Part shown: positions 1 to 64,000 of the stretch, in pieces
Layout of the letters: the number at the start of each line of letters is the position of its first letter
Numbering within the stretch: position 1 is the first letter of the stretch
Source: an uncultured Acidobacteriota bacterium
GTDB lineage: Bacteria; Acidobacteriota; Vicinamibacteria; Vicinamibacterales; JAKQTR01
Length of the DNA stretch: 64,000 nucleotides
Reading direction: 5' to 3'
Assembly (NCBI GenBank): GCA_963843385.1
Contig: CAWJJY010000007.1
Location: 566,028-630,027 of the forward strand
Notes under the pieces: generated by a model
The model's database searches: none
What the model was told of the DNA's origin: nothing
The model's input: the letters and a program-made list of their open reading frames with translations, nothing else
Made by a program: the position numbers and the translations under genes

Positions 1-407
1 AGAGCGCGACCCGGGAGACCGTGGTCGAGCCGGGCGAGATCGTCACCGACGTGCTCCTGCCTCCGCCGGCCGCGGGGCAGGTCAGTTCGTATCGGAAGGT
101 CCGGGCGCGGGGTTCTTGGGATTTCGCGCTCGCCGGCATCGCCATTGCCGTCTCGCTGAAGGCCGCGAAGGTGGAGAAAGCGCGCGTCGTCTTGTCCGGG
201 GTGGCGCCGACCCCGTGGCGGGCGCTCGAGGTCGAGAAGGCCATCTCGGGGCAGCGCCTCGACGCGAAGACCGTGACCGCGGCGGCCGCGGCGTCGGTGA
301 AGGGTGCCACGCCGCTCGCCTACAACGGCTACAAGGTCAGCCTCGTGCGGGGCATCGTCGAGGAGGCGCTGCTCGGCCTCCAGACGGCGCCGTCGACTGG
401 TGACTAA
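1..407 (+). CDS. XDH/CO-dehydrogenase family FAD-binding (medium) subunit, C-terminal fragment; the 5' end lies outside the window
   Basis: The frame is open to the left edge. The segment ...SSYRKVRARGSWDFALAGIAIAVSL...ARVVLSGVAPTPWRA...AISGQ fits the CO_deh_flav_C-type C-terminal domain pattern of CoxM/XdhB-like subunits. Confidence 0.7.
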   Translation, partial: SATRETVVEPGEIVTDVLLPPPAAGQVSSYRKVRARGSWDFALAGIAIAVSLKAAKVEKARVVLSGVAPTPWRALEVEKAISGQRLDAKTVTAAAAASVKGATPLAYNGYKVSLVRGIVEEALLGLQTAPSTGD

Positions 408-610
408 GGAACTGGAACTTTGACGATCTGAGTGTCTGTCGCAACCTGGAACCGGCGGACGTTCCGGTAGCGTGCCTCGCATTCGAGCCGGAGGCCAGGG
501 CTCGTGTAGATCTCCTGCATGTCGGCAGGAACCAGCGCCCCGGCCTGCCTTCGAATCCGGCCGGTAATCGCGTCGGCCTGGCCACCTTGCCGGCGGCCGT
601 CACCCCAGGC

Positions 611-1342
611 TCAGCTGGTCCCTCCACCCGGAGCCGCCGCTCGACGCCTCATCCACGCGACCGCGGCGGTGACCGCGCGCTCGTAGACCACCACCTGCGG
701 CACCGGCCAGCGCTTCAGTACGGTGTAGGAATGATCTCCGCCCTCGACGACGTGCAGCGTGCAAGGGGAGGGCAGAACGTCGATGAACGCCTGAATCTCC
801 GCCGGCGTGCCGAAGGCATCCTTCGCTCCCTGAATGAAGAGCATCGGAACCGTAATGCGCGAAAGGTGAGAGACGCGAAGCTGCTGCGGCTTGGCCGGCG
901 GATGCAGGGGATAGCCGAAAAAGACCAGGCCTTTCAGGCGCTCCGACCACGGCGGCGAATCGGTCTGGTCGGCGTCCGGCGCGGCGGCCACGTGCGAACT
1001 GATGCGGCCGCCGAGTGACTTGCCTCCGATGAACAGCGGCCTCGAACCCAGCACAGGGTCGGCCGCCACCTGCGCGAGCACGGTGCGGTAGCACGACTCG
1101 AGCACGGGTTGAGGGTCCGGAAGCCGCCGCCGCTGTTCCGTGTAGGGAAAGTTGAACGTGACCACATCCAGGCCGTGCGAGGCGAGGCTGGTTGCGAAGT
1201 CCACCATGAACTCGCTCGTCTGACCCGCACCGGCCCCGTGCCCAAGAACGAGCGTGGCGGCCGACCCGTGGGAACCCGCGGGGTAGTGCAGGGCCGTCAC
1301 GTGCCTCCCGCCGTCGAGCTCGATCGTGCGTTCATCCGCCAT
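611..1342 (-). CDS. alpha/beta-fold hydrolase (dienelactone-hydrolase / KANL3-like)
   Basis: ORF 611..1369. It shows LVLGHGAGAGQTSEFM, a nucleophile-elbow-like GGKSLGGR and a C-terminal GGDHS. The likely start is MADERT at 1342. Confidence 0.7.
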   Translation of the reverse strand: MADERTIELDGGRHVTALHYPAGSHGSAATLVLGHGAGAGQTSEFMVDFATSLASHGLDVVTFNFPYTEQRRRLPDPQPVLESCYRTVLAQVAADPVLGSRPLFIGGKSLGGRISSHVAAAPDADQTDSPPWSERLKGLVFFGYPLHPPAKPQQLRVSHLSRITVPMLFIQGAKDAFGTPAEIQAFIDVLPSPCTLHVVEGGDHSYTVLKRWPVPQVVVYERAVTAAVAWMRRRAAAPGGGTS

Positions 1343-1455
1343 GTCGCATCCCTTGAGTCGCTCTTGCAAAGGAGCATACGCTAGGAGGGCAGGGCGGCGC
1401 GAATGTCGCGGCCGCCCGCTGAGGCGGGCACGGGAATCCGCATCCAGGCGAGGTC

Positions 1456-3141
<1,686 letters not shown>

Positions 3142-3560
3142 TATCCGTCGCCTTCAGGCTGCCGGCTGATGGCCCCCGTCGAGTGCCTCGCGAAGATCAG
3201 CTTCCAGCCCACTACAACAGCTCGCGGCCGGGCCGGTCAGTCCCGGGGCGGGCCCTGCGAGCAAGCCGATGACAGCGCTCGCAAACTGCACCGAGAGGGC
3301 CGGAACCGTGCGTGGGGATGGGGGTCCCCACGCGAGATCGGCGACACGCCCCGGCAAGGTGCAGTTTGCCGGCTTGCCGAGCCGGGCATGCACCGGGATT
3401 GACCCGCACGGCGCGTGCGCCTGGGTACAACGCCGCCAGCAGCCTGCCACTGCGACAAGCCGCAGCCGATTGCCGTCAGCCGTGCACCGCAATCGCGCAT
3501 TGAGGATAGAATTCGTACGCCCCCCGGCTTCATACCGTTCATCCTGAAAGGGGTCCGATT

Positions 3561-4610
3561 GTGAGAAGACCTGGCGTGCTCATTACCGGGGCCAGCGGCG
3601 AGATCGGCCACGGCCTCATTACCCGCCTTGCCGCCGCCAATCACGTGTCCGTCATCACGCTCGACGTGCGGGCGCTCGAGCCCGAGCTGGCGAAGCTGGT
3701 GCACCGCGAGGTCATCGGTTCCATCACCGACAACGCGGTGCTGGACCGAATCCTCGCCGAGTTCAACATCGATCACGTCTATCACCTGGCGGCGTACCTC
3801 TCGACCCGCAGCGAATTCACCCCGGTGACCGCGCACCACGTCAATGTCGAGGGGACGCTGAACCTGCTGGAGTTCGCGCAGAAGCAAGGCGAGTCGCACG
3901 GCCGTCCCGTCGTGTTCCTGTATCCGTCGTCGATTGCGGCATACGGGATGCCGAATCTCGAGACCAAGGCGCGCGCGGGGAAGGTCAAGGAAGACCAGTA
4001 CACCCACCCCACCACGATGTACGGCTGCAACAAGCTGTATTGCGAGCAGCTCGGCAACTACTACGCGCACCACTACAAGCAGCTCGCGGCCGAGCCCCTC
4101 AGCGGCAAGGTCGATTTCCGGGCGGTCAGATTCCCGGGCCTGATCTCCGCCGTGACGGTCCCGTCGGGGGGCACCTCGGACTATGCGCCAGAGATGATTC
4201 ACGCGGCCGCGCAGGGCGAGCCCTACGCCTGCTTCGTGAGACCCGACACGAGAATCCCGTTCATGGCCATGCCTGACGGCGTGGAAGCGCTGCTGAAGCT
4301 GGCCGCAGCGCCGCGCGAACGGCTCACGCGGACCGCCTACAACGTCGGGGCCTTCAACCCGTCCGCCGCCGAGATTCGAGAGCTCGTCCTGAAATCGTTT
4401 CCGGACGCGAGCCTGGGCTGGGAAGAGGACGTCAAACGGCAGGGCATCGTCGACTCCTGGCCGGCGGACGTGGATGACTCGGCCGCGCAGCACGACTTCG
4501 GGTTCGTGCCCGCGTTCGATTTCGAGCGGGCCTTTTCCGAGTACCTGATCCCGACGATTCGACAGCGATACGCCCCAGTGCAGGCCCCGGCTCCTCCCGT
4601 TTCGCGGTGA
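3561..4610 (+). CDS. NAD-dependent epimerase/dehydratase-fold enzyme, L-threonine 3-dehydrogenase-like
   Basis: An N-terminal GASGEIG Rossmann motif and a YGCNKLYCEQLGNYY catalytic YxxxK segment resemble short-chain (UDP-glucose-epimerase-like) TDH. Confidence 0.65.
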   Translation: MRRPGVLITGASGEIGHGLITRLAAANHVSVITLDVRALEPELAKLVHREVIGSITDNAVLDRILAEFNIDHVYHLAAYLSTRSEFTPVTAHHVNVEGTLNLLEFAQKQGESHGRPVVFLYPSSIAAYGMPNLETKARAGKVKEDQYTHPTTMYGCNKLYCEQLGNYYAHHYKQLAAEPLSGKVDFRAVRFPGLISAVTVPSGGTSDYAPEMIHAAAQGEPYACFVRPDTRIPFMAMPDGVEALLKLAAAPRERLTRTAYNVGAFNPSAAEIRELVLKSFPDASLGWEEDVKRQGIVDSWPADVDDSAAQHDFGFVPAFDFERAFSEYLIPTIRQRYAPVQAPAPPVSR

Positions 4611-6367
4611 GGGCGGCGCAGGGACCTGTTGACAACGGCACCGGCTTCGCGGCAGGGTCGAGTATGGATCTGAAGTCCCTCATCGCCCACGCGCGCGGCA
4701 GCGAACCGGCGGACGTTCTCATCACCAACGCCCGGGTCGTCAACGTCTTCAGCGGAGAAGTCGTTCCCTCCAGCGTCGCCCTGGTCGGCTCGTACATCGC
4801 AGGCTTCGGCGAGTATGACGCACGCTCGGTCATCGACGCCGAAGGCGCGTACCTGGCGCCCGGGTTCATCGACGCGCACGTGCACATCGAAAGCGCGCTC
4901 GTGCCGCCGGCCGAGTTCGCCCGGGCCGTCGTGCCGCGCGGGACCACCACCGTCATTACCGATCCCCACGAGATCGCGAATGTGCTCGGCCTCGAGGGCA
5001 TCCGGTTCATGTTCGAGAGCGCCAAATACGGGCCGCTGAGCATGTTCGTCATGGTGTCCTCCTGCGTTCCGGCTTCGGCGATGTCGACCAACGGGGCGGT
5101 GCTCCACGGCTACGACCTGTTTCCGCTCAAGTCCGATCCGTGGGTGCTGGGCCTGGCCGAAGTCATGAACTTCCACGCCACCATCAGGGGCGAGGATGCG
5201 GTGCTCGAGAAGATCGGCGCGTTCAGGGATCGGGTCATCGACGGCCACGCGCCCGGATTGTCCGGCCGGCCCCTGCAGGCGTATGTCGCGGCCGGCATCG
5301 GATCGGACCACGAAGCGACAACGCCCGAGGAGGCGGTCGAGAAGCTCCGGCTCGGCATGATGCTGTTCGTCCGGGAGGGCACCGTGGCGCGCAACCTCGA
5401 TGCCCTGCTGCCGATGATCACATCGGCCAACCACCACCGGGTCTGTTTCTGCACCGACGACTGCCAGCCCGCTGACCTCATCGACCGCGGCGGCATCGAC
5501 CACGCGATCAGGACCGCGATCGCGCGAGGGCTCGATCCCGTGATGGTGCTCCGCATGGCGTCCTGGAACGTCGCGAATCACTTCCGGCTGTACGACCGTG
5601 GTGCGATCGCGCCGGGGTACCTGGCCGACCTTGTCGCCTTCGACGACCTGGAGTCGCCGCGGGCGCGCCTGGTGTTCAGGCACGGCCAGATCGTGGCGCG
5701 CGACGGGGAGATGACCGTTCCGGCGCGGCCGACCTCGCGGAGCCTTCGCAGCACGATGAACATCGCGTGGGACCGCGTGGACATGCGCATCCCGGTCGAC
5801 GGCCGGCGTGTGCGGGTCATCGGCCTGATGCCCAATCAGCTGACGACCAGTGCCTTGATTGGCGAGCCGCAGCGCATCGACGGGCTGGCCCAGGCCGATC
5901 CCTCTCGCGACCTGCTGAAGATAGCGGTCATCGAGCGGCACATGGCGTCGGGCGGCATCGGGAAAGGATTCGTCAGAGGCATGGGGCTCACGCGCGGGGC
6001 GATCGCCTCGTCGGTCGCCCATGATCATCACAACCTGGTTGTGGCGGGAGCCGACGACGAGTCCATGGCCACGGCGGCGCGGCGCGTCAGCGACCTTCAT
6101 GGCGGAATGGTCGTCGCCCAGGGCGACCGCGTGCTGGCCGAGCTGCCGCTCCCGCTGGGCGGCCTGATGAGCCCGGCACCGGTCGAATCCGTCCGCCGCC
6201 AGCTCGATGAGGTGGTCCGCCAGGCGAAGGCCCTCGGGTCGCCGCTGCACGACCCGTTCATGGCGATGAGCTTCCTCGCGCTCGAGGTCATCCCGGCCTT
6301 GAAGCTGACCGATCGCGGCCTGGTGGACGTGGACCGATTCGAGATCGTGCCGCTCTGGGTGGATTGA
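4607..6367 (+). CDS. ade: adenine deaminase
   Basis: The protein shows amidohydrolase motifs GFIDAHVHIESA, TTVITDPHEIANV, DGHAPGLSG and SDHEATT, and its length is about 570-586 aa. A 4-nt overlap with the upstream gene is possible at the GTG at 4607. An alternative ATG is at 4664. Confidence 0.85.
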   Translation: MRAAQGPVDNGTGFAAGSSMDLKSLIAHARGSEPADVLITNARVVNVFSGEVVPSSVALVGSYIAGFGEYDARSVIDAEGAYLAPGFIDAHVHIESALVPPAEFARAVVPRGTTTVITDPHEIANVLGLEGIRFMFESAKYGPLSMFVMVSSCVPASAMSTNGAVLHGYDLFPLKSDPWVLGLAEVMNFHATIRGEDAVLEKIGAFRDRVIDGHAPGLSGRPLQAYVAAGIGSDHEATTPEEAVEKLRLGMMLFVREGTVARNLDALLPMITSANHHRVCFCTDDCQPADLIDRGGIDHAIRTAIARGLDPVMVLRMASWNVANHFRLYDRGAIAPGYLADLVAFDDLESPRARLVFRHGQIVARDGEMTVPARPTSRSLRSTMNIAWDRVDMRIPVDGRRVRVIGLMPNQLTTSALIGEPQRIDGLAQADPSRDLLKIAVIERHMASGGIGKGFVRGMGLTRGAIASSVAHDHHNLVVAGADDESMATAARRVSDLHGGMVVAQGDRVLAELPLPLGGLMSPAPVESVRRQLDEVVRQAKALGSPLHDPFMAMSFLALEVIPALKLTDRGLVDVDRFEIVPLWVD

Positions 6368-6528
6368 GTCGACTGAGGAACCGCCCGCCCGGAGCCTGTA
6401 ACCTCTCGCGGGTTTCGTGAATCATAGTTCACGGCCCTGCCTCCACGCGGTGCCCGCCGATACTGCCCCCCTTGGTTCGGTTCCACGACGCCCCCGAGGA
6501 ATCCTGGCCGAGCCCCCCTGAGGTTCAG

Positions 6529-8724
6529 ATGGATACGGTCTCCCGCAGACGCTTCCTCAAGATCTCCACAGCCACCGTTGGTGTAGCGGCCGCGGGCGGA
6601 TCACTGGCGCATCTTTCCGGTCAAGCCAGGAACGGCACGAAGTCGGAGGCCGGACTACGGAAGGTGCCGACCTACTGCGACATGTGCTTCTGGAAGTGCG
6701 GGGCGATTGCCTACGTGCAGGACGGGATGCTGTGGAAGGTCGAAGGCAACCCGGAAGATCCGCTGAGCCGGGGCCGCCTGTGCCCTCGAGGGACCGGCAG
6801 CGTCGGCGCCCACACGGACCCCGATCGCCTCAAGGTCCCGCTCATCCGGCGTCGCGGGAGAGGGCAGGACGAGTGGAGCCAGGTCACCTGGGACGAGGCG
6901 CTCACCTACATCGCCGAGCGGATGCAGAGGATCAAGGCGCAATATGGGCCCGAGTCGGTCGCGCTGTTCTCGCACGGCATCGGCGGCACATTTCTCAAAC
7001 ACACGCTCAAGGCGTTTGGCTCTCCGAACATCGCCGCGCCGTCGTTTGCGCAATGCCGGGGCCCAAGGGACGTCGGGTTCAGTCTGACCTTCGGTGAGGA
7101 AATCGGATCGCCCGAGCGCACCGACATTCGCAACAGCCGCTGCCTGGTGCTCATCGGATCGCACCTCGGCGAAAACATGCACAACACGCAGGTGCAGGAA
7201 TTCGCCGACGCGGTCGGCAGCGGCGCGAGCCTCATCGTTGTCGACCCGAGGTTTTCGGTGGCCGCCAGCAAGGCCAAGTTCTACCTGCCGATCCGGCCGG
7301 GCACGGACCTGGCGCTCGTGCTCGCCTGGATGAACGTGCTGGTGGCCGAGCAGCTCTACGACCGGGAGTACGTCGGAAAGTACGGGTTCGGATTCGAGGC
7401 GTTCGCAGCCGAGATCGCGCCGTACACGCCCGAGTGGGCGTATCCCGAGACGGGCATCGAACCCGCCGTCATTCGCGAAACCGCACGGGAGATGGCCAGG
7501 TATCGCCCGGCGACGCTCGTGCACCCGGGTCGCCATGCGACGTGGTACGGCGACGATGCACAGAGAAGCCGCGCGGTGGCGCTGTTGAACGCGTTGCTCG
7601 GGAGTTGGGGACGCAAGGGCGGGTTCTACCAGCCGCGGAGCATGGATGTGCCCGGCTATCCCTACCCGCCGTACCCGGCATCCCGGCAGGGCAAGGTCGA
7701 CAACCCCGGCGGGAAGCATCCATTCGCCTCGGAGTCGATCACCACGGGCATCCGCGAGGCGACCGTGAGCGGCCGGCCCTATCCGGTGAAGGGCTGGATC
7801 ACCTACGCGACCAACCTCATGATGGCGCTGCCCAACGAGGCGGAGACAATCAAGGCCATCCAGGCGCTCGATCTCCTCGTGGTCGTCGACGTGATCCCAA
7901 GCGAAATGGCGGGTTGGGCGGATGTCGTGCTGCCCGAGGCCACCTTCCTGGAGCGGTACGACGAATTGAACGTCGAGCTGTTCCGGGAGCCGTTCGTCGC
8001 GCTGCGCCAGCCGGTTGTCGACGCCCCCGATGATCAGAAACCGAACTGGTGGATCGCGAAGGAACTCGCCACCAAGCTCGGGCTAGAGGCGTACTTCCCG
8101 TGGAAGCACATCGAGGAGTACCTGGGTGCGCGACTGTCGAAGGCGGGGCTGAGCTTCGCCGATCTGAAGCAGAAGGGAATCATCGCCGGCAAGCCCCAGC
8201 CGATCTATTTCGAGGACGGTGTCCCACCCGAGTTCGGCACTCCCTCGGGCAAGATCGAGTTCTACTCGACCAGCCTGCGCGACCGCGGCTTCGATCCGGT
8301 GCCGAAGTATACGAAACACCCGCAACCTCCGCCGGGATCGTTCCGGCTGCTGTTCGGGCGGGCGCCCGTTCACACGTTCGGCCGGACGCAGTCCAATCCG
8401 ATTCTGCACGACATGATGGCGGAGAACGAGGTGTGGGTGAACGCTGATGCCGCGGCCCGCCTGGGCTTCCGGGACGGAGAACGCGTGCGGCTGAAGAACC
8501 AGGACGGCATCGTGAGCAACCTCGTGCGCATGAAGGCGACCAACCGCATCCGTCCGGATTGCGTGTACATGGTGCACGGCTTCGGACATACGGCGGTGCG
8601 ATTGCGGCGGGCGCTGGGCCGGGGCGCGAGCGACGGCCAGCTCGTCACGCGGTACGCCACCGATCCCCTGATGGGCGGCACGGGCATGAACGTGAACTTC
8701 GTCACGCTGGAAACGGAGGCCTGA
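6529..8724 (+). CDS. Tat-exported molybdopterin (bis-MGD) oxidoreductase catalytic subunit, PsrA/PhsA/TtrA-like
   Basis: A twin-arginine signal (SRRRFLKISTATVGVAAAG) is followed by an N-terminal 4Fe-4S motif (CDMCFWKCG...CPRG). The gene sits directly upstream of 4Fe-4S and NrfD subunit genes. A GAGG lies 5 nt before the ATG at 6529. Confidence 0.85.
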   Translation: MDTVSRRRFLKISTATVGVAAAGGSLAHLSGQARNGTKSEAGLRKVPTYCDMCFWKCGAIAYVQDGMLWKVEGNPEDPLSRGRLCPRGTGSVGAHTDPDRLKVPLIRRRGRGQDEWSQVTWDEALTYIAERMQRIKAQYGPESVALFSHGIGGTFLKHTLKAFGSPNIAAPSFAQCRGPRDVGFSLTFGEEIGSPERTDIRNSRCLVLIGSHLGENMHNTQVQEFADAVGSGASLIVVDPRFSVAASKAKFYLPIRPGTDLALVLAWMNVLVAEQLYDREYVGKYGFGFEAFAAEIAPYTPEWAYPETGIEPAVIRETAREMARYRPATLVHPGRHATWYGDDAQRSRAVALLNALLGSWGRKGGFYQPRSMDVPGYPYPPYPASRQGKVDNPGGKHPFASESITTGIREATVSGRPYPVKGWITYATNLMMALPNEAETIKAIQALDLLVVVDVIPSEMAGWADVVLPEATFLERYDELNVELFREPFVALRQPVVDAPDDQKPNWWIAKELATKLGLEAYFPWKHIEEYLGARLSKAGLSFADLKQKGIIAGKPQPIYFEDGVPPEFGTPSGKIEFYSTSLRDRGFDPVPKYTKHPQPPPGSFRLLFGRAPVHTFGRTQSNPILHDMMAENEVWVNADAAARLGFRDGERVRLKNQDGIVSNLVRMKATNRIRPDCVYMVHGFGHTAVRLRRALGRGASDGQLVTRYATDPLMGGTGMNVNFVTLETEA

Positions 8725-8728
8725 CGCG

Positions 8729-9268
8729 ATGGCGCGGTACGGCATGGCGATCGACACCCGCCGGTGCGTCGGGTGCATGGACTGCGTGGTGGCCTGCAAG
8801 ACCGAGAACCGGGTGCCCGAGGGCTTCACCCGGGACTGGATCGCCACCGAGGCCACCGGGCGGTTCCCGACCATCCAGCTGGAGATCCGGAGCGAGCGGT
8901 GCAATCACTGCGACAACCCGCCGTGCGTGGCGTGCTGCCCGACCGGGGCGAGCCACGTCGCATCGCCCGGCCAACTCGTGCTGGTGACGCACGAGGCGTG
9001 CATCGGCTGCAAGGCCTGCCTCGCCTCGTGTCCGTACGGCGCGAGGTTCGTCCATCCCGACGGGTACGCAGACAAGTGCTCATTCTGCGCTCATCGCCTG
9101 GAGGAGGGGCTCGACCCCGCCTGCGTGACCGTGTGTCCGACCAGGTGCATGACATTCGGCGACCTCGACGACCCGAACGCTCCGATCAGCCGGCTGCTGG
9201 CCTCGCGCAAGGCACACGCACTTCAGCCGGCTTCGGGCACCGAGCCGCGCATCTTCTATCTCGTCTAG
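8729..9268 (+). CDS. 4Fe-4S ferredoxin-type electron-transfer subunit (PsrB/NrfC-like)
   Basis: Four Cys clusters are present (CVGCMDCVVAC, CNHCDNPPCVACCP, CIGCKACLASCP, CSFCAHR...CVTVCP). Confidence 0.88.
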   Translation: MARYGMAIDTRRCVGCMDCVVACKTENRVPEGFTRDWIATEATGRFPTIQLEIRSERCNHCDNPPCVACCPTGASHVASPGQLVLVTHEACIGCKACLASCPYGARFVHPDGYADKCSFCAHRLEEGLDPACVTVCPTRCMTFGDLDDPNAPISRLLASRKAHALQPASGTEPRIFYLV

Positions 9269-9275
9269 GGGGCCT

Positions 9276-10226
9276 TTGGTGACGCCAGAATTCTTCATCA
9301 CTCGCCACAATCCGCTCGTGGATCCGAGCCTGAGCGTCTGGGGCTGGGAAATCGCCGTCTACCTGTTCCTGGGAGGCTGGGTCGCCGGGATGATGATTCT
9401 TACCGGCTATTTCATACTCGGCGGGCGCCACCAGCGCCCGTCGCCTCTGCTTTCGGCCTTGCCCGGCGTCGGCCTGGTCCTGCTCAGCCTCGGCATGCTG
9501 GCGCTGTTCCTCGACCTCGAGCACAAGAGCAATGTCTGGCGTCTCTATGTGACCTTTCAGCCCAGCTCGCCGATGTCGTGGGGCGCCTGGATCCTCCTGC
9601 TCGTGTACCCGGTGCTCATGCTCAGCTGGATGACGCGGCCGCCAGCGTTGTTGCGGGATGCGAGCCCCCCGGTCGATCATGCGTCGCGATGGCTCCGCGC
9701 CCGCCCGCGGGCGGTCAGCCTGATCGGCGCGACCAGCATCGCACTGGGCGCCGCACTCGGCGTCTACACGGGGGTGCTCCTGAGCGCCCTCGGTGCGCGG
9801 CCGCTCTGGAATAGCGGAGCGTTGGGCATTCTCTTCCTGGCTTCAGGGGTATCAACCGCTGCCGCATTCGCCCACCTGGTGACGCGCAGCCTCGACGAGC
9901 GGGCCCTGACGGTACGCATCGACAACATCGTGCTGGCATCAGAACTTGGGGTGCTCGCGCTGTTCCTGTTCGGGCTGCTCTCGGGTAGTGCCCCGCAGAT
10001 TGATGCAGCGCGATTGCTCCTGGGTGGAGCCTACACGGCGCCGTTCTGGGTCTTCGTCATCGGACTCGGCCTCGTCGTTCCTCTCGTGATCCAGACCCTC
10101 GCCGCACGTCACATCGTGCCGCACACGCCGATCGCCCCGCTGCTGGTCATGGCGGGTGGGCTGGCGCTCCGGTTCGTGTTCGTTTACGCGGGCCAGGCCA
10201 GCCACTGGGCCAGGGGCTTGGGCTAG
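9276..10226 (+). CDS. NrfD/PsrC-family integral-membrane quinol-interacting subunit
   Basis: The protein is hydrophobic with about 8 predicted helices and occupies third position after the Mo and FeS subunits. The start is TTG at 9276 or GTG at 9279. Confidence 0.8.
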   Translation: MVTPEFFITRHNPLVDPSLSVWGWEIAVYLFLGGWVAGMMILTGYFILGGRHQRPSPLLSALPGVGLVLLSLGMLALFLDLEHKSNVWRLYVTFQPSSPMSWGAWILLLVYPVLMLSWMTRPPALLRDASPPVDHASRWLRARPRAVSLIGATSIALGAALGVYTGVLLSALGARPLWNSGALGILFLASGVSTAAAFAHLVTRSLDERALTVRIDNIVLASELGVLALFLFGLLSGSAPQIDAARLLLGGAYTAPFWVFVIGLGLVVPLVIQTLAARHIVPHTPIAPLLVMAGGLALRFVFVYAGQASHWARGLG

Positions 10227-10376
10227 GGGAGGGGCCAGGCGCTGGGTACCGGCGCTGGTCAGTCGCGGGCTAGGGACAAGGGCCTGGGCGCTGGCGGCTC
10301 GTCAGACACGGGCTTCGGAAGGGCGGGGCTGGTCGACAGGACGGCGAGCAGAGATCGTGAATCCAAGGAGTGCACG

Positions 10377-10955
10377 ATGACAACAACAACTGCCGAAGGG
10401 CTCGGCGTCCCCGTAGAAGCGGCGGGCGAGCGGGAGACCGCCGCGGCGCAGCCCTACATGAATCCCTACCTGGCCGGCATCGGTCTCGGCCTGACGCTGC
10501 TCGCCGCCTTCGTGCTCGTCGGACGGGGACTTGGCGCATCGGGCGCATTCAACGCCGTGGTCGCCTGGGCAGTGAACTCAGTGGCGCCTGCGCACGCACA
10601 GGGAAACGAGTTCATCGCGGGCTACCTTGGTGACGGCAGCTCGTCGCCGCTCAAGGCCTGGCTGCTCTTCGAGGTCGTGGGTGTCTTCTTCGGCGCGCTC
10701 GTCTCAGGGCTCCTGGCGCGTCGCGTGCAGGTCATGGTGGAAAAAGGCCCGCGCGTTTCGACGGCGCCTCGACTGATCGCCGCCTTCGCCGGCGGTGCGT
10801 TGATGGCCATCGGAGCCGCGCTGGCGCGGGGCTGCACCAGCGGCCAGGCGCTCACCGGCGGCTCGCTCCTCAACCTCGGCAGCTGGGCCGCCATGATGAT
10901 GATCTTCGCCGGGGCTTACGCCGTGGCGTACTTCGTAAGGTGGCAATGGCGATGA
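10377..10955 (+). CDS. YeeE/YedE-family sulfur-compound transport protein (half-size, first of a pair)
   Basis: A hydrophobic protein carrying the conserved ...ARGCTSGQALTGG... motif. Confidence 0.75.
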   Translation: MTTTTAEGLGVPVEAAGERETAAAQPYMNPYLAGIGLGLTLLAAFVLVGRGLGASGAFNAVVAWAVNSVAPAHAQGNEFIAGYLGDGSSSPLKAWLLFEVVGVFFGALVSGLLARRVQVMVEKGPRVSTAPRLIAAFAGGALMAIGAALARGCTSGQALTGGSLLNLGSWAAMMMIFAGAYAVAYFVRWQWR

Positions 10956-11548
10956 TGGCACCATTCCTGAAATTCGGCGCGTTCGGCGACGAGACCAGCC
11001 TGGTGGTCGCGTTCCTCATTGGCATCGGCTTCGGCTTCTTCCTCGAGCGGGCGGGCTTCGGCAGCGCCCGCAAGCTGGTGTCACAGTTCTACCTGAACGA
11101 TCTTGCAGTCTTCAAAGTCATGTTCACCGCGATCGTCACGGCGATGCTGGGCGTGACCTACCTCGCATGGATGGGTTGGCTGGATCTTTCTCTCGTGTAT
11201 CTGACGCCGACATTCCTCTGGCCGCAGATCGTCGGCGGCCTGATCCTCGGTGCGGGATTCGTTGTCGGCGGATATTGTCCCGGAACGTCAGTTGCCGCGA
11301 CGGCGACCGGCAAGGTTGATGCGATGGTCTTCCTCTCGGGCATCCTCGTCGGCTCGCTGCTGTTCGCCGAAGGTTATCCGTGGGTCAAGGGCTTCTACGA
11401 CAGCTCGTCACTCGGAGTCCGCACGCTTCCGCAGACGCTCGGCCTGCCATACGGCGTCGTCGTGTTCGGCGTGGTCCTCATGGCGATCGGCGGATTCTAC
11501 GGGGCGGGGCTGCTCGAACGGAAGTTCGGCGCCCGCACGGGAGCGTAG
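10940..11548 (+). CDS. YeeE/YedE-family sulfur-compound transport protein (half-size, second of a pair)
   Basis: A hydrophobic protein with a GGYCPGTS motif. It overlaps the preceding gene by 16 nt. Confidence 0.75.
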   Translation: MAMAMMAPFLKFGAFGDETSLVVAFLIGIGFGFFLERAGFGSARKLVSQFYLNDLAVFKVMFTAIVTAMLGVTYLAWMGWLDLSLVYLTPTFLWPQIVGGLILGAGFVVGGYCPGTSVAATATGKVDAMVFLSGILVGSLLFAEGYPWVKGFYDSSSLGVRTLPQTLGLPYGVVVFGVVLMAIGGFYGAGLLERKFGARTGA

Positions 11549-11551
11549 GCG

Positions 11552-12205
11552 ATGAGGAACTGGTTGATTCGACTGACGCTGAACCAGAAGCTGGCGGTGC
11601 TCGCGCTGGTCCTGGGCGCGGCCGCAGTGTCGGCGTCGCCCTATCGCGGCGCGCGGGTGACGCTGGACACGAGGGAACTCACCGCCATCGTGCAGAAGGA
11701 CCAGGACCACGTGGCGCCACTCGAACTCGCGTCGTGGATCATCGCGAATCGATCGGATTACAGGCTGGTCGATCTGCGAAGCGACACCGAGTTCGGTGCG
11801 TACCACATCCCTGGCGCCGAGAACATACCGATCGCGCACCTGACCGATGCCCAGTTGGGCCGGCTGGAGACGATCATTCTCTGTTCGGAGGGCGGAGAGC
11901 ACTCAGCCCAAGGCTGGATGCTCCTCAAGGCGATGGGCTATCGGGGCGTGTACGTGCTGCGCGGCGGAATGGAAGGCTGGAGAAACGAAGTGCTCTGGCC
12001 GGTGCTCGCAGTCGACACATCATCCGGCGACGCCGCCAGAATCGAACGCCTGAAGTCGATCAGCGCCTTCTTCGGCGGAACGCCGCGGGCCTCCGGCGAT
12101 GCGCGAGCCACAGAACCTGCAGCTTCTTTGCCGAAGGTCGAGGCGCCGGCCTCGGTTCCAGGTCCGGCCAAGGCCGCGGTCAGGAAGAAGAAGGAAGGGT
12201 GCTAG
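11552..12205 (+). CDS. membrane-anchored/exported rhodanese-domain protein with a Pro/Ala-rich tail ending in ...KKKEGC
   Basis: An N-terminal hydrophobic segment (LAVLALVLGAAAVSA) precedes a rhodanese core (DLRSDTEFGAYHIPGAENIP...ILCSEGGEHSAQGWMLLKAMGYRGVYVLRGGMEGW). Confidence 0.75.
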   Translation: MRNWLIRLTLNQKLAVLALVLGAAAVSASPYRGARVTLDTRELTAIVQKDQDHVAPLELASWIIANRSDYRLVDLRSDTEFGAYHIPGAENIPIAHLTDAQLGRLETIILCSEGGEHSAQGWMLLKAMGYRGVYVLRGGMEGWRNEVLWPVLAVDTSSGDAARIERLKSISAFFGGTPRASGDARATEPAASLPKVEAPASVPGPAKAAVRKKKEGC

Positions 12206-12216
12206 GTCTCACCTGA

Positions 12217-14994
12217 TCAGTTCCAGATCGGCGAAACGCACCTTGGACTTCGGCGGGACAGGACCGCCTCGAAACCCAGCACCGAGTCTCTCATCACGCG
12301 AGACGAGGCGGCGTGACAGGTCAGGCATGCGCCCACCCGCAGGATGCGACGTTGCTCCTCCGCCGTGAATGGCCGGACATCCTCTCGAGTCGAGACCATG
12401 CCGTCGCGCGTCTGAAGGAACGGAATCCAGGCGTCGGCGGGCAGGCGGTCTTCGGGCAGAGGCGGCGCCGCCGGCTTGAATATCCAGCGCCCGCCGGCCG
12501 GAGTCCGGTCGTACCGTAGTTCTCCGCGACCGTACCCCAGCGCCACCGGGTCGTTGTGGCACGACTCACAGGATCGCGCCTCGCGCCGGGTCGTGTGAGG
12601 CTCGATGCGCGCGTACAGCCTCCGGAACACCGCGTCGGACGGATATCCGGGTTCGCGGCTGCGGTCGATGGTGAGGATCATGCCGGGCACGAATGTCTCG
12701 ATGACGTCTCGAGATGCGCCGGACTTCATCAGGACGCGGCGAACGCCGAGTGTGGGCAGGTCGGAGGAAAACGAACCGGACTTCTCTTCCCAGGCCCCTC
12801 GAACGTCGATCCCCGCGACCCAATCGTAGGCCTCCGCGGCCGCGTCGAATGCGGTATGGCAGGTCGGGCAACGAGGTGCCCACGTCGTATGGCAGCTGCC
12901 ACACGACAGCCTCAGGTGCCCTCCGCCCTCGACGCACACGCGGGCGGCAGGCTTGAGTTCCCTCCGCCCGCCAGTCCTCTTCCGTACCAGGCGCGGTGCG
13001 CCAGTCTCGTCGATGACGAGGTTGACCAGCACCTCGCCGTTCGCCATTCGCACGTAGCGGCTGAATGAGGGCCCCGGCCATCCGCGCAGCGCAAGGATGC
13101 GCCTGGACTCTGGATCGAGACCTGCAGCGGAAACGACGGGCAAGGTGGTTCCCGGTCGCGCGTGGCAGTCCTCGCAGGTCACCCGGACCTGATCGCTCTT
13201 GCGTCCATGCGCGATGCCGTCTCCCATTACTTCGATCGCCGTGTGACAGTCGATGCAGTCGAGCCCGCGCTGCTGGTGCACATCGGGCATGACGCGCTCG
13301 AACACCCGGTCATCCTCGAGCCTGCGGAATCGGGAAGGCGCTACGGTGGAGCGCCCGGCCGCTTCCGTGGGCGGTTCGTTCAACTCGTGCCACCCTTCGA
13401 AGTTGGTCGAGATGCGGCCGGACCGGCTGTGGCAGCCGAAGCACTGTGTATTGCCGATATCGAGGGAGAGCGCCGGATGCACGACCGGGGCGTCGGCGGC
13501 GCCGCGCGCCTTCTGAGCCTGGTACCGGCGCAATGCGTCCAGCGCGGCAGGACTGTAGGCGAGATGACACGCCGTGCACCCTCCGCCCCGCGCGCTCTCG
13601 TCGTTCGGGCCGAGCGCGGTCTTGGCCGTTCCGAGGTGACACGACGCGCACAATTGACGCAGGTGGGTATCGGCGGCCGATTGCCCGATGCTCTGCACGT
13701 GCGATGCACCGCTTCCAGTCGTTCCCCCGTTCTCACCAAAGACGATCCGATCGACGCTCACGATTCCGCTCATCGTGGCCATGACGGAGCCTTGGACGCG
13801 CGGGACGATTGGCTCGTGGCAGACCGACTGGCCGCAGCGGCGAGTTGCGGTGGCCAGGTTGCCCGCGATGACATCCATGCCTGCATGGGCCCGGTCCTTG
13901 TCGATCGTGAACACGTCGCCGCCATGGCATGCCGCACAGCCGACGGCCTCAGGCCGGTGGGCATTACCCAGGCCGGTCACCGCGCGGTGGCAGATCAGGC
14001 ACCCTTCGGGCCGACCCATGACGACCGGAAGCGGCACCGGAAGTGCCGGCGGAGCATTGGAAGTCGCATGCAGCAGCCATCCCGCGCGCAGGTTGCCAGC
14101 CCCGGTCGGCCAACCCGGCTGCCACGCCCAGTTTTCGCCGCGCAGGAACCCTCCGACGCCGCACATTCCGAGATACCCGACGGTCAGCACCAGCAGGAGC
14201 GCTTTCGTCCACGCCGCACGTGGACCGGGGAAAACTCGGACGGCGTAGAGCGCGCCGGCGATAGCCGCACCCGCTGCAACGACGATCAGCGGCCGTGTCG
14301 CCCAGTGCAGCATCTCCTGGAGACCGAGGAAGTACCAGGGGCCCTTGACGATGGGATCGAGCCCGTCGTGCAATCCCGGCGACAGGAACAGCGAGAGCCC
14401 GCTTGTGAGGAGGGTGATCGCGACAAACGCCTCCCGACGAGGCCACACGCGGCGCGAATGCTCGATGATGAACAGCCACGCGACAATGGTCGCGGTGGCC
14501 GCGTGCTGCACGTAGATCAGGTCGAGGTGCTCGCCTGCGCCAAACACCATCGTGGCGGCAAGCGGCCCGATGATCGGCACCTGTGAGGTGGCGCCGGCCA
14601 GTATCCGAAGCGCCTGTCGGCCCTCCGGATCGCCGCGCAGCATGAACCCGGAGAGCATGATGAAGACGAGCACCGGCAGCGTCAGCGTAAGCCGCAACCA
14701 CATGCCCTTGCCGACGCGATGCTCGGTTCGTGCGCGCAGGTGATCCCAGAGGTGGAGCAACGTCAGCACCAGGCAAAGCTGGCCCGCCCAGTAGTGCGCG
14801 TTGCGAAAAAACGCCGCGGCCGGGTTCGCAAGCATGACCGCGGCGATGGATCCGTAACTGTCCTTCACGTCGTAGGGGACGGCCACGAGCACGCCAGTTA
14901 CGGCCGCGATGACGAAGGCGGCGACGGCGAAGTCGCCGAACGAGCCCCAACGGAAGGTGAGGATGGCGGAGGGCTCGCGGGCGTCAGGTCGCAC
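12217..14994 (-). CDS. cytochrome b (b6 + subunit-IV-like, about 7 TM helices) fused to a large periplasmic multihaem cytochrome c domain (11 CxxCH plus 1 CxxxxCH)
   Basis: The N-terminal part carries FRNAHYWAGQLCLVLTLLHLW (H-x13-H), HAATATIVAWLFIIEH (H-x14-H) and a PEWY-equivalent KGPWYFLGLQEML. Downstream haem motifs are CLICH, CAACH, CGQSVCH, CASCH, CTACH, CFGCH, CIDCH, CEDCH, CGSCH, CPTCH, CESCH and CLTCH. The ORF-track start at 15192 overlaps the Rieske gene. I place the start at the GTG at 14994, which overlaps the Rieske stop by 11 nt. Confidence 0.85.
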   Translation of the reverse strand: MRPDAREPSAILTFRWGSFGDFAVAAFVIAAVTGVLVAVPYDVKDSYGSIAAVMLANPAAAFFRNAHYWAGQLCLVLTLLHLWDHLRARTEHRVGKGMWLRLTLTLPVLVFIMLSGFMLRGDPEGRQALRILAGATSQVPIIGPLAATMVFGAGEHLDLIYVQHAATATIVAWLFIIEHSRRVWPRREAFVAITLLTSGLSLFLSPGLHDGLDPIVKGPWYFLGLQEMLHWATRPLIVVAAGAAIAGALYAVRVFPGPRAAWTKALLLVLTVGYLGMCGVGGFLRGENWAWQPGWPTGAGNLRAGWLLHATSNAPPALPVPLPVVMGRPEGCLICHRAVTGLGNAHRPEAVGCAACHGGDVFTIDKDRAHAGMDVIAGNLATATRRCGQSVCHEPIVPRVQGSVMATMSGIVSVDRIVFGENGGTTGSGASHVQSIGQSAADTHLRQLCASCHLGTAKTALGPNDESARGGGCTACHLAYSPAALDALRRYQAQKARGAADAPVVHPALSLDIGNTQCFGCHSRSGRISTNFEGWHELNEPPTEAAGRSTVAPSRFRRLEDDRVFERVMPDVHQQRGLDCIDCHTAIEVMGDGIAHGRKSDQVRVTCEDCHARPGTTLPVVSAAGLDPESRRILALRGWPGPSFSRYVRMANGEVLVNLVIDETGAPRLVRKRTGGRRELKPAARVCVEGGGHLRLSCGSCHTTWAPRCPTCHTAFDAAAEAYDWVAGIDVRGAWEEKSGSFSSDLPTLGVRRVLMKSGASRDVIETFVPGMILTIDRSREPGYPSDAVFRRLYARIEPHTTRREARSCESCHNDPVALGYGRGELRYDRTPAGGRWIFKPAAPPLPEDRLPADAWIPFLQTRDGMVSTREDVRPFTAEEQRRILRVGACLTCHAASSRVMRDSVLGFEAVLSRRSPRCVSPIWN

Positions 14995-15436
14995 GGGCGG
15001 TCCACCCACCGGAGGCCGGGTCCGGATCGATCCGGAGCGGCACGAGCGGCCGTCTCGCGGGACCTGCCGATACCGTGCCGTCCGCACGGAAGTGCGATCC
15101 GTGGCACGGACAGACGGCCTCGTTCTCGATGATGCGGTCGATGCGACATCCCAGGTGCGTGCAGGACGCGGAGAATGCACGGAGGGTGCCACCGGAGTCT
15201 CGATGGACGATGGCCGAGTCGACCACCGACAGGCCGCCGGGCACGTCGGGCGGGATGCTGATCGAGGCTGGGACGCGCGTGGCCTCTACACCTCGCACCA
15301 TTGCATAGAGTGAGCCCAGAAACGGAAGGCTCAACGCGGTCGCGAGCAAGCGTTTCAGCACCGTGCGGCGTGTGCGGTGGTCGCTGCGCGGAGAACCGAC
15401 GGTGGGTGCGTGGCGCTGGTTCTCTTCGACCATCAT
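14984..15436 (-). CDS. Tat-exported Rieske [2Fe-2S] protein
   Basis: A twin-arginine motif (HRTRRTVLKRLLATALSL) and the Rieske boxes CTHLGC and CPCHGSHF are present. The gene lies immediately upstream of the cytochrome b fusion gene. Confidence 0.9.
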   Translation of the reverse strand: MMVEENQRHAPTVGSPRSDHRTRRTVLKRLLATALSLPFLGSLYAMVRGVEATRVPASISIPPDVPGGLSVVDSAIVHRDSGGTLRAFSASCTHLGCRIDRIIENEAVCPCHGSHFRADGTVSAGPARRPLVPLRIDPDPASGGWTARAT

Positions 15437-15651
15437 GCGATTCTACCCTGGGGAGTCGTGCACCCGGCTGGCATCATGGTAACGTCCAACCGCCGTGGGT
15501 ACTGGTTTCGACGGCCCGACAGGTCATAATGGTCCGGGCCCGGCTCGAGGGGGGGTGTTCGCATTCGAGCCGGCCGCTTGTCTGACCTCCGGCGGCTGAT
15601 CCGACAGGAACGTCTGGAACTCCAGCCAGGACATCGATTCGAGGTGCGCCT

Positions 15652-16164
15652 GTGACCCAATACGAGACAATGACGCGGGAAGAACTGCTCGACGCCTTGA
15701 AAGCTTTCGCCAAGAACTGGCTCGCCCACGATGGATGCTGGTTCCTGGCGGCGGAAGAGCGCCTGGGTCTCGAGACGGCCATCGAGCTCGACGCTGCCGC
15801 CTGGAAGCGGTTTGCCGTGGCGGAGGCGCGACGGATCATCGATCTGTTCGGTGTCGGCCAAGGCGGGGGACTGCAGGCGCTGCGGCGCGCGCTGTCCCTG
15901 CGGATGTACGCCTTGCTCAACGACCAGCGCCTCGAATGGTCGGACGGTACCCAGACGTTACGCCTCGTGATGGACGGGTGCCGCGTGCAAGAGACGAGGC
16001 GCCGCAAAGGCCTCCCGGAGTTTCCCTGCCGGCCGGTGGGAGACGTGGAATTTGCCTCGTTCGCCACCACGATCGATTCCCGGATCGTGACGCGCTGCGT
16101 CCACTGCCCCCCGGACGCCAATGCGGGCGGCGCGTGCACGTGGGAATTCACGCTCGGACTCTAG
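15652..16164 (+). CDS. conserved-looking hypothetical protein (Cys-rich C-terminus); possibly DUF6125/ATC-hydrolase-like
   Basis: Codon usage looks coding. The sequence includes WLAHDGCWFL...CRVQE...CRPVG...CVHCPPD...C. The family assignment is from memory only. Confidence 0.45.
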   Translation: MTQYETMTREELLDALKAFAKNWLAHDGCWFLAAEERLGLETAIELDAAAWKRFAVAEARRIIDLFGVGQGGGLQALRRALSLRMYALLNDQRLEWSDGTQTLRLVMDGCRVQETRRRKGLPEFPCRPVGDVEFASFATTIDSRIVTRCVHCPPDANAGGACTWEFTLGL

Positions 16165-16326
16165 TGTCCCGAGTCAGAAGTTCGCCGACATATTCCGGGC
16201 GGGGCATCCCGCCTCGCTCAGATTGCTTCTCCCTCGCATATTCCCGATAGTCTCGGTCGTCGCGCCTTGCGATCCGGGCGCCGCGCTCCGGACTATTTGT
16301 CACCGAACTTCTGACTCGGGACACTA
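16162..16326. mobile_element. MITE-like non-autonomous element: perfect 21-bp terminal inverted repeats, TA target-site duplication, CTAG target (IS630/Tc1-mariner style)
   Basis: The left TIR GTGTCCCGAGTCAGAAGTTCG (16164-16184) is the exact reverse complement of the right TIR at 16304-16324. A TA flanks each end (16162-3 and 16325-6). Removing the element plus one TA leaves ...GGACTCTAGACGAC..., which contains a CTAG. The internal 119 bp has no credible ORF. Confidence 0.6.
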
Positions 16327-17721
16327 GACGACTCGGCGGGGAAGCATCGCGGGGTGTGACGGGGAGGTCCGTCGCGCCCACACCAGCATCAGCGTCAGGC
16401 CGACGATGGTCAGGCTCGTCGCGAGCCCGGCCCAGAGCCCCTGGACTCCCCACCCCCACCAGAAGCAGGCCGCGTAGCCGAGCGGCAGGCCGATCGCCCA
16501 ATGGCCGGCGAGATTGGCCACCATCGGGATCCTCGTCTCTCCGATGCCGCGCAGGATGCCGGTGGAAATCGTCTGCGTGCCGTCGAAGATCAGGCAGACG
16601 CCGGCGATCGTCAACAGCGACGGGCCGATCGCCAGCACGGCTGCATCGCGTGAAAAGGCGGACACCAGCGTCCGGCCGGCTGTGAGAAAGACCATCGCGG
16701 CCATTCCTGTCGAGGCCGCGCCCAGCGCGAGCGCCGTCCAGCCTGCCCGGCGGATTCCCCCGGGGTCGAGTCGTCCGACGGCGTGGCCGACGCGAACGGC
16801 TCCAGCAGCATTGAGGCCGAGCGGAACCATGAACACGACCGACCACAGGTTGAGCGCGATCTGATGTGCCGCCAGGGCCGCCGGGGCGATTCGGCTCACC
16901 AGCGCCGTGGCCACCGCGAAGACGCCGACCTCGAAGGTCAGCTGAAATGACGCGGGAATGCCCAATCCGAGCATCCTCCGAATTCCTGCCCAATCCACCT
17001 GCCTCGGCGTGCCGGACAGGCCGGTGTCCCGTCGCCGTTCCCGCATCCTGATGGCGAGCCCGAGCACCACCACGAGGTAGACACGCGAGAGCACGGTCGC
17101 CCACCCGGTTCCGATGCCTCCGAGCGTCGGAAGGCCGAAGCGGCCGTGGACCAGGCTCCACCCTACGGCGGCATTCACGAGGTTGGCGGACAGCAACGCA
17201 ATGGTGATCGGGCGGACCACGTTCATCGCCTGGAGGTACCGGCGGAACACCGTGTAGACGAGCAGCGGGGGCACGCTCAGCGAGATCGTGCGCAGGTAGG
17301 GCACGACCAGCGCCGCGACGTCCGGCGCCAGGTTCCATGACGCCATCGACCTGGACACCGCGAAGAGCATCGCCATCAGCGGCAGGCTGGCCAGCAGGCT
17401 GAGGTAGATGCCCTGATGGAGCCAGTGGTGGCACCGATCGAGGCGCCCGGCGCCGAAGGCCTGTGCCACCAGGGTGTCGAGCCCGAGCAGCAGGCCCATG
17501 CCGAAGATGGCGAACGCCAGGAACACGATGCTGCCGAGGCCGACCGCGCCGATGGCGGCCGGACCCAGGGGACCCACGATCAGCGTGTCGACCAGACCCA
17601 TCATGCTCCAGCCGATTTCGGCGAGCACGACCGGGACGGCCAGCGTGACCATGGGGCGCAGTTCCGCTCTCAGCGCGGCGTACACCGTTCCATCTTGTCG
17701 TACGGTCTCTCGTGGTGTCAC
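16324..17721 (-). CDS. MATE-family multidrug/toxin efflux transporter
   Basis: The C-terminal 466 codons of ORF 16324..18936 are hydrophobic. They carry a typical MATE N-terminus (LRAELRPMVTLAVPVVLAEIGWSMMGLVDTLIVG) and about 12 TM helices. A GTG at 17721 is chosen as start. Upstream of this point the ORF is antisense to the UbiA gene. Confidence 0.8.
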   Translation of the reverse strand: MTPRETVRQDGTVYAALRAELRPMVTLAVPVVLAEIGWSMMGLVDTLIVGPLGPAAIGAVGLGSIVFLAFAIFGMGLLLGLDTLVAQAFGAGRLDRCHHWLHQGIYLSLLASLPLMAMLFAVSRSMASWNLAPDVAALVVPYLRTISLSVPPLLVYTVFRRYLQAMNVVRPITIALLSANLVNAAVGWSLVHGRFGLPTLGGIGTGWATVLSRVYLVVVLGLAIRMRERRRDTGLSGTPRQVDWAGIRRMLGLGIPASFQLTFEVGVFAVATALVSRIAPAALAAHQIALNLWSVVFMVPLGLNAAGAVRVGHAVGRLDPGGIRRAGWTALALGAASTGMAAMVFLTAGRTLVSAFSRDAAVLAIGPSLLTIAGVCLIFDGTQTISTGILRGIGETRIPMVANLAGHWAIGLPLGYAACFWWGWGVQGLWAGLATSLTIVGLTLMLVWARRTSPSHPAMLPRRVV

Positions 17722-17862
17722 GGGAACGCGTTCCCGCCTGGCGGGGACGCGGACGCGCGGCCCGGCCGCGCCGCGATTGAGGCGCCACGTGCCTGTCGCG
17801 GTAGAATGGCCCGGGCCCGCTCGAGGGCCGGCCGCGGCGTGCGTGTCATCGGGAGGTCCTTC

Positions 17863-18762
17863 GTGTCGAAATTGCCCGCGTATCTCGGCGTGATTCGCGC
17901 CCCGTTTCTGCTGTTGCCCGTCACGCTGGTCGCCTCCGGAGCAGCCGCCGCCGCGTATGACGACCACGTCGTGGCATCGCGGGCACTCCTCGCGCTGGTG
18001 GGCCTGTTGGCGCTTCACGCCTCGGTCAACGCGCTCAACGAATCGAGCGACATGCGCACCGGCATCGACGAGCACACCGTGCGCACGCCGTTCAGCGGCG
18101 GCAGCGGCACGCTGCCCTCGGGTGCGCTCTCGACACGCGCCGCGACGATGACCGGGCTCGCCGGTGCCGCGATCGGCCTTGGCATCGGGCTCTGGCTTCT
18201 GCCCCGCATCGGATGGCCCCTCGTGCCGGTCATGGCGATCGGCGGGCTGGGCGTGCTGGCGTACACCGATGTTCTCGCCCGTATCGGGCTTGGAGAATTC
18301 TTCGCCGGGCTTGGACTCGGCGCGCTTCCCGTGGTCGGCACGGCGCTGGTGCAGCGGGGCCATGTCGGGCCCGCCGCGTGGACTGCTGCCGCGCCCGCCT
18401 TCTTCATGACGTTCAATCTGCTGCTCCTGAACGAGTTTCCCGATCAGGAAGCGGATCGCGCCGGCGGGCGCCGGAATCTCGTGCTGATCTTCGGCCGGCG
18501 CGGGGCGGCCGTGATCTATGCGCTTGCGGCGATCGCCACGCCGGGATCGATCATCGCGGCGGTGGTCATCGGCGCGCTTCCGCCGCTCGCGCTGATCGCC
18601 GTGCTGCCCTTCCAGTTCTGTTTTCCGGCGGTCCGCTGGGCCTTCACCAAGCCTTACGAGCCCGTGCCGATTCCGAGCCTCGCCGGCAACGTGAGTTGGA
18701 ACCTGGCGACCAACACCACGCTCGCCCTCACGCTGGCGGTCGCCACGTGGCTGAAACTGTGA
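17863..18762 (+). CDS. UbiA-superfamily prenyltransferase, MenA (DHNA polyprenyltransferase)-like
   Basis: Asp-rich motifs NALNESSDMRTGID and NEFPDQEADRAGGRRNL sit in a polytopic membrane protein. The GTG at 17863 is preceded by GGGAGG with a 6-nt spacer. Confidence 0.75.
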   Translation: MSKLPAYLGVIRAPFLLLPVTLVASGAAAAAYDDHVVASRALLALVGLLALHASVNALNESSDMRTGIDEHTVRTPFSGGSGTLPSGALSTRAATMTGLAGAAIGLGIGLWLLPRIGWPLVPVMAIGGLGVLAYTDVLARIGLGEFFAGLGLGALPVVGTALVQRGHVGPAAWTAAAPAFFMTFNLLLLNEFPDQEADRAGGRRNLVLIFGRRGAAVIYALAAIATPGSIIAAVVIGALPPLALIAVLPFQFCFPAVRWAFTKPYEPVPIPSLAGNVSWNLATNTTLALTLAVATWLKL

Positions 18763-18783
18763 CGCCCCGCATGTCGAGGTGGC

Positions 18784-18969
18784 ATGAACGCTGACGATCC
18801 GAAGGCCAACACCAACCTCTACTTCCCTTACAAGGGCACGCGGAGTGCCTCCGCATCTGACGCGACGGCATCCGGGAAGATCCGGCTGACCCATCGCCTC
18901 GGGCAGAACCTCGACGTGTTTGCCAGCGTGGGCCACACCGAGCGCGTGCCGGATCCGCAGGACCGATAG
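18784..18969 (+). pseudogene. possible remnant of a TonB-dependent outer-membrane receptor (C-terminal fragment)
   Basis: The 61-aa ORF ...NLDVFASVGHTERVPDPQDR* is followed in frame after the stop by FALKRSGSDW. This resembles the ER.PD..E.YF... region of TBDRs. No N-terminal part is present. Confidence 0.25.
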
Positions 18970-19055
18970 TTCGCGCTCAAGCGATCGGGCAGCGACTGGA
19001 CTGTCCTCCTATGGGCGCCTCGGAGTGCTCCCTGCCCGCACGGCGCGAGACCGGC

Positions 19056-21146
19056 TCAGCCCGGACACACCGCCGCCTGTCGGCCGGAGCCAGCCGGGGC
19101 CTGCGTCGCCGGCGCGGCCTGCTTCGGCCAGGCGTTGTCACTCGTGTCTTTGTCCGGAAAGCGGCAATCCGGGTCGAGAAGAATCGACTTGATGGGGCGG
19201 GCGCCGAAGTCGAGCGTTGCCTGGAACGTCCGGCTGCCGCCGAACCACACGTCGACCGGCCAGGTGACGACCGCTGTGGTCCCGTCGGCCATGTGCGCGT
19301 TCTTCATCGGCTTGATCGCCGGACCGCTATCCGCGAACTTCACCTTGAGGACCACCGGTGAGGGCATCTGCCCGCCCTGCCTCACCGTCACCGTCGTCCG
19401 CCCGCCTGTTGTCGTGACGCCGGCAATCGAACCATCCACCGATTCGGTCGTCCAGAGCCAGTAGTACCAGAACCAGCTCAGATCCTGCTTGAGCGCGTTG
19501 TTCATGAAGAACACGAAGTCCCAGGGTGACGGATGTTTGAAGGCCCACGTCTTCGTGTACTCGCTCATCGCGCGCTGGACCTCGGCATCGCCGACGATTC
19601 CGCCCAGCATCGACAGCATGAGCGGCGTCTTCGAGTAGGTCTGGAAGCTGTACATGTTGCCGGCGTAGTTGGCGATCCACATCATGGGCGGCTCCTCTTC
19701 GTTGCCGCTCATCCGGCCGTAGCTCTGACCCAGGCCGTTCAGGCTCGGCGGGAGGCTCCTGGTGTCGGCGGCCGACAGGATGTTCATGTACTGGTTGAAG
19801 CCCTCGTCCATCCAGCCGTACCAGGTTTCGTTGGTGCCGAGCATCATCGGCCACCACTGGTGCCCGGCCTCGTGGTCGGCCGCGCCCTGGTTCGAGTTGA
19901 TGACCATCGGGTACTCCATCCCCGCGCTGGGCCCGTCCTGAAGCGTCAGTTGCGGAAACGGATATGGCGCCCACAGCCGCGAGTAGAACTCGAGCGCGTG
20001 GCGGGCGACCTGGCCCGCGCGCGTGTACAGGTTCGCATGTTCGGGCTGGTAGACCATGTGGACAGGGATCGCGCCCTTGCCGGGAATCGTCGCGCGCGTC
20101 GCGCGCCAGACGTAGTTCTTCGCTGTTGCCCATGCGAAGTCGTTCACCATGTCCGCCACGTGGTGCCACACGAGCCGGTCGCCGGGCGCGGTGGCCGCGC
20201 CAGGCCCGACTTCGTCCTCGCCGACGATGGTGATCACCTCGTCAGACTCGAGCACGTGCGAGAGCCGCTCGCGCGCCTTCGGCGTCAGCACGTCCTGGGG
20301 ATTCTGAAGGACTCCGGTGCCGCTGACGACCCAGCCGGCGGGGACGTCGATCGTCACGTCGAAGCGACCGAAGTTGTTGTAGAACTCCGCGGGGCCGAGA
20401 TAGAGGCTGGTGTCCCACCCGCGAAGGTCGTCGTACTTCGCCACGCGCGGATACCACTGCGTCGGCTGAAACAGCGCGTCGTCGAACCGTTGCGTCATGC
20501 GGTGGCCCCGCCCGTTCGGGCCGCCGGGCAATTTCGTGTGCCAGGCGATCTCGAGCGTCGCATTCGATCGTGCCGAGATCGGCGTCGCGAGCGAGATTCG
20601 GGCCACCGTCTGGTCCAGGCCCGACGCCGCGAGTCGTCGCGCCGTCGTTCCACCTCTGCCCCGGCCGCCCTGCGGCGGCGCGGCGAGATCCACGGTCTCG
20701 CCGTTGACGCCGATGCGCGTCACCACCATGCCGTCGGTGTTCTCGGCCGGAACCGACATGCCTCGAGGCACGAGCCCCCTGAAGATGTTGTGATCCAGGC
20801 GGAGGAGGATCTCGGTCAGGTTCTGCGGGCCATCGTTGTGCAGCACGATCGTCTCGGTGCCCGTGAGCGTGTCGGTCGCCGGGTCCAGGCTCGCGCTGAT
20901 GGTGTAATCCGTCTGGAGTTGCCAGTAGTTCGGCCCTGGCCGGCCGGTGGTGTCGCGGGTGCCGGCCTCGAACGCGCGGCGAATGGAGTTGGTGAGCGGA
21001 ACCTCGCGCCTGATGGCGCGCGGAACCTCGGCCCTGGCCTGTGCGCCCGCGCCGCTTCCGGCCTGTGCGCGAATCGGCGACTCGTGGACACTCAGGAGCA
21101 CGATCGGGCAGATCAGTGTCAGGACCAATGCTACGCGGCGAATCAT
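19056..21146 (-). CDS. secreted M1-family zinc metallopeptidase (aminopeptidase N-like)
   Basis: HEAGHQWW (HExxH) is followed by WMDEGFNQY. A signal-like N-terminus (MIRRVALVLTLICPIVLLSV) begins at 21146, preceded by GGAGAG. Confidence 0.85.
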   Translation of the reverse strand: MIRRVALVLTLICPIVLLSVHESPIRAQAGSGAGAQARAEVPRAIRREVPLTNSIRRAFEAGTRDTTGRPGPNYWQLQTDYTISASLDPATDTLTGTETIVLHNDGPQNLTEILLRLDHNIFRGLVPRGMSVPAENTDGMVVTRIGVNGETVDLAAPPQGGRGRGGTTARRLAASGLDQTVARISLATPISARSNATLEIAWHTKLPGGPNGRGHRMTQRFDDALFQPTQWYPRVAKYDDLRGWDTSLYLGPAEFYNNFGRFDVTIDVPAGWVVSGTGVLQNPQDVLTPKARERLSHVLESDEVITIVGEDEVGPGAATAPGDRLVWHHVADMVNDFAWATAKNYVWRATRATIPGKGAIPVHMVYQPEHANLYTRAGQVARHALEFYSRLWAPYPFPQLTLQDGPSAGMEYPMVINSNQGAADHEAGHQWWPMMLGTNETWYGWMDEGFNQYMNILSAADTRSLPPSLNGLGQSYGRMSGNEEEPPMMWIANYAGNMYSFQTYSKTPLMLSMLGGIVGDAEVQRAMSEYTKTWAFKHPSPWDFVFFMNNALKQDLSWFWYYWLWTTESVDGSIAGVTTTGGRTTVTVRQGGQMPSPVVLKVKFADSGPAIKPMKNAHMADGTTAVVTWPVDVWFGGSRTFQATLDFGARPIKSILLDPDCRFPDKDTSDNAWPKQAAPATQAPAGSGRQAAVCPG

Positions 21147-21468
21147 GGGGGCTCTCCTGCCTGAGGACACGCCTTCCGTGACCTGGATGGTGATGGAGTG
21201 CATGGTATCGGCGCGACCGCATCACGGTCAACCCGGACCGCTCGAGTCCCGGCCTGCGTCGCCCTCGGTCGATGGTCCTGGCCGGCCCACCTCGGGCGAG
21301 ACGATTGCCTGATGGCGCTCTGCCAGCTGGATGCCGCCTCGCCTCGGCTATAATCGGCCGTCGCTGGTCAGCAATGTCATGCTCACCGGCCCTGCGGATC
21401 GCAAAACGGCGTGGATCAGGCCGCGCACCGGCATCAAGTGGCGACGGCTGGAATCGCGGGAGCGCAGC

Positions 21469-21906
21469 ATGCACACCCTGACTCATCTGGCGTTTGACTC
21501 ATTCCCGGCGGGGCGGGCCGGCGTGGCGCTCCTCGCGCTCAGGGCCTTCGTGGGCGTCGCGTTCATCCTTCATGGATTGGGCCGGATTCGCGATCTGCCA
21601 GGCTTCGCGGCGACGTACCACATCTCTTATGTGCAGGCGCTGGCAGCCAAGCTGATCCAACTCATCGGCGGCGCGTGTCTCATCGTCGGGTTCTTGACGC
21701 CGGTGGCGGGACTTGGCATTGCCGCGACGATGGTTGTAGCCACGCGGATCCTGCTTCGAAAAGGCGAGACCTTCATCAACCCGGTCGGGCACAGCTGGGA
21801 GAACTCCTCGTTCTACGTGCTGGCGGGAATCGTCATCGCGCTGCTTGGACCGGGCGGCTTCTCGATAGATGCGCTCCTGTTCTCGGGCCGCCTGTTGCAG
21901 CCTTGA
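21469..21906 (+). CDS. DoxX-family membrane protein
   Basis: A small 4-TM protein (about 145 aa) with LALRAFVGVAFILHGLGRI. I use the internal ATG at 21469 of ORF 21331..21906. Confidence 0.65.
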   Translation: MHTLTHLAFDSFPAGRAGVALLALRAFVGVAFILHGLGRIRDLPGFAATYHISYVQALAAKLIQLIGGACLIVGFLTPVAGLGIAATMVVATRILLRKGETFINPVGHSWENSSFYVLAGIVIALLGPGGFSIDALLFSGRLLQP

Positions 21907-21972
21907 TCGGTCCCGCGAACGGGCCTTTCCATCCGTCGGCTCAGATGTTACTGCGGCGTGCTTCTTGCGGCG

Positions 21973-22006
21973 TTGACACCGCCCGGCTGCGGAGTATCAT
22001 CCGCAG
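21973..22006 (+). promoter_or_regulatory. sigma70-like promoter (TTGACA-N16-TATCAT) with a palindrome overlapping the -10, upstream of the nuclease gene
   Basis: TTGACA lies at 21973-21978 and TATCAT at 21995-22000. The palindrome CTGCGGA-GTATCA-TCCGCAG spans 21987-22006. Confidence 0.4.
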
Positions 22007-22173
22007 GACTTCTTCCTCCGGCCTCTGGTCGGACCCTCGCGGGAGAGGTCTGGTATTGCCCTGACTCAGGGGCCAGCAATGTTGTCGCCCGACCCCCGGA
22101 TCCGCGCAAGCCACAAGCACTCTTCTTGAACTGAGGTCGATCGTGAGGTTGAAGTCTCGCCATCATCTGTTGG

Positions 22174-25100
22174 GTGTTCGCTCGCCTTTGCCCACAGCCG
22201 CTGTCAGCGTGTTGGCCGTCGTGCTGGCGTTTGCTGGCGCTTCAGAACCCCGCCGCCGGTGTTTCATCGAACATTGTGATCAGCGAGTTCCGCGTGCGAG
22301 GCCCTGTTGGGGGCAACGACGAGTTCGTTGAGCTGTACAACCTGTCGTCGTCTCCGGTAGACATCAGCGGCTGGAAGATCAAGGGATCGAACAACGCTGC
22401 CGGCACGAGCGTTCGCCTGACCGTCCAGGCAGGGACGGTGCTCAATCCCGGATGCCACTTCCTGGCCACCAATTCGAATATCGGCGGACCTTACAGCGGG
22501 AGTGTCCCTGGGGACCAGAGATACGGCACGGGAATCACCGATGACGGCGGTATCGTGCTGACCCGAGGCGATGATTCAGTGGTCGACCAGGTCGGCATGA
22601 GCTCCGGGTCAGCGTTCAAAGAGGGGACGCCGTTGACCAGCCTCGGCAGCTTGAACCTGGACCGCGAATACGAACGAATGCCGGGCTCACTCGCCGGCAA
22701 CGGTACAGACACCGACAACAACGCCGGTGATTTCTTGCTCGTCTCACCGAGCAACCCCCAGAACCTGTCCTCAGCGTGCATCGCAGATACCGGTCCGACA
22801 CCGCCAACCGGCGTAGGTGCGGCATCGCCGGCGTCGTTGGTCGCTGGAGAACAGGCCACGCTCGTCGTGACGGTGACGCCGGGCGCGAATCCGATCAGCT
22901 CGGGGATCGCCGTTGCAGCCGACCTGGGCGCGATCGGTGGATCCTCCACACAGTCGTTCTTCGACGATGGATCCAACGGCGACGTGACGGCTGGAGATAA
23001 CGTGTGTTCCTTCAACGCCACGGTCTCCCCTGGCACATCAGTGGGCGCCAAGTCGCTGCCGTTCGTCGTCAGCGATGTCCAGGTGCGATCGAGCCCAGGG
23101 TCGATCATCCTGATGGTCGTCCCTCCCCCCATGCCGATTCACTCCATCCAGGGAGCAGGCAGCACCTCCCCCTTCGTCGGGCAACTCGTGACCACGCATG
23201 GGATCGTCACCGCCAGGCGATTCAACAACGGCTTCTTCATCCAGACGCCGGATGCGTTGGTCGACGGCGACCCGAACACATCCGAAGGGATCTTCGTGTT
23301 CACGAGCAGTGTGCCGCCGGCCATGGCGTCGGTCGGCGCCTACGTCCAGGTGACCGGCACGGCAGCAGAGTTCGTACCCGACGCAAACGGTCCATCGACC
23401 ACCGAGATCGCGTCGCCGATCGTCTCGGCGCTGTGCTCCACGTATCCGATGCAATTGGCGGTGACGCTGACGGCGGCTGACCTTCCGGCCGACGGGACGC
23501 TCGACCAGCTCGAGCGGATCGAAGGCATGCGCGTGCTGGTGCCGTCGCTGCGAACCGTGAGCCCGACACAGGGGTCGGTCAACGAACCTAACGCGACGAG
23601 CACGTCCAACGGCGTCTTCTATGCGGTCATCGACGGCGTCGCGCGACCCTTTCGGGAGCCCGGCATCCAGGTGGGCGATCCGCTTCCGCCCGGCGCGCCG
23701 CCGACGGTCCCTCGATTCGACTTCAACCCGGAGCGTCTGCGCGTCGACAGCGACGGACAGATTGGAGCGACGCGGATCGAGGCGACCTCCGGGGCGCTGT
23801 TGACTGATGTGACTGGCGTTCTCGACTACGGAGCGCGGACCTGGACGATTCTGCCCGACGTCGCGGCGCCGCCCGTGGTTTCAGGGCTAATCGATGCCAC
23901 GCCGGTGCCGGTGCCCGACACCAATGAGTTCACCGTCGCCTCGTTCAACCTCGAGCGTTTCTACGACACGGTTAACGACCCGGGCGTCAGCGACGTAGCG
24001 CTCACGCCTGCCGCGTTCGCGAACAGGTTGAACAAGGCATCGCTCGCTATCCGGGGCGTCATGCTTTCACCCGACATCCTCGGCGTCGAGGAGGTCGAGA
24101 ACCTCACGACCCTGCAGGCATTGGCGACGAAGCTCAACACCGACACCGTTGCGGCGGGCGACCCGGATCCCGGCTACATCGCTCACCTGCACGAAGGTAA
24201 CGATATCGGCGGAATCGACGTCGGGATCCTGGTCAAGACTTCGCGAGTCGGGGTCGTTGGCGTCACGCACGAAGGGAAGGACACGACATTCATCGAACCC
24301 GGCGGCGCTCAGGCGATCCTCAACGACCGGCCTCCGCTGGTGCTTGAGGCGCTTGTGCACGGGCCGACCGGATTGCTGCCGGTTACGGTGATCGTGAACC
24401 ACCTCCGTTCGCTTGGTGCCATCGACGACCCGGTCGACGGCCCCCGCGTGCGGGCGAAGCGGTTGGCGCAGGCCGAGTTCCTGGCGACTCTGATCCAGGT
24501 GCGGCAGGCTGCGCACCCGGCCGAGCGCATCATCTCGGTAGGTGACTACAACGCCTTCCAGGTCAACGACGGTTACGTCGACGTGATTAGCAGCGTCAAG
24601 GGGACGCCGGCACCCGCCGACCAGGTCGTCCTTGCGGGCGCGGATCTCGTGAACCCGGACCTGACCGACCTGGTGGACCTCGTGCCTGCCAGCGAGCGCT
24701 ACTCGTACTCATTTGACGGCTCGGCGCAGGTGCTGGACCACATCATTGTGAACAGCGCCGCGCTCAAGCGCCTGAGCCAGATCCACTTCGCACGGTCCAA
24801 CTCGGACTTCCCGGAGTCCTATCGATCGGATGCGACGCGGCCCGAACGGCTGTCCGACCACGACATGCCGGTGGCGTACTTCTCGTCGGCGCCGATTCTC
24901 CACCTGCTCGGCCTCAATCCGATGACCGTCGAACTGGGCGCCGACTTCACGGATCCGGGCGCGACAGCGTTCGACGACGATCTGGGCGACATCTCATCGT
25001 CGATTATCGTGACGGGAACCGTTGGTACCCACACCATCGGGAGCTACACGCTCACCTACAGCGTGAGCAACGGCTACACGACGACGACCGTCACCAGGAC

Positions 25101-25461
25101 CGTCAACGTGGTGGATACGACGTCGCCCGTCATCGCGGCGGTCTCGCCGAACCCGTCGATCCTGTGGCCCCCGAACCACCAGTTCACCAGGGTTGGCCTG
25201 GCCTACTCGGTTACCGACAACAGCGGCGTGGCCGTCTGCTCGGCGGCGGTATTGAGCAATGAGCCGATCGACGGAACTGGCGACGGCGACACCTCGCCGG
25301 ACTGGCTGGTGTTCGACGGCACCACCCTTCAATTGCGAGCGGAGCGGGCCGGGGGAGGGTCCGGCCGCAGCTACACCATCACCGTGACGTGTCGAGACGC
25401 GTCGGGCAACGCCGCGACACAGAGCGCGGCAGTGAATGTGCCGAAGAGCAAGGGCAAATAG
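22174..25461 (+). CDS. ExeM/NucH-type extracellular nuclease: lamin-tail domain + endonuclease/exonuclease/phosphatase domain + C-terminal Ig-like (DUF5011/HYR-like) domains
   Basis: The LTD shows IVISEFRVRG...NDEFVELYNLS..PVDISGWKI. The EEP domain shows FTVASFNLERFYD, DHIIVN and SDHDMPVAYF. The C-terminal part includes ...FTDPGATAFDD..GDIS..I.VTGTV. The true N-terminus probably starts at the GTG at 22143 in another frame (see findings). Confidence 0.85.
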   Translation: MFARLCPQPLSACWPSCWRLLALQNPAAGVSSNIVISEFRVRGPVGGNDEFVELYNLSSSPVDISGWKIKGSNNAAGTSVRLTVQAGTVLNPGCHFLATNSNIGGPYSGSVPGDQRYGTGITDDGGIVLTRGDDSVVDQVGMSSGSAFKEGTPLTSLGSLNLDREYERMPGSLAGNGTDTDNNAGDFLLVSPSNPQNLSSACIADTGPTPPTGVGAASPASLVAGEQATLVVTVTPGANPISSGIAVAADLGAIGGSSTQSFFDDGSNGDVTAGDNVCSFNATVSPGTSVGAKSLPFVVSDVQVRSSPGSIILMVVPPPMPIHSIQGAGSTSPFVGQLVTTHGIVTARRFNNGFFIQTPDALVDGDPNTSEGIFVFTSSVPPAMASVGAYVQVTGTAAEFVPDANGPSTTEIASPIVSALCSTYPMQLAVTLTAADLPADGTLDQLERIEGMRVLVPSLRTVSPTQGSVNEPNATSTSNGVFYAVIDGVARPFREPGIQVGDPLPPGAPPTVPRFDFNPERLRVDSDGQIGATRIEATSGALLTDVTGVLDYGARTWTILPDVAAPPVVSGLIDATPVPVPDTNEFTVASFNLERFYDTVNDPGVSDVALTPAAFANRLNKASLAIRGVMLSPDILGVEEVENLTTLQALATKLNTDTVAAGDPDPGYIAHLHEGNDIGGIDVGILVKTSRVGVVGVTHEGKDTTFIEPGGAQAILNDRPPLVLEALVHGPTGLLPVTVIVNHLRSLGAIDDPVDGPRVRAKRLAQAEFLATLIQVRQAAHPAERIISVGDYNAFQVNDGYVDVISSVKGTPAPADQVVLAGADLVNPDLTDLVDLVPASERYSYSFDGSAQVLDHIIVNSAALKRLSQIHFARSNSDFPESYRSDATRPERLSDHDMPVAYFSSAPILHLLGLNPMTVELGADFTDPGATAFDDDLGDISSSIIVTGTVGTHTIGSYTLTYSVSNGYTTTTVTRTVNVVDTTSPVIAAVSPNPSILWPPNHQFTRVGLAYSVTDNSGVAVCSAAVLSNEPIDGTGDGDTSPDWLVFDGTTLQLRAERAGGGSGRSYTITVTCRDASGNAATQSAAVNVPKSKGK

Positions 25462-25472
25462 GCGAAGAAAGA

Positions 25473-25517
25473 GGACGGGCGAGTTGTCCGCGGGTCACGT
25501 GGGCAACTCGCCCGTCC
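25473..25517 (+). terminator. strong stem-loop just downstream of the nuclease gene (14-bp perfect stem, 17-nt loop)
   Basis: GGACGGGCGAGTTG (25473-25486) pairs with CAACTCGCCCGTCC (25504-25517). No U-tract follows, so classification as an intrinsic terminator is tentative. Confidence 0.45.
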
Positions 25518-26023
25518 CTACCAGCCACAGCGCCAGACCTTGACGATTCCCGCCCGCCGAAGCGCGATCGGGCCTCAGTTCATCCGCCGCAGACGCACCA
25601 CCGTGTGATAGCATGTCGGCCTTCATCCGATCCGACCGGCTGCCACCATTGATCACGCCAATAGGGCTGACGCCGAATGGGCCCCTGCGGCATGAGCGCA
25701 TTGGCGCGCCGCTCCCCTCGGAGTTGACAGCCTTCGAACCGATCGCGTTTCCCGAATAGCAGCACGACCGCTTTGGCAGGAGCGGAGACGGACTCGAGCG
25801 CCGGCTGGTTTGAGTCGCGGTGTGCGTTCATGTCGAGTTCTGTTCGACGAAGGCCGCCGTCAGGTTTCGGCATCGGGTCGATGGCTCGGATGCAGGTAAC
25901 TGCCGTGGACCCGTCCTGTTGATCGTGATGAATGACCCCAGGGAGGTGAACGGAAGCTCGGCGCAAAGGGGGCGGGCCTTTCGGGCCATGGTGGCGCCAG
26001 CCGGACTGTGCGGATCGCACTGG

Positions 26024-29000
26024 ATGTCGCGGCGCAGTACGCCGCGGGAGGAGCGCAAGGTGAAACTCCAGAATGGTGTTGCCGCCGTCGTGATCGTCGC
26101 AGTGTGCGTCATCCCGGTCGCTGCGCAGTTCCTGCCTGGAACCACCACGCGGGTGAGCAGGGCGAACGACGCCATCCAGTCGAATGGGCCTTCATCCAGG
26201 CCCGCGATCAGCGCGGACGGGCGGTACGTCGCATTCGACTCCTTGGCCAGCACCCTGGTGCCGGGCGACACCAACGGCGCCTATGACATCTTCGTCCACG
26301 ACCGCGACACCAGCATGACCACTCGGGTCAGTGTGGCAACCGGCGGCACGCAGGGGAATTCATCCTCCTTCGCCCCCGCGATCAGCGCGGACGGGCGGTA
26401 CGTCGCGTTCGGCTCCGGCGCCAGCAACCTGGCAGCGGGCGACACGAACCTCTGGGGCGATGTGTTCGTGCACGATCGCGTCACAGGCATCACCACGCGG
26501 GTCAGCGTGGCGAGCGACGGCACCCAGGGGGATTCAGACTCCACCTCTCCCGCGATCAGCGCGGACGGGCGATTTGTCGCGTTCTACTCCTACGCCGACA
26601 ACTTGGTGGCGGGCGACACCAACGGGGCGTATGACGTCTTCGTCCATGATCGCGACACAGGCGTCACGACGCGCGTCAGTGTAGCGTCCAACGGAACCCA
26701 GGGAAACGGCCAGTCCCTCAACTCCGCGATCAGCGCGGACGGACGGTACGTCACGTTTGAGTCCAGGGCGAGCAACCTCGTGACGGGCGACACCAATGGC
26801 TGGGCGGATGTGTTCGTCCACGATCGCGCGACGGGCGCTACGACACGGGTGAGTGCGGGGAGCAACGGCACCGAGTGGGACTCACCCTCCAGCCTTCCCG
26901 CGATCAGCGCGGACGGGCGGTACGTCGCGTTCGGATCCTCGGCCACCAACCTGGTGCCGGGCGATACGAACAACTCGGACGATGTCTTCGTTCACGACCG
27001 CGCGACCGGCGCCACGACGCGGGTGAGTGTGGCATTCGACGGCACGGAAGGGAACGGCCATTCCTTCCCGTCGGCGATCAGCGCGGACGGGCGGAATGTC
27101 GTGTTCGCGTCTGACTCCAACAACCTGGTGGCGGGCGACACCAACGGCGTCCGTGACGTCTTTGTCCACGATCGCGAGACTGGCGCGACGTTGCGGGTGA
27201 GCGTGGCAACCGGCGGCGTCCAGGGGAATGACGGTTCCGAGTACGTCGCCGCAATCAGCGCGGACGGGCGGAGCATCGCGTTCGTATCCTCAGCCAGCAA
27301 CCTGGTGTGGAGCGACAGCAATGGTTACATGGACGTCTTTGTCCACGTCGTGGGGGCGCCGCCGACATTAGCGGGCATCGAGCCGGCGGAGGGGCCGACT
27401 CCAGGTGGGACCGGCGTCACGCTGACCGGTACGGACTTCGTGACGGGTGCCACTGTGGCCTTTGGCGGTGCGCCAGCAGCGGTGGTGACCGTGCTCGACG
27501 CCAACACGATCACAGCCACCGCGCCGGCTCACGCGGCGGGTCCCGTGGATGTGGTGGTGACCAATCCCGACACGCAACCGGGGAGGCTGGCAGGCGGGTT
27601 CACCTACATGGCGTGCACGTTCACTATTGACCCGAGCTCCACCAATCCGGGCGCCGCTGGCGGAGCCGGCGGCGTTGCGGTGACGGCGAACAGATCGGAC
27701 TGCAGCTGGGCTGCGGTCAGCAACGGTGCATGGATCGCCGTCAGCCCGGGCAGCGCGGTCGGAACCGGCAGTGGGACGGTGAACTACTCCATTGCGGCGA
27801 ACCCGCTGCATGCGAGCCGGCTGGGAACGATGACCGTCGCGGGGCAGACCTTCACGGTCACCCAGGCGGGCGTCGTCTGCGCGTTCACGATCGATCCGAC
27901 GGCGGTGAGTCTTGGCGCGTCTGGCGGGGCCGGCAGCGTGGCGCTGACAACCAACGCCACGGACTGCGGCTGGACGGCGGTCAGTCAAGTGTCGTGGATC
28001 CAGGTTACCGGAGGCGGAAGCGGGACGGGCAATGGGACAGTGCAGTATCAGGTCCCCGCGAATCTGACGCCCGGGGCGCGCCAGGGCGGTGTCCTGATTG
28101 GGGGGCGAAGCTTCAGCGTGTCTCAGGCGAATCCAAGTACGGTGCCCGGGCCACCCGGCGGACTGATTGGATCGTCAACCGGGTCATCACTCACGTTGTC
28201 GTGGACGGCGCCGAGCACCGGGGGCCTGCCCACGGCCTTCATCATCGAGGCGGGATCATCTCCTGGCCTGTTGAATCTCGCGAACTTTTCGACGGGCAAC
28301 TCGTTCACCTTCTTCTCTGCGAACGGCGTCCCCAACGGTCTCTACTTCGTGCGGGTTCGCGCGACAAACGGATTCGGCACGAGCGGGCCCTCAAACGAAG
28401 TGCAGGTCCGCGTGGGCCCACCGCCGCCTGGCGCCCCGACTGGATTGACGGCAGGTGCTGCCGGGTCGACCGTCACGCTTTCGTGGAATGCTCCAACGGG
28501 AGGCGCCGCGCCGACGGCCTACATAATCGAGGCCGGGTCCGCTGCCGGCCTGGCGGACCTGGCCAACTTCTCGACGGGCAACACGCTGACCGCCTTTTCG
28601 GCAGCCGGCGTAGCCAACGGGACCTACCACGTTCGGGTGCGCGCCACCAACGTGGTAGGACCAGGCGAACCGTCGAACGAGGTCATTCTTCAGGTTGGGC
28701 CTCCGCCGCCAGGTCCGCCGAGCGGTTTCAGCGCGTCGGCCATCGGGTGGACGGTGAGCATGTCCTGGAACGCGCCGACGACGGGCGGTCCGCCGAACTC
28801 GTACACGATTGAAGCGGGAACGGGACCAGGCTTGTCGAATCTGGCCAATCTCGCGACCAACAACGTGCTCACCACGTTTTCGACGAGTGGGGTGGCGGAT
28901 GGCGCGTATTACCTGCGGGTGCGCGCGAGCAACGCGTACGGCTCGAGCGCCCCATCGAATGAAGCGTTACTCTACGTCGGCTGCCCGGGACCTCCCGGAA

Positions 29001-29263
29001 CGCCGGCCAATCTCCACGTGACGGCCAATAGTGGAGGCACCCTCGCTTTCGCTTGGAACGCGGCAAGCGGATCGCCAAGCTCATACATCTTCCACGCCGG
29101 ATCGACCTCAGGTGAAAACGACCTCGCGAGCATCGACGTTGGCAATACGCTGTCGTTCAACGCGTCGGGAGTGCCAAGCGGGACCTACTTCATTCACGTC
29201 CACGGCGAGAACGCGTGTGGCGTAGGCGGCGCGTCGAACGTCGCAACGGTGATCGTGCCCTAG
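26024..29263 (+). CDS. giant secreted repeat protein: 7x PD40/TolB-like beta-propeller blades, an IPT/TIG domain, 2 Ig-like (BACON-type) domains and 4 Fn3-like repeats
   Basis: A signal peptide (KLQNGVAAVVIVAVCVIPVAAQ) is present. There are seven 58-aa units ISADGR.V.F.S.A.NLV.GDTNG..DVFVHDR.TG.TTRVS. An IPT-like segment reads IEPAEGPTPGGTGVTLTGTDF. Two C..C.W......WI...G.G.V.Y.V..N....R.G...V.Q units follow, then four units of about 94 aa of the form ...L..SW.AP..G..P..Y.IEAG...G...LA.....N........V..G.Y.VRVRA.N..G...PSNE. An alternative start is the GTG at 26060, preceded by GGGAGGAG. Confidence 0.8.
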   Translation: MSRRSTPREERKVKLQNGVAAVVIVAVCVIPVAAQFLPGTTTRVSRANDAIQSNGPSSRPAISADGRYVAFDSLASTLVPGDTNGAYDIFVHDRDTSMTTRVSVATGGTQGNSSSFAPAISADGRYVAFGSGASNLAAGDTNLWGDVFVHDRVTGITTRVSVASDGTQGDSDSTSPAISADGRFVAFYSYADNLVAGDTNGAYDVFVHDRDTGVTTRVSVASNGTQGNGQSLNSAISADGRYVTFESRASNLVTGDTNGWADVFVHDRATGATTRVSAGSNGTEWDSPSSLPAISADGRYVAFGSSATNLVPGDTNNSDDVFVHDRATGATTRVSVAFDGTEGNGHSFPSAISADGRNVVFASDSNNLVAGDTNGVRDVFVHDRETGATLRVSVATGGVQGNDGSEYVAAISADGRSIAFVSSASNLVWSDSNGYMDVFVHVVGAPPTLAGIEPAEGPTPGGTGVTLTGTDFVTGATVAFGGAPAAVVTVLDANTITATAPAHAAGPVDVVVTNPDTQPGRLAGGFTYMACTFTIDPSSTNPGAAGGAGGVAVTANRSDCSWAAVSNGAWIAVSPGSAVGTGSGTVNYSIAANPLHASRLGTMTVAGQTFTVTQAGVVCAFTIDPTAVSLGASGGAGSVALTTNATDCGWTAVSQVSWIQVTGGGSGTGNGTVQYQVPANLTPGARQGGVLIGGRSFSVSQANPSTVPGPPGGLIGSSTGSSLTLSWTAPSTGGLPTAFIIEAGSSPGLLNLANFSTGNSFTFFSANGVPNGLYFVRVRATNGFGTSGPSNEVQVRVGPPPPGAPTGLTAGAAGSTVTLSWNAPTGGAAPTAYIIEAGSAAGLADLANFSTGNTLTAFSAAGVANGTYHVRVRATNVVGPGEPSNEVILQVGPPPPGPPSGFSASAIGWTVSMSWNAPTTGGPPNSYTIEAGTGPGLSNLANLATNNVLTTFSTSGVADGAYYLRVRASNAYGSSAPSNEALLYVGCPGPPGTPANLHVTANSGGTLAFAWNAASGSPSSYIFHAGSTSGENDLASIDVGNTLSFNASGVPSGTYFIHVHGENACGVGGASNVATVIVP

Positions 29264-29436
29264 GGCACCACCTCGCGAGGCATGAAGTCCCGAGCACCAG
29301 GCAGCAAGCGCCCGCGCCACGATTCGGTTGCGGCTCTAATCGGCCAACAGCCTCGTACATTCGCTGGCGAGGATGCCAACACGATGCTTCCGCGATCGGT
29401 ACGAATGAGCGCCGCCCGGTTCTGCTGGAGCGCTGA

Positions 29437-29523
29437 CACGTCGTCACGCGCGGTTGTCACGCGAGCACGTCGTCACGCGAGCCGTCACGCGAGCATTGAC
29501 ACCGTGCCTTTCCGTCGTATGAT
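29437..29523 (+). promoter_or_regulatory. array of GTCACGCG(AGC) direct repeats abutting a TTGACA-N16-TATGAT promoter upstream of the SSF transporter gene
   Basis: Boxes start at 29443, 29456, 29472 and 29484. The 14-mer CACGTCGTCACGCG occurs twice, at 29437 and 29466. TTGACA lies at 29496-29501 and TATGAT at 29518-29523. The ATG is at 29641. Confidence 0.45.
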
Positions 29524-29640
29524 TGGCCCGGCGGCGCGCGCTGATTGCTCGTGCAAGGCCGATTTCACGCCCCCAGCATCACGACCGTTTGCCACGTCAC
29601 GTTCGGCCCGGCGTTATCAGCCTGGCCTTTTCCGACGAAC

Positions 29641-31122
29641 ATGAACACTGGCATCCTCATCGCGGTACTCGCCTACGAACTGCTCGTGACGGTTGGCCTG
29701 GGCCTGTGGCTTGCGCGTCGCGAGGCTCGGGCCGTGCGCGGGGAGGGCGAGTTCACGCTGGGCGGTCGAAGTCTGCCCGTCAGCATCGTCGCGGTGACAT
29801 TGGCCCTCACCGTTCTCGGCACCGCGCACATCCTCGGCATCTTCGAGATGTCGTGGTTCATGGGGGCCGCCGCCGTCTGGTTCGGCCTTGCGCACGTCAT
29901 CCTGCTGGTCGTCGTGTGCCTGGCGACGGGCGTCTGGGTTCGGCGCCTGAAGGCAACCACGGTGCCCGAAATCCTGGAACGGTTCTACGGGAAGGGCACA
30001 AGGCTGGCCGTCAGCTGCGTCATGGCGGGCGTCATCTTCGGGATTCTGACGCTGGAAACCCAGGGAGTGGGGATCGTTCTCTCCGTCATGACGGGGTGGA
30101 GCATCCGCACCGGCGCAATCGTCGGGGGAGTGCTGGGGGTCTGCTATGTCGTGTTCGCCGGGATGAAGGAGGTCGGCTGGATCAACCTCGTCAACGCGGT
30201 CGTGATGTATGTCGGGATCGTGCTTGCGACTTTCGTGCTGGCCACCAGGCTCCCCGGCGGGGACTTTCACGTCGTCGCGGACTACTACCGGCAGTCGGGC
30301 GCCGAGTACATGTTGAGCATCTATGGCACGCCGCAAATCCTGTTGACCTTCGCGCTCGGAACCGTCGTGGCTGTAGTCTTCAGCCAGGGCATCAACCAGA
30401 TGCTGCTGCAGCCGGCGATGTCGGCTGACTCGGAGTCGTCGATCCGAAAGGCGCTCTGGATCGCAGCCCCGGTCAACGGCCTGTTCGGCGTGTTCACCGT
30501 GGTGATCGGACTCACGGCTAAAGCGATACCCGAGTTCCACGCGCTCGGCCCAAAGGTCGCGGCGACGACCATGATCGTGCAATACCTGCCAGGCTGGCTG
30601 TCGGCCCTGGTGCTGGCGTCGTTCCTCGCTGCCATCCTGTCGACCTTCGCGATGACGGCGCTCAGCCCGGCCACGATCTTCAGCATGGACATTTACAAGA
30701 ACCTGTTCAATCCGGGCGCGTCCGAAGCCCAGATCACGCGGGTTACGCGAGCGGCCATCGTGGTGCTCGCGGCGATCGCGATGGGGGTGGCGGCCTTCCT
30801 TCCGCCAATCCTGGCGGCCATCAATTGGCTGTTCGCGTGGCTGGTCCCGGTGTTCTGGATTGTCGTGTTCGGATTCCTGTGGAAGCGCAATGCCACGACG
30901 GCGATGGCCACGCTGCTGGCGGCATGGACTGCGAACTCGGCCTGGTCGTTCACCTCGCTCCCTGCGGTACTGCACCTGGCCGAGATTCCGAATGCCTATG
31001 TCACGCTGGCCGTCACGCTTGTCGTCAGCGTCGCGATGAACAGCTTCCTCGGCGGTGAACCCGGGTATTTTCGATCGAACGAATATCGGGCGCATCTGGC
31101 CGCGCCGTCATCCGGGGCATAG
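29641..31122 (+). CDS. sodium:solute symporter family (SSF) transporter
   Basis: A polytopic membrane protein of about 493 aa with an SSF-type N-terminus (ILIAVLAYELLVTVGLGLWLAR...FTLGGRSLP). I use the ATG at 29641 within ORF 29545..31122. Confidence 0.8.
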   Translation: MNTGILIAVLAYELLVTVGLGLWLARREARAVRGEGEFTLGGRSLPVSIVAVTLALTVLGTAHILGIFEMSWFMGAAAVWFGLAHVILLVVVCLATGVWVRRLKATTVPEILERFYGKGTRLAVSCVMAGVIFGILTLETQGVGIVLSVMTGWSIRTGAIVGGVLGVCYVVFAGMKEVGWINLVNAVVMYVGIVLATFVLATRLPGGDFHVVADYYRQSGAEYMLSIYGTPQILLTFALGTVVAVVFSQGINQMLLQPAMSADSESSIRKALWIAAPVNGLFGVFTVVIGLTAKAIPEFHALGPKVAATTMIVQYLPGWLSALVLASFLAAILSTFAMTALSPATIFSMDIYKNLFNPGASEAQITRVTRAAIVVLAAIAMGVAAFLPPILAAINWLFAWLVPVFWIVVFGFLWKRNATTAMATLLAAWTANSAWSFTSLPAVLHLAEIPNAYVTLAVTLVVSVAMNSFLGGEPGYFRSNEYRAHLAAPSSGA

Positions 31123-31252
31123 TCGGGTCGCTCGCGCGCCTTGCACCGAGATTGGCCGAAGTGCCAGCCGCGGAACGGGATATGGGTGGGCGCCGCGCGC
31201 GTTGCCTGGTGCGTAGCCAGCGCATTCGCGCATTGCCGACAGGAGAGTGAGT

Positions 31253-31351
31253 GTGTTCTGGAAGATTCTTCTCGAGAGCGTGTCGGTCATCGCGGCTGCC
31301 ATGGCGATCGGCTGGCTGATCACGAAGTTCAGGCCGACTCCGCCGCGTTAG
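31253..31351 (+). CDS. candidate small hydrophobic peptide (32 aa)
   Basis: A GTG is preceded by AGGAGAG. The product VFWKILLESVSVIAAAMAIGWLITKFRPTPPR would form a single TM helix. It is below the ORF-track size cut-off and has no homology support. Confidence 0.25.
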   Translation: MFWKILLESVSVIAAAMAIGWLITKFRPTPPR

Positions 31352-31450
31352 GGACGTCATGAGATTCATGAGGCACATTGCGGCCGCGCTGCAGAGGAAG
31401 GGGATTCGTTCGGCCGGGCGCTCCAGCCCGGCAGTCGCGGAGACATGCGT

Positions 31451-31555
31451 ATGGAAGAGCTGACAGTCACGCGGCTCTGGATGGCCGGCGTCGTCGGGAT
31501 GATGCTGGTGTTCGTCGCCTTTGCCCTGATCGGCGTGTACCGCAAGAAGCACTGA
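31451..31555 (+). CDS. candidate small membrane peptide (34 aa)
   Basis: An ATG is preceded by GGAGA. The product MEELTVTRLWMAGVVGMMLVFVAFALIGVYRKKH has a single TM helix with a basic tail. It has no homology support. Confidence 0.3.
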   Translation: MEELTVTRLWMAGVVGMMLVFVAFALIGVYRKKH

Positions 31556-31739
31556 TCCGCCGGAGCTGACGGTGTCTGCTCATCGACGCTCGTGTCCCGA
31601 AGCATGAACCCGACGCTGGCGGCCAGGCTGGCGTTCGTAGAGTCGTTCTCGCCCGGTCCGACTCGTCCGCGATGATGCTCCGAGGTCCCACACGGCATGG
31701 TGAAGGGCTGCTTGTAGACGGCGGAGAGCACATCGTAGG

Positions 31740-32267
31740 ATGAATCGCATGACGCAAGAACTGGAACTGGACTGCCTCGACCAGTTGGAAGCGACCCCCG
31801 CGATCCTGCGCGGGTTGTTGTGCGACCTGTCGGTCGAAGATACCGAATGGAAGCCCGCGCCCGACCGCTTTTCGGTAGCCGAAGTGCTCGCGCATCTTTC
31901 CCATTCCGAGGGCCACTGCTATCGAACACGCGTGGACCGGTTCGTGAGTGAGGCACTGCCGGAGTTCGAGCCGGATGATGCGCAGATGTTCCTGGAGTTG
32001 TACCGCAATGCCAATGCGGAGGATGCCTTCGGCCAATTTGAAGAGCAGCGCGAGACCAACGTGAAGTATCTGCGGACCTTGTCGCGAAGCGCCGGTGAAC
32101 GGCGCGCGAGGCACCAGGAGGCCGGAGAAATCACCCTGCAACAGATGCTGCATGAGTGGACCATGCACGATCTGGGACATATCCGGCAGATCGCCGAGCT
32201 GGTGAGAGCGCGAAAACACTTGCAGGCAGCGGGAAGACTGGGCGATAGCTATCGCCTGAAACCATAG
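31740..32267 (+). CDS. DinB/YfiT-superfamily protein
   Basis: A four-helix-bundle His pattern is present (AEVLAHLSHSEGH ... HEWTMHDLGHIRQI). Confidence 0.7.
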   Translation: MNRMTQELELDCLDQLEATPAILRGLLCDLSVEDTEWKPAPDRFSVAEVLAHLSHSEGHCYRTRVDRFVSEALPEFEPDDAQMFLELYRNANAEDAFGQFEEQRETNVKYLRTLSRSAGERRARHQEAGEITLQQMLHEWTMHDLGHIRQIAELVRARKHLQAAGRLGDSYRLKP

Positions 32268-32282
32268 GGCCGCCGCTGTCTT

Positions 32283-32576
32283 CTACGAGACCTTCTTTAC
32301 GATTTCAGAGAATTCACTCTCTGTGAACGCCCTCATCGTCGTGGTCTTGGCATTGCCCTTCGAGGCGATGGAGAGCGCGGTGGCGGAAGCCACCTCGTCG
32401 CTCGGACCTTCCGTCACAGCGACGATGTCGTATTCGCCCATCGTGACGTAGAGGCCAAGGACCTTTCCTCCCATCGATTCAGTGAGCTTCTTGGATGCGG
32501 CGAACCGGGCAGGGGCATTCTTCACATCCTTGGCGCCTTGCTCGGTCCACTTGAAGAGCGTCACATAGGTTGGCAT
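32283..32576 (-). CDS. GYD-domain protein
   Basis: MPTYVTLFKWTEQG...MGEYDIVAVTE... and a length of 97 aa are typical of the GYD family. Confidence 0.8.
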   Translation of the reverse strand: MPTYVTLFKWTEQGAKDVKNAPARFAASKKLTESMGGKVLGLYVTMGEYDIVAVTEGPSDEVASATALSIASKGNAKTTTMRAFTESEFSEIVKKVS

Positions 32577-32704
32577 CGGACACCTTCTTTCACTGCGCTG
32601 TTTACGGCATTATCCGACTCAGACGGGATCCCCACCTGGGCTCCCAGCCCGAGGCGAGCATACACCCCTTTGTCCCGCGCGCGTTGCCTCGGCCCGCCTT
32701 CGGA

Positions 32705-33862
32705 CTACTTCAGCGCTTCCTGACCGCCGAATCGGCGATACGGCGTCAACTCGTCGAGCGCGATGCGGTCGTCACGCGACTCGTTGTGCAGCAGCATGCG
32801 CGTGAGCAGTTTCCCGACGCCCGGGCCGAGCATGTACCCCTGGCCGCACATCCCGACCGCCTGGATGTAGCCCTCGAGTTCGTTCGAGCGGCCGATGATC
32901 GGCGACCCGTCCGGCGTCATCGGGTAAAGGCCCCGCCACGTGCGCCGCACCTTGATGTTGGCGAGCTTCGGCATCAGGTCGACCATGCGGCGGGCAATCA
33001 TCGGAAGATAGGTGGACGTTTCGCGCCGATCGGTGCCGGCGATTGGCGGATCGGGCGTGATGCAGAACACGATCCCGCCTGGCTTGTGCTGGTAGAAGTA
33101 GTAGTTGGCCGACCCGTCGGCCGGCCTGATGTCCACGACCATCGGGCGCATGAAGTCCGCCACCGGTTCCGTGATGCCGGCTTCGTGGCTGTCGGGTACA
33201 ACCGGAACGTCTTCGCCGGCCATGGCGGAAACGCTCTGCGCCCAGGGCCCTGCCGCGTTGATGACGGTCTCGGTCGCGTATCCGCCCTTGTCGGTTCGGA
33301 TGCCGACCACCGTGCCGCGGCGCCGGATGAGGCCGGTCACACGCTCGTTGAATCGAAACGTGACGCCAAGTTCGACTGCGCGGCGATGGAACGCATGTCC
33401 GGACAGCATCGGCGACGCCGATCCGTCCTCGGGTGAAAAGGTTCCGCCTCGCAACCCGGCCCGGTTCAGGTCCGGAACGACCTTCAGCAGATCCTCACAA
33501 TCGAGCCAGTTGATGTTCAGGCCTGCCTGCTGCTGGATGCGGAGGAGCTTCTTCAGCGCGATCTCCTCGCGCTCGCGGTACGCCACGAAGACATAGCCGC
33601 CCTGCGCCCACTCGATGTTGTCCCCGTGCGCCTGTTCCCAGGTTGAAAACACTCGGAGAGACTCCAGGCACAGGTGAATCTTGGCCGGAGTGGAATGCGT
33701 GGCGCGGATTCCTCCGATGGCGGCCTTGTTGCTCCCTTGACCGGCGCTCGGAAACTGGTCGATGACCAGGACGCGGACACCCTCTTCCGCCAGGAACACC
33801 GCGGTCGGAAGCCCCACGCTGCCCGCGCCGACGATGGCGACGTCGAAGGTCTCGGTGGACAT
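32705..33862 (-). CDS. FAD-dependent oxidoreductase, beta subunit of the opine/sarcosine/proline-dehydrogenase type (DAO family)
   Basis: The start reads MSTETFDVAIVGAGSVGLPTAVFLAEEG (a GxGxxG motif). The ATG at 33862 shares one nt with the stop of the upstream 2Fe-2S gene (TGATG). The remainder of ORF 32705..34561 upstream of this ATG is not this gene. Confidence 0.8.
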   Translation of the reverse strand: MSTETFDVAIVGAGSVGLPTAVFLAEEGVRVLVIDQFPSAGQGSNKAAIGGIRATHSTPAKIHLCLESLRVFSTWEQAHGDNIEWAQGGYVFVAYREREEIALKKLLRIQQQAGLNINWLDCEDLLKVVPDLNRAGLRGGTFSPEDGSASPMLSGHAFHRRAVELGVTFRFNERVTGLIRRRGTVVGIRTDKGGYATETVINAAGPWAQSVSAMAGEDVPVVPDSHEAGITEPVADFMRPMVVDIRPADGSANYYFYQHKPGGIVFCITPDPPIAGTDRRETSTYLPMIARRMVDLMPKLANIKVRRTWRGLYPMTPDGSPIIGRSNELEGYIQAVGMCGQGYMLGPGVGKLLTRMLLHNESRDDRIALDELTPYRRFGGQEALK

Positions 33863-34194
33863 CAGAGGCCTCCCTTGTCGGCATCGGTGGCGTGGCGCCG
33901 TTCGACATCCCTTGGCGGGCCCCCATCGGTGATCACGCCCGCAAACGCGCCAAGCGGGACCTCCATGAACAGCGGCCGTCGCGTCAGCTCGGTAATCTGG
34001 CTGACCGGCACGCCCTCCTCGCGGAAGATCCGCTTGATCAGGTTCGGGCAGGTCTTGCCGCCGCAGGCGCCCATGCCTGCGCGGGTGGCGGCCTTGAGCT
34101 GGTTCAGGTCTCGCAGCCCGCCACGAATGAGCGAGCGAATCTCTCCAGCCGTCACCCGCTCGCAGCGGCAGACAATCTGATCGTCGGGCAGCTC
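33862..34194 (-). CDS. BFD-like (2Fe-2S)-binding small protein or domain; 5' end unresolved
   Basis: ...DDQIVCRCERVTAGEIR...AGMGACGGKTC... is the BFD-like [2Fe-2S] signature. No canonical start codon lies just upstream in this frame. Confidence 0.65.
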   Translation of the reverse strand, partial: ELPDDQIVCRCERVTAGEIRSLIRGGLRDLNQLKAATRAGMGACGGKTCPNLIKRIFREEGVPVSQITELTRRPLFMEVPLGAFAGVITDGGPPRDVERRHATDADKGGL

Positions 34195-34228
34195 GCCGGC
34201 CGATACCGCACGCGGAATCGGCCGCCCA

Positions 34229-35996
34229 CGGCTCCTGCACGCGGATGCCGGCGATGCGCGTCGCGATATCCCGCGGTGCCCGCACGCGCACGAGCAGGCA
34301 GCGATCGGCGATCTTCGCGGCGCGCACCCGCGCAACTTCGACGTTGCCGATGATCGCCCCTTCCGTGTCGAGCACGGTCACGACGTCGCCGGCCTTGATG
34401 GACTTCGACCGTGAACTCGTGCGGGATCGTGACGATGGGGTTCGCCGGATCCTTGCGGGCATCGACCAGCGTGACGGCGAGGCCCGGGCAGATGGCCACG
34501 CACTTCTCGCACGCGTCGCACTGCTCGCCCACGAACTCGGGCAGCCCGCACAGATCATCACCCTCGATCCGGATTCCGTCGTGAGGGCAGATCGACGTGC
34601 AGGGGTTGCACGGGATCTCCTGGGAGCAGTGAAATACCGGAAACGCGCCGCTCGGATCCGCCGGGATGTCTTCGGTCACCGTCGCGCCCGGCCTGGACTT
34701 CAGCACCTCCGCGATACGATGCCATTCCGGCGGGACCTCGCCCACGTCGCGGCCGAGCGCGCGTGCGATCTCCAGCCCGCGGATTCGGCCCGTGAACATC
34801 GCCGCCGACGCTTCAGCAATCTCCTCCGAGTCCCCCGCCGCGTAGACGGGGAGCCCGAATTCCTTCGCCTTGTGCACGAACTCATCGACAGGATCCAGGC
34901 CGACCGCGACGAGCACCGTATCGCACTGGAACGTCTTCTCGGTTCCGGGAACCGGTTTCCACTTGTCGTCGACCCTGGCGATGGTGACCGACTCCACCTC
35001 CTCGATACCGTTGGCGCGGAGAACCGTGTGCGAGGTGAAGACCGGGACGCCCATGCGGACCAGCTTGTCCTTGTGCACCTTGTACCCGCCGCACTCGGGC
35101 AGCGCTTCGCACAGCCCGGCGACTTCGATTCCCGCCTGCAACGCGTGGTAGCCGGCGATGAGGCCGACGTTCCCGCCGCCGACGATGAAGAGGCGCGAGG
35201 CGGAGCGAACCAGGTCGCGGTTCACCAGCGTCTGGAACGCACCGGCGCCGTAGACGCCCGGCAGCGTATTGCCGCCGAAGACGAACGACTTCTCGCGGGC
35301 GCCGGCGGCGACCAGCAGCACCTGGGGCCGCAGGATGAAGTAGTGGCCGTCGCGAAGGACGCCGACACGCCGGTCCGAGAAGACGGCGAGCGCGGTGCTG
35401 TTCAGCCAGACCTTCACGTGTTCGAAGGCGCGGACCTCACTCTCGAGACGGGTGGCAATGTCGATGCCGCGGGTCCCCGCGTGGCACGCGTCGATGGACC
35501 CGAAGAACTTGTGGGTCTGCAGGACCAGCTTGCCGCCAAGGCGGTGCTTGTCGTCCACGATCACCGTGCGGACGCCCGCGCGCGCAAGCTCGATCGCCGC
35601 CGTCAGGCCCGCAGGCCCGCCGCCGATGATCAGGCACTCGGTCTCGATCGTTTCAATGTCCCGCATCTCCAGCCCGCCTGCGACGTCCGGCAACACGGGC
35701 TTGCCGTCGAGCGGTTCGACGCGCATGCCGGGCAGGACCGGGGCCATGCAGGACTTCACTGGAAGGCCGTCGGCCACAACGGCACACTGGGCGCACTGGC
35801 CGTTGGCGCAGTAGATGCCTTGCGGGGCGCCGTCCTTGTGGTGGTGGCCGAAGACGCGAACGCCGTTAGCAAAGAGCGCGGAGGCGATGGTTTCGCCCGG
35901 ACGGCCCGCGAGAGTTTGCCCGGCCCATGTGAACGCGAACGGCACGATCGCCGGCACGGCGAGGATCGGGTGCTCGTGAATCCGCTGATCGGTCAA
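34229..35996 (-). CDS. alpha subunit-type flavoprotein: N-terminal 2Fe-2S (Fer2_4-like) domain, FAD/NAD(P) pyridine-nucleotide-disulfide oxidoreductase and 2x[4Fe-4S]. The reading frame is broken near 34400 and again near 34220
   Basis: Motifs include YCANGQCAQCAV...SC, IIGGGPAGLTAAIELA, IVGGGNVGLIAGY and C..C..C...CP / CDACEKCVAICP. After ...TIPHEFTVEV the sensible sequence continues in another frame (KSIKAGDVVTVLDTEGAIIGNVEV...AGIRVQEP). Confidence 0.7.
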
Positions 35997-36205
35997 GAGG
36001 GATCACTCCTCGTCTCTGGGGCGAGTTCAGCGGCGGCTTGACCCGGGAGTGACGAAGACCGTGGGACCCAGGAGATCACCGCGTGGTTCGTGTCGGGAGG
36101 GGGGACCAGGGTGCGTGCTGGCCGAACCAAACAGCCCGCAGTCAGACACTTTATCAAACTCGGCCGGCGGAAGTCAGCTACGAGCCGGGCCGCCAGCCGT
36201 GCGCC

Positions 36206-37207
36206 CTACATCGTGAGTGCCATGACCGCCTTGCAGGTGTGAAGGCGGTTCTCGGCTTCGGGGAACACGCGAGACTGCGGGCCGTCGAGCACCTGGTCGC
36301 TGACTTCGTTGTTACGGTCCGCCGGCAGACAGTGCATGTAGATGGCGTCCTTCTTCGCCAGCTTCATGCGGCGCTCGTCGCAGATCCAGCTCTTGTACTG
36401 CTTCGAGAGTTCGAGGGCCTCCTGCGGCTTGTGGAACAACTCCTCGATGCCCCATGACTTGGCGTACACGATGTCCGCACCGCGGCACGCGTCGTCCATG
36501 TCGTGGGTGACTTCGAATGTGGTCCCGTGTTCCTTGGCGGCGGCCCGGGCGTACTCCATCGGGCCCTTCATCAGCTTCCACTCGGGCGGGTGGGCGAGGA
36601 CCACATCGAGGCCGAACCGCGGCATCAGCGTGATGAGCCCCTGCGGGACCGACATCGGCTTGGCGTAACTCGGCGCGTAGGCCCAGGTCACCGCGATCTT
36701 CCGGCCCTTCAGGTTCCGCCCGAACTCCTCGCGAATCGTCATGAGATCCGCCAGGGTCTGGAACGGGTGGTCGATGTCGCACTGCATGTTGAACACCGGG
36801 ACCCGGGCGTGTTCGGCCACTTCGCGCATGTAGGCATTGCCCTCGCCGGGGACCAGGTCGTGCCGGATCGCGATGGCGTGCCCGTAGCTCGAGAGAATGA
36901 TGCCCATGTCCTTCGGCGACTCGCCGTGTGCGACCTGCGAGGTCTCCGCCGAAATGAAGTGGGCGTGCGCGCCGAGCTGCGTGGCGCCCGCTTCGAACGA
37001 GTTGCGGGTTCGCGTCGACTTGTCGAAGAAGAACAGGAAGACCGTCTTGTCGGGAAGATACCGGTGCGGCCTGCCCGCACGAAAGGCCTTCTTCAAATCC
37101 GCAGCCGTCTTGAGCGCCAGATCGATCTGCCTGTCGCTCCAGTCCCTGGATTCGATGTAGTCCCTGCCTCGAACCGTGTCGGGCAGCTTCAGTCGTTTCG
37201 CTGGCAT
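36206..37207 (-). CDS. ygeW: YgeW-type (knotted) carbamoyltransferase
   Basis: FFFDKSTRTRNSFEAGATQLGAHAHF...SQVAHGESPKD...IAIRHD parallels E. coli YgeW. The ATG is at 37207 within ORF 36206..37450. Confidence 0.85.
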   Translation of the reverse strand: MPAKRLKLPDTVRGRDYIESRDWSDRQIDLALKTAADLKKAFRAGRPHRYLPDKTVFLFFFDKSTRTRNSFEAGATQLGAHAHFISAETSQVAHGESPKDMGIILSSYGHAIAIRHDLVPGEGNAYMREVAEHARVPVFNMQCDIDHPFQTLADLMTIREEFGRNLKGRKIAVTWAYAPSYAKPMSVPQGLITLMPRFGLDVVLAHPPEWKLMKGPMEYARAAAKEHGTTFEVTHDMDDACRGADIVYAKSWGIEELFHKPQEALELSKQYKSWICDERRMKLAKKDAIYMHCLPADRNNEVSDQVLDGPQSRVFPEAENRLHTCKAVMALTM

Positions 37208-37230
37208 GTGCTGATCCTCGTGCTCGCCGG

Positions 37231-38427
37231 TCAGGCGCGAGCGCTGTAGACACCCGGAAACGCGGCGTACCACGCCGCAGCCTTCACGAGGTGCTCGATC
37301 GGAACCTGCTCGGTCGCCATGTGCGCGTAGATTTCGTTGCCCGGCCCGAACCCGATGCAGGGGATGCCGTGCATGCCCATCACCGCGACCCCATTGGTGC
37401 TGAAAACCCAACGCCCGACGACCGGTGGCTCGCCGAACATCTGCCGGCACGTGTCGACGCCCGCGGTCAGCAGCGGATGCCCTTCGGGCAGGAGCCAGGT
37501 CGGGTAGTACTTCTTTGTCGGATACGTCAGGCCCCGCCAGCTCGGCACGGCGTAGTCGAGCACCACGACCTCGGCTCCTGCCGACTGCACGCCCGGCAGC
37601 GCCTTGATCTCGGCGACCGCCGACTCGAGCGTATCGGTCGCAGCCAAACGCCGGTCGAGATGGATCGTCGTCGAGTCGGCGACGGCACAGAGCGACGGGG
37701 AGGTCGATCGAATCTCGGAGATGGTGACGGTGCCCTTACCCAGGAACGGCTCACCGCCCAGCCGGCCGTTCAGCCGCTCGATGTCCCCGACGATCGGGGC
37801 CATCTTGTAGACCGCATTCACGCCGCGCTCGGGCGCCGACCCGTGGCACGACACGCCGCTTGTCCGCACCTCGATTTCCATCCGTCCGCGGTGACCCCGA
37901 TAGACTGCGAGATTGGTCGGCTCGGTGATGACGACCGCCTCCGGTCGAAGGCCATCCTCGTTGATGATGTACTGCCAGCAGAGCCCGTCACAGTCCTCTT
38001 CCTGCACGCTGCCGACCACCCAGACCGTGCAGTCGTGCTCGACGCCGAGTTCCTTGATGATCCGCCCTCCGTAGACGATGGAGGCGAGAGCGCCCTTCAT
38101 GTCGCAGGCGCCGCGCCCGTAGATGATGCCGTCGCGCTCTGCGCCCTTGAAGGGGTCGACTGTCCAGTTCGCCGCGTTGCCGACGTCGACCGTGTCGACA
38201 TGGGCGTCGAGTGCGATGACGCGGGGGCCGCTCCCGATCCTCCCGAGGATGTTGCCCATCGGATCGATGCGGACCTCGTCGTATCCGCTGTCGTGCATCT
38301 CCCGCTCAATCCGGCGGATGACCTGCTCCTCCTGCGAACTGACCGATCGAATCGCGATGAGATCGCGCAGGAAGCCGGCCACCTTCCGTTCGTGTGCCTT
38401 CGCGCGCTCGAGAATGTGGTTCAGCAT
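37231..38427 (-). CDS. ygeY: YgeY-family selenium-metabolism-linked M20 hydrolase
   Basis: Extensive colinearity with E. coli YgeY as I recall it (IDPMGN.LG.IG.GPR..A.DAH.DTV, VQEEDCDGLCWQYII, VYRGHRGRMEIEV..GVSCHGSAPERG, FSTNGV..MG.HGIP.IGFGPG). Confidence 0.92.
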   Translation of the reverse strand: MLNHILERAKAHERKVAGFLRDLIAIRSVSSQEEQVIRRIEREMHDSGYDEVRIDPMGNILGRIGSGPRVIALDAHVDTVDVGNAANWTVDPFKGAERDGIIYGRGACDMKGALASIVYGGRIIKELGVEHDCTVWVVGSVQEEDCDGLCWQYIINEDGLRPEAVVITEPTNLAVYRGHRGRMEIEVRTSGVSCHGSAPERGVNAVYKMAPIVGDIERLNGRLGGEPFLGKGTVTISEIRSTSPSLCAVADSTTIHLDRRLAATDTLESAVAEIKALPGVQSAGAEVVVLDYAVPSWRGLTYPTKKYYPTWLLPEGHPLLTAGVDTCRQMFGEPPVVGRWVFSTNGVAVMGMHGIPCIGFGPGNEIYAHMATEQVPIEHLVKAAAWYAAFPGVYSARA

Positions 38428-38468
38428 AGACGGTCGTGCTCCCCTTGGTCAGATGGCGTCGAGAACGT

Positions 38469-38774
38469 TTCGTCGAGCGGGTGACCGGGCGTCGAACACC
38501 TGGGCGACCGGCAGGCCCCCTGAGCGCGCGGGAGTCGTCGGCGAGACCAGACGCGCCAGCGACCGCGAGCTTCGGCCGCGCGTCGAAGGGCCAGACACCA
38601 GTCGCACAGGCAATCCCTGACGGCCGACCAGCGTGTCCGATGCCCGGGCAGGACCCGCGAGACGAGCCCCGGTTCTTCGTCCCGGAAACCGCCCACGCAG
38701 GCGATCTACCGCCTCGACCGACGATCGCTGCTAGTCGTCCAGGTGCCTGACGCTCGGTCACCCGCCCGACGAGC
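38469..38774. repeat. 306-bp element bounded by about 25-41-bp imperfect terminal inverted repeats (a MITE or a long structured RNA) in the cysK-like/ygeY intergenic region
   Basis: TTCGTCGAGCGGGTGACCGGGCGTC (38469-38493) matches the reverse complement of GACGCTCGGTCACCCGCCCGACGAG (38750-38774) at 22 of 25 positions. Complementarity continues inward (CACCTGG / CCAGGTG). Confidence 0.5.
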
Positions 38775-38831
38775 CCGACCACCGGTCACCGCCGCGAGCC
38801 GCCAGCCTCCAGCCGAAATGGCGCCAGCAGG

Positions 38832-39884
38832 CTAGTCGATAATCTCCCACTTCGACTGGTACCGATCGAGCTGCTGCACCGTGTAGCGATCCATCGGGTG
38901 CTCGCGCTCCGGGATGTCAACGTGCTTCGGCATGCCGCACAGCTCGGTGGAGAAGTAGCGCTGGCCCGTGTCGCAGATGAGCGTGACGATCATCTTCATC
39001 TCCGGATGGGCCTTCGCCAGCTTGATCGCCCCCGCGACGTTGGCGCCTGACGAGATGCCGCAGAAGATCCCTTCTTCCTTGGCCAGCCGGCGCGCCATCT
39101 CCATCGACTCGGGCGTGGTGGTCGTCACGATGCCGTTCAGGTGACTGACGTCGAGGTTGCGGGGCACGAATCCATCACCAATGCCCTCGATACCGTGGGG
39201 CCCCCAGGCTCGACGGCTGAGCAACGGGCACTCGGACGGCTCGATGGCATAGAGCTTCACCCGCTTCTTGTGCTTGTGCACGAAGCGCCCGACCCCGGTC
39301 AACGTGCCGCCGGTGCCCTGCGTCATGATGAACGCGTCGAGCTTGCCGCCCGTCTGCTCCCAGATCTCTGGCCCGGTGGTCTTGAGGTGCGCATCGATGT
39401 TGTCCGGGTTGTCGAACTGCGCCGGCACGAAGTACTTCTTTGGATCCTGCTTGCGAATCCCCGCGAGCTTCTCGAGCGCCAGGTCCACGTCGCTTTCACC
39501 GCCCGGCGTGTAGACCATCCGCGCGCCGTACGCAATGTCGAGCTTCTTGCGTTCTTCCGACATGCCCTCGGGCATCACGATGATGCACGGGTAGCCTTTC
39601 ACGGCCGACACGAACGAGCACCCGATGCCGGCGTTGCCCGTCGAGCACTCGAGGATCGTCATGCCTTTCTTGAGTGCGCCCCGCTTCTCGGCGCGCGTGA
39701 ACATGTTCCAGTAGATGCGGTCCTTCAGGCTGCCAGACGGGCTGAAGTACTCGACCTTGACCAGGATCTTCGCGCCGATCTTCTCAGCGGCCGGGATGCT
39801 GTTCAGCTGTACGAGCGGCGTGCGTCCGATCGCGTCAAAGATGCTCTTGTGATACCTCTTCGCGGCGTTCCACTTGACGGGCAT
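38832..39884 (-). CDS. PLP-dependent cysteine synthase / cystathionine beta-synthase family enzyme
   Basis: IGRTPLVQL...YFSPSGSLKDR (PLP-Lys motif)...ECSTGNAGIG..., about 350 aa. Confidence 0.8.
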   Translation of the reverse strand: MPVKWNAAKRYHKSIFDAIGRTPLVQLNSIPAAEKIGAKILVKVEYFSPSGSLKDRIYWNMFTRAEKRGALKKGMTILECSTGNAGIGCSFVSAVKGYPCIIVMPEGMSEERKKLDIAYGARMVYTPGGESDVDLALEKLAGIRKQDPKKYFVPAQFDNPDNIDAHLKTTGPEIWEQTGGKLDAFIMTQGTGGTLTGVGRFVHKHKKRVKLYAIEPSECPLLSRRAWGPHGIEGIGDGFVPRNLDVSHLNGIVTTTTPESMEMARRLAKEEGIFCGISSGANVAGAIKLAKAHPEMKMIVTLICDTGQRYFSTELCGMPKHVDIPEREHPMDRYTVQQLDRYQSKWEIID

Positions 39885-39924
39885 GTGATGACTCCTGAGA
39901 AACGGGGTATCGGGGGCCTTCTTT

Positions 39925-42708
39925 CTACACCGGTTCGCGCTGATCTGCCGCTGCGCCCGGGCCGGCGGCTCCCGCGCTCCCTCGAAGGATGGCGCGCGCG
40001 GCAGGCGAGTCCTTCATCGGCAATCGGAGGCGGCGGATTCCGTCGAACCGGTACAAGGCATTGGCGACGGCCGGCGCAGTCGGCACCAGGCCGATCTCGC
40101 CGACCCCCTTCGCGCCGAACGGCCCCTCACGCTCCGGAACCTCGACGAGGATGACCTCGAGCCGCGGCATATCGCGAGCCCGAAGCAATCCGAGCGACCG
40201 CAGCTTGTAGGAGACGGGGATCCCCTTCTCCTGGCGCAGCTCCTCGGTCAGTGCGTAACCGAGGCCCATGTGGATCGACCCCTCGATCTGCCCTTCGAGC
40301 AGCTTGCGATTGATGACGCGGCCGACGTCGTGCGCTGCGACGAACCGGGCGAGGTGTCCATGCTCGTCGAGGATGCAGACCTGCGTCGCGAATCCGTAGG
40401 TGAGGTGCGTGACGGGCTGCTGGACCTCGGCGCCAAGCGCCGTCGTGTGATCGACGACGAACTCGCCGAAGTACCGGCGGCCCGCAAGGGTCTTCAGGCT
40501 CTCCCCACCGTCCAGATCCCGCCGGAGTTGCCCGGCCGCGCGCTGCACGGCGCGCCCGCCCAGCACGGTCGCCCTCGACGCGGTCGTCATGCCGCACGGC
40601 GTCGGGAAGCTGGTGTCCACCTCGACCCTGACCTGCCGGGGATCGACCGGGGCGATGTCACACAGGCACTGGATCATGGCCGTATAGAACCCCTGGCCCA
40701 TCTCCGTGAACCCCGTGTGAATCGTCAGCCGTTCATCGCCGTGGACTTCGATCAGGGCGTGTCCGTGCTCCGGCATGCCGTTGCCGATGCCGACATTCTT
40801 GATTCCGCACGCGATGCCCGCGTACGGGCTGCTGTAGAACGCCTCCTTGACGGCCAATAGCGTGGGCTTGATGCCCACCGATTCGTCGAACACCTGGCCT
40901 GTGGCAAACCTGTCACCCACGTCGACCGCATTGCGCCACCGGATTTCCCACGGGTCCACGCCTGTGCGCTCGGCGAGGATGTCGATCATGCTCTCGAGTG
41001 CGAACGCCGCCTGGTTTGCGCCGAAGCCCCTCATGGCGCCGCACGGCAGATTGTTGGTGTAGACCGAGAGCGCCACGACATCGACATCGGGAACCCGGTA
41101 TGGCCCGCAGGCGTGTCCGGCCGCGCGCTCCAGCACCTTGGTGCCGACCGATGCGAACGCGCCCTTGTCTCCCAGGATTCGCGCACGAATCGCGGTGAGC
41201 CGGCCTTCGCGGTCGCACCCGACCGTGTAGGTCAGCTTCATGGCGTGGCGCTTGGGGTGGAGCCGGATGCTCTCCTCGCGGTTCAGTGTGGCTTTCACGG
41301 GCCGGCCGGTCAGGTACGCCATCAGCGCCACCTGCGCCTGGATGCTCAAGTCCTCCTTGCCGCCGAACGCACCGCCGTTGGACACCAGCGTGACCTGAAC
41401 CTGCTCGACGGGCAGCCCGAGGCACGACGCAATTTGCGTCCGGTCGTCGAAGACTCCCTGGCCGGGGGAAAAGACATGGATTCGGCTGGCGGCCGGCGAC
41501 TGGCGGCTGGCGGCTGGCGACCCTTCGACTCGGCCTGCCTCGCTCAGGGCAGGCTGGCGGCTGGCGGCCGGGGGCCCCACCACACTTTCGAGCCCCGACT
41601 CTGCGCCGGTGTCACGCTGCGGAACGGCCAGGCACGATTCCGGCTCGAGGAACGCGTGCTCGATCACCTGCGTTGTGAAGGTCCGCGTCTCGACATGCGC
41701 CGATTCGGCGAGCGCCTTGCCGGCGTCTCCACGGCGAACCACGGACGTCGACAGGAGATTCTCGTGATCGTGGTGGACGCGCGGCGCACCCTCTTCGAGC
41801 GCCTCCTCCGGTGTGAATACGCCCGGAAGTTCCTCGACAGCGACACTGACCCGGCGAGCCGCGGCTCGCGCTTCGCGATCGCTGGTGGCAACGACGCAGG
41901 CCAGCATGTCGCCGATGCAGTGGGTGATTTCCCCTTCTGCCACGAGCACCGGCCAGTCTTTGTAGATGAGACCCTGGAACCGCTGACCCGGGACGTCCGC
42001 CGCCGTGACGCAGCGAACGACACCCGGCATGGACGCGGCATCGGCCGTGTCGATCCTGATGACTCGGGCACGGGCGTTCGGCGAGAACACGAAGGCCCCA
42101 TGGAGGAGTCCGGGCACGCTCATGTCGTCGATGTACGGGCGCTCGCCGAGCACGAACGCCTCGCCATCCATCCTGGGCAGGCTCGTGCCGACCTTGCCGG
42201 ACCAGTCGGGCTCGGGAAGCGGCGCCCCCTGGAGCGCGCGCGCCGCCAGGTCGATGGCGTCGATGATCTTCACGTAGCCCGTGCATCGGCAGATGTGATT
42301 GTTGAGCGCGTGCGCAATCTCGGCGCGCGTGGGCACGGGCGTCCGATCGATCAGCCGCTTCGCGCTCATGACGATGCCCGGGATGCAGAAGCCGCACTGG
42401 AGGCCGCCGGCCACCGAGAAGGCCTTGGCGAAGACGTGCCGTTCGCGCGGCGGGAGCCCTTCGAGCGTCACGACAGTCCCGCCGGCAACCTTGCCTGCGG
42501 GCACGGCGCACGACGAGAGCGCGCGGCCGTTGACGAGCACCGTGCAGCACCCGCACGACCCTTGCGGCGCGCAGCCGTTCTTGGGCGAAATCAGTCCCGC
42601 CTGATCGCGCAACACGTCCATCAACGACTCGCCGTGATCGATTCGGGCCGAGAACGGCTTGCCGTTGAGGCTGAATTCAATTGGAGAGTTGGGAGGGTCG
42701 GTCCGCAT
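39925..42708 (-). CDS. XdhD-like molybdenum hydroxylase with fused N-terminal 2x[2Fe-2S] domain and molybdopterin-binding domains
   Basis: GC..GSCGCCTVLVNG...SC and QCGFCIPG...CRCTGY are followed by the aldehyde oxidase/XDH hammerhead and MoCo-binding regions (GGAFGGKE, GFGANQ...). The length is 927 aa. The gene contains an in-frame repeat insertion (see findings). Confidence 0.85.
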   Translation of the reverse strand: MRTDPPNSPIEFSLNGKPFSARIDHGESLMDVLRDQAGLISPKNGCAPQGSCGCCTVLVNGRALSSCAVPAGKVAGGTVVTLEGLPPRERHVFAKAFSVAGGLQCGFCIPGIVMSAKRLIDRTPVPTRAEIAHALNNHICRCTGYVKIIDAIDLAARALQGAPLPEPDWSGKVGTSLPRMDGEAFVLGERPYIDDMSVPGLLHGAFVFSPNARARVIRIDTADAASMPGVVRCVTAADVPGQRFQGLIYKDWPVLVAEGEITHCIGDMLACVVATSDREARAAARRVSVAVEELPGVFTPEEALEEGAPRVHHDHENLLSTSVVRRGDAGKALAESAHVETRTFTTQVIEHAFLEPESCLAVPQRDTGAESGLESVVGPPAASRQPALSEAGRVEGSPAASRQSPAASRIHVFSPGQGVFDDRTQIASCLGLPVEQVQVTLVSNGGAFGGKEDLSIQAQVALMAYLTGRPVKATLNREESIRLHPKRHAMKLTYTVGCDREGRLTAIRARILGDKGAFASVGTKVLERAAGHACGPYRVPDVDVVALSVYTNNLPCGAMRGFGANQAAFALESMIDILAERTGVDPWEIRWRNAVDVGDRFATGQVFDESVGIKPTLLAVKEAFYSSPYAGIACGIKNVGIGNGMPEHGHALIEVHGDERLTIHTGFTEMGQGFYTAMIQCLCDIAPVDPRQVRVEVDTSFPTPCGMTTASRATVLGGRAVQRAAGQLRRDLDGGESLKTLAGRRYFGEFVVDHTTALGAEVQQPVTHLTYGFATQVCILDEHGHLARFVAAHDVGRVINRKLLEGQIEGSIHMGLGYALTEELRQEKGIPVSYKLRSLGLLRARDMPRLEVILVEVPEREGPFGAKGVGEIGLVPTAPAVANALYRFDGIRRLRLPMKDSPAARAILRGSAGAAGPGAAADQREPV

Positions 42709-42711
42709 GCA

Positions 42712-44700
42712 TCACTCGAACAACGTCGCGTTCACAAAGTTTACCCGGTCGGGGCGGATCAGGGCATCCAGCAGCAGACGCATCGACATGTAGTATGACA
42801 GGTCAACCTGCGTGGACCCGGTCGCGCCGCCGCCGGTTGCCGATACCGGGGCGTGGGTCAGCCGGTCCACCTCGACCGTCACCGATCCCGCCTTGAACGA
42901 GGCGGTCGGTGCGCCCGGGCGGTCCGTCAGCGAATAGGCGTCATTCCCGAATCGGCCTCGCAGGGTGAAGAGGCCCGCCTCTCGCGTCAGAACAAATCCG
43001 CCGGTGTCGGCCGCGCGCTGCCATGCGTCGAGGCTGCCGAAGAAACGCGGCTTCTCGATGTACGGGCCGCCGTCCTCCGGGCAGAACACGTCGCAGTTCC
43101 CGCACAGGTTGCAGGCGTCGGCGAAGGTCGCAATCTGCAGACGCTTGGCCACCTGGTAGGGGCGCCAGGCGACCGGGCGCCACCCTGCGCCATCGATCTC
43201 GATGACGGGCACCTGCCGGTTCACGGGCTCCACTTCGATCGCGAAGTTGGCGTCGTTCGGGCAGACAGGAATGCACTTGTCGCAATTCAGGCAGTCCCAG
43301 AAGACCAGGTGCGAGCCCACCTTGCGCGGTGGCTTCCGGTTGACCGGCGCGCGGTATCTCTCCTCTTCGAGGACCCTCGCCAGCAATCGGCGCGTATTGC
43401 GGACGGCCGCCTGATCGCGCCCTGCCGATTTGGCGCGGGCCTCTTCACCGGCCGCGCCATGGCCAGCCTCTGACTCATCGGTCTTGACCACGAGATCGGG
43501 AATGGACGCCGCTCCGAGCAGACGCATTCGTGATTCGAGATTCGTGATGTAGCGAGGCAGCCGGCCGTACCCGCCCTGGCGGAGCAGGTCGGTGCAGGTC
43601 GTGACGGCGGCAAGCCCGGTCGCGACGCAGTCGGCGACATTGATCGCGTCCACGCCCGCGGAGAATGAAATCGGCAGGCTGCTGCCGAACGCTTCGCGCC
43701 ACCGCAAGACCAGCGCCAGGTGCAGCAGGTGCAGGGGCTGTCCCGAGAGATACTGGACGGGCTCCTTCAGGAATCGGCCCTTGTTGATCACCTCGAGCGT
43801 GTTGCCGCACTTCACGCCAACGGTCACACCCCGGGCGGCAGCGAGGACTTGAAGCCGCCGGACCATGTCGACCGCGTCCTCGAAGCCGAGATTGTGCTGA
43901 TAGCAGCCAGGATTGACCGCGATCTCCGTGTACCCGAGCGTGTCGTGGAGGAGGGATTCGAGGCGTTCCCGGCCGAGCATCGGCGGGTTCAGCTTGACGA
44001 TCACGTGGAAGCCCAGCTCCCCGATCAGGAACTCGCAGACGCGTTCGATTTCGCCGGCGGGGGTTCCGTGGAACGTGGAGAGCGTAATGCTGCGCGAGAT
44101 CTCCGTCCTGAACTCGAGGTCGCGCCACTGGGAAAACTCGCCCGGAATCTGCTGGCGAAGCTCCTCGACCAGGGCTTCCGCGTTTCTCATGGTGGCGAGC
44201 CACCTCACGATCCGATCGCTCCTGATGCCGGCAAGGTCGTATCCGACACTGATGTCGAAAACCACGCGGCTTCGCGGCACGCCGACCAGGCCCGATGCGC
44301 CCAGCAGGTCGATCAGCATCGACGCCTTGACGTACTCGCGCGCCGAATCGTCGAGCCTCAGCTCCTGCGACCACTCGGTGTTGTAGCCGACGGTGGCCAT
44401 GTCGATGCAGGGCCGCGAAAGCGTCAGCCGATCGTTGGCCTGGACGGTCTTCAGTTCGATGATCCGTGCGCCAGCCAGCCAGCAGAGCACGATGTTCTGT
44501 GCGAGCTGCGTATGGGGCCCGGCGGCCGGCCCGATGGGATTGTCCGCGACCGATCCGCCAAACGGCACCGACAGATCGACATCGCCGGCTGCGCGGTGGA
44601 ATCGCCGGTCCGGCAGATCGAAAACGGCGCGGCGCGTCGCGAATTCATGAACCGCCCTGCTCGCCAGACGCTCGAACGGGACGGGCTCCAGCTCAGCCAC
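42712..44700 (-). CDS. YgfK-like protein (DPD/DHOD-like TIM-barrel + 2x[4Fe-4S]) lacking the GltD-like flavin/NAD(P)H domain
   Basis: NPIGPAAGPHTQLAQNIV..WLAGARIIELKTVQ, CLNCDKCIPVCPNDAN and CNLCGNCDVFCPEDGGPY are present. The protein is 662 aa, versus roughly 1030 aa for E. coli YgfK. I found no GxGxxG dinucleotide motif. Confidence 0.7.
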   Translation of the reverse strand: MAELEPVPFERLASRAVHEFATRRAVFDLPDRRFHRAAGDVDLSVPFGGSVADNPIGPAAGPHTQLAQNIVLCWLAGARIIELKTVQANDRLTLSRPCIDMATVGYNTEWSQELRLDDSAREYVKASMLIDLLGASGLVGVPRSRVVFDISVGYDLAGIRSDRIVRWLATMRNAEALVEELRQQIPGEFSQWRDLEFRTEISRSITLSTFHGTPAGEIERVCEFLIGELGFHVIVKLNPPMLGRERLESLLHDTLGYTEIAVNPGCYQHNLGFEDAVDMVRRLQVLAAARGVTVGVKCGNTLEVINKGRFLKEPVQYLSGQPLHLLHLALVLRWREAFGSSLPISFSAGVDAINVADCVATGLAAVTTCTDLLRQGGYGRLPRYITNLESRMRLLGAASIPDLVVKTDESEAGHGAAGEEARAKSAGRDQAAVRNTRRLLARVLEEERYRAPVNRKPPRKVGSHLVFWDCLNCDKCIPVCPNDANFAIEVEPVNRQVPVIEIDGAGWRPVAWRPYQVAKRLQIATFADACNLCGNCDVFCPEDGGPYIEKPRFFGSLDAWQRAADTGGFVLTREAGLFTLRGRFGNDAYSLTDRPGAPTASFKAGSVTVEVDRLTHAPVSATGGGATGSTQVDLSYYMSMRLLLDALIRPDRVNFVNATLFE

Positions 44701-45985
44701 TCATCCGCCTCCACAGGCGTGCCGCCACATCGGTCGCGCGCCGGCAGACTTCCCCCGCGTCGACACCGAGCACCCGCCCCTCCCTCACCACCCAGCGTCC
44801 CGCCACCATGACCGACTGGATGTCGGCGGAAGTGAGGCCACCAAGCATGTGAGCGGCCACGGTTCCTCGATCGAGGGGAGTTGGCGACGCATAGTCCAGC
44901 ACCACGAGATCGGCCGCCGACCCAGGCCCGACCGACCCCATTGGCATCCCGAACAGGCTCGACGCCAGCTGCTGTCCGCCGGCCAGGAGCCGCAGGATGT
45001 CGAAGTGCCTGCGCGGGCCCAGCGACTCGCGCATCCGGAATTGGCCGGCCCGGGCTTCAGCCAGCATATCCGCCGGGAACCCATCCGTGCCAAGCGCGGC
45101 TCGTTGGCCAAACCGGTGCACGGGCGCGTGACCGACGCCGTTGTTCATGTTGGAGCGGGGGTTGTGGACCAGCCACGAGCGGGATCTGCCGATGCGTGCA
45201 ATCTCCCGGTCGGTCAGGTGCACGCCGTGCGCCAGAACCGATCGGGCATTCAACAGGCCGGCGTCTTCGAGCCGGTCAATCACGCCACGGGCGCCGCGTG
45301 CGCGGGCGTCGGCTACATCGTCGACGGCCTCTGCCGCGTGGATGTGTATGCCGGTGCGATGACGAAGCACGAGCTCCGCGCAGGCCCGGAGCGCCCCGTC
45401 CCCCAGCGTGAAGGAGGCGTGCGCCCCAACCAGCCCACGGAACGCCGGATCGGTACGGGTCGCAGACAGAAACCGATCGTTCTCGGCCAGGCCGGCATCG
45501 AGGCGCCGCTTTCCGCCGCGTTCGGTCACCTCGTAGCTCAGCACGCCGCGAACGCCGACCTCCGCGAGACCCTGGCGAATGAGATCGAGCGAGCCGGGAA
45601 TCGCGTTTGGCGACGCGTGGTGATCGATGATGGTCGTCGTGCCGCATCGGACCGCCTCGATCGCGCCGATGAGCGCGCTGTAATAGACCGCCTCGGGGTT
45701 GAGCGCCTGATCGAGCCGCCACCAGACTCGCTCCAGGATCTCCGGGAAGTTCCGCGGAGCCTGCCGGGGCCCGGGCATGCCTCGGGACAGCGCGGAGTAG
45801 AGGTGCGTGTGGGCGCAGACAAGACCCGGCAGGATCAGCCTGCCGGCGACATCCTCGACCGGCTCCCGGCGATTCGCGGTCAGGTGGCGCGCGCGCGCGA
45901 CGATCACGCCGCCGTCGATGCGGAGGTCTGCCGGTTGAAGGCCGGCCGGCCACAGCGACACCACGCGCGCATTCTTCATCAGCAT
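44693..45985 (-). CDS. ssnA: SsnA-type putative aminohydrolase (amidohydrolase superfamily)
   Basis: MLMKNARVV...ILPGLVCAHTHLYSALSRGM...NFPEILERVWWRLDQAL.... The protein is about 430 aa, and the gene sits next to the ygfK-like and xdhD-like genes as in E. coli. Its 3' end overlaps the ygfK-like start by 8 nt. Confidence 0.85.
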   Translation of the reverse strand: MLMKNARVVSLWPAGLQPADLRIDGGVIVARARHLTANRREPVEDVAGRLILPGLVCAHTHLYSALSRGMPGPRQAPRNFPEILERVWWRLDQALNPEAVYYSALIGAIEAVRCGTTTIIDHHASPNAIPGSLDLIRQGLAEVGVRGVLSYEVTERGGKRRLDAGLAENDRFLSATRTDPAFRGLVGAHASFTLGDGALRACAELVLRHRTGIHIHAAEAVDDVADARARGARGVIDRLEDAGLLNARSVLAHGVHLTDREIARIGRSRSWLVHNPRSNMNNGVGHAPVHRFGQRAALGTDGFPADMLAEARAGQFRMRESLGPRRHFDILRLLAGGQQLASSLFGMPMGSVGPGSAADLVVLDYASPTPLDRGTVAAHMLGGLTSADIQSVMVAGRWVVREGRVLGVDAGEVCRRATDVAARLWRRMSG

Positions 45986-46235
45986 CGGCTCAGTACTCCG
46001 TCCATGGTGTGAGGACGTCTGTCGGGCGGGCATCCCGCCTCCCGCGTGAACGCGCATCAGCCGGCCGAACGCCACGAGCGCCCGGCCGATGACCTTCTGA
46101 CAGGACCGGCGCCCGCTAGCCCGCACTCTTCACAAACGCTGCGCGTAAGCTCATCGTGCGTCGGCGGCATGCGGGTTTCTCACTCCGCCTGCTTTCGACA
46201 CCGCGCAACAAGCGGTGCTGAAGACGTCGCCCGGG

Positions 46236-47498
46236 CTAGCTGGCGCCGAGGGCGGCCCGAACCGCGTCGAGCCGGGGGGCGATGTCGTGCGGCTGGCCAG
46301 CCGCCTGTCGAGCCGACTGCACGTCCTTCAGGCCATTGCCGGTGACGACGACCAACGCGGTGTCGCCGCTTCGAACCAGCCTGAGCTCTGCCGCTCGTTT
46401 CAACCCGGCGACCGCGGCGACGCCTGCCGGCTCGCCGAAGACGCCTCCGAGCCGCGCCGTGGTCCTCATCGCGTCGAGGATTTCGTCGTCGGAGACGGTC
46501 ACCATCGTGCCCCGCGAGGCCAGCGTCCAGGCGATCGCCCGGCGCCAATTCCTCGGGGTTCCGACGGCGATGCTGTCTGCCACCGTGTTCGCGGGTGACG
46601 GCTCGAGGCCCTTGCCCGACGCGAACGCACGGACCAGCGGGCTTGCGCCCTCCGCCTGGACACCGAGCAGCCGCGGCAGTGCCGGAGACAGACCGAGGCG
46701 CCGGGCTTCGTGCAGGCCCTTTCCGATCCCGCCGATGGTGCATCCGTCGCCGACCGAGACTACGACCCAATCCGGCAGGGCTCCGCCGTTGAGCGAGGCA
46801 TCGGTGACGAACTGCTCCGCGAGCTCGAGCCCGGCGGTCTTCTTGCCCTCGACGAGGTACGGGTTGATGCCGCTGTTGCGGTTGTACCAGCCGAATTCGC
46901 GGCAGGCGCCGCAACACAGATCGAAGGCGTCCTCGTAGGACCCCTTCACGCGGAAGACCGTCGCCCCGAAGATCAGCAACTGCGCGATCTTCGGTTCAGG
47001 AGCCCGTTCCGGTACGAAGATCACCGCCCGCAGGCCGGTCGATGCGGCCAGGCAGGCGAGAGACGAGGCGGCGTTTCCGGTCGACGCGCAGGCGACCGTG
47101 TCGAACCCGAACTCGCGGGCCTTGATGACCCCGATCGAACTGGCCCGGTCCTTGAACGACGCCGACGGATTCCGCCCGTCGTCTTTCAGGAACAGCCGAT
47201 GGACTCCGACGAGGCTCGCCAGCCGTGGCGCCGCGAGGACGGGCGTCCAGCCGACGTGGACCGGAGGCAGGATGGCGTCCGATTCGATGGGCAGGACTTC
47301 CTTGTACCGCCAGTGATCCTGCGGCCGAAGAGCGAGCGCCTCCCTGGTCAGCGTCGCACGCGCCTGATCGTAGTCGTACCGGACATCCAGCACGCCGGTC
47401 GGCCCGCAGACGGTACAGGTCAGCAGATTGCCATGGGGGTACGGCTTTCCACAACTGATGCAGACCAGCTCTGTGACATGGCTACCCATCACCGGCAA
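46236..47498 (-). CDS. threonine synthase-like PLP enzyme with N-terminal Cys4 zinc-ribbon
   Basis: CISCG...CTVCG at the N-terminus is followed by NPSASFKDRA (the PLP-Lys motif) and STGNAASSLA. Confidence 0.8.
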   Translation of the reverse strand: MPVMGSHVTELVCISCGKPYPHGNLLTCTVCGPTGVLDVRYDYDQARATLTREALALRPQDHWRYKEVLPIESDAILPPVHVGWTPVLAAPRLASLVGVHRLFLKDDGRNPSASFKDRASSIGVIKAREFGFDTVACASTGNAASSLACLAASTGLRAVIFVPERAPEPKIAQLLIFGATVFRVKGSYEDAFDLCCGACREFGWYNRNSGINPYLVEGKKTAGLELAEQFVTDASLNGGALPDWVVVSVGDGCTIGGIGKGLHEARRLGLSPALPRLLGVQAEGASPLVRAFASGKGLEPSPANTVADSIAVGTPRNWRRAIAWTLASRGTMVTVSDDEILDAMRTTARLGGVFGEPAGVAAVAGLKRAAELRLVRSGDTALVVVTGNGLKDVQSARQAAGQPHDIAPRLDAVRAALGAS

Positions 47499-47607
47499 CA
47501 GTAGTTCCGGGACGTTGCGCGGGTCAACACTCCGGCATGGCTGAGCGCCGCGCCGGCTGCTCGATGGCCGTTCCGGGGCTGAATTGAATCCTGGAAGTGG
47601 CGAGGGA

Positions 47608-48258
47608 TCAGTCCCCGTGCAGGATGAAACGGGCCGCGCCGTAAACGAAGAACCACGAGAGGACGAACAGCGTCACGGCGAGCCAGCGATAGATCGACCC
47701 CATCGCCCTGATCGGGATGTTGTGCTTGACTCGGTACATCACGATTCCCAGTGCCGACAGGTACCCTCCCAGGCCGAGCGCGCCGCCGCCGATGAACAGG
47801 ATCTTCGCGGTATCGGAGAACGGCGTCGCGAGCCCCAGGCGTTTCGCCAGGGTGGCGCCCACCAGCCAGGACACGATCATGGGCGGGTTGCTCATGGCGA
47901 CGGAAAACCCCGTGAGGTAGGCCCAGCGCTTGCTCTTGAGCGACGAATTCTCCAGGTTCACATCGTGCGGTTTCTTGGATTCCTTCCACGTCAGGTAGGT
48001 GAGCACCCACAGGATGATCGCCCCGACGATGTGGAACGCCCCCAGGACCTCGCGGATTTCGAGGAACGGTGCGATGCCGAACAGGGCGACCGTGCCGTAG
48101 ATCACGTCCGAGCTCACCGATCCCAGGACGACCATCTGCGCCGCCCGAAGGTGCCCCTTGATGGCGCGCTTCGCCATTTCGATCTGGGAAGGGCCGATGG
48201 GGATCGCCGCAACGAATCCCAGGGCAAACGCCAGCAGGACGAGGAGGAGATTCTCCAT
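47608..48258 (-). CDS. LysE/RhtB-family amino-acid exporter
   Basis: A 216-aa, 6-TM protein starting MENLLLVLLAFALGFVAAIPIGPSQ.... Its ATG shares one nt with the stop of the upstream GT9 gene. Confidence 0.75.
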   Translation of the reverse strand: MENLLLVLLAFALGFVAAIPIGPSQIEMAKRAIKGHLRAAQMVVLGSVSSDVIYGTVALFGIAPFLEIREVLGAFHIVGAIILWVLTYLTWKESKKPHDVNLENSSLKSKRWAYLTGFSVAMSNPPMIVSWLVGATLAKRLGLATPFSDTAKILFIGGGALGLGGYLSALGIVMYRVKHNIPIRAMGSIYRWLAVTLFVLSWFFVYGAARFILHGD

Positions 48259-49565
48259 CAGCCGTGATGTTGCGCGGAGAGGCCGTCCAGATAGCCTCCT
48301 ATCATCGTTGCGAGCCCGTCGGTGTCGACGTCCTCAAAGCACCGCACGGACGCACAGGTCTTGAACATCTTGTTCAGGCATGTGATGTTCCTGCAGGGGC
48401 TGCCGGCGATGTAGCACCAGGACGGCGCATCCTGGTTGGCAGGCAGGTACCCGGGCCTGGCCGAATCGTAACCCGACATGCGCGGCGTTGTCGCGCCGAA
48501 AAGGGACAGGACCGCCGTCCGGTTGCGAAACTGATGGGCGCCCGACCGCGAGTAACGGCGCGACGCCGCCAGGTGAAGGGGGCCCGTGTCGCCGGACACG
48601 AAGACGTCGGAGAGGTCGACCAGCGCCGTGTAGGCGTCGAGCGGCAGATCGGCGGGAATGATGTGCGTGCGTGCGCGGAGTTCGACCGGTAACGCGCCGA
48701 CGAGGCGCGCGCCGATTCCCGCCGATGTCTGTCCCGCGCCGATCAGGATCGTCGCATCGAGCCTGACCAGTCGCGCGAGCAGGGACGCCTGTGTCTCGAA
48801 CGGAATGGTCGTGAAGCGGGACGCGGCGTCGGGGTTGAGGTGAATGACGCGGCCCGCGCCGTTGATGCCGGCATCCACCGCGTACTGCCGCGCACGGTCG
48901 ACGGCCTCGTCACTGAGGATGGTGCGGGCACCCTTGAATTCGTCCAAGCGGGCGGGGGTGGACACGGTGGACAGAAGATCTCGAAGGAACCGGTACCCCT
49001 GATAGATGAAGTGGTTGATCTCGTTGCCGTCCTGTTCGTTTCGTACGATGACGGAACTGTGGCTCATGAAGTTCAAGATCGCCTGTCCCCGTGCGGACAG
49101 GACTGAATCGGAAATGAACGGGCTCAGGTTGACGCACAGGTCGTACCGGCCGGTGCTGATGATGCTCCTCAGCTGCGAGACGTCGTGGGGGGACGGGAAC
49201 TGGCCCCCGGAGAACACGGGCACGACGTTGGTGGCCTCCGGGTGGCCGAGAAGAACGGACGCGGCCGTGTGGTTCACCACGAAATCGACGTGGGCGTCAG
49301 GGAAGAAGTCGCGCAGCGCCGCCATGATGGCCTGGGCGAACATCGCGTCGCCGATATGGATGTCCGGGACCACGACGAAGCGCTGAAATGATCGGATCGT
49401 CCGGATCTTCCGACGGTTGCTCCTGGAGAACACCCACGACACCGCGCGGTTTCCGACCGCGGGCCTGAAGGTGGCATCGAGCAGCCGGGCGCCGGCTCGA
49501 GGAAAGCGATCGGTCAGCCGGCTCGTCGCGTCGAACAGGACCCGCTGGAACGTCGGATTCACCAT
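48258..49565 (-). CDS. glycosyltransferase family 9 (heptosyltransferase-like)
   Basis: VVVPDIHIGDAMFAQAIMAAL...P.A..D... and FVSGDTGPLHLAA are GT9 patterns. Confidence 0.7.
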   Translation of the reverse strand: MVNPTFQRVLFDATSRLTDRFPRAGARLLDATFRPAVGNRAVSWVFSRSNRRKIRTIRSFQRFVVVPDIHIGDAMFAQAIMAALRDFFPDAHVDFVVNHTAASVLLGHPEATNVVPVFSGGQFPSPHDVSQLRSIISTGRYDLCVNLSPFISDSVLSARGQAILNFMSHSSVIVRNEQDGNEINHFIYQGYRFLRDLLSTVSTPARLDEFKGARTILSDEAVDRARQYAVDAGINGAGRVIHLNPDAASRFTTIPFETQASLLARLVRLDATILIGAGQTSAGIGARLVGALPVELRARTHIIPADLPLDAYTALVDLSDVFVSGDTGPLHLAASRRYSRSGAHQFRNRTAVLSLFGATTPRMSGYDSARPGYLPANQDAPSWCYIAGSPCRNITCLNKMFKTCASVRCFEDVDTDGLATMIGGYLDGLSAQHHG

Positions 49566-49775
49566 GGACAGCCTGTCAGTCTCCCGTTCGCGCTGACATC
49601 ACAATAGTCCAGGAGCATCCCCGCGACTCTATCACACGTGCTGATGCACAGCCGGCGGAGCGACGCCCGAGGACAGGCGCATCCTCGTGCCATGGCTCGC
49701 CAGCCAGGTTGCGATCGCGGTTCGCCGGGCCGAAGGCCCGCATCGCGGCGCCCGTCTCTTGCGGTCAGGTGAAGG

Positions 49776-50501
49776 TCAGGTGCGGGACGCTCGATCGCCC
49801 GCGAATCGATACCGCAGCAGGACGCGCACGGCATGGATGCCGTCGCGCCAGTTGATCTTCTTTCCCTCGGAGCGGAGGCGCGGCTGAAAGGTCACAGGAA
49901 GTTCGTGAATGCGGTAGCCGTGGAGCAGAAGCTTCGCCGTGATCTCCGGTTCGATGTCGAATCGGTTCGACTCCAGGCCCAGGGACCGCGCGACACTGGC
50001 TCGCATGATCTTGTAGCAGGTCTCCATGTCGGTCAGTCTGCCGCCGAACAGCAGATTGGTCACGGCGGTCAGGAACCGGTTTGCGGCGATGGTGACAATG
50101 GGGGCGGAGGATCGTCCATTGAGGAAGCGCGAGCCGTAGACCACTTCCGCGGCCCCGCTGACAATCGGCGCGACCAGCGAGGAGAGTTGGGCCGGATCGA
50201 GCTCGAGGTCGGCATCCTGGATCGCGATGATCGAGCCGTTCGACTGGGCGAGACCGAGCCGAACGGCCGCGCCCTTGCCCGCGTTGCGTTCCGCGTGAAC
50301 GATCTTCAGGACCCCGGGCCGTTGCGGGAGGGCATCAAGGACTTCCCGGGTACGGTCGGTCGATCCATCGTTGACCACCACGATTTCTCGGGGCACCGGC
50401 AGATCGACGGCGAGCAGTCGTTGGATGACCGCTGTAACCGTACTGGCTTCGTTGTAGACCGGCACGATGATGGAGAGGGTGTCGGGAGGGGCGGAGGTCA
50501 C
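49776..50501 (-). CDS. glycosyltransferase family 2 (polyprenyl-phosphate sugar transferase-like)
   Basis: LSIIVPVYNEA...VVVNDGSTDRT...IQDADLE. The start is placed at the GTG at 50501. The N-terminal 119 codons of ORF 49776..50858 look non-coding. Confidence 0.75.
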   Translation of the reverse strand: MTSAPPDTLSIIVPVYNEASTVTAVIQRLLAVDLPVPREIVVVNDGSTDRTREVLDALPQRPGVLKIVHAERNAGKGAAVRLGLAQSNGSIIAIQDADLELDPAQLSSLVAPIVSGAAEVVYGSRFLNGRSSAPIVTIAANRFLTAVTNLLFGGRLTDMETCYKIMRASVARSLGLESNRFDIEPEITAKLLLHGYRIHELPVTFQPRLRSEGKKINWRDGIHAVRVLLRYRFAGDRASRT

Positions 50502-50586
50502 GACGGGTAGTCTATCCTGATTTTCGGGCAGCTTCGGCCGCCCTCGGCGAACGCGGCCTCGCGATTCCCGGTCCGCACGCAGACAC

Positions 50587-52302
50587 TCACTCCGCGAGCC
50601 GGCGGCCAACGGCCCGTGCCAGCATCCGCATCCGGTCTGAGAGCGGCAGTCGCCAGAACGTCGTGGAAACGACCCCGCGCGTGAAGAACGTCTTGCGGGA
50701 ATAGTCGATGGCGATCTCGACCATGACCGGTCTGCCTGCGCGGGCCAGATCGAAACTCCGCCCGAGCGCCTGCTCGAGGTGATCGTCGTTGGCGATGTGG
50801 ATGTACTCCGCCCCGACGCCATTGGCGAATGCCTCCACGGCGTAGGGCGCCAGCACACTACACGTGTCGCGATTGAACGCCGTTCGCTGGAACTGGGCGA
50901 TTTGGGCGAGCTCGCCGTCGCGCAGCACGCACACGACCGGCGCGAGGCCGTAGGAAGCCGCCGTCAGCATCTCGAGCCCGGTCATGAGGAGGGCGCCGTC
51001 GCCGGCGAGGGCCACCACGTCGCGATCCGGGTTGGCGAGCTTTGCGCCGATGGCTGCCGGCACGGAATACCCCATGCAGGAGAAGTCAATCGGGCCGATG
51101 AAACATCCCGGCTCGGCCAGCCGCAGGTGTTCCATGGCCAGAAAGGTGCCGTTGCCGCTGTCGGTGGCGTAGATCGCGCGGGGCGCGATGCGCTGCAACT
51201 CGTCGAAAAGCGCGGCAGGCGTCACGCGATCGAGGCTCCGGGATCGCTGCCACGACTCCCGCAGGTCCCGGTGGCCCGAAAGCAGCCGCTCGAGATAGGG
51301 CCGGTCTTCCTTCCGGGGCGTCACCAGGGGCAGCAGGGCTTCCACGAATTCGGCGGCGTCGGCCTCGATGGCCAGCCTGGCGGGGTAGTTGCGGTTGAAG
51401 ACGTCGCGATTGATGTCCACGTGGATGAGACTCGCCGGAGGCGTGAAGCCATAGCTTGCGGTCGCCAGCTCGCCGAACCGGCAGCCGATGGCGAGCATCG
51501 CATCGCACGCGCTCGTCGCATCGCGCACGAAGGGCGGCGCCGACGGGCCCAGGCCATTCCACAGCCAGAGCGGGTTGGTCTCGGGGAACACGCCCTTTCC
51601 CTGAATCGTCGTGGCCACCGGTGAACCCAGACGCTGTGCCAGTTCCACGAGCAGGGGCGCGGCCTCTCGGGCGCCATACCCGACATACATCACGGGCAAG
51701 CGTGACGCGTTGAGGATATCGGCCGCCGCTCGCAGGTCGGCCTCGCCAAACGACGGCGGGCCGGCCGGCGCGGGACTGTAGTCGAGCTCCGGGACGTCGT
51801 GCGCCAGCAGGTAGAAATTGGCCGGAATGACGACCGCGACCGGTCCGGGCGTGCCCTGAAGGGCCAGGTCGAACGCCCGACGCACCGTCGGGTAGATCTC
51901 TGCCGGCGATGCCGGACAGAACACGGCTTTCGTGACCGGCCGCAGCAGGGCGACCTGGTCGATGTCGTGCAACTGGTACGACTTTCCCGTGTCGGTGCGA
52001 ATCCCGCAGGTCAGGACGACAAGGGGAATGCCGTCCATGAACGCCTCGGCAACGCCCGAGAGGCAATGGGTGACGCCCGCGCCGGGCACGACGTTCACGA
52101 CGCCGGCGCGGCCCGTGGTTCGGGCTTCGCCGTCCGCCATGAACGACGCGCTCTGCTCGTCGGTGACGAGGATCGGCAGGATCGACGATCGCTCGAGCGC
52201 GTCGTAGAGCTCGATGTTGTGCGTCCCGGGGATGCCGAAGGTGAATTGCGCGCCCGCGTCCTCGAGCGCCCGAACGACGATGTCGGCGCCCCGCCGTTTC
52301 AT
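50587..52302 (-). CDS. thiamine-diphosphate-dependent enzyme (acetolactate synthase large-subunit family)
   Basis: MKRRGADIVVRALEDAGAQFTFGIPG..N..LYDAL...; ...GDGA..M...EL.TA.... The ATG at 52302 overlaps the GMC gene stop (ATGA). Confidence 0.8.
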   Translation of the reverse strand: MKRRGADIVVRALEDAGAQFTFGIPGTHNIELYDALERSSILPILVTDEQSASFMADGEARTTGRAGVVNVVPGAGVTHCLSGVAEAFMDGIPLVVLTCGIRTDTGKSYQLHDIDQVALLRPVTKAVFCPASPAEIYPTVRRAFDLALQGTPGPVAVVIPANFYLLAHDVPELDYSPAPAGPPSFGEADLRAAADILNASRLPVMYVGYGAREAAPLLVELAQRLGSPVATTIQGKGVFPETNPLWLWNGLGPSAPPFVRDATSACDAMLAIGCRFGELATASYGFTPPASLIHVDINRDVFNRNYPARLAIEADAAEFVEALLPLVTPRKEDRPYLERLLSGHRDLRESWQRSRSLDRVTPAALFDELQRIAPRAIYATDSGNGTFLAMEHLRLAEPGCFIGPIDFSCMGYSVPAAIGAKLANPDRDVVALAGDGALLMTGLEMLTAASYGLAPVVCVLRDGELAQIAQFQRTAFNRDTCSVLAPYAVEAFANGVGAEYIHIANDDHLEQALGRSFDLARAGRPVMVEIAIDYSRKTFFTRGVVSTTFWRLPLSDRMRMLARAVGRRLAE

Positions 52303-53801
52303 GATGTCAGCAATCCCGGCAGCTGCCGGCGGACATGTTCGGCAACGCGATCGGCCAGCGCCATGATTGTCACGTACGGATTGATTCCCGCGCAGTGCGG
52401 AAACAGGCTGGCATCGGCGACAAACAGCCACGGCACGCCGTGGACCTGACCCCAGGCGTCGGTCACGGAATCGGCCGGGGACGCACCCATCCGGCATCCT
52501 CCCATGAGATGGGCGCTCGAGATGGTGACCTTGCCGAGCTTCAGACCCGAGCTGGGAATCATCTCATCCACGCGATTGGCGTCGCGTGCCTCGATGAAGA
52601 ACTGCCTGGCGGCCGGCGCGTGCACGCGGTCGGCCCCGGCGGCGAAGAAGATCCGTGCGCTTGCCCGCATCGACGCGATGAGCGCGCGGCGAACCTCGGG
52701 CGAGAATGCGTAGTCGACGACCGGGTTGCCCTGCCGGTCAATCGTGATGCGGTTCTCCGGCCGTGCCGGGTCGAGCGCCAGCACGAGAATCATCTGCATC
52801 CGATCCATCGACGCCATCAGCCTGCTGTGTTCGGCGCCGAATCCGGTGAGGTTCTTTGCGGTCACAAACGGGAAGTACATGCACGTTTCGAGCAGGAACC
52901 CGTCCGACTCGGCGAACTGATCGCAATAGAAGCTCTTCGGGTGTCCGTGATAATTCGAAATGCGCCTCCCGTGCTGGGCGACCAGGATGAGCGCCGGATG
53001 GCACGTGAAGTACCGCCCGAGGGCGGGAAGCTCGGCAGGCAGCCGCGATCGCAAGAGCAGCGCGGGCGAATTGAGGGCCCCCGCTGCCACGACAACGGCC
53101 TTGGCCCTGATCCGGTAATCGCCCGACGCCCACATCGATGGAATTCCGAACCCTGGCTCGGTCACCGTTGCGAAAATCGTTCGCTCGTCGAGCCGGTCGA
53201 CCCGGCAATTGGTCACGACGCAGACGCCGTTGCGTTCGGCTTCGGGAAGTTGCACGCGATTGGTGCCCATCTTCGCCGCGTTCGGGCAGCCCAGGTTGCA
53301 CAAGCCAGCGCCCTGGCAATTCTTCAGGTTCAGCGGAAACTGCTCGACCCGGTATCCAAGGCGGCGGCACCCTTCTGCAAACAGCCGGTTGTTGTCGTTC
53401 AGCAGTTCGGGCGCGAGCAGGTGGACGTTGTTTTCGGCCAGGTACCGGCTCGATCGGCGCGAGATATCGTCGAAGGCCAGGCCCGGAACGCCCCACTTCC
53501 GAATCGTCTCTTCGGCAATGGGCAAGGAGGTTCCCGTGTAGACGACCGTCGAACCGCCGTAAGCTCGCCCGAGCGCGAGCGTCATGCTCTTGTCCTTGGT
53601 GAGGACGCCGCCCGAGTCGAAATACAGACGCTTCGCCATCTCGGACTCACGGCCCGTAAACTCATCCTCTCGGAGTTTCGGGCCCCATTCGAGCAGCGCG
53701 ATGCGAAGGCCGTCGCGGCAGAGCGCGGACAGTTCCTTGGCGATGGTGCCGCCCCCGGCGCCGGATCCGACGATGACGAGATCGAACTCCTTATCGATCA
53801 T
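52299..53801 (-). CDS. GMC-family FAD oxidoreductase
   Basis: FDLVIVGSGAGGG at the N-terminus, and a C-terminal ...AHLMGGCRMG...D..G.VHG...L.V.DAS.FP. Confidence 0.85.
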   Translation of the reverse strand: MIDKEFDLVIVGSGAGGGTIAKELSALCRDGLRIALLEWGPKLREDEFTGRESEMAKRLYFDSGGVLTKDKSMTLALGRAYGGSTVVYTGTSLPIAEETIRKWGVPGLAFDDISRRSSRYLAENNVHLLAPELLNDNNRLFAEGCRRLGYRVEQFPLNLKNCQGAGLCNLGCPNAAKMGTNRVQLPEAERNGVCVVTNCRVDRLDERTIFATVTEPGFGIPSMWASGDYRIRAKAVVVAAGALNSPALLLRSRLPAELPALGRYFTCHPALILVAQHGRRISNYHGHPKSFYCDQFAESDGFLLETCMYFPFVTAKNLTGFGAEHSRLMASMDRMQMILVLALDPARPENRITIDRQGNPVVDYAFSPEVRRALIASMRASARIFFAAGADRVHAPAARQFFIEARDANRVDEMIPSSGLKLGKVTISSAHLMGGCRMGASPADSVTDAWGQVHGVPWLFVADASLFPHCAGINPYVTIMALADRVAEHVRRQLPGLLTS

Positions 53802-54198
53802 GAAGAAGGGAGTTCCCGTGTCGCGACGGACGGTAGGCGAGCGCCCCGCCCGTTTCAGTCCTGCCGTAGTAGCCCATGAGTATCAGCGTCCGTACTCCCC
53901 AGAATCCCGACCGGAGCAGTTGAATCGGGGCATCCTGGAACCAGCGGAGGACGGCATCCTGCCGGGCGCCGTCAAGGTGGTCCAGACGACGGCCGAATCG
54001 AACCAGGGGCGCGGACCGGAGAATGGAGAGGAACAGCGAGAACTGACGCCTCATCGACTCCGGCCTCGTCGCCAGGGCGTCCTCGACGAGATCGATGAAG
54101 CCCGCCTCGCCCTCAGGTGTCAGTGTGGCGGATTCGGGCACGATGCGGCGCGCGATCGCCAGCAGGAAGGCCTGTTGTCCGGTTGTCAGAACGCCCAC
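53791..54198 (-). CDS. gluconate 2-dehydrogenase subunit-3-like small protein (GMC partner), without an obvious Tat signal
   Basis: ...LTTGQQAFLLAIARRIVPE....GFIDLVEDAL... fits the subunit-3 family pattern. Its 3' end overlaps the GMC gene start by 11 nt. Confidence 0.5.
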   Translation of the reverse strand: MGVLTTGQQAFLLAIARRIVPESATLTPEGEAGFIDLVEDALATRPESMRRQFSLFLSILRSAPLVRFGRRLDHLDGARQDAVLRWFQDAPIQLLRSGFWGVRTLILMGYYGRTETGGALAYRPSRHGNSLLHDR

Positions 54199-54234
54199 GG
54201 CGCCTATTAGAACAGATTGGCGGCCGGAACGTCA

Positions 54235-54852
54235 TCACCTGCGTGGCGATGTTCCGGCGTCGCTGCTGCCGAACAGCTGCTCGATCGCCCCGGCGGGTGG
54301 CGCGGTGCCCGGCACGGGATCAGGGATGCTGTGCGGGACCGGTGTGAGGTGGCGCAGATAGACGATGACCGCGTGCAGGTCCTCGTCGGTCAAGTTCGAC
54401 ACGAGGGCCCACGGCATCACGGCTGGGGAAATTTGCCTCCCTGAGCGATGGATTCCACTCCTCAGCGTTCGTTTGATCTCTTCGTCGGTGGCGGTGCCCA
54501 GCCCCGTCTCACGGTCCGGCGTTAGGTTCCGCGTGACGACTCGTCCGTCGGTGGCATTCACAAAGGTCATTCCGCCAGCCAGGTACTTGTCGGGATCCGG
54601 TCCCTTCGGCCCCGGGGTCTGGTGGCACCCCATGCAGTCGCTGGTCGTCACGATGTACTTCCCGCGCTCCGCGAGCAGGCGCTCAGCCGGATCGCCGATG
54701 CGGTCGAGTGCCGGGGACCCGGCGTCGGCCGCCTTGATGAACTCCTCCGGCGCCATGCTCGTCAGCGGCGGGATGAAGTAGAGAAAGGCCAGGAATCCCA
54801 CCGCCGCCAGCACCACCAGTCCACCGATCGACCACTTTGTGATTCGACTCAT
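54235..54852 (-). CDS. membrane-anchored monohaem cytochrome c
   Basis: An N-terminal TM helix (WSIGGLVVLAAVGFLAFLYFI) and a single CMGCH motif. Confidence 0.8.
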   Translation of the reverse strand: MSRITKWSIGGLVVLAAVGFLAFLYFIPPLTSMAPEEFIKAADAGSPALDRIGDPAERLLAERGKYIVTTSDCMGCHQTPGPKGPDPDKYLAGGMTFVNATDGRVVTRNLTPDRETGLGTATDEEIKRTLRSGIHRSGRQISPAVMPWALVSNLTDEDLHAVIVYLRHLTPVPHSIPDPVPGTAPPAGAIEQLFGSSDAGTSPRR

Positions 54853-54864
54853 GATGTGTCCTCG

Positions 54865-56184
54865 TCAGTGCGACTGGTTCGCCGCGCTCTTGGCTGGGCC
54901 GGCGGTTCCGGCGTTGCCTGTGAAGATGGTGACGGGCGGATCCTGCTTCAGGATCAACCAGCGGAATTTGCCGGCGAGGAACTGGAAGATGCCGGTCGAT
55001 TGCGGCGGCGGAATCTTGTTCGCGACGGGCGGCAGGCTGCGGAGGTACGCCACGATGGCTTTGAGATCACCGTCCGAGAGCCGTGCATATGCTGGCCACC
55101 CCATCGGAAACGGGAGCAACCGCGTGCCGTCTGGCCGCGTTCCGCGAGTGAGGACGGCCTTGATCTCACCGTCGGACCAGTTGCCGAGGCCCGTGTCCTT
55201 GTCCGACGTCAGGTTGTACGAGACGAAGTCCCCGAAGGGCGCAATCTGAAAGCGCATGCCGCCCGCGAACATCATGCCTGGAAGTGCGATGCCGTCAGCT
55301 CCTACCGGCGTGTGGCAATGCGCGCAGGCGAGCGAACTCACCAGGTAGCGGCCTCGCTCGATTGGGTTGTCCGCGGCGCGAGCGGCCTGCCGGGTGTAGA
55401 ACGCTTTGAGCTCGTCCGCGCTCATCTTCCAGACGGGCTTCCTGGCGAGCGACACGACGTAGTTGGCGAGCTGTTGCTGTTCCTTTTCGGTCGCCACATC
55501 GTCGAACGCCGGCATCGGCGTCCCCGCGATTCCGGTCCTGAGTCGAATCATGATCGCCAGCGCCGTCGCTCCGCCACGGAACGTCCACGGCTGAGTCAGG
55601 TCGGTGGACCTGATGGCATGCCCCCAGTCGTCCCTGAGTTCCTCGTTGGCGGCGCCGTCCTCGCCGTGGCAGGTGGCGCAGGCCAGTCGCTCGTACACCT
55701 TGCGCCCGGCCTCCACGCTCTGGGAGGTCGGCTCCGAATCGACGGGATTCGCCGCGGGCGTCACCTTCTCGACCTCGAACCTGGATGAGAACCGCTTGAT
55801 ATACGCGATCACACTCTGGCGCTGCGCGTCGGTCAGCAGGTTCCTGAAACCAGGCATGGAGGTGCCCGGCAGACCATCTGCAACGGTGCGCGCCAGGTCA
55901 CCGTCAGTCGGGAGGCTGTCGGCCGTCGTCGTGCGGAACTTGTAGACTCCGCGCGTGAAGTCGCGCGGCACGGGCGACAGGAAGTCGGCTGCCGGACCGT
56001 CGCCTCGGCCCCTGACGCCGTGACAGGTGGCGCACGAACGATCGTAGATGGCCTTTCCCGTCGTCGTGGCTGCGATTGGCTGCGGCTGCACGCGGGCAGC
56101 GGTCAGCGTCAGGGCGGCAACACCCAGCATGAAAGCGGACACGGTCAGCAGTGTCCAAGGCACTGCCCGGGCACGGATTGACAT
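54865..56184 (-). CDS. trihaem cytochrome c (dehydrogenase cytochrome-c-subunit type)
   Basis: A signal-like N-terminus starts at the ATG at 56184, preceded by GGAGGA. Three haem motifs are present (CATCHG, CATCHG, CAHCH), and the protein is about 439 aa. Confidence 0.8.
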   Translation of the reverse strand: MSIRARAVPWTLLTVSAFMLGVAALTLTAARVQPQPIAATTTGKAIYDRSCATCHGVRGRGDGPAADFLSPVPRDFTRGVYKFRTTTADSLPTDGDLARTVADGLPGTSMPGFRNLLTDAQRQSVIAYIKRFSSRFEVEKVTPAANPVDSEPTSQSVEAGRKVYERLACATCHGEDGAANEELRDDWGHAIRSTDLTQPWTFRGGATALAIMIRLRTGIAGTPMPAFDDVATEKEQQQLANYVVSLARKPVWKMSADELKAFYTRQAARAADNPIERGRYLVSSLACAHCHTPVGADGIALPGMMFAGGMRFQIAPFGDFVSYNLTSDKDTGLGNWSDGEIKAVLTRGTRPDGTRLLPFPMGWPAYARLSDGDLKAIVAYLRSLPPVANKIPPPQSTGIFQFLAGKFRWLILKQDPPVTIFTGNAGTAGPAKSAANQSH

Positions 56185-56465
56185 CGAGGTCCTCCGGTCG
56201 ATCGCACGCGTCAAGACGGCGCGACGGGTTGTCCGAATTGTCGGATTGTACACCAAAGGTCCTACAAATACCGTAGGGTTTATGCTGATCAGGCCGTTGC
56301 GGCGATAGATTCGCCGCTGGAACGCCGGCGCTCCGCCGCCGGCGGTCGCTGCACCAATCCCCGCCGGGGAGCGACGGAAAGCTCGGATGGTATGATCGGA
56401 GCCGGGCTCCTCAACGTGAAGGCCGGGACCCGGGGACACGAGCAGGACCGCGCGACGGGAGCAGC

Positions 56466-57701
56466 ATGCTGGAACGGCATCGAACGATCGGGGTCAAAGT
56501 CGGTGAGGTCACCATCGGGGGCGGTGCCCCGATCGCCGTGCAATCGATGTGCAACACCGATACGGCGGATGTCGCGGCCACGGTCCGTCAGTGCCTCGAG
56601 TTGTGGCGTGCGGGCTCCGAGCTGCTGAGAGTGACCGTCAACCTGCCCGAGGCAGCCGCCGCCGTTCCCGAGATCAAGCGCCGCCTGACCGACCAGGGAT
56701 GTACCGCGCCGCTCATCGGCGATTTCCATTACAACGGCCACATCCTGCTGACCCGGGTACCCGACTGCGCGCGGGCGCTCGACAAGTACCGCATCAATCC
56801 CGGCAACGTCGGAACCGGCCGCCGGCGCGACGAGCAGTTCTCGACGATCTGCAAGGTGGCAGTGGACCACGGCAAGCCCATCCGCATCGGCGTCAATGGC
56901 GGGTCCCTCAACCAGGACCTCGTCATGCGCAAGATGCAGGAGAACACCGATCTGAACGCCGGCCGGACCTCAGACGAGATCATCAGGGAGTGCATGGTGC
57001 TCTCTGCGATCGAGTCCACCGAGCTGGCGCTCGAGTCGGGGGTCGGCCGGAATCAGATCATCATTTCCTGCAAGATGTCGAAGCCGCGCGAGCTGGTCGC
57101 CGTCTACCGCGACCTGGCCCGGCGGACCGACCAGCCACTCCACCTCGGGCTGACCGAAGCGGGGATGGGAATCAAGGGCGTCGTGTGGTCGGCTTCCGCG
57201 ATGTCCATCCTGCTGGCCGAAGGCATCGGTGACACCATCCGCGTGTCGCTGACGCCCCGCCCGAACGGCGACCGGCGCGACGAAGTGGACGCGGCGCGCG
57301 AGATGCTCCAGGCACTGGGCATCCGCGCGTTTGCGCCGAGCGTCACGGCGTGTCCCGGATGCGGGCGGACGACGAGCACGACCTTCCAGGAACTCGCCGA
57401 GCGGATCCAGGCTTACATCCGCGAGATGATGCCGGTGTGGTCCGGGCGTTACGAGGGGGTCGAGCAGATGAGCCTGGCCGTGATGGGCTGCGTCGTCAAC
57501 GGGCCAGGAGAATCCCGCGCGGCGAATATCGGAATCAGCCTTCCCGGAACCGGGGAAGCCCCCACCTGCCCGGTCTTCATCGATGGCCAGCACTTCACGA
57601 CGCTTCGAGGCAGTTATGCGGAGCTGTCCGTAGCCTTCCAGAAGCTGGTCGATGACTACGTCGAGGGGCACTATCAACTCAAGCCTGTCACACAGCCCTG
57701 A
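56466..57701 (+). CDS. ispG: 4-hydroxy-3-methylbut-2-enyl diphosphate synthase (MEP pathway)
   Basis: GGGAPIAVQSMCNT.T.D..AT..Q...L..AG.E..R..V, ...CPGCGRT..., ...MGCVVNGPGE.... Confidence 0.92.
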   Translation: MLERHRTIGVKVGEVTIGGGAPIAVQSMCNTDTADVAATVRQCLELWRAGSELLRVTVNLPEAAAAVPEIKRRLTDQGCTAPLIGDFHYNGHILLTRVPDCARALDKYRINPGNVGTGRRRDEQFSTICKVAVDHGKPIRIGVNGGSLNQDLVMRKMQENTDLNAGRTSDEIIRECMVLSAIESTELALESGVGRNQIIISCKMSKPRELVAVYRDLARRTDQPLHLGLTEAGMGIKGVVWSASAMSILLAEGIGDTIRVSLTPRPNGDRRDEVDAAREMLQALGIRAFAPSVTACPGCGRTTSTTFQELAERIQAYIREMMPVWSGRYEGVEQMSLAVMGCVVNGPGESRAANIGISLPGTGEAPTCPVFIDGQHFTTLRGSYAELSVAFQKLVDDYVEGHYQLKPVTQP

Positions 57702-57904
57702 CGCCGCACTACCGGACGCACGGCTCGAGGTTGCAGGCCAGCGGCTATCGGCCGGTCACGCTGCCAGGCCGCTTCAAACGATGTTGCCGGATCGACTTGC
57801 CGTCGAGAATTGCTTCCGCTCCGCGGACCCCTCCGCACGCGGGCAATTCAAGACCGGATACCGCTGACCGGAGGCCGGCCAGTTTCCGGCTCCGCGTCGC
57901 TCCT

Positions 57905-58924
57905 TCAGTCCCGCCGTTCGGCAGGAACGACGCGCAGTTCCCGCAGTTCGTTCCCTCGGACGATCGTCATCGTGGTCTCGACGCCGATCTGCGCATCAGT
58001 CAGCATGCGCTGGAGCGTCTCGACCCTGTCGACCGCCCGATCGCCGAAGCGGACCATGATGTCCCCTTCGAGCAGGCCGGCGGCGGCGGCCGGTGAGTCA
58101 GGCTCGGTGGTCACCACGAGGATCCCAGACGCCAGCGGCAGCTTGTAGAATCTGGTCACGGCCCGCAGCAATGGCACAGCCTGACCGCCGAATCCCACGT
58201 AGGCGCGCCGCAACCGGCCGTCCTTGATCAGGCGGCCGGCGACGAACTTCGCGGTGTTGATGGGAATTGCGAAACAGAGTCCCTGCGCCATGGCGATCAC
58301 CGCGGTGTTCACGCCGATCACCGCACCCTGCGAGGTCACCAGCGGCCCGCCCGAATTACCGGGATTGAGCGGTGCGTCGGTCTGGATGATGCCGTCCATG
58401 AGCCGTCCGGACTGCGCGCGCAACGACCGGCCGAGCGCGCTGACGATGCCCGAGGTCACCGTGCACTGGAACCCGAACGGGCATCCGACCGCGACGGCGA
58501 CCTGACCGGGCCTGATGTGGTCGGAATCGCCGAGCCTCGCCGGCACAAGGTCCGGCGCGTCGATGCGGATGACCGCCAGGTCGGTGTCCTGGTCATCACC
58601 GATCTTTTCGGCCTCGAGCCTCCTGCCGTCCGTGAGCGTGACTCGCAGGCGGTCCGCGTCGTGGACGACGTGGCTGTTGGTCAGCGCGAACCCGTCAGGC
58701 GTGAAGATGAATCCGCTGCCCGCACCGGCCACCTCGCCGCCGGCGCGCACTCCCGTGCCCCGGCTCTTGACGATCTCGATCGCGAGCACGGATGGCGTGA
58801 TGGATTCCACCGCGGATGTCACGGCCGCAGAATAGGCGTCGAGCAGCGACCCGTCGTTCAGGCGTGAGGCCTGCGCTGCTGCGATGGACACCACGTTGGA
58901 CGGCTCGCGCTGGGGACTGGCCAT
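57905..58924 (-). CDS. HtrA/DegP-like trypsin-fold serine protease with C-terminal PDZ domain
   Basis: TNSHVV (His), D.A..R (Asp), GNSGGPL (Ser) and a PDZ-like tail ...GILVVTTEPDSPAAAAGLLEGDIMV. Confidence 0.85.
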   Translation of the reverse strand: MASPQREPSNVVSIAAAQASRLNDGSLLDAYSAAVTSAVESITPSVLAIEIVKSRGTGVRAGGEVAGAGSGFIFTPDGFALTNSHVVHDADRLRVTLTDGRRLEAEKIGDDQDTDLAVIRIDAPDLVPARLGDSDHIRPGQVAVAVGCPFGFQCTVTSGIVSALGRSLRAQSGRLMDGIIQTDAPLNPGNSGGPLVTSQGAVIGVNTAVIAMAQGLCFAIPINTAKFVAGRLIKDGRLRRAYVGFGGQAVPLLRAVTRFYKLPLASGILVVTTEPDSPAAAAGLLEGDIMVRFGDRAVDRVETLQRMLTDAQIGVETTMTIVRGNELRELRVVPAERRD

Positions 58925-59206
58925 GATTCAGTTGCCTCCGCGGACGGCCCGGCGTCGATGTGGCCCGTCCTACTCATTTGGACGCCCCCGTCGAGGTCCA
59001 GGTTGCGAACCGATCATTCAGAGCGCTTCGCGCCTCCATTCTCGGCGGAGTCTGAAGCGCGAGCCTCTGGCCTGTTGCTATGCGAGGGATGGGAGGAGTG
59101 CCGAGGGAATCCTGAGGCGGGCTGACGGCGCCGCCCGAGTCGCGTATCAGGGGGTTCGGGGAGGGGCTACGCGATCCCGGGCGGCGACAAACGAATCTCG
59201 TTCGAG

Positions 59207-59566
59207 CTACTTCTTCGGGCTCTTGTGGGCCATGGTCTGGGCCATCGCGGGCTTGGCGGCCTTGATGTTGACGATCGCCTGGTGCTCGCCCTTGTCGTTG
59301 TCCCTGCAGGTCAGATCGACCTTCTCTCCGACCTTGACGGCCTTGAGCTCGGTCAGCGCCTTGCCTGCAAGCGGCATCGTCATCTCGCTGCCCTTGTCGT
59401 CCTTGACCGTGAGGGTCTTGGCCTCGGCGTCGATCTTGACCACTTCGGCAACGACCACGTGGGTCTTCGCCTTGGCGGCAACCGTGGCCGACTTCGAGGG
59501 CTGGCTGGCTGAGGCGAGCGTCGCTGACATGAGCAGCGCCATCGCCGCAACGGTGTACTTCTTCAT
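59207..59566 (-). CDS. small secreted protein of unknown function
   Basis: The ATG at 59566 is preceded by AAGGAG. A signal peptide (MKKYTVAAMALLMSATLASA) is present. The mature part is about 95 aa and Lys/Ala-rich. Confidence 0.6.
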   Translation of the reverse strand: MKKYTVAAMALLMSATLASASQPSKSATVAAKAKTHVVVAEVVKIDAEAKTLTVKDDKGSEMTMPLAGKALTELKAVKVGEKVDLTCRDNDKGEHQAIVNIKAAKPAMAQTMAHKSPKK

Positions 59567-59930
59567 CGTGTCCACTCCTTCGGTTTCGATATGTAGAGAC
59601 AGTCTCAACTGGCCGTTCGCGTGAGGGCGCCGCCAGGGGACACTGCCATCACTGGCAAGGGACGTGCCACGGAGGTGAACGGGCGACAAACATCTAACTC
59701 ATTGAAGAACAAGCCTATAAGGCACGAGTACTGCCGCGATCCGTGGACCGCATTCGGAGCCAACCCGCCACGGCGTGGCGGCCGTGCTGGCGACCTCATC
59801 CATGGCGCTGCCCGGATGCCGGCCCTGATGGCCCATCTGCAAGCACTCGGGCCCGGGAATCCAGCACGCGAGAACGCGCTGTCGCATCAGATGGCCGCCG
59901 AAGGCCAGGCCTCGTGCCGGCCACGGCGCC

Positions 59931-59967
59931 TTGACATCAGATAGTTTGAATATTAGGATATTACTAT
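59931..59967 (+). promoter_or_regulatory. AT-rich promoter/operator island directly abutting the arsR-family start codon (possibly a leaderless transcript)
   Basis: TTGACA lies at 59931-59936 and a 17-nt spacer leads to TAGGAT at 59954-59959. The palindrome AATAT-TAGG-ATATT spans 59949-59962 and the ATG is at 59968. This is the most AT-rich patch I noticed in the window. Confidence 0.45.
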
Positions 59968-60309
59968 ATGCCAATTGCCGAGCTCCAGGTCTTCAAGGCC
60001 GAGTTCTTCCGCGCGCTCGGTCACCCGATCCGCGTCCGGATCCTGGAAACCCTGGTGAACGGCGAGCGCAGCGTCCAGGAGCTGCAGGACACCCTGAACG
60101 TGGACCAGCCCGTGATGTCTCAGCAACTGGCCGTGCTGCGGGCCAAGAACATCGTGGTCGCGCGCAAGGAAGGCACCACCGTGCGCTATTCGCTTCGGGA
60201 TCCGCTCGTGGCCGACCTGCTCGACGCGGCCCGCCGGATCTTCAACAGTCAACTCATCGGCACCCAGAGCCTTCTGCGCGAACTTCGGCGCGAAACGCGA
60301 ACCCGTTGA
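59968..60309 (+). CDS. ArsR/SmtB-family transcriptional regulator
   Basis: ...FFRALGHPIRVRILETLVNGERSVQELQDTLNVDQPVMSQQLAVLRAKNIVVARKEG..V.Y.L is a canonical winged-helix ArsR pattern. Confidence 0.88.
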   Translation: MPIAELQVFKAEFFRALGHPIRVRILETLVNGERSVQELQDTLNVDQPVMSQQLAVLRAKNIVVARKEGTTVRYSLRDPLVADLLDAARRIFNSQLIGTQSLLRELRRETRTR

Positions 60310-60869
60310 TGCAGCTCTTCGCCAAGATCCTCAGGACCGGCCTGGTCACCACGCCGCTCACCGCTCAGCACGACGAAGCGATTCGAATCGCCCGGACGAT
60401 CGAGGAGCGCAGCCGGCGCCTCTTTGGCCGTGCGCTGGCGATTCGGGCGGTGGACGCAGGCTCCTGCAACGGCTGCGAGCTCGAGATCGGCGGCATGGCG
60501 GGGCCCGTCTATGACATGGAGCGCTTCGGCATGCATTTCGTGGCCTCGCCACGCCACGCCGACCTGCTGCTGGTGACGGGGCCGGTGACCGTGAACATGG
60601 CGGCGCCGCTCCGCAAGACCTGGGAGGCCACGCCGGATCCGAAACTGGTGGTCGGCGTGGGCGACTGCGCGCGAACCTGCGGTGTCTTCCGCGGAGGCTA
60701 CGCGGTCGCCGGCAGCGTGGATGCCGTGATCCCCGTCGACGCGTGGATCGACGGGTGCCCGCCGGAACCTGCCGACATTCTTCGCGGCATCCTGGCCGCG
60801 CTCGGCCGATTGCCGAAGCCTCCGCTCCGGCGGGGCCCCGCGGCGCCTTCGCGCGAGGAGCCAGCGTGA
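60309..60869 (+). CDS. group-4 [NiFe]-hydrogenase small subunit (HycG/HyfI/EchC, NuoB-like)
   Basis: VDAGSCNGCELEI...ERFGMHFVASPRHADLLLVTGPVT...VGVGDCA..CG...IDGCPPEP. The ATG overlaps the arsR stop (TGATG). Confidence 0.85.
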   Translation: MQLFAKILRTGLVTTPLTAQHDEAIRIARTIEERSRRLFGRALAIRAVDAGSCNGCELEIGGMAGPVYDMERFGMHFVASPRHADLLLVTGPVTVNMAAPLRKTWEATPDPKLVVGVGDCARTCGVFRGGYAVAGSVDAVIPVDAWIDGCPPEPADILRGILAALGRLPKPPLRRGPAAPSREEPA

Positions 60870-62891
60870 GCCTCGCAGAATTCCTCCTGGCCGTGCTCGT
60901 CGGCGCCTATGCCTGCGCCACGCTGATTGCGCTGCTGGCCCCGAGCCGATTTGGCAGGGCAGTGGCGACGGTTGCCACGACGGTCGGCGCAGCCACCAGT
61001 TTGATCCTCGGAGGCGCCGTGATCGCCGGCCTCGCGTCGCCCGTCGCCTCGATTCCGTGGTTCCTCCTCGGGCCGCTCAGGTTCCACCTCGACCCGCTCG
61101 GGGCCTTCTTCCTCATCGTCGTCGGACTGATCACCCTGGCCGCCGGGCTCTATGGGTTCGGCTACCTGCGCGACTCCCCCGCGGCCACTCGTCGCAGCGC
61201 CGACGGGCTGGTCAACCTCCTGGTGCTCGCCATGAGCCTCCAGGTCATGGCCGACAATCCGCTGACGTTCCTGTTCGTGTGGGAGCTCGTCTCGCTCGCC
61301 GCCTGCTTCCTGGTTCTGGCGGAGCACGACCATCCCGATGCCATCTCGGCCGCCAACTGGTACCTTGGCGTGACCCACGCGGGTTTCCTGGCGCTGGTCG
61401 CGATGTTCCTCCTGCTCTCAGGCGGGAACCTGTCGGTCCCGTTCGCCGACCTGCGGGGCGCCGGACCGGCTGGCGGGCTGCGTGACGTCGTCTTCATCCT
61501 CGCGGTGCTGGGATTCGGCACCAAGGCCGGCATCATTCCTCTCCACGTGTGGCTGCCCCGCGCGCACCCGGTGGCGCCCAGCCACGGCTCGGCGCTCATG
61601 TCCGGCGTCGTGCTCAAGATGGGCGTCTACGGCATCGTGCGGGTGGTCTTCGACGTGATGGGGACGGGGCCCGCGTGGTGGGGCGTGAGCCTGCTGGCCC
61701 TCGGCACGGCATCGGCGCTCTTCGGCGTGCTCTACGCGCTGATGCAGCACGATCTGAAACGGCTCCTGGCGTTTCACTCGATCGAGAACATCGGGATCAT
61801 CTTCATGGGCCTGGGGGCCGCGCAGCTGTTCCTGACCTACAGCCTGCCTTTGCTCGGCCGCCGTGGCGCTCATTGCCGCCCTGTATCACACCCTGAACCA
61901 CGCCGTCTTCAAGGGGCTGCTCTTTCTCGCGGCTGGCGCGGTCGTCCACGCCGTCCACAGCCGGAACATCGAGGAGATGGGAGGCCTCATCAAGCGGATG
62001 CCACGCACGGCGTTCGCGTTTCTCATCGGTTCGGCTGCGATTTCTGCGCTCCCGCCGCTGAACGGTTTCGCCTCCGAGTGGCTGCTGTTCCAGTCGCTGC
62101 TTGGCGGCATCCGGATTCCCGATCCGGCTGTCGCGCTGCTGATGCCAGTGGCGGTTGGCCTGCTGGCGTTGACCAGTGGCCTGGCCGCCGCGTGCTTCGT
62201 GAAAGCCTTCGGCATCACGTTCCTGGCCATTCCGCGATCACCGGAGGCTGAGCACGCCACCGAGGCCGCGCCGTCCCTGCAGGCGGGCATGCTGATCCTG
62301 GTCGTCGCATGCGTCGCGCTCGGCCTCGGGCCGTTCATCGTGGTGCCGGTGCTCGGAGGAATCGTGTCGCGCCTGCCGGGGCTGGAGGCGGCGGCCGGCC
62401 TGGGTTCGAATCACGCGTTCTTCACGGGCCTGCCGGACGGGCTTGGTCAGATGTCCTCGCCCTACCTCGCGCTCGGATTGCTCGGACTCGGGGTCATCGT
62501 GCCGCTGGCGCTGCGGGTTCTCACGCCGGCCTTCCGCATGCGGCGGGACGCGACGTGGGGCTGCGGGCGTCTGGTCCAGACACCGCGGATGCAATACACG
62601 GCCGCCGCGTTTGCCGAGCCGCTGAGGCGGGTGTTCAGCCAGCTGTTCCGGCCCTCCGAGGATCTGACGGTCGAGGTCCACCCCGATTCCCGGTACTTCA
62701 TCCGCGCGATCAGCTACGACCACAAGGTCTCGCCGCTGTTCGATCGGCTGGTGTACACGCCGTCGCTCGCCATCGTGCACCGATTGGGCGCCCTGGCGCG
62801 TTCGGTCCAGGGCGGATCGGTTCATCTCTATCTCGCCTATCTCTGCCTCGCGCTGGTCGCGATGCTGGTGGCGTCACGGTGGCTGCCATGA
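60866..62891 (+). CDS. HyfB/HycC (NuoL/Mrp-antiporter-like) membrane subunit; reading frame broken near 61850-61863
   Basis: ORF 60743..62251 carries WELVSLA..FLV, GFGTKAGIIPLHVWLPRAHP.APS..SALMSGV..K.G.YG and LLAFHSIENIG. ORF 61863..62891 continues ...ALYHTLNHAVFKGLLFLAAGAV...MGGL...MP.TA..FL.G..AISALPPLNGF.SEW. The GTG at 60866 overlaps the previous stop (GTGA). Confidence 0.8.
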
Positions 62892-63829
62892 CCGGCTGGA
62901 TCATCGAACTCGGCCAGGCGCTGCTGTGCCTGGCGTTGTCGCCGCTCCTGGTCGGAACGATACGAACGCTCAAGGCACGGATGCAGAACCGGCGCGGGGC
63001 GCCGGTCTGGCAGCCGTACGCCGAGCTCCGCAAGCTCTTCGCCAAGGAGGTCGTGGTGTCGACCAATGCCTCCTGGCTGTTCCGCGCGGCGCCATACATC
63101 GTCTTCATCAGCACGGTCGCCGTCACCATGGTGATTCCCCTGGTGACCGTGCCGTTGCCATTCGGCCAGGTGGCGGACCTGCTGGTGGTCGTCTACCTTT
63201 TGCTGCTCGGCACGTTCTTCCTGGCGCTGGCCGGGCTCGACCCGGGCTCTCCCTTCGGCGGCATGGGCTCGAGCCGCGAGATGACGGTTGCGGCGCTGGC
63301 CGAGCCGACCATTGCCGTGGCCATCTTCGCGCTGGCCTCGGGCGCGGGATCGACCAATCTCGGCCAGATGACGCTGCACATCATCCAGTCTCCCGAGGTG
63401 GCACTCTCGCCGGGGCACGCGCTCGCCTTCGCGTCCCTCTTCGTCGTCACGCTGGCCGAGACGAGCCGCCTGCCGATCGACAACCCGGCCACGCATCTGG
63501 AGCTGACGATGATCCACGAGGCGATGGTGCTGGAGTACTCCGGCCGGTACCTGGCGCTCATCGAGTGGGCGTCGGCGCTCAAACTCCTCGTGTTCTTCAC
63601 GCTGCTGGCGAATCTGTTCCTGCCGGTAGGGATTGCGACAACGCTCGCCCCGCAGGCGCTCGGCCTTGCGGCGATCGCGCTCGTGGTCAAGCTGCTGGTC
63701 CTGGCGGTCGCGGTCGCGGTCCTCGAGACTCGGGTCGCGAAACTCCGGCTGTTCCGGGTGCCTGAGCTGCTCAGCGCGTCGTTCGTGCTGGCGCTGCTCG
63801 CGGTGACGTCGGCCTTCCTGTTGAGGTAG
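62888..63829 (+). CDS. HyfC/HycD (NuoH-like) membrane subunit
   Basis: MTGWIIELGQALLCLALSPLLVG.IR.LKARMQNR.G....QPY.EL.KLF.KE...; ...GSPFGGMGSSREM...E. The ATG overlaps the hyfB-like stop (ATGA). Confidence 0.8.
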   Translation: MTGWIIELGQALLCLALSPLLVGTIRTLKARMQNRRGAPVWQPYAELRKLFAKEVVVSTNASWLFRAAPYIVFISTVAVTMVIPLVTVPLPFGQVADLLVVVYLLLLGTFFLALAGLDPGSPFGGMGSSREMTVAALAEPTIAVAIFALASGAGSTNLGQMTLHIIQSPEVALSPGHALAFASLFVVTLAETSRLPIDNPATHLELTMIHEAMVLEYSGRYLALIEWASALKLLVFFTLLANLFLPVGIATTLAPQALGLAAIALVVKLLVLAVAVAVLETRVAKLRLFRVPELLSASFVLALLAVTSAFLLR

Positions 63830-63831
63830 CG

Positions 63832-64000
63832 GTGGGCACCTTCTCGCAGATCTCCGTGCTCGGCTCCAGCGTGGCGTTGCTCTGCGCGATGACCGTGCTG
63901 TGGCGGCGCGGCGTCCACGCCTACATTGTGGCCTTCACCTGGCAGTCGGTGTTCCTGGTCGGGATTACCGCCGCCGTGGCGTTTTTCAGCGGGGATCGGT
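63832..64000 (+). CDS. next membrane subunit of the hydrogenase operon (HyfE/NuoK-like?), 5' fragment running off the window
   Basis: A GTG lies 2 nt after the previous stop. The product starts with the hydrophobic sequence VGTFSQISVLGSSVALLCAMTVLW.... Confidence 0.5.
   Translation, partial: MGTFSQISVLGSSVALLCAMTVLWRRGVHAYIVAFTWQSVFLVGITAAVAFFSGDR

Follow-up and report, generated by a model that had tools for sequence, protein, structure and literature searches.

Does the gene at positions 12217-14994 (minus strand) of the 64,000-nt stretch of Acidobacteriota DNA analysed here (the window), which runs from a cytochrome b into a multihaem cytochrome c, encode one genuine protein, is such a protein new, and what could it do? 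The gene and the Rieske gene preceding it form what we regard as a genuine two-gene respiratory module, predicted to consist of a Rieske protein and a 100 kDa cytochrome b::12-haem protein. The fusion family is widespread, has been noticed earlier, is known from sequence and frequently adjoins sulfur-handling genes.

The gene pair and its reading frame

The upstream gene (14984-15436, minus strand) encodes a Rieske [2Fe-2S] protein of 150 aa that has RRTVLKRLL as its twin-arginine leader/anchor and matches Pfam PF00355 (E = 6.5e-12); the NCBIfam b6f/bc1 Rieske models match it at about 1e-12, under the model cut-offs. Its cluster boxes, CTHLGC and CPCHGSHF, are of the S-F type, and the protein is predicted to be Tat-exported and membrane-anchored. 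In 61 related loci the strand of the fusion gene also carries a Rieske ORF with these boxes, which are of the S-F type in 45 loci and of the S-Y type in 16.

The two genes share 11 nt (14984-14994, minus strand), from the GTG start codon of the fusion gene (14994-14992) to the TGA stop codon of the Rieske gene (14986-14984), and an equal layout was found in three related loci (L001, L002 and L003; Rieske end at 10011, fusion start at 10001). The Shine-Dalgarno-like GGTGGGTGGA precedes the GTG codon; together with the overlap, it suggests translational coupling of the Rieske and fusion genes. The longest form of the fusion ORF spans 12217-15192 and encodes 991 aa. We assign the true start to the GTG codon at 14994, because the resulting 925 aa equal the length of the public database protein P0001, which is 100% identical to the fusion product, and because the homologues begin there. 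The calculated mass is 99.9 kDa for the apoprotein and about 108 kDa once two haems b and 12 haems c are counted. An earlier reading of the same DNA made from the sequence alone (the sequence-only reading) had described an ORF of 926-991 aa that starts as a cytochrome b and is overlapped at its start by a Tat-Rieske gene; the cytochrome b start and the overlap stood, while the length had to be corrected.

That reading had also reported no stop codon between the b and c parts, and we found neither a stop nor a frameshift there in the window ORF. It is extremely improbable that a frameshift or a missed stop merged separate cytochrome b and multihaem genes. Split forms are known elsewhere, including ExtM-like proteins of about 600 aa that stand alone, and three related loci (L021, L029 and L054) hold the C-terminal ORF only; however, the junction is in frame in P0001 and in 385 full-length homologues, which stem from separately assembled genomes of several phyla, isolates included, and codon-position GC is uniform along the gene, whose GC3 (0.80) is similar to that of the adjacent genes. 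The artefact explanation is effectively refuted. Antisense and alternative-frame ORFs within the fusion gene show atypical codon-position GC and were rejected as high-GC artefacts.

Cytochrome b and twelve-haem parts of the fusion protein

The first 185 aa of the fusion protein (14440-14994, minus strand) form a cytochrome b6-like four-helix part, which matches Pfam Cytochrome_B (PF00033) with 30.1 bits against a cut-off of 27.2; the family profile matches cytochrome b6 (1vf5_A, 1.8e-10). As in bc1 and b6f complexes, there are two His pairs, H67/H81 on helix B (R64..H67-x13-H81) and H164/H179 on helix D (H164-x14-H179; 925-aa numbering), and these four ligands of haems bL and bH are kept at no less than 0.99 among the 385 homologues. 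The subunit-IV-like three-helix part (aa 186-290; 14125-14439, minus strand) contains the Qo-type motif K217-G-P-W-Y-F222 (nt 14329-14346), whose GPWY is a catalogued variant of PEWY (Kao & Hunte 2014). HMMER aligned PWYFLGLQEILHW to plant EWYFLPIYAILRS, with GPWY (aa 218-221) opposite the plant (P)EWY. Of 83 related-locus ORFs scanned, 71 yielded a Qo-type motif, which reads KGPWYF in 68. Pfam Cytochrom_B_C gave no match in the subunit-IV-like part, and the top NCBIfam match there, memb_ExtQ, is weak (E = 0.043). In Foldseek, about 320 columns of the model aligned with complete cytochrome b chains of bc1 complexes (E = 4e-7; target-normalised TM-score 0.53-0.56). Homology of the N-terminal 320 residues to cytochrome b/b6 is found in both sequence and fold and includes the subunit-IV-equivalent helices. 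By hydropathy there are six strongly hydrophobic segments, the haem-bearing helix B being under the threshold, and all seven membrane helices are present in the AlphaFold model. The last of them terminates on the periplasmic side, which puts the haem domain on the side of the membrane on which haem c attachment takes place; it is followed by a poorly conserved linker of low pLDDT (aa 291-325; 14020-14124, minus strand) that extends to the first haem motif. With the overlapping upstream gene providing a Rieske partner that has bc-type boxes, an export signal and an anchor, the sequence-only call of a bona fide cytochrome b with H-x13-H, H-x14-H and KGPWYF, and with about seven transmembrane helices over both parts, was upheld, and the His ligands persisted on proper alignment.

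The remainder of the protein (aa 326-925; 12220-14019, minus strand) is a predicted periplasmic 12-haem domain of the ExtM type. NCBIfam cytoc3_ExtM matches it with E = 1.7e-63 over 572 of 599 profile positions, and Pfam Cytochrome_C7 matches in the C-terminal c-type domain. These roughly 600 aa hold, as read earlier from the letters, 11 CxxCH motifs and one CGQSVCH (Cx4CH; aa 387-393, nt 13816-13836), the CxxCH number expected from composition alone being 0.03. All 12 motifs are conserved at 1.00 among the 385 homologues (33-100% identity), in which seven His, three Met and two Cys outside the motifs are also invariant. The model of the domain, which has moderate confidence (pLDDT 65) and includes a beta-rich subdomain at about aa 705-845, matched the fold of none of the solved structures. 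Stand-alone signal-anchored versions of the domain, of about 600 aa, exist. An outer-membrane cytochrome of the MtrC/OmcA type was considered and rejected, as the window protein scores 22 bits with Pfam Mtrc-MtrF_II-IV, short of the cut-off of 30, and an inner-membrane protein carries the domain.

The architecture proposed from the sequence alone, a Rieske/cytochrome b core with b6-like and subunit-IV-like parts that runs into a 12-haem periplasmic domain, is corroborated. We consider the fusion genuine and under selection, since the 385 full-length homologues retain all motifs down to 33% identity and exactly 11 + 1 haem motifs are found in 80 of 83 related loci.

Spread of the family and comparison with known systems

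GTDB species-representative genomes contain 366 loci that encode a relative of the fusion, and three protein searches each gave hundreds to thousands of clusters at 90% identity. The best 80 of the 366 loci belong to Acidobacteriota, Burkholderiales-labelled MAGs, Verrucomicrobiota, Bacteroidota (isolates included), Ignavibacteriota/Chlorobiota and Calditrichaceae. Draconibacterium aestuarii, Maribellus comscasis and Mangrovibacterium are carriers that can be cultured. The earlier suggestion that the fusion is unusual did not survive these numbers; moreover, relatives are found in the literature (Kao & Hunte 2014; PMC2825233), and b::multihaem genes turned out to be a described, common family. 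Kao & Hunte (2014; PMC4122944) defined a "GPWY clade" and noted that a cytochrome b of Ignavibacterium carries a fused "c7 domain"; the corresponding unfused genes, those of the Geobacter "bc complex" cluster that includes the 12-haem GSU2935, were published in 2010 (PMC2825233); and a passage of Dibrova et al. describes cytochrome b "subfamily H" as large proteins containing cytochrome b domains. New here is the recurrent siting of the pair beside genes for a PsrABC/Phs-like molybdoenzyme, a split YeeE and a rhodanese, as in the window.

The two genes probably encode a quinol oxidoreductase of the "GPWY" lineage, of the same kind as that encoded by the Geobacter ExtO/ExtP/ExtQ and ExtM (Cbc6) genes. 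In Geobacter Cbc6/ExtMNOPQ (GSU2935-GSU2932 and GSU3620; extHIJKLMNOPQS cluster), too, a Rieske protein and a 12-haem cytochrome c accompany a b6-type cytochrome b and a small subunit-IV-like membrane protein. ExtM (GSU2935) is described as a 12-haem protein, which agrees with the 11 CxxCH and one Cx4CH of the window protein, and is clustered with a Rieske protein, a cytochrome b and a rhodanese (PMC5877670; PMC2825233). Immediately upstream of extM lies the gene for a periplasmic polysulfide reductase without which sulfur respiration fails (bioRxiv 10.1101/2025.11.18.688581). Geobacter and the window both have, close by, genes for a rhodanese and for a reductase of sulfur compounds; the reductase is the haem/selenocysteine enzyme MccSep in Geobacter and a molybdoenzyme in the window. 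In addition, Geobacter has four separate genes for the parts, in the order M-N-O-P-Q with a further 10-haem ExtN, whereas the window has P-Q-M in one polypeptide and no ExtN. The ExtP profile matches the b part with E = 1.4e-13, but the scores (214.9 bits against an equivalog cut-off of 800 for ExtM, NF040943; 51.1 against 290 for ExtP, NF040969; 14.1 against 150 for ExtQ, NF040970) are far under the cut-offs, which makes the window parts homologous to ExtM, ExtP and ExtQ, not equivalogs. A 2026 review still terms the role of Geobacter Cbc6 unknown.

With the GPWY clade (Kao & Hunte 2014, PMC4122944) the window family shares the GPWY Qo motif and a Rieske partner of the predicted mid-to-high-potential type. 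The clade includes the c-type fusion of Ignavibacterium album, Ignavibacteria are among the carriers found here, and Cytochrome_C7 matches the window protein; however, the I. album fusion is described in that paper as having a trihaem c7 domain, as opposed to 12 motifs in about 600 aa in the members of the present family that were inspected. The known cytochrome b fusions to mono- or dihaem c domains also carry a periplasmic c-type domain after the last subunit-IV-like helix, but it is a domain of about 100 aa with one or two class I haems, and the Qo motifs are PEWY/PDWY, while in the window protein the Qo motif is GPWY and the 12 haems sit in an unrelated domain about 600 aa long. In the anammox Rieske/cytochrome b complexes (Kustd1480-85, Kuste4569-74), a multihaem c replaces c1/f as the acceptor of the Rieske protein; unlike here, the hexa- and octahaem subunits are separate proteins and there are an NAD(P) oxidoreductase subunit and a haem cn motif, the former being absent from the window complex and the CxGG motif of the latter from the window cytochrome b part. 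Geobacter CbcL resembles the window protein in joining a quinol-interacting b-type membrane domain and a periplasmic multihaem domain in a single polypeptide. Its b domain is of the HydC/FdnI type, and CbcL is not known to have a Rieske partner or a Qo loop, whereas the b domain in the window is of the bc1/b6f type and is paired with a Rieske protein. CbcL was published as a fusion of two cytochromes, one dihaem b-type and one nine-haem c-type, that has a "type I b-type dihaem quinone oxidoreductase domain". A CbcL-type fusion was rejected, as PF01292 (Ni_hydr_CYTB) gave no match in the window protein and a Rieske partner and a Qo loop are present.

Sulfur-gene neighbourhood and proposed function

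The convergent neighbouring operon (plus strand) begins with the gene for a molybdopterin catalytic subunit of the Psr/Phs family (6472-8724; Pfam Molybdopterin, Molydop_binding and Molybdop_Fe4S4), which has a Tat leader (SRRRFLK) and a likely start at M20 (nt 6529); its top NCBIfam match is PhsA (E = 5.7e-151), with 504 bits, under the cut-off of 694. It is followed by genes for a PsrB-like four-cluster ferredoxin (8729-9268; Fer4_11, E = 1.5e-22), an NrfD/PsrC-like membrane quinone-interacting subunit (9276-10226; NrfD, E = 2.2e-41), a split YeeE/YedE (TsuA-like) sulfur/thiosulfate transporter (10377-10955 and 10940-11548) and a signal-anchored single-domain rhodanese (11552-12205; Rhodanese, E = 8.6e-17), whose stop codon is 11 nt from that of the fusion gene. 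The two YeeE half-genes match complementary halves of the Pfam Sulf_transp profile (E = 4.6e-20 and 2.1e-14), and their NCBIfam TsuA matches are weak.

Among 45 loci with at least 6 kb of flank on each side, 16 have the full set of PsrABC and both YeeE genes. These 16 come from three or four groups of phylum rank and show four gene orders: convergent in Acidobacteriota, divergent in Bacteroidota, downstream in locus L035, and a single same-strand string of eight genes in Opitutales/Lacunisphaera. A PsrA-family gene lies near the pair in 22 of the 45 loci and a rhodanese gene in 20; neither is found in 20, so that the link with sulfur is frequent, not obligatory. The Draconibacterium locus additionally has DsrE-, DsrC- and SQR/FCSD-like genes. 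This synteny, conserved across phyla, supports the earlier suggestion that the complex may supply the adjacent sulfur enzymes.

We consider it likely that the pair forms a Rieske/b complex which oxidises menaquinol and has the tethered 12-haem domain as its output, probably for sulfur/selenium redox metabolism in the periplasm. By the established mechanism of the family, (mena)quinol would be oxidised at the Qo site; one electron would pass from the Rieske cluster to the tethered haem chain, in which the likely axial ligands make seven c haems bis-His and three His/Met, while two perhaps use the invariant Cys. The second would cross the membrane through the b haems, and turnover could thereby build proton-motive force. 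Less certainly, the conserved neighbourhood suggests that the haem domain passes electrons to, or exchanges them with, inorganic sulfur/selenium chemistry in the periplasm, which may be run with the Psr/Phs-type molybdoenzyme, the YeeE-type transporter and the periplasmic rhodanese. The Psr-like enzyme carries its own NrfD quinone site and has therefore no obvious need for a bc complex. The S-F and S-Y Rieske boxes are rated as mid-to-high potential (Kao & Hunte 2014, PMC4122944), which is a poor fit with direct reduction of low-potential polysulfide or thiosulfate.

The same boxes resemble those of aerobic-type chains and would suit a general complex III, that is, an ordinary quinol:cytochrome c oxidoreductase which feeds terminal oxidases or nitrogen-oxide reductases, or takes quinol from a sulfur-oxidising Psr-like enzyme, with the 12 haems as mere wire or buffer and the sulfur neighbours as donors or a coincidence. 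The three invariant Met could yield high-potential His/Met haems, a quinone-reducing beside a quinol-oxidising enzyme would complete a chain, and the 20 loci lacking a sulfur neighbour also agree with this explanation. Nevertheless, it is rather unlikely: 12 haems, and a domain that spans about 600 aa and includes a conserved beta-rich part, far exceed what is needed to reach an oxidase, and the genes that recur beside the pair in related loci are Psr/Phs, YeeE and rhodanese genes, not those for oxidases or nitrogen-oxide reductases. Entry into extracellular electron transfer, from the quinol pool through a periplasmic and outer-membrane cytochrome relay to insoluble Fe(III), Mn(IV) or electrodes, as with Geobacter CbcL, ImcH and CbcBA, seems improbable. 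Many haems are tethered to a quinol-oxidising b domain, in parallel to CbcL; the Geobacter cluster of the ExtM homologue includes a porin-like protein and ExtM is more abundant with Fe(III) (PMC5877670); and the family is present in Geothrix and Melioribacter-type lineages. However, ImcH, CbcL and CbcBA alone accounted for Geobacter Fe(III) reduction, and most carriers are not known metal reducers. The extracellular electron transfer role named in the sequence-only reading is weakly supported, as the genes beside the pair in the window include none for an outer-membrane porin-cytochrome and such neighbours occur in a small minority of related loci (Cytochrome_cB multihaem gene in 10 of 84, Porin_O_P in 6 of 84).

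Instead of acting only as a wire, the fusion could itself be a terminal enzyme, although we find this doubtful. One or two haems ligated by the invariant C687 and C919 would then catalyse sulfur/selenium redox reactions directly, with tetrathionate, thiosulfate, polysulfide and selenite as candidate substrates, as part of a widespread chalcogen-respiration module with the Psr/Phs-like enzyme, YeeE and rhodanese. Cys-ligated haems occur in TsdA, SoxAX, DsrJ and MccSep. If the fusion were such an enzyme, the gene set would represent a so far unrecognised module for chalcogen respiration in Acidobacteriota, Bacteroidota, Verrucomicrobiota and Ignavibacteriota, and the Geobacter Cbc6/ExtM proteins would also gain a function.

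The Rieske gene and the fused reading frame

The Rieske gene (14984–15436, minus strand) encodes a protein of 150 aa with a twin-arginine leader and the boxes CTHLGC and CPCHGSHF. Downstream of it on the same strand is a long ORF that ends at 12217 and whose longest reading has 991 aa. The sequence-only reading had put the length of this ORF at 926–991 aa; the upper value is the longest reading, but the true start is the GTG at 14994, giving 925 aa. This start is supported because it is preceded by the Shine-Dalgarno-like GGTGGGTGGA and overlaps the Rieske gene through its TGA by 11 nt, and because 925 aa is also the length of an identical public protein (P0001, 100% identity) and homologs begin there. 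The computed mass of the apoprotein is 99.9 kDa, or about 108 kDa with 14 haems.

The codon-position GC content is even over the cytochrome b and cytochrome c parts of the fusion gene (12217–14994, minus strand) and resembles that of neighboring genes, and antisense ORFs inside the gene have the wrong GC pattern. Three protein searches yielded 402, 1137 and 2045 clusters (90% identity, E ≤ 1e-5), and the best 120 matches of each were essentially all 880–990 aa long. In an alignment of 385 full-length homologs (33–100% identity), the four b-haem histidines are retained at a frequency of at least 0.99, and every Cys and His of the twelve c-haem motifs at 1.00; exactly eleven CxxCH and one Cx4CH were found in 80 of 83 related genomic loci. 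A frameshift artefact or a merged pair of genes was rejected, given the uniform codon-position GC content and the 385 full-length homologs with all motifs. Thus no stop or frameshift separates the two parts, the b-haem ligands withstand proper alignment, and apart from the ORF length every detail of the previously proposed Rieske / cytochrome b::multihaem architecture (motifs, helices, Rieske gene) was borne out.

In three related loci (L021, L029 and L054) one ORF covers only the C-terminal part, about 640–710 aa; either the genes are naturally split there or the assemblies are in error. A scan for promoters and terminators found none above background. The Rieske gene has a divergent neighbor, a DUF6125 gene (15652–16164, plus strand, 170 aa; Pfam E = 6.9e-62), that only the closest relative of the window, L027, shares.

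The cytochrome b part and the 12-haem domain

Hydropathy analysis of the fusion (numbered as the 925-aa protein) identified six strongly hydrophobic segments within aa 16–285, with the haem-bearing helix B below the threshold; all seven membrane helices are present in the AlphaFold model (mean pLDDT 67.5; mostly 75–89 in the membrane part). Helix B carries R64..H67-x13-H81, helix D carries H164-x14-H179, and the K217-GPWYF motif is found in the loop preceding helix F. The b part matches Pfam Cytochrome_B above the cut-off, the family profile matches cytochrome b6 (1vf5_A, 1.8e-10) and many bc1 cytochromes b, and HMMER aligned PWYFLGLQEILHW with the plant (P)EWYFLPIYAILRS. The model aligns with the whole cytochrome b of bc1 complexes (about 320 columns, E down to 4e-7, TM-score by target 0.53–0.56), and therefore the N-terminal third spans both the b6-like and the subunit-IV-like halves. 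Among NCBIfam profiles, the first four helices match Geobacter ExtP (E = 1.4e-13), and the best match of the next three helices, a weak one, is ExtQ (E = 0.043). Judging from loop charges and the standard cytochrome b topology, the N-terminus would be cytoplasmic and the end of helix 7 periplasmic; attachment of c-type haems occurs in the periplasm. The haem-cn-containing b6f type was rejected, as the CxGG motif is absent and the equivalent residues are SFGD; a CbcL-type b domain was also considered and rejected.

The membrane part is followed by eleven CxxCH motifs, where 0.03 would be expected from composition alone, and one CGQSVCH. This domain matches Geobacter ExtM over 572 of 599 profile positions (NCBIfam, E = 1.7e-63). 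The scores against ExtM, ExtP and ExtQ are all far below the equivalog cut-offs, and the corresponding parts of the fusion are homologs, not orthologs, of these proteins. A library clustered at 50% identity contains about 30 full-length fusion representatives alongside many signal-anchored stand-alone proteins (about 600 aa) that have these twelve motifs, so both fused and unfused forms exist in nature. The model of the haem domain is of moderate quality (pLDDT 65), with a confident beta-rich subdomain at about aa 705–845. Foldseek found no solved structure in the PDB matching this domain (best E = 1.1), and a PDB sequence profile of the haem part yielded motif-level matches to NrfA only; an MtrC-type cytochrome was considered and rejected.

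Outside the haem motifs, exactly twelve potential axial ligands are invariant in the 385 homologs: seven His (346, 370, 444, 506, 573, 693 and 800), three Met (405, 590 and 772) and two Cys (C687 and C919). This set of candidate ligands suggests a chain in which some haems are bis-His and others His/Met ligated. For the two cysteines, either a disulfide or haem ligation is conceivable; His/Cys ligation is characteristic of sulfur-active cytochromes. Stand-alone ExtM-like proteins retain the two residues in 24/47 and 40/47 cases, not always together; therefore C687 and C919 look unlike an obligatory disulfide pair, and a His/Cys-ligated haem in the fusion is possible.

Several related systems have been described. 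ExtM (GSU2935) is a 12-haem cytochrome, and its cluster also encodes the Rieske protein ExtO, the cytochrome b ExtP, the small membrane protein ExtQ, a 10-haem cytochrome and a rhodanese (PMC5877670; PMC2825233). The gene immediately upstream of extM encodes the periplasmic polysulfide reductase MccSep, which is indispensable for sulfur respiration (bioRxiv 10.1101/2025.11.18.688581). Loss of the porin-like ExtI, encoded in the same ext cluster, impairs the reduction of selenite and tellurite (PMC5877670). The role of Cbc6 was still listed as unknown in a 2026 review. The gene order in Geobacter is M-N-O-P-Q, whereas the order within the fusion is P-Q-M; the multihaem partners of Geobacter Cbc6 and of the anammox Rieske/b complexes are separate subunits, whereas here the partner is fused. 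CbcL is itself a b::multihaem fusion, but with an unrelated b domain and without a Rieske protein, which is present here.

Distribution and genomic neighborhood

The architecture had been taken for an unusual one; this did not hold, and it is not singular, as 366 loci encode a relative when one genome per GTDB species is considered. The best 80 of these are essentially all near-full-length fusions, and their carriers are Acidobacteriota (Vicinamibacterales, Geothrix), MAGs labelled Betaproteobacteria or Burkholderiales, Verrucomicrobiota (Opitutales, Lacunisphaera), Bacteroidota (Bacteroidales, Prolixibacteraceae, Lentimicrobiaceae), Ignavibacteriota/Chlorobiota and Calditrichaceae. Isolates carrying the gene are Draconibacterium aestuarii, Maribellus comscasis, Maribellus mangrovi, Mangrovibacterium diazotrophicum and Mangrovibacterium lignilyticum. 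Closest to the window are Acidobacteriota MAGs with 75–77% identity, the nearest species representative being L027 (75%). Database names are generic ("cytochrome b N-terminal domain-containing protein", "DUF4405 domain-containing protein", "hypothetical protein"). The exact family was noticed before by Kao & Hunte, who defined the GPWY clade of cytochromes b and described that of Ignavibacterium album as "fused to a triheme cytochrome c7 domain" (PMC4122944); all 37 family members scanned match Pfam Cytochrome_C7. The I. album reference protein does not appear by name among the matches listed. The fusion is thus a member of a common, previously noticed but never characterized family; within a limited literature search, the strict count of twelve haems and the ExtM homology of the fused domain are apparently unreported.

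Convergent with the pair, on the plus strand, is a six-gene operon encoding a Tat-exported Psr/Phs-family molybdoenzyme (best NCBIfam match PhsA, E = 5.7e-151, below the cut-off), a PsrB-like ferredoxin, an NrfD/PsrC-like membrane subunit, two half-size YeeE/TsuA-like proteins and a rhodanese (11552–12205) with an N-terminal signal or anchor and the C-terminal end ...KKKEGC. The stops of the rhodanese and fusion genes are 11 nt apart, leaving no room for an intergenic terminator.

Neighbors in 84 related loci were counted by TBLASTN with the cassette proteins of the window, since greedy ORF calling lost real genes in these high-GC loci and gave inconsistent counts. The whole Psr/YeeE/rhodanese set adjoins the fusion in 23–24 of the 84 loci. 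Among 45 well-flanked loci (at least 6 kb on both sides), 16 had PsrABC and both YeeE halves, 22 a PsrA-family gene, 20 at least one rhodanese, and 37 a detectable Rieske gene; 20 had neither Psr nor rhodanese. The convergent order is found in Acidobacteriota (the window, L001, L021 and L027); in Opitutales/Lacunisphaera (L026, L030, L031, L033 and L048) the genes form a contiguous same-strand string psrA-psrB-nrfD-yeeE-yeeE-rhodanese-rieske-fusion, apparently a single eight-gene operon; in L035 the cassette is downstream on the same strand; and in Bacteroidota it is divergent from the pair. That the linkage has been kept despite such rearrangement across three or four phylum-level groups suggests that the pair and the cassette are functionally connected. 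Within the same limited search, this recurrent adjacency also is apparently unreported.

Other recurrent neighbors are Crp/Fnr regulators, MobA, extra rhodaneses, a Cytochrome_cB multihaem protein and Porin_O_P-type porins; the Draconibacterium locus also has DsrE-, DsrC- and SQR/FCSD-like genes. Besides its convergent Psr cassette, L001 (Acidobacteria MAG GCA_026393755.1) has a second molybdoenzyme set (5745–9515) that immediately precedes the Rieske gene in the same orientation and comprises a 739-aa molybdopterin subunit, a 243-aa ferredoxin and a 273-aa b561-type cytochrome b; a similar, 50%-identical PsrA-type gene is found in L005, L018 and L020.

Elsewhere in the window, a minus-strand cluster (36206–47498) resembles a locus for the catabolism of nitrogen heterocycles or amino acids; its products include a 927-aa xanthine-dehydrogenase-type molybdenum protein with a fused 2Fe-2S domain, a 4Fe-4S protein, an amidohydrolase, two PLP-dependent enzymes and a carbamoyltransferase. 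The plus strand at 22174–29263 encodes two proteins longer than 1000 aa with surface-type domains (lamin-tail, endonuclease/exonuclease/phosphatase and Ig-like; fn3, PD40, TIG and BACON). Two long ORFs overlap on opposite strands: 16324–18936 (minus, 870 aa), whose C-terminal half has multiple membrane helices, and 17416–18762 (plus, 448 aa), also membrane-like.

Electron flow and possible role

In this superfamily, the Rieske head and ef loop together form the Qo site at which quinol is oxidized; of the two electrons, one reduces the [2Fe-2S] cluster and the second is carried across the membrane by bL and bH. If the fusion follows this scheme, quinol would be oxidized at its Qo site, one electron would reach the Rieske cluster and the other would cross the membrane via bL/bH, and the acceptor of the Rieske cluster would be the covalently tethered 12-haem domain.

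The Rieske boxes are of the S-F type in 45 and of the S-Y type in 16 of 61 loci. Such boxes are associated with mid-to-high potential clusters and were reported for the GPWY clade (Kao & Hunte), which favors a reasonably oxidizing output, with tetrathionate, selenite, nitrogen oxides, oxygen via oxidases and Fe(III) as candidates. Direct reduction of polysulfide or thiosulfate by the fused complex is disfavored on the same sequence grounds; the Psr-like enzyme may supply the quinone pool that the fused complex drains. A role in sulfur or selenium metabolism is favored mainly because the same Rieske/b plus ExtM module is adjoined by two sulfur reductases that are unrelated to each other, in each case together with a rhodanese. 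Taken as a whole, the explanation by a Rieske/b plus 12-haem complex with such a role seems moderately probable.

Few energy converters are understood as well as Rieske/cytochrome b complexes, but this fused branch, present in hundreds of bacterial species from soil, sediment and wastewater, is biochemically unstudied. Together with its Rieske partner, the fusion is an attractive single-polypeptide target for haem staining, purification and cryo-EM, and the culturable carriers Draconibacterium, Maribellus and Mangrovibacterium make genetics feasible. The adjacency of Psr/Phs, YeeE and rhodanese genes provides a concrete, testable hypothesis of a role in sulfur or selenium metabolism, which extends by homology to the Geobacter Cbc6/ExtM proteins.

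Follow-up and report, generated by a model that had tools for sequence, protein, structure and literature searches.

A probable 161-bp IS630-type MITE in a CTAG presumably once shared by the stop codons of two convergent genes of an acidobacterial genome

Between the convergent DUF6125 and MatE genes of the window (the whole 64-kb stretch of DNA that was analysed), we found a 161-bp element which, with a probability of about 0.9, is an IS630-type MITE inserted in a CTAG that the stop codons of the two genes shared, both stops having been rebuilt upon insertion. The locus comprises the following features.

15652-16164, + strand: DUF6125 gene (PF19620, 208.7 bits, residues 7-168 of 170)
16162-16163, no strand: left TA duplication, within the CTAG at 16161-16164
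16164-16324, no strand: non-autonomous MITE of the IS630 family, 161 bp
16164-16184, + strand: left terminal inverted repeat (TIR), GTGTCCCGAGTCAGAAGTTCG, the same sequence as at the left terminus of L088 4-1205, a full-length element
16207-16279, + strand: central core (covariance model R1, 46.1 bits, E = 2.4e-9)
16220-16231, + strand: box 1, AGATTGCTTCTC, a degenerate form of GCGTTGCTCCTC
16232-16256, + strand: apical hairpin region, between the boxes
16257-16267, + strand: box 2, TCGTCGCGCCT
16304-16324, - strand: right TIR, perfect complement of the left TIR
16325-16326, no strand: right TA duplication, within the CTAG at 16324-16327
16324-17652, - strand: MatE (MATE efflux) gene (PF01554, 186.4 bits), its start coordinate adopted from the 442-aa gene call of a 99% relative

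The locus reads ...GGACTC-TA-(GTGTCCCGAGTCAGAAGTTCG ... CGAACTTCTGACTCGGGACAC)-TA-GACGAC, with the element in parentheses, and the sequence at 16164-16324 agrees with a preliminary description that had reported 161 bp, perfect 21-bp TIRs and a TA on either side. The TIR arms are complementary at 21 of 21 positions. In a repeat search, moreover, the paired region reaches a length of 34 nt (91%; 16160-16193 / 16295-16328), making it the longest close inverted repeat of the window. Folded as a single strand, the element reaches -97.5 kcal/mol (z = -8.5 relative to shuffles). It has no coding capacity, only spurious ORFs crossing it, and it is present in the window as a single copy.

With a G as its first base and a C as its last, the element recreates CTAG on either side, with a TAG on each strand. 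The left TA and the first G of the element form the DUF6125 stop codon (TAG, 16162-16164), and the right TA and the complement of the last C form the MatE stop codon (TAG, 16326-16324 on the minus strand). When the element is removed together with one TA, the sequence becomes GGACTCTAGACGAC, in which both stop codons overlap on CTAG; the insertion-free junction is also given as CACGCTCGGACTCTAGACGACTCGGCGG. That the reconstructed empty site has a shared CTAG and that each gene keeps an intact TAG had both been described earlier, and the sequence agrees with both readings. The C-termini are natural ones as well: DUF6125 ends at the same residue as its homologues, and the conserved core of MatE is complete, ending in ...LVWARRT[SA]PS, after which comes a variable tail.

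As for how this arrangement arose, an IS630-family DDE transposase recognising the 21-bp ends would have mobilised the element in trans, as expected from the known mechanism of the family. Excision of the element would have been followed by its insertion at the TA within a CTAG, with duplication of the TA. This CTAG was probably the joint end of the convergent DUF6125 and MatE genes, which would then have overlapped by 2 bp. With CTAG recreated at both ends, a top-strand TAG would be left on the left side and a bottom-strand TAG on the right side. Given that both frames would thus keep their stops and full-length products, the insertion was presumably close to neutral and survived.

The element belongs to a widely dispersed family. 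In GTDB genomes, at least 117 stretches contain the exact 21-mer of the TIR, when about 0.27 would be expected by chance. The TIR-bearing loci among the matches listed belong to about 40 assemblies and, going by the assembly titles, to 8 phyla; these are titles of metagenome-assembled genomes, in which mis-binned contigs are possible. We identified, among the matches listed, 47 paired elements with unrelated outer flanks, mostly of 157-162 bp (25/47), and these paired copies sit in C-TA...TA-G flanks at unrelated sites. The closest full-length copies among the matches listed are L024 (83%), L100 (81%), L025 (78%) and L076 (76%). Many copies can be found within single genomes, for example in Solirubrobacterales MFD01872, Binatia SMAG_U14495 and Burkholderiaceae AOB1. 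The search for further copies that had been proposed, carried out on other genomes, thus found the exact TIR in multiple copies at unrelated sites. In IMG/VR contigs, searched as a check for phage vectors, neither the TIR nor the core occurred. One locus (L034) has 1157 bp between two TIRs without a transposase and resembles two ends enclosing unrelated ORFs.

The flanks of 150 family ends give a clear target logo, with C at position -3 in 136, T at -2 in 128 and A at -1 in 137; a TA flank is found at 115/150 ends, and CTA precedes 109/150. In the window copy alone, a TA duplication is indistinguishable from a CTAG duplication, as either leads back to one and the same empty site. The duplication is identified as TA by other copies, namely L025 (TTA...TAA), L018 (TTA...TAG), L085 (ATA...TAG) and also L109. 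The logo and the variant flanks, which repeat only TA, confirm the earlier assignment to an IS630-type target. Moreover, copies ranging from Alphaproteobacteria to Actinomycetota and Acidobacteriota have one and the same 21-bp TIR, and TIR identity amounts to about 98% even between copies from different phyla. Perfect TIRs therefore do not date the insertion, and the suggestion that they mark it as recent is not supported.

Full-length elements with the same ends encode the transposase expected of such a family. The 1202-bp element L088 4-1205 has the same left TIR, CTA...TAG flanks and an intact 370-aa protein, which matches NF033545 ('IS630 family transposase') at 265.7 bits (cut-off 100) and contains Pfam DDE_3 and HTH domains. 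The left TIR is identical at 21/21 positions in L088 4-1205, in a frameshifted full-length copy (L005) and in a Falsiroseomonas isolate (L093) whose protein is 78% identical. A copy on a Bradyrhizobium plasmid, annotated as 'IS630 family transposase', has CTA...TAG flanks and shares 20/21 TIR positions. The full-length partners show about 75% DNA identity to annotated Bradyrhizobium IS630-family copies, and no match to a named ISfinder entry was made for them. A full-length IS630-family partner, anticipated as a master element, was thus found in other genomes. Among the matches listed, all full-length partners are alphaproteobacterial, and none is in the Acidobacteriota loci. No IS630 transposase was detected in the 64-kb window, where the best tblastn match covers only 46 aa at 30% (E = 0.001), in line with the earlier view that the element is non-autonomous.

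When MITE interiors were compared with L088, L005 and L122 by local alignment, z remained below 2 relative to shuffles. Without significant similarity to the full-length IS, the interior is not that of a simple deletion derivative. A derivation of the central core from the parent IS was likewise rejected, there being no significant similarity and no full-length element having the two boxes on either side of a transposase gene. By eye, about 12 nt adjoining the TIR are alike between the MITE and the full-length IS.

We then compared family ends with gene ends. A coding-like ORF that stops at the TA plus G adjoins 36/110 family ends, compared with 2 and 6 in the control frames, and cases with stop codons at both ends recur (L090, L034, L012, L137, L140 and L215). 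CTAG itself is depleted four-fold in the window, with 13 occurrences against 55.9 +/- 7.4 expected, and stop codons make up 74/256 (about 29%) of the unoccupied CTAGs in the loci. With CTAG so depleted and so often a stop codon, about one third of the ends is expected to lie at gene stops. In the stop-codon comparison, occupied ends are enriched 2.6-fold relative to free sites (P = 1.3e-4). Landing in a shared stop codon is therefore an ordinary outcome of the target preference of the family. It follows from the preference for TA in CTAG, from CTAG being rare and often a stop in a G+C-rich genome, and from ends (G...C) that do no harm there. For the locus alone the insertion is of little consequence, and the element is a MITE of the textbook type.

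At the orthologous locus, the relative L118, whose DUF6125 is 99% identical, has the same insertion with an identical element. The element is absent from L119 (86%) and from L120 and L121 (79%), in which the 3' ends of DUF6125 and MatE overlap, by 38 bp in the former and 17 bp in the latter. Where CTAG would be expected, L120 reads GTGTAGGG, and these element-free relatives are too diverged to show CTAG. The exact 24-mer across the reconstructed empty site (CGCTCGGACTCTAGACGACTCGGC) had no match in JGI metagenomes, and exact look-ups of the DUF6125 and MatE proteins of the window returned only contigs that have the insertion or are broken within it. The comparison of orthologues called for in the preliminary description thus shows the element to be absent from relatives at 79-86%, and the JGI metagenomes yielded no exact empty CTAG site. 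The ERR12037368 contigs that encode exactly both proteins break off inside the TIRs, 14 and 25 nt beyond the stop codons, as assemblies typically do at repeats. For annotation, this means that short-read assemblies break at the 161-bp element.

Given its fold and its position, the element could be taken for a conserved, non-mobile hairpin at which transcription of both convergent genes ends (a bidirectional intrinsic terminator), and selection for such a role had been put forward. A very stable long hairpin (-97.5 kcal/mol) does lie exactly between them, and repeats of the pneumococcus, among them the IS630-related RUP, are over-represented between convergent genes (PMC3049150). We nevertheless consider a terminator very improbable, since no T/U run follows the main stem on either strand (GACGACTCGG on the + strand; GAGTCCGAGCG, the reverse complement of 16150-16160, on the - strand), which also speaks against the proposed selection. 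Moreover, the sequence is dispersed with TA duplications at unrelated sites of many genomes, and the relatives at 79-86% lack it, their two genes overlapping instead. The terminator scan reported only an inner 6-bp hairpin (16273-16292) with a weak tail, CTATTTGTCA. Annotators should thus not assume that a hairpin adjoining two stop codons is a terminator.

The direct repetition of CTAG at both ends of the window copy would also fit an IS5-type MITE that duplicates 4 bp rather than TA, similar to MITEPsy1 of Pseudomonas syringae ('IS5?'), which duplicates CTAG or YTAA (PMC3189936). Insertion at CTAG is indeed common to both; MITEPsy1, which is probably IS5-related, duplicates 4 bp and has ends resembling ISPsy2 (IS5 family), whereas the family of the window duplicates TA and pairs with IS630 transposases. 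This assignment is extremely unlikely, as the flanks of L025, L018, L085 and L109 repeat TA only and as the full-length elements with these ends encode a transposase of the IS630 and not of the IS5 family. Seen within the window, where nothing more than a single copy exists, the structure might even pass for a chance palindrome or an assembly artefact. The odds of this are close to nil: a TIR search allowing 3 mismatches found two sites only in the window, for a shuffle expectation of 0.01, L118, an independent assembly, has the identical element, and hundreds of related copies are known elsewhere. An IS630-type MITE rebuilding both stop codons remains our preferred explanation.

Compatible with this explanation is the possibility that the core of the mobile MITE is a functional cargo or cis module, in which case the element at the DUF6125/MatE locus may do more than sit neutrally. 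The core consists of two boxes of 11-12 nt and an apical hairpin, flanked by short paired arms, and it is asymmetric. A scan for the exact core (23 specified bases, about 0.4 chance matches per 10^12 bases) retrieved at least 120 metagenome loci. The TIR of the window accompanies about 8 of the core-bearing loci among the matches listed, and the rest have a dozen or more other TIR types, including GCAGCCCGTGGTGAAAGTC, GTGTCCCGTCACCGTGG, GAAACGGCAGTTGACC and GAACCCATCTCATAAATAGG. Of the elements with other TIRs, nearly all have TA flanks and a length of about 160-170 bp. The core also occurs in longer forms (about 290 and 330 bp) and in AT-rich elements that keep a GC-rich core.

In copies chosen by their TIR, identity is 82-84% in the boxes, 49-59% in the arms and 46% in the apical part. 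Paired cells account for 89.0% compared with 76.8% in shuffles, and the covariation score is 0.307 compared with 0.099 in shuffles and at most 0.078 in slid controls, with compensatory changes affecting the arms as well as the two apical helices. It should be noted that apparent conservation is inflated by the choice of sequences, exact boxes having been required for the metagenome set and similarity of the interior for the genome cluster. The match of the window copy to the model (46.1 bits) and an interior that is not derived from the full-length IS also argue for a function. Box 1 of the window has 4 changes out of 12, which argues against it, as does the multiplication of subfamilies that have the same TIR and no core (162 bp in Solirubrobacterales, 188 bp in Burkholderiaceae and 212 bp in Binatia). 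Since these core-less subfamilies multiplied, the core is not needed for transposition. Moreover, the orientation of the core relative to abutting genes is unbiased (21/72 vs 16/71, P = 0.45), and the modelled strand shows no preference for G-U over A-C pairs (8 vs 19), so that a strand-specific RNA signature is lacking. Neither the window copy nor 15 core-bearing loci had an Rfam 15 match at the gathering score.

On balance, a functional core appears to us a tentative possibility, somewhat short of even odds. A structured RNA or single-stranded DNA hairpin with conserved internal loops, or a binding site for a conserved host protein, could be involved; a putative host-protein site could aid synapsis of a very short element or act on neighbouring transcripts. 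Most likely, the core is a putative cis-acting module, maintained by selection on the element or on the host. A known RNA family was rejected, the Rfam look-alikes, which have long hairpins and include plant miRNA precursors, being far below thresholds; permissive searches gave sub-threshold matches only (miRNA precursors and VA RNA for L139, unrelated families at E > 0.2 for L172). A promoter, a sigma-54 or IHF site, a small ORF, the rrn or lambda boxA and a tRNA T-arm were compared by eye and set aside for misfits in spacing or consensus or because they are missing in variants, namely those with G+C-rich apical hairpins.

The alignments could be read further, as a very large cross-phylum superfamily of IS630-type MITEs united by their core rather than by their ends. 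This core (about 50-70 nt, with GCGTTGCTCCTC, the covarying hairpin and TCGTCGCGCCT(TGCC)) would be a functional module spreading on MITEs with exchanged or re-tuned TIRs; we regard this as rather doubtful. Under such a superfamily reading, the ends would follow whichever IS630 transposase is present, and the module would be a structured RNA, a single-stranded DNA element or a host-protein site. We found no description of such a 'cargo-carrying' MITE lineage for bacteria in the literature, and a literature search by core sequence yielded only unrelated primer or aptamer matches. In a plasmid collection, the common 170-bp core-bearing type had no match; the 290-bp type matches Caballeronia plasmid DNA (no feature) and a Polaromonas plasmid ('hypothetical protein'). 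The wider family, with one TIR over many phyla and one core with many ends, is more interesting than the locus: a functional core would show that MITEs of bacteria are able to carry such a module from one phylum to another.

Elements of the IS630 family insert at TA, which they duplicate (PMC2170065). The preference for TA within 5'-CTAG-3', named in the title of Tenzen & Ohtsubo 1991 as cited in PMC2170065, is a trait of IS630 itself and not of all family members. With IS630 of Shigella sonnei and its family (e.g., ISY100), the element of the window shares TA duplication, the preference for TA in CTAG and short TIRs, and its full-length partners share a DDE transposase with N-terminal HTH domains; it differs in being 161 bp long, without a gene, and in having an interior unrelated to the full-length IS. 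RUP of the pneumococcus, attributed to IS630-Spn1, is likewise short (107 bp) and non-coding, has TIRs resembling those of IS630-family IS, targets TA, folds into a hairpin by TIR pairing and is over-represented between convergent genes (PMC2229807, PMC3049150). The two differ in sequence, host phylum and size, and RUP is confined to a few streptococci, whereas the TIR of the window is found in 8 phyla. No core common to elements with other TIRs is described for RUP, whereas the family of the window has one.

Correia elements (NEMIS) of Neisseria are also MITEs of about 100-155 bp that duplicate TA; they give long hairpin transcripts, and their 155-bp form has a functional interior motif, an IHF site (PMC2229807). 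Unlike the present family, they have no known IS630 partner and are restricted to one genus; no IHF-like consensus is seen in the core described here, which accompanies many different TIRs. In plants, Stowaway MITEs duplicate TA, have short TIRs matching a Tc1/mariner-type transposase and have interiors unrelated to the autonomous element. Stowaway elements, which are eukaryotic, combine common TIRs with differing interiors, whereas the putative superfamily described here also presents the opposite, the same core with different TIRs.

The 161-bp element at 16164-16324 is a MITE of the IS630 family that has inserted into the TA of a CTAG, on which, we infer, the stop codons of two convergent genes overlapped, and both stops have been rebuilt. 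Direct reading of the window sequence at 16155-16335 (...CTCGGACTC-TA-GTGTCCCGAGTCAGAAGTTCG...CGAACTTCTGACTCGGGACAC-TA-GACGACTCGG) confirmed the element, terminal inverted repeats (TIRs), TA flanks and stops set out in the preliminary description.

Features of the element and the adjoining genes
15652-16164, + strand: DUF6125 ORF (PF19620, 208.7 bits)
16162-16164, + strand: DUF6125 stop codon TAG, made of TA and the first G of the element
16164-16184 and 16304-16324, inverted: TIRs, 21 nt each, perfect reverse complements
16326-16324, - strand: MatE stop codon, made of TA and the complement of the last C of the element
ending at 16324, - strand: MatE transporter ORF (PF01554, 186.4 bits)

Once the element and one TA are removed in silico, the sequence reads GGACTCTAGACGAC, with both stops overlapping on one CTAG, as in the proposed empty site. 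The inverted repeat, which including flanks measures 34 nt at 91%, is the longest close one anywhere in the window, and a 21-mer search of the window with up to three mismatches returned two sites, both of them element ends (0.01 expected). The single-strand fold of the element reaches -97.5 kcal/mol (z = -8.5). As had been noted, the 64-kb window contains no IS630-type transposase.

The exact 21-mer was scanned against 185,579 species-representative genomes and was found in at least 117 genome stretches, with ~0.27 expected by chance. By record title, the matches listed come from ~40 assemblies in 8 phyla, and the carriers among them are Alpha- and Betaproteobacteria and one Reinekea, Acidobacteriota (Vicinamibacterales, Terriglobia, Thermoanaerobaculia, Solibacteraceae), Actinomycetota (Solirubrobacterales, Acidimicrobiia, Gaiellales, Miltoncostaeaceae), as well as Gemmatimonadota, Planctomycetota, Dehalococcoidia, Polyangiaceae and Binatia. 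This spread implies wide horizontal transfer of the cognate IS630 element or its MITEs. High copy numbers were observed within the single genomes Binatia SMAG_U14495, Burkholderiaceae AOB1 and Solirubrobacterales MFD01872.

Among the matches listed, forward and reverse ends could be paired into 47 elements (25 at 157-162 bp, five at 188 bp, five at 1.16-1.81 kb and the others at 61-241 bp), whose outer flanks are mutually unrelated and nearly all read cTA-element-TAg. The MITE call is borne out by these copies, and the claimed TA duplication by their flanks: of 150 family ends, 136 have C at position -3, 128 have T at -2 and 137 have A at -1. Because copies with unequal outer bases (L025, TTA..TAA; L018, TTA..TAG; L085, ATA..TAG) repeat TA only, the target-site duplication is 2 bp and not 4. 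In short-read genomes, many TIR matches are ~100-180 nt away from the end of a contig. Two short-read contigs of sample ERR12037368 encode exactly the DUF6125 and MatE of the window and end 14 and 25 nt past the stop codons, inside TIRs, which is the way assemblies break at repeats.

One copy (L099, 663-2471) has other mobile DNA nested in it, including a 473-aa ORF that, by eye, we take to be an IS1182/IS5-like transposase, and another (L074, 2392-3632) holds nested mobile-DNA remnants of IS110-like appearance. A 241-bp copy (L055, 5448-5688) carries an internal 79-bp duplication, while minimal copies of 61 and 77 bp (L043, 5026-5086; L060, 1067-1143) extend hardly beyond the two TIRs. A TIR pair 1157 bp apart (L034, 6020-7176) encloses ORFs other than a transposase, with genes stopping at both outer TAGs; it is perhaps a composite, or else a pair of solo ends.

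A full-length element with these ends was found in a Xanthobacteraceae genome (L088, 4-1205). Its left end is the same as the TIR, its right end has 4 mismatches, and its flanks are CTA..TAG. The protein from its single intact 370-aa ORF matches NCBIfam NF033545 'IS630 family transposase' with 265.7 bits (cut-off 100), and also Pfam DDE_3 and HTH domains, so that the IS630-family assignment holds. Moreover, the isolate Falsiroseomonas sp. HW251 (L093) encodes a protein 78% identical to this transposase, a further full-length copy (L005) is frameshifted, and a plasmid copy in Bradyrhizobium sp. CB82 (DNA 75.7% identical, annotated 'IS630 family transposase') has the TIR GTGTCCCGAGTCACAAGTTCG and flanks CTA..TAG. 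Among the matches listed, all full-length partners are alphaproteobacterial, and none was found in the Acidobacteriota loci. Similarity between the MITE interior and the full-length IS is not significant (z < 2), and the two appear to share their ends only. IS630-family elements insert by cut-and-paste into TA, which is duplicated (PMC2170065); IS630 itself is cited there as favouring the TA of 5'-CTAG-3' (Tenzen & Ohtsubo 1991, cited in PMC2170065).

Insertion into C-TA-G would give C-TA-G...C-TA-G, and CTAG, hence TAG on each strand, would be regained at either end, because the element begins with G and finishes with C. Across the family, 36 of the 110 evaluable ends adjoin a coding-like ORF (at least 80 codons, GC3 highest) stopping at TA+G (control frames, 2 and 6). 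Genes stop at both ends in L090 and L034 of the TIR set, and in L012, L137, L140 and L215 (4/60) of the set with the conserved core described below. CTAG is four-fold depleted in the window (13 vs 55.9 +/- 7.4 in dinucleotide-preserving shuffles); 6 of the 11 not made by the element are stop codons of coding-like ORFs, and 74 of the 256 free CTAGs in the loci are stop codons, 7 of these on both strands. Stop codons are 2.6-fold enriched at occupied ends (36/110) compared to free CTAG sides (81/512; P = 1.3e-4), which fits a loss of gene-breaking insertions. Given the G...C ends, the rare and often-stop CTAGs and selection, the geometry in the window is therefore expected and probably near-neutral, and the placement of the element is explained by target preference plus selection. 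The element belongs to a well-known kind. Another IS630-type MITE, RUP of pneumococcus, likewise lies between convergent genes more often than expected, and its authors took this to mean that a parasite is tolerated there (PMC3049150).

A DUF6125 protein search returned homologues at 99%, 86% and ~79% identity. In the 99% relative (L118, ENA ERZ25039502), gene order is unchanged and an identical element sits at the same place, while the 86% relative (L119) and the 79% relatives (L120, L121) share the DUF6125-MatE-UbiA order of the window and lack the element.

Tail-to-tail overlap of DUF6125 and MatE in relatives
L119, 4497-4534: 38 bp
L120, 4497-4513: 17 bp
L121, 2328-2344: 17 bp

Convergent overlap is therefore the usual state of this gene pair. 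At the junction, L120 reads GTGTAGGG. The comparison of orthologous loci fits an insertion and did not recover the empty CTAG: L119-L121 are too diverged to display it, and a 24-mer across the reconstructed empty site has no match in JGI metagenomes, so we infer the ancestral 2-bp overlap rather than see it. The insertion would date to before the split of the window and L118 and after that from L119. DUF6125 stops at the same residue as most of its homologues (...FTLG[LVE]*), and the conserved part of MatE closes at ...LVWARRT[SA]PS, followed by a tail of variable length. By these C-termini, neither protein is truncated; the claim that both genes keep an intact TAG agrees with the window sequence.

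Perfect TIRs had been taken as a sign of recent insertion or of selection for a bidirectional terminator. Across 11 aligned copies from three phyla, identity is 97.8% in the TIR columns as against ~50% in the arms, which removes the argument for recency. A terminator role finds no support: on neither strand is the main stem followed by a T run, and a terminator scan picked up just one small hairpin, internal to the element and weak in its tail. The element may affect transcripts as a side-effect.

Among copies chosen by TIR, clustering on the interior places the window element beside copies of 158-162 bp from Vicinamibacterales, other Acidobacteriota, Gemmatimonadota/Longimicrobiales and Planctomycetota. 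Their alignment contains two short conserved blocks, GGCGTTGCTCCTC and TCGTCGCGCCTTGCC, and the arms between these and the TIRs are variable yet still complementary. The pattern GCGTTGCTCCTC-N(20-32)-TCGTCGCGCCT (~0.4 chance matches per 10^12 bases) was found in at least 120 metagenome loci. Among the matches listed, ~8 have the TIR of the window; the remainder are inverted-repeat elements of ~160-170 bp with at least a dozen other end types, nearly all TA-flanked and often within CTAG.

Ends of other core-bearing elements
Examples of other end sequences: GCAGCCCGTGGTGAAAGTC, GTGTCCCGTCACCGTGG, GTGGCCTGTCC, GTGCCGCCGGTCAG, GGAGCCGTCAAC, GAGTCTGTGAAC
~290-bp type: ends GAAACGGCAGTTGACC
~330-bp type: ends GAACCCATCTCATAAATAGG, with a second, inverted core-like copy

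The asymmetric, G+C-rich core is retained in AT-rich elements, and the variable stretch between its boxes is a hairpin with compensatory stem substitutions (e.g., AATAC/GTATT, CATAC/GTATG, GGAATAG/CTATTCC, GCGGGC/GCCCGC). In a gap-free alignment of 57 distinct core copies, 89.0% of cells are paired in the proposed structure vs 76.8% when shuffled, with a covariation score of 0.307 vs 0.099 shuffled and at most 0.078 with slid partners. A covariance model made from this alignment locates the core of the window copy at 16207-16279 with 46.1 bits (E = 2.4e-9); box 1 of this copy is degenerate (AGATTGCTTCTC).

In at least 120 core elements, the boxes are identical while arms and ends differ at most positions. 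Selection bias applies, in that exact boxes were required of the metagenome set and interior similarity defined the genome cluster. Beyond this bias, identical boxes amid changing arms and ends speak for boxes under purifying selection, or for ends that turn over very rapidly. We put the chance that the core has some function, as a cis-acting or cargo module, at about one in three. The TIR can multiply without the core, because subfamilies with the same ends in Solirubrobacterales (162-bp), Burkholderiaceae (188-bp) and Binatia (212-bp) do not match the model. The core matches no Rfam family and nothing in the literature searched by its sequence, and is absent from the parent full-length IS and from viral contigs. 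Its orientation to adjoining genes is unbiased (21/72 vs 16/71, P = 0.45), and there is no sign of an RNA made from a single strand, since the modelled strand shows no preference for G-U over A-C (8 vs 19). Box 1 and box 2 repeat each other imperfectly in direct orientation (CGTYGCKCCT, 8/12 positions, read from the sequences), which would be compatible with a protein site on double-stranded DNA as well. This family context, with one TIR over 8 phyla and a core common to MITEs with many different ends, is worth following up.

Elsewhere on one metagenome contig with a core element (L196), there are matches to Acido-Lenti-1 RNA (38 bits) and to group II intron domain V/VI (47.9 bits), at 2757-2802 and 7117-7186. 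In the window, a 174-nt (58-aa) unit is tandemly repeated 6.8 times (26143-27321) inside a 1147-aa ORF (25820-29263, + strand), the TAG stop of which also lies in a CTAG (29260-29263). Just upstream of DUF6125, a 991-aa ORF (12217-15436, - strand) with cytochrome b and several multihaem cytochrome c domains is overlapped by a Rieske-protein gene (14984-15436), and together they look like an unusual bc-type complex.
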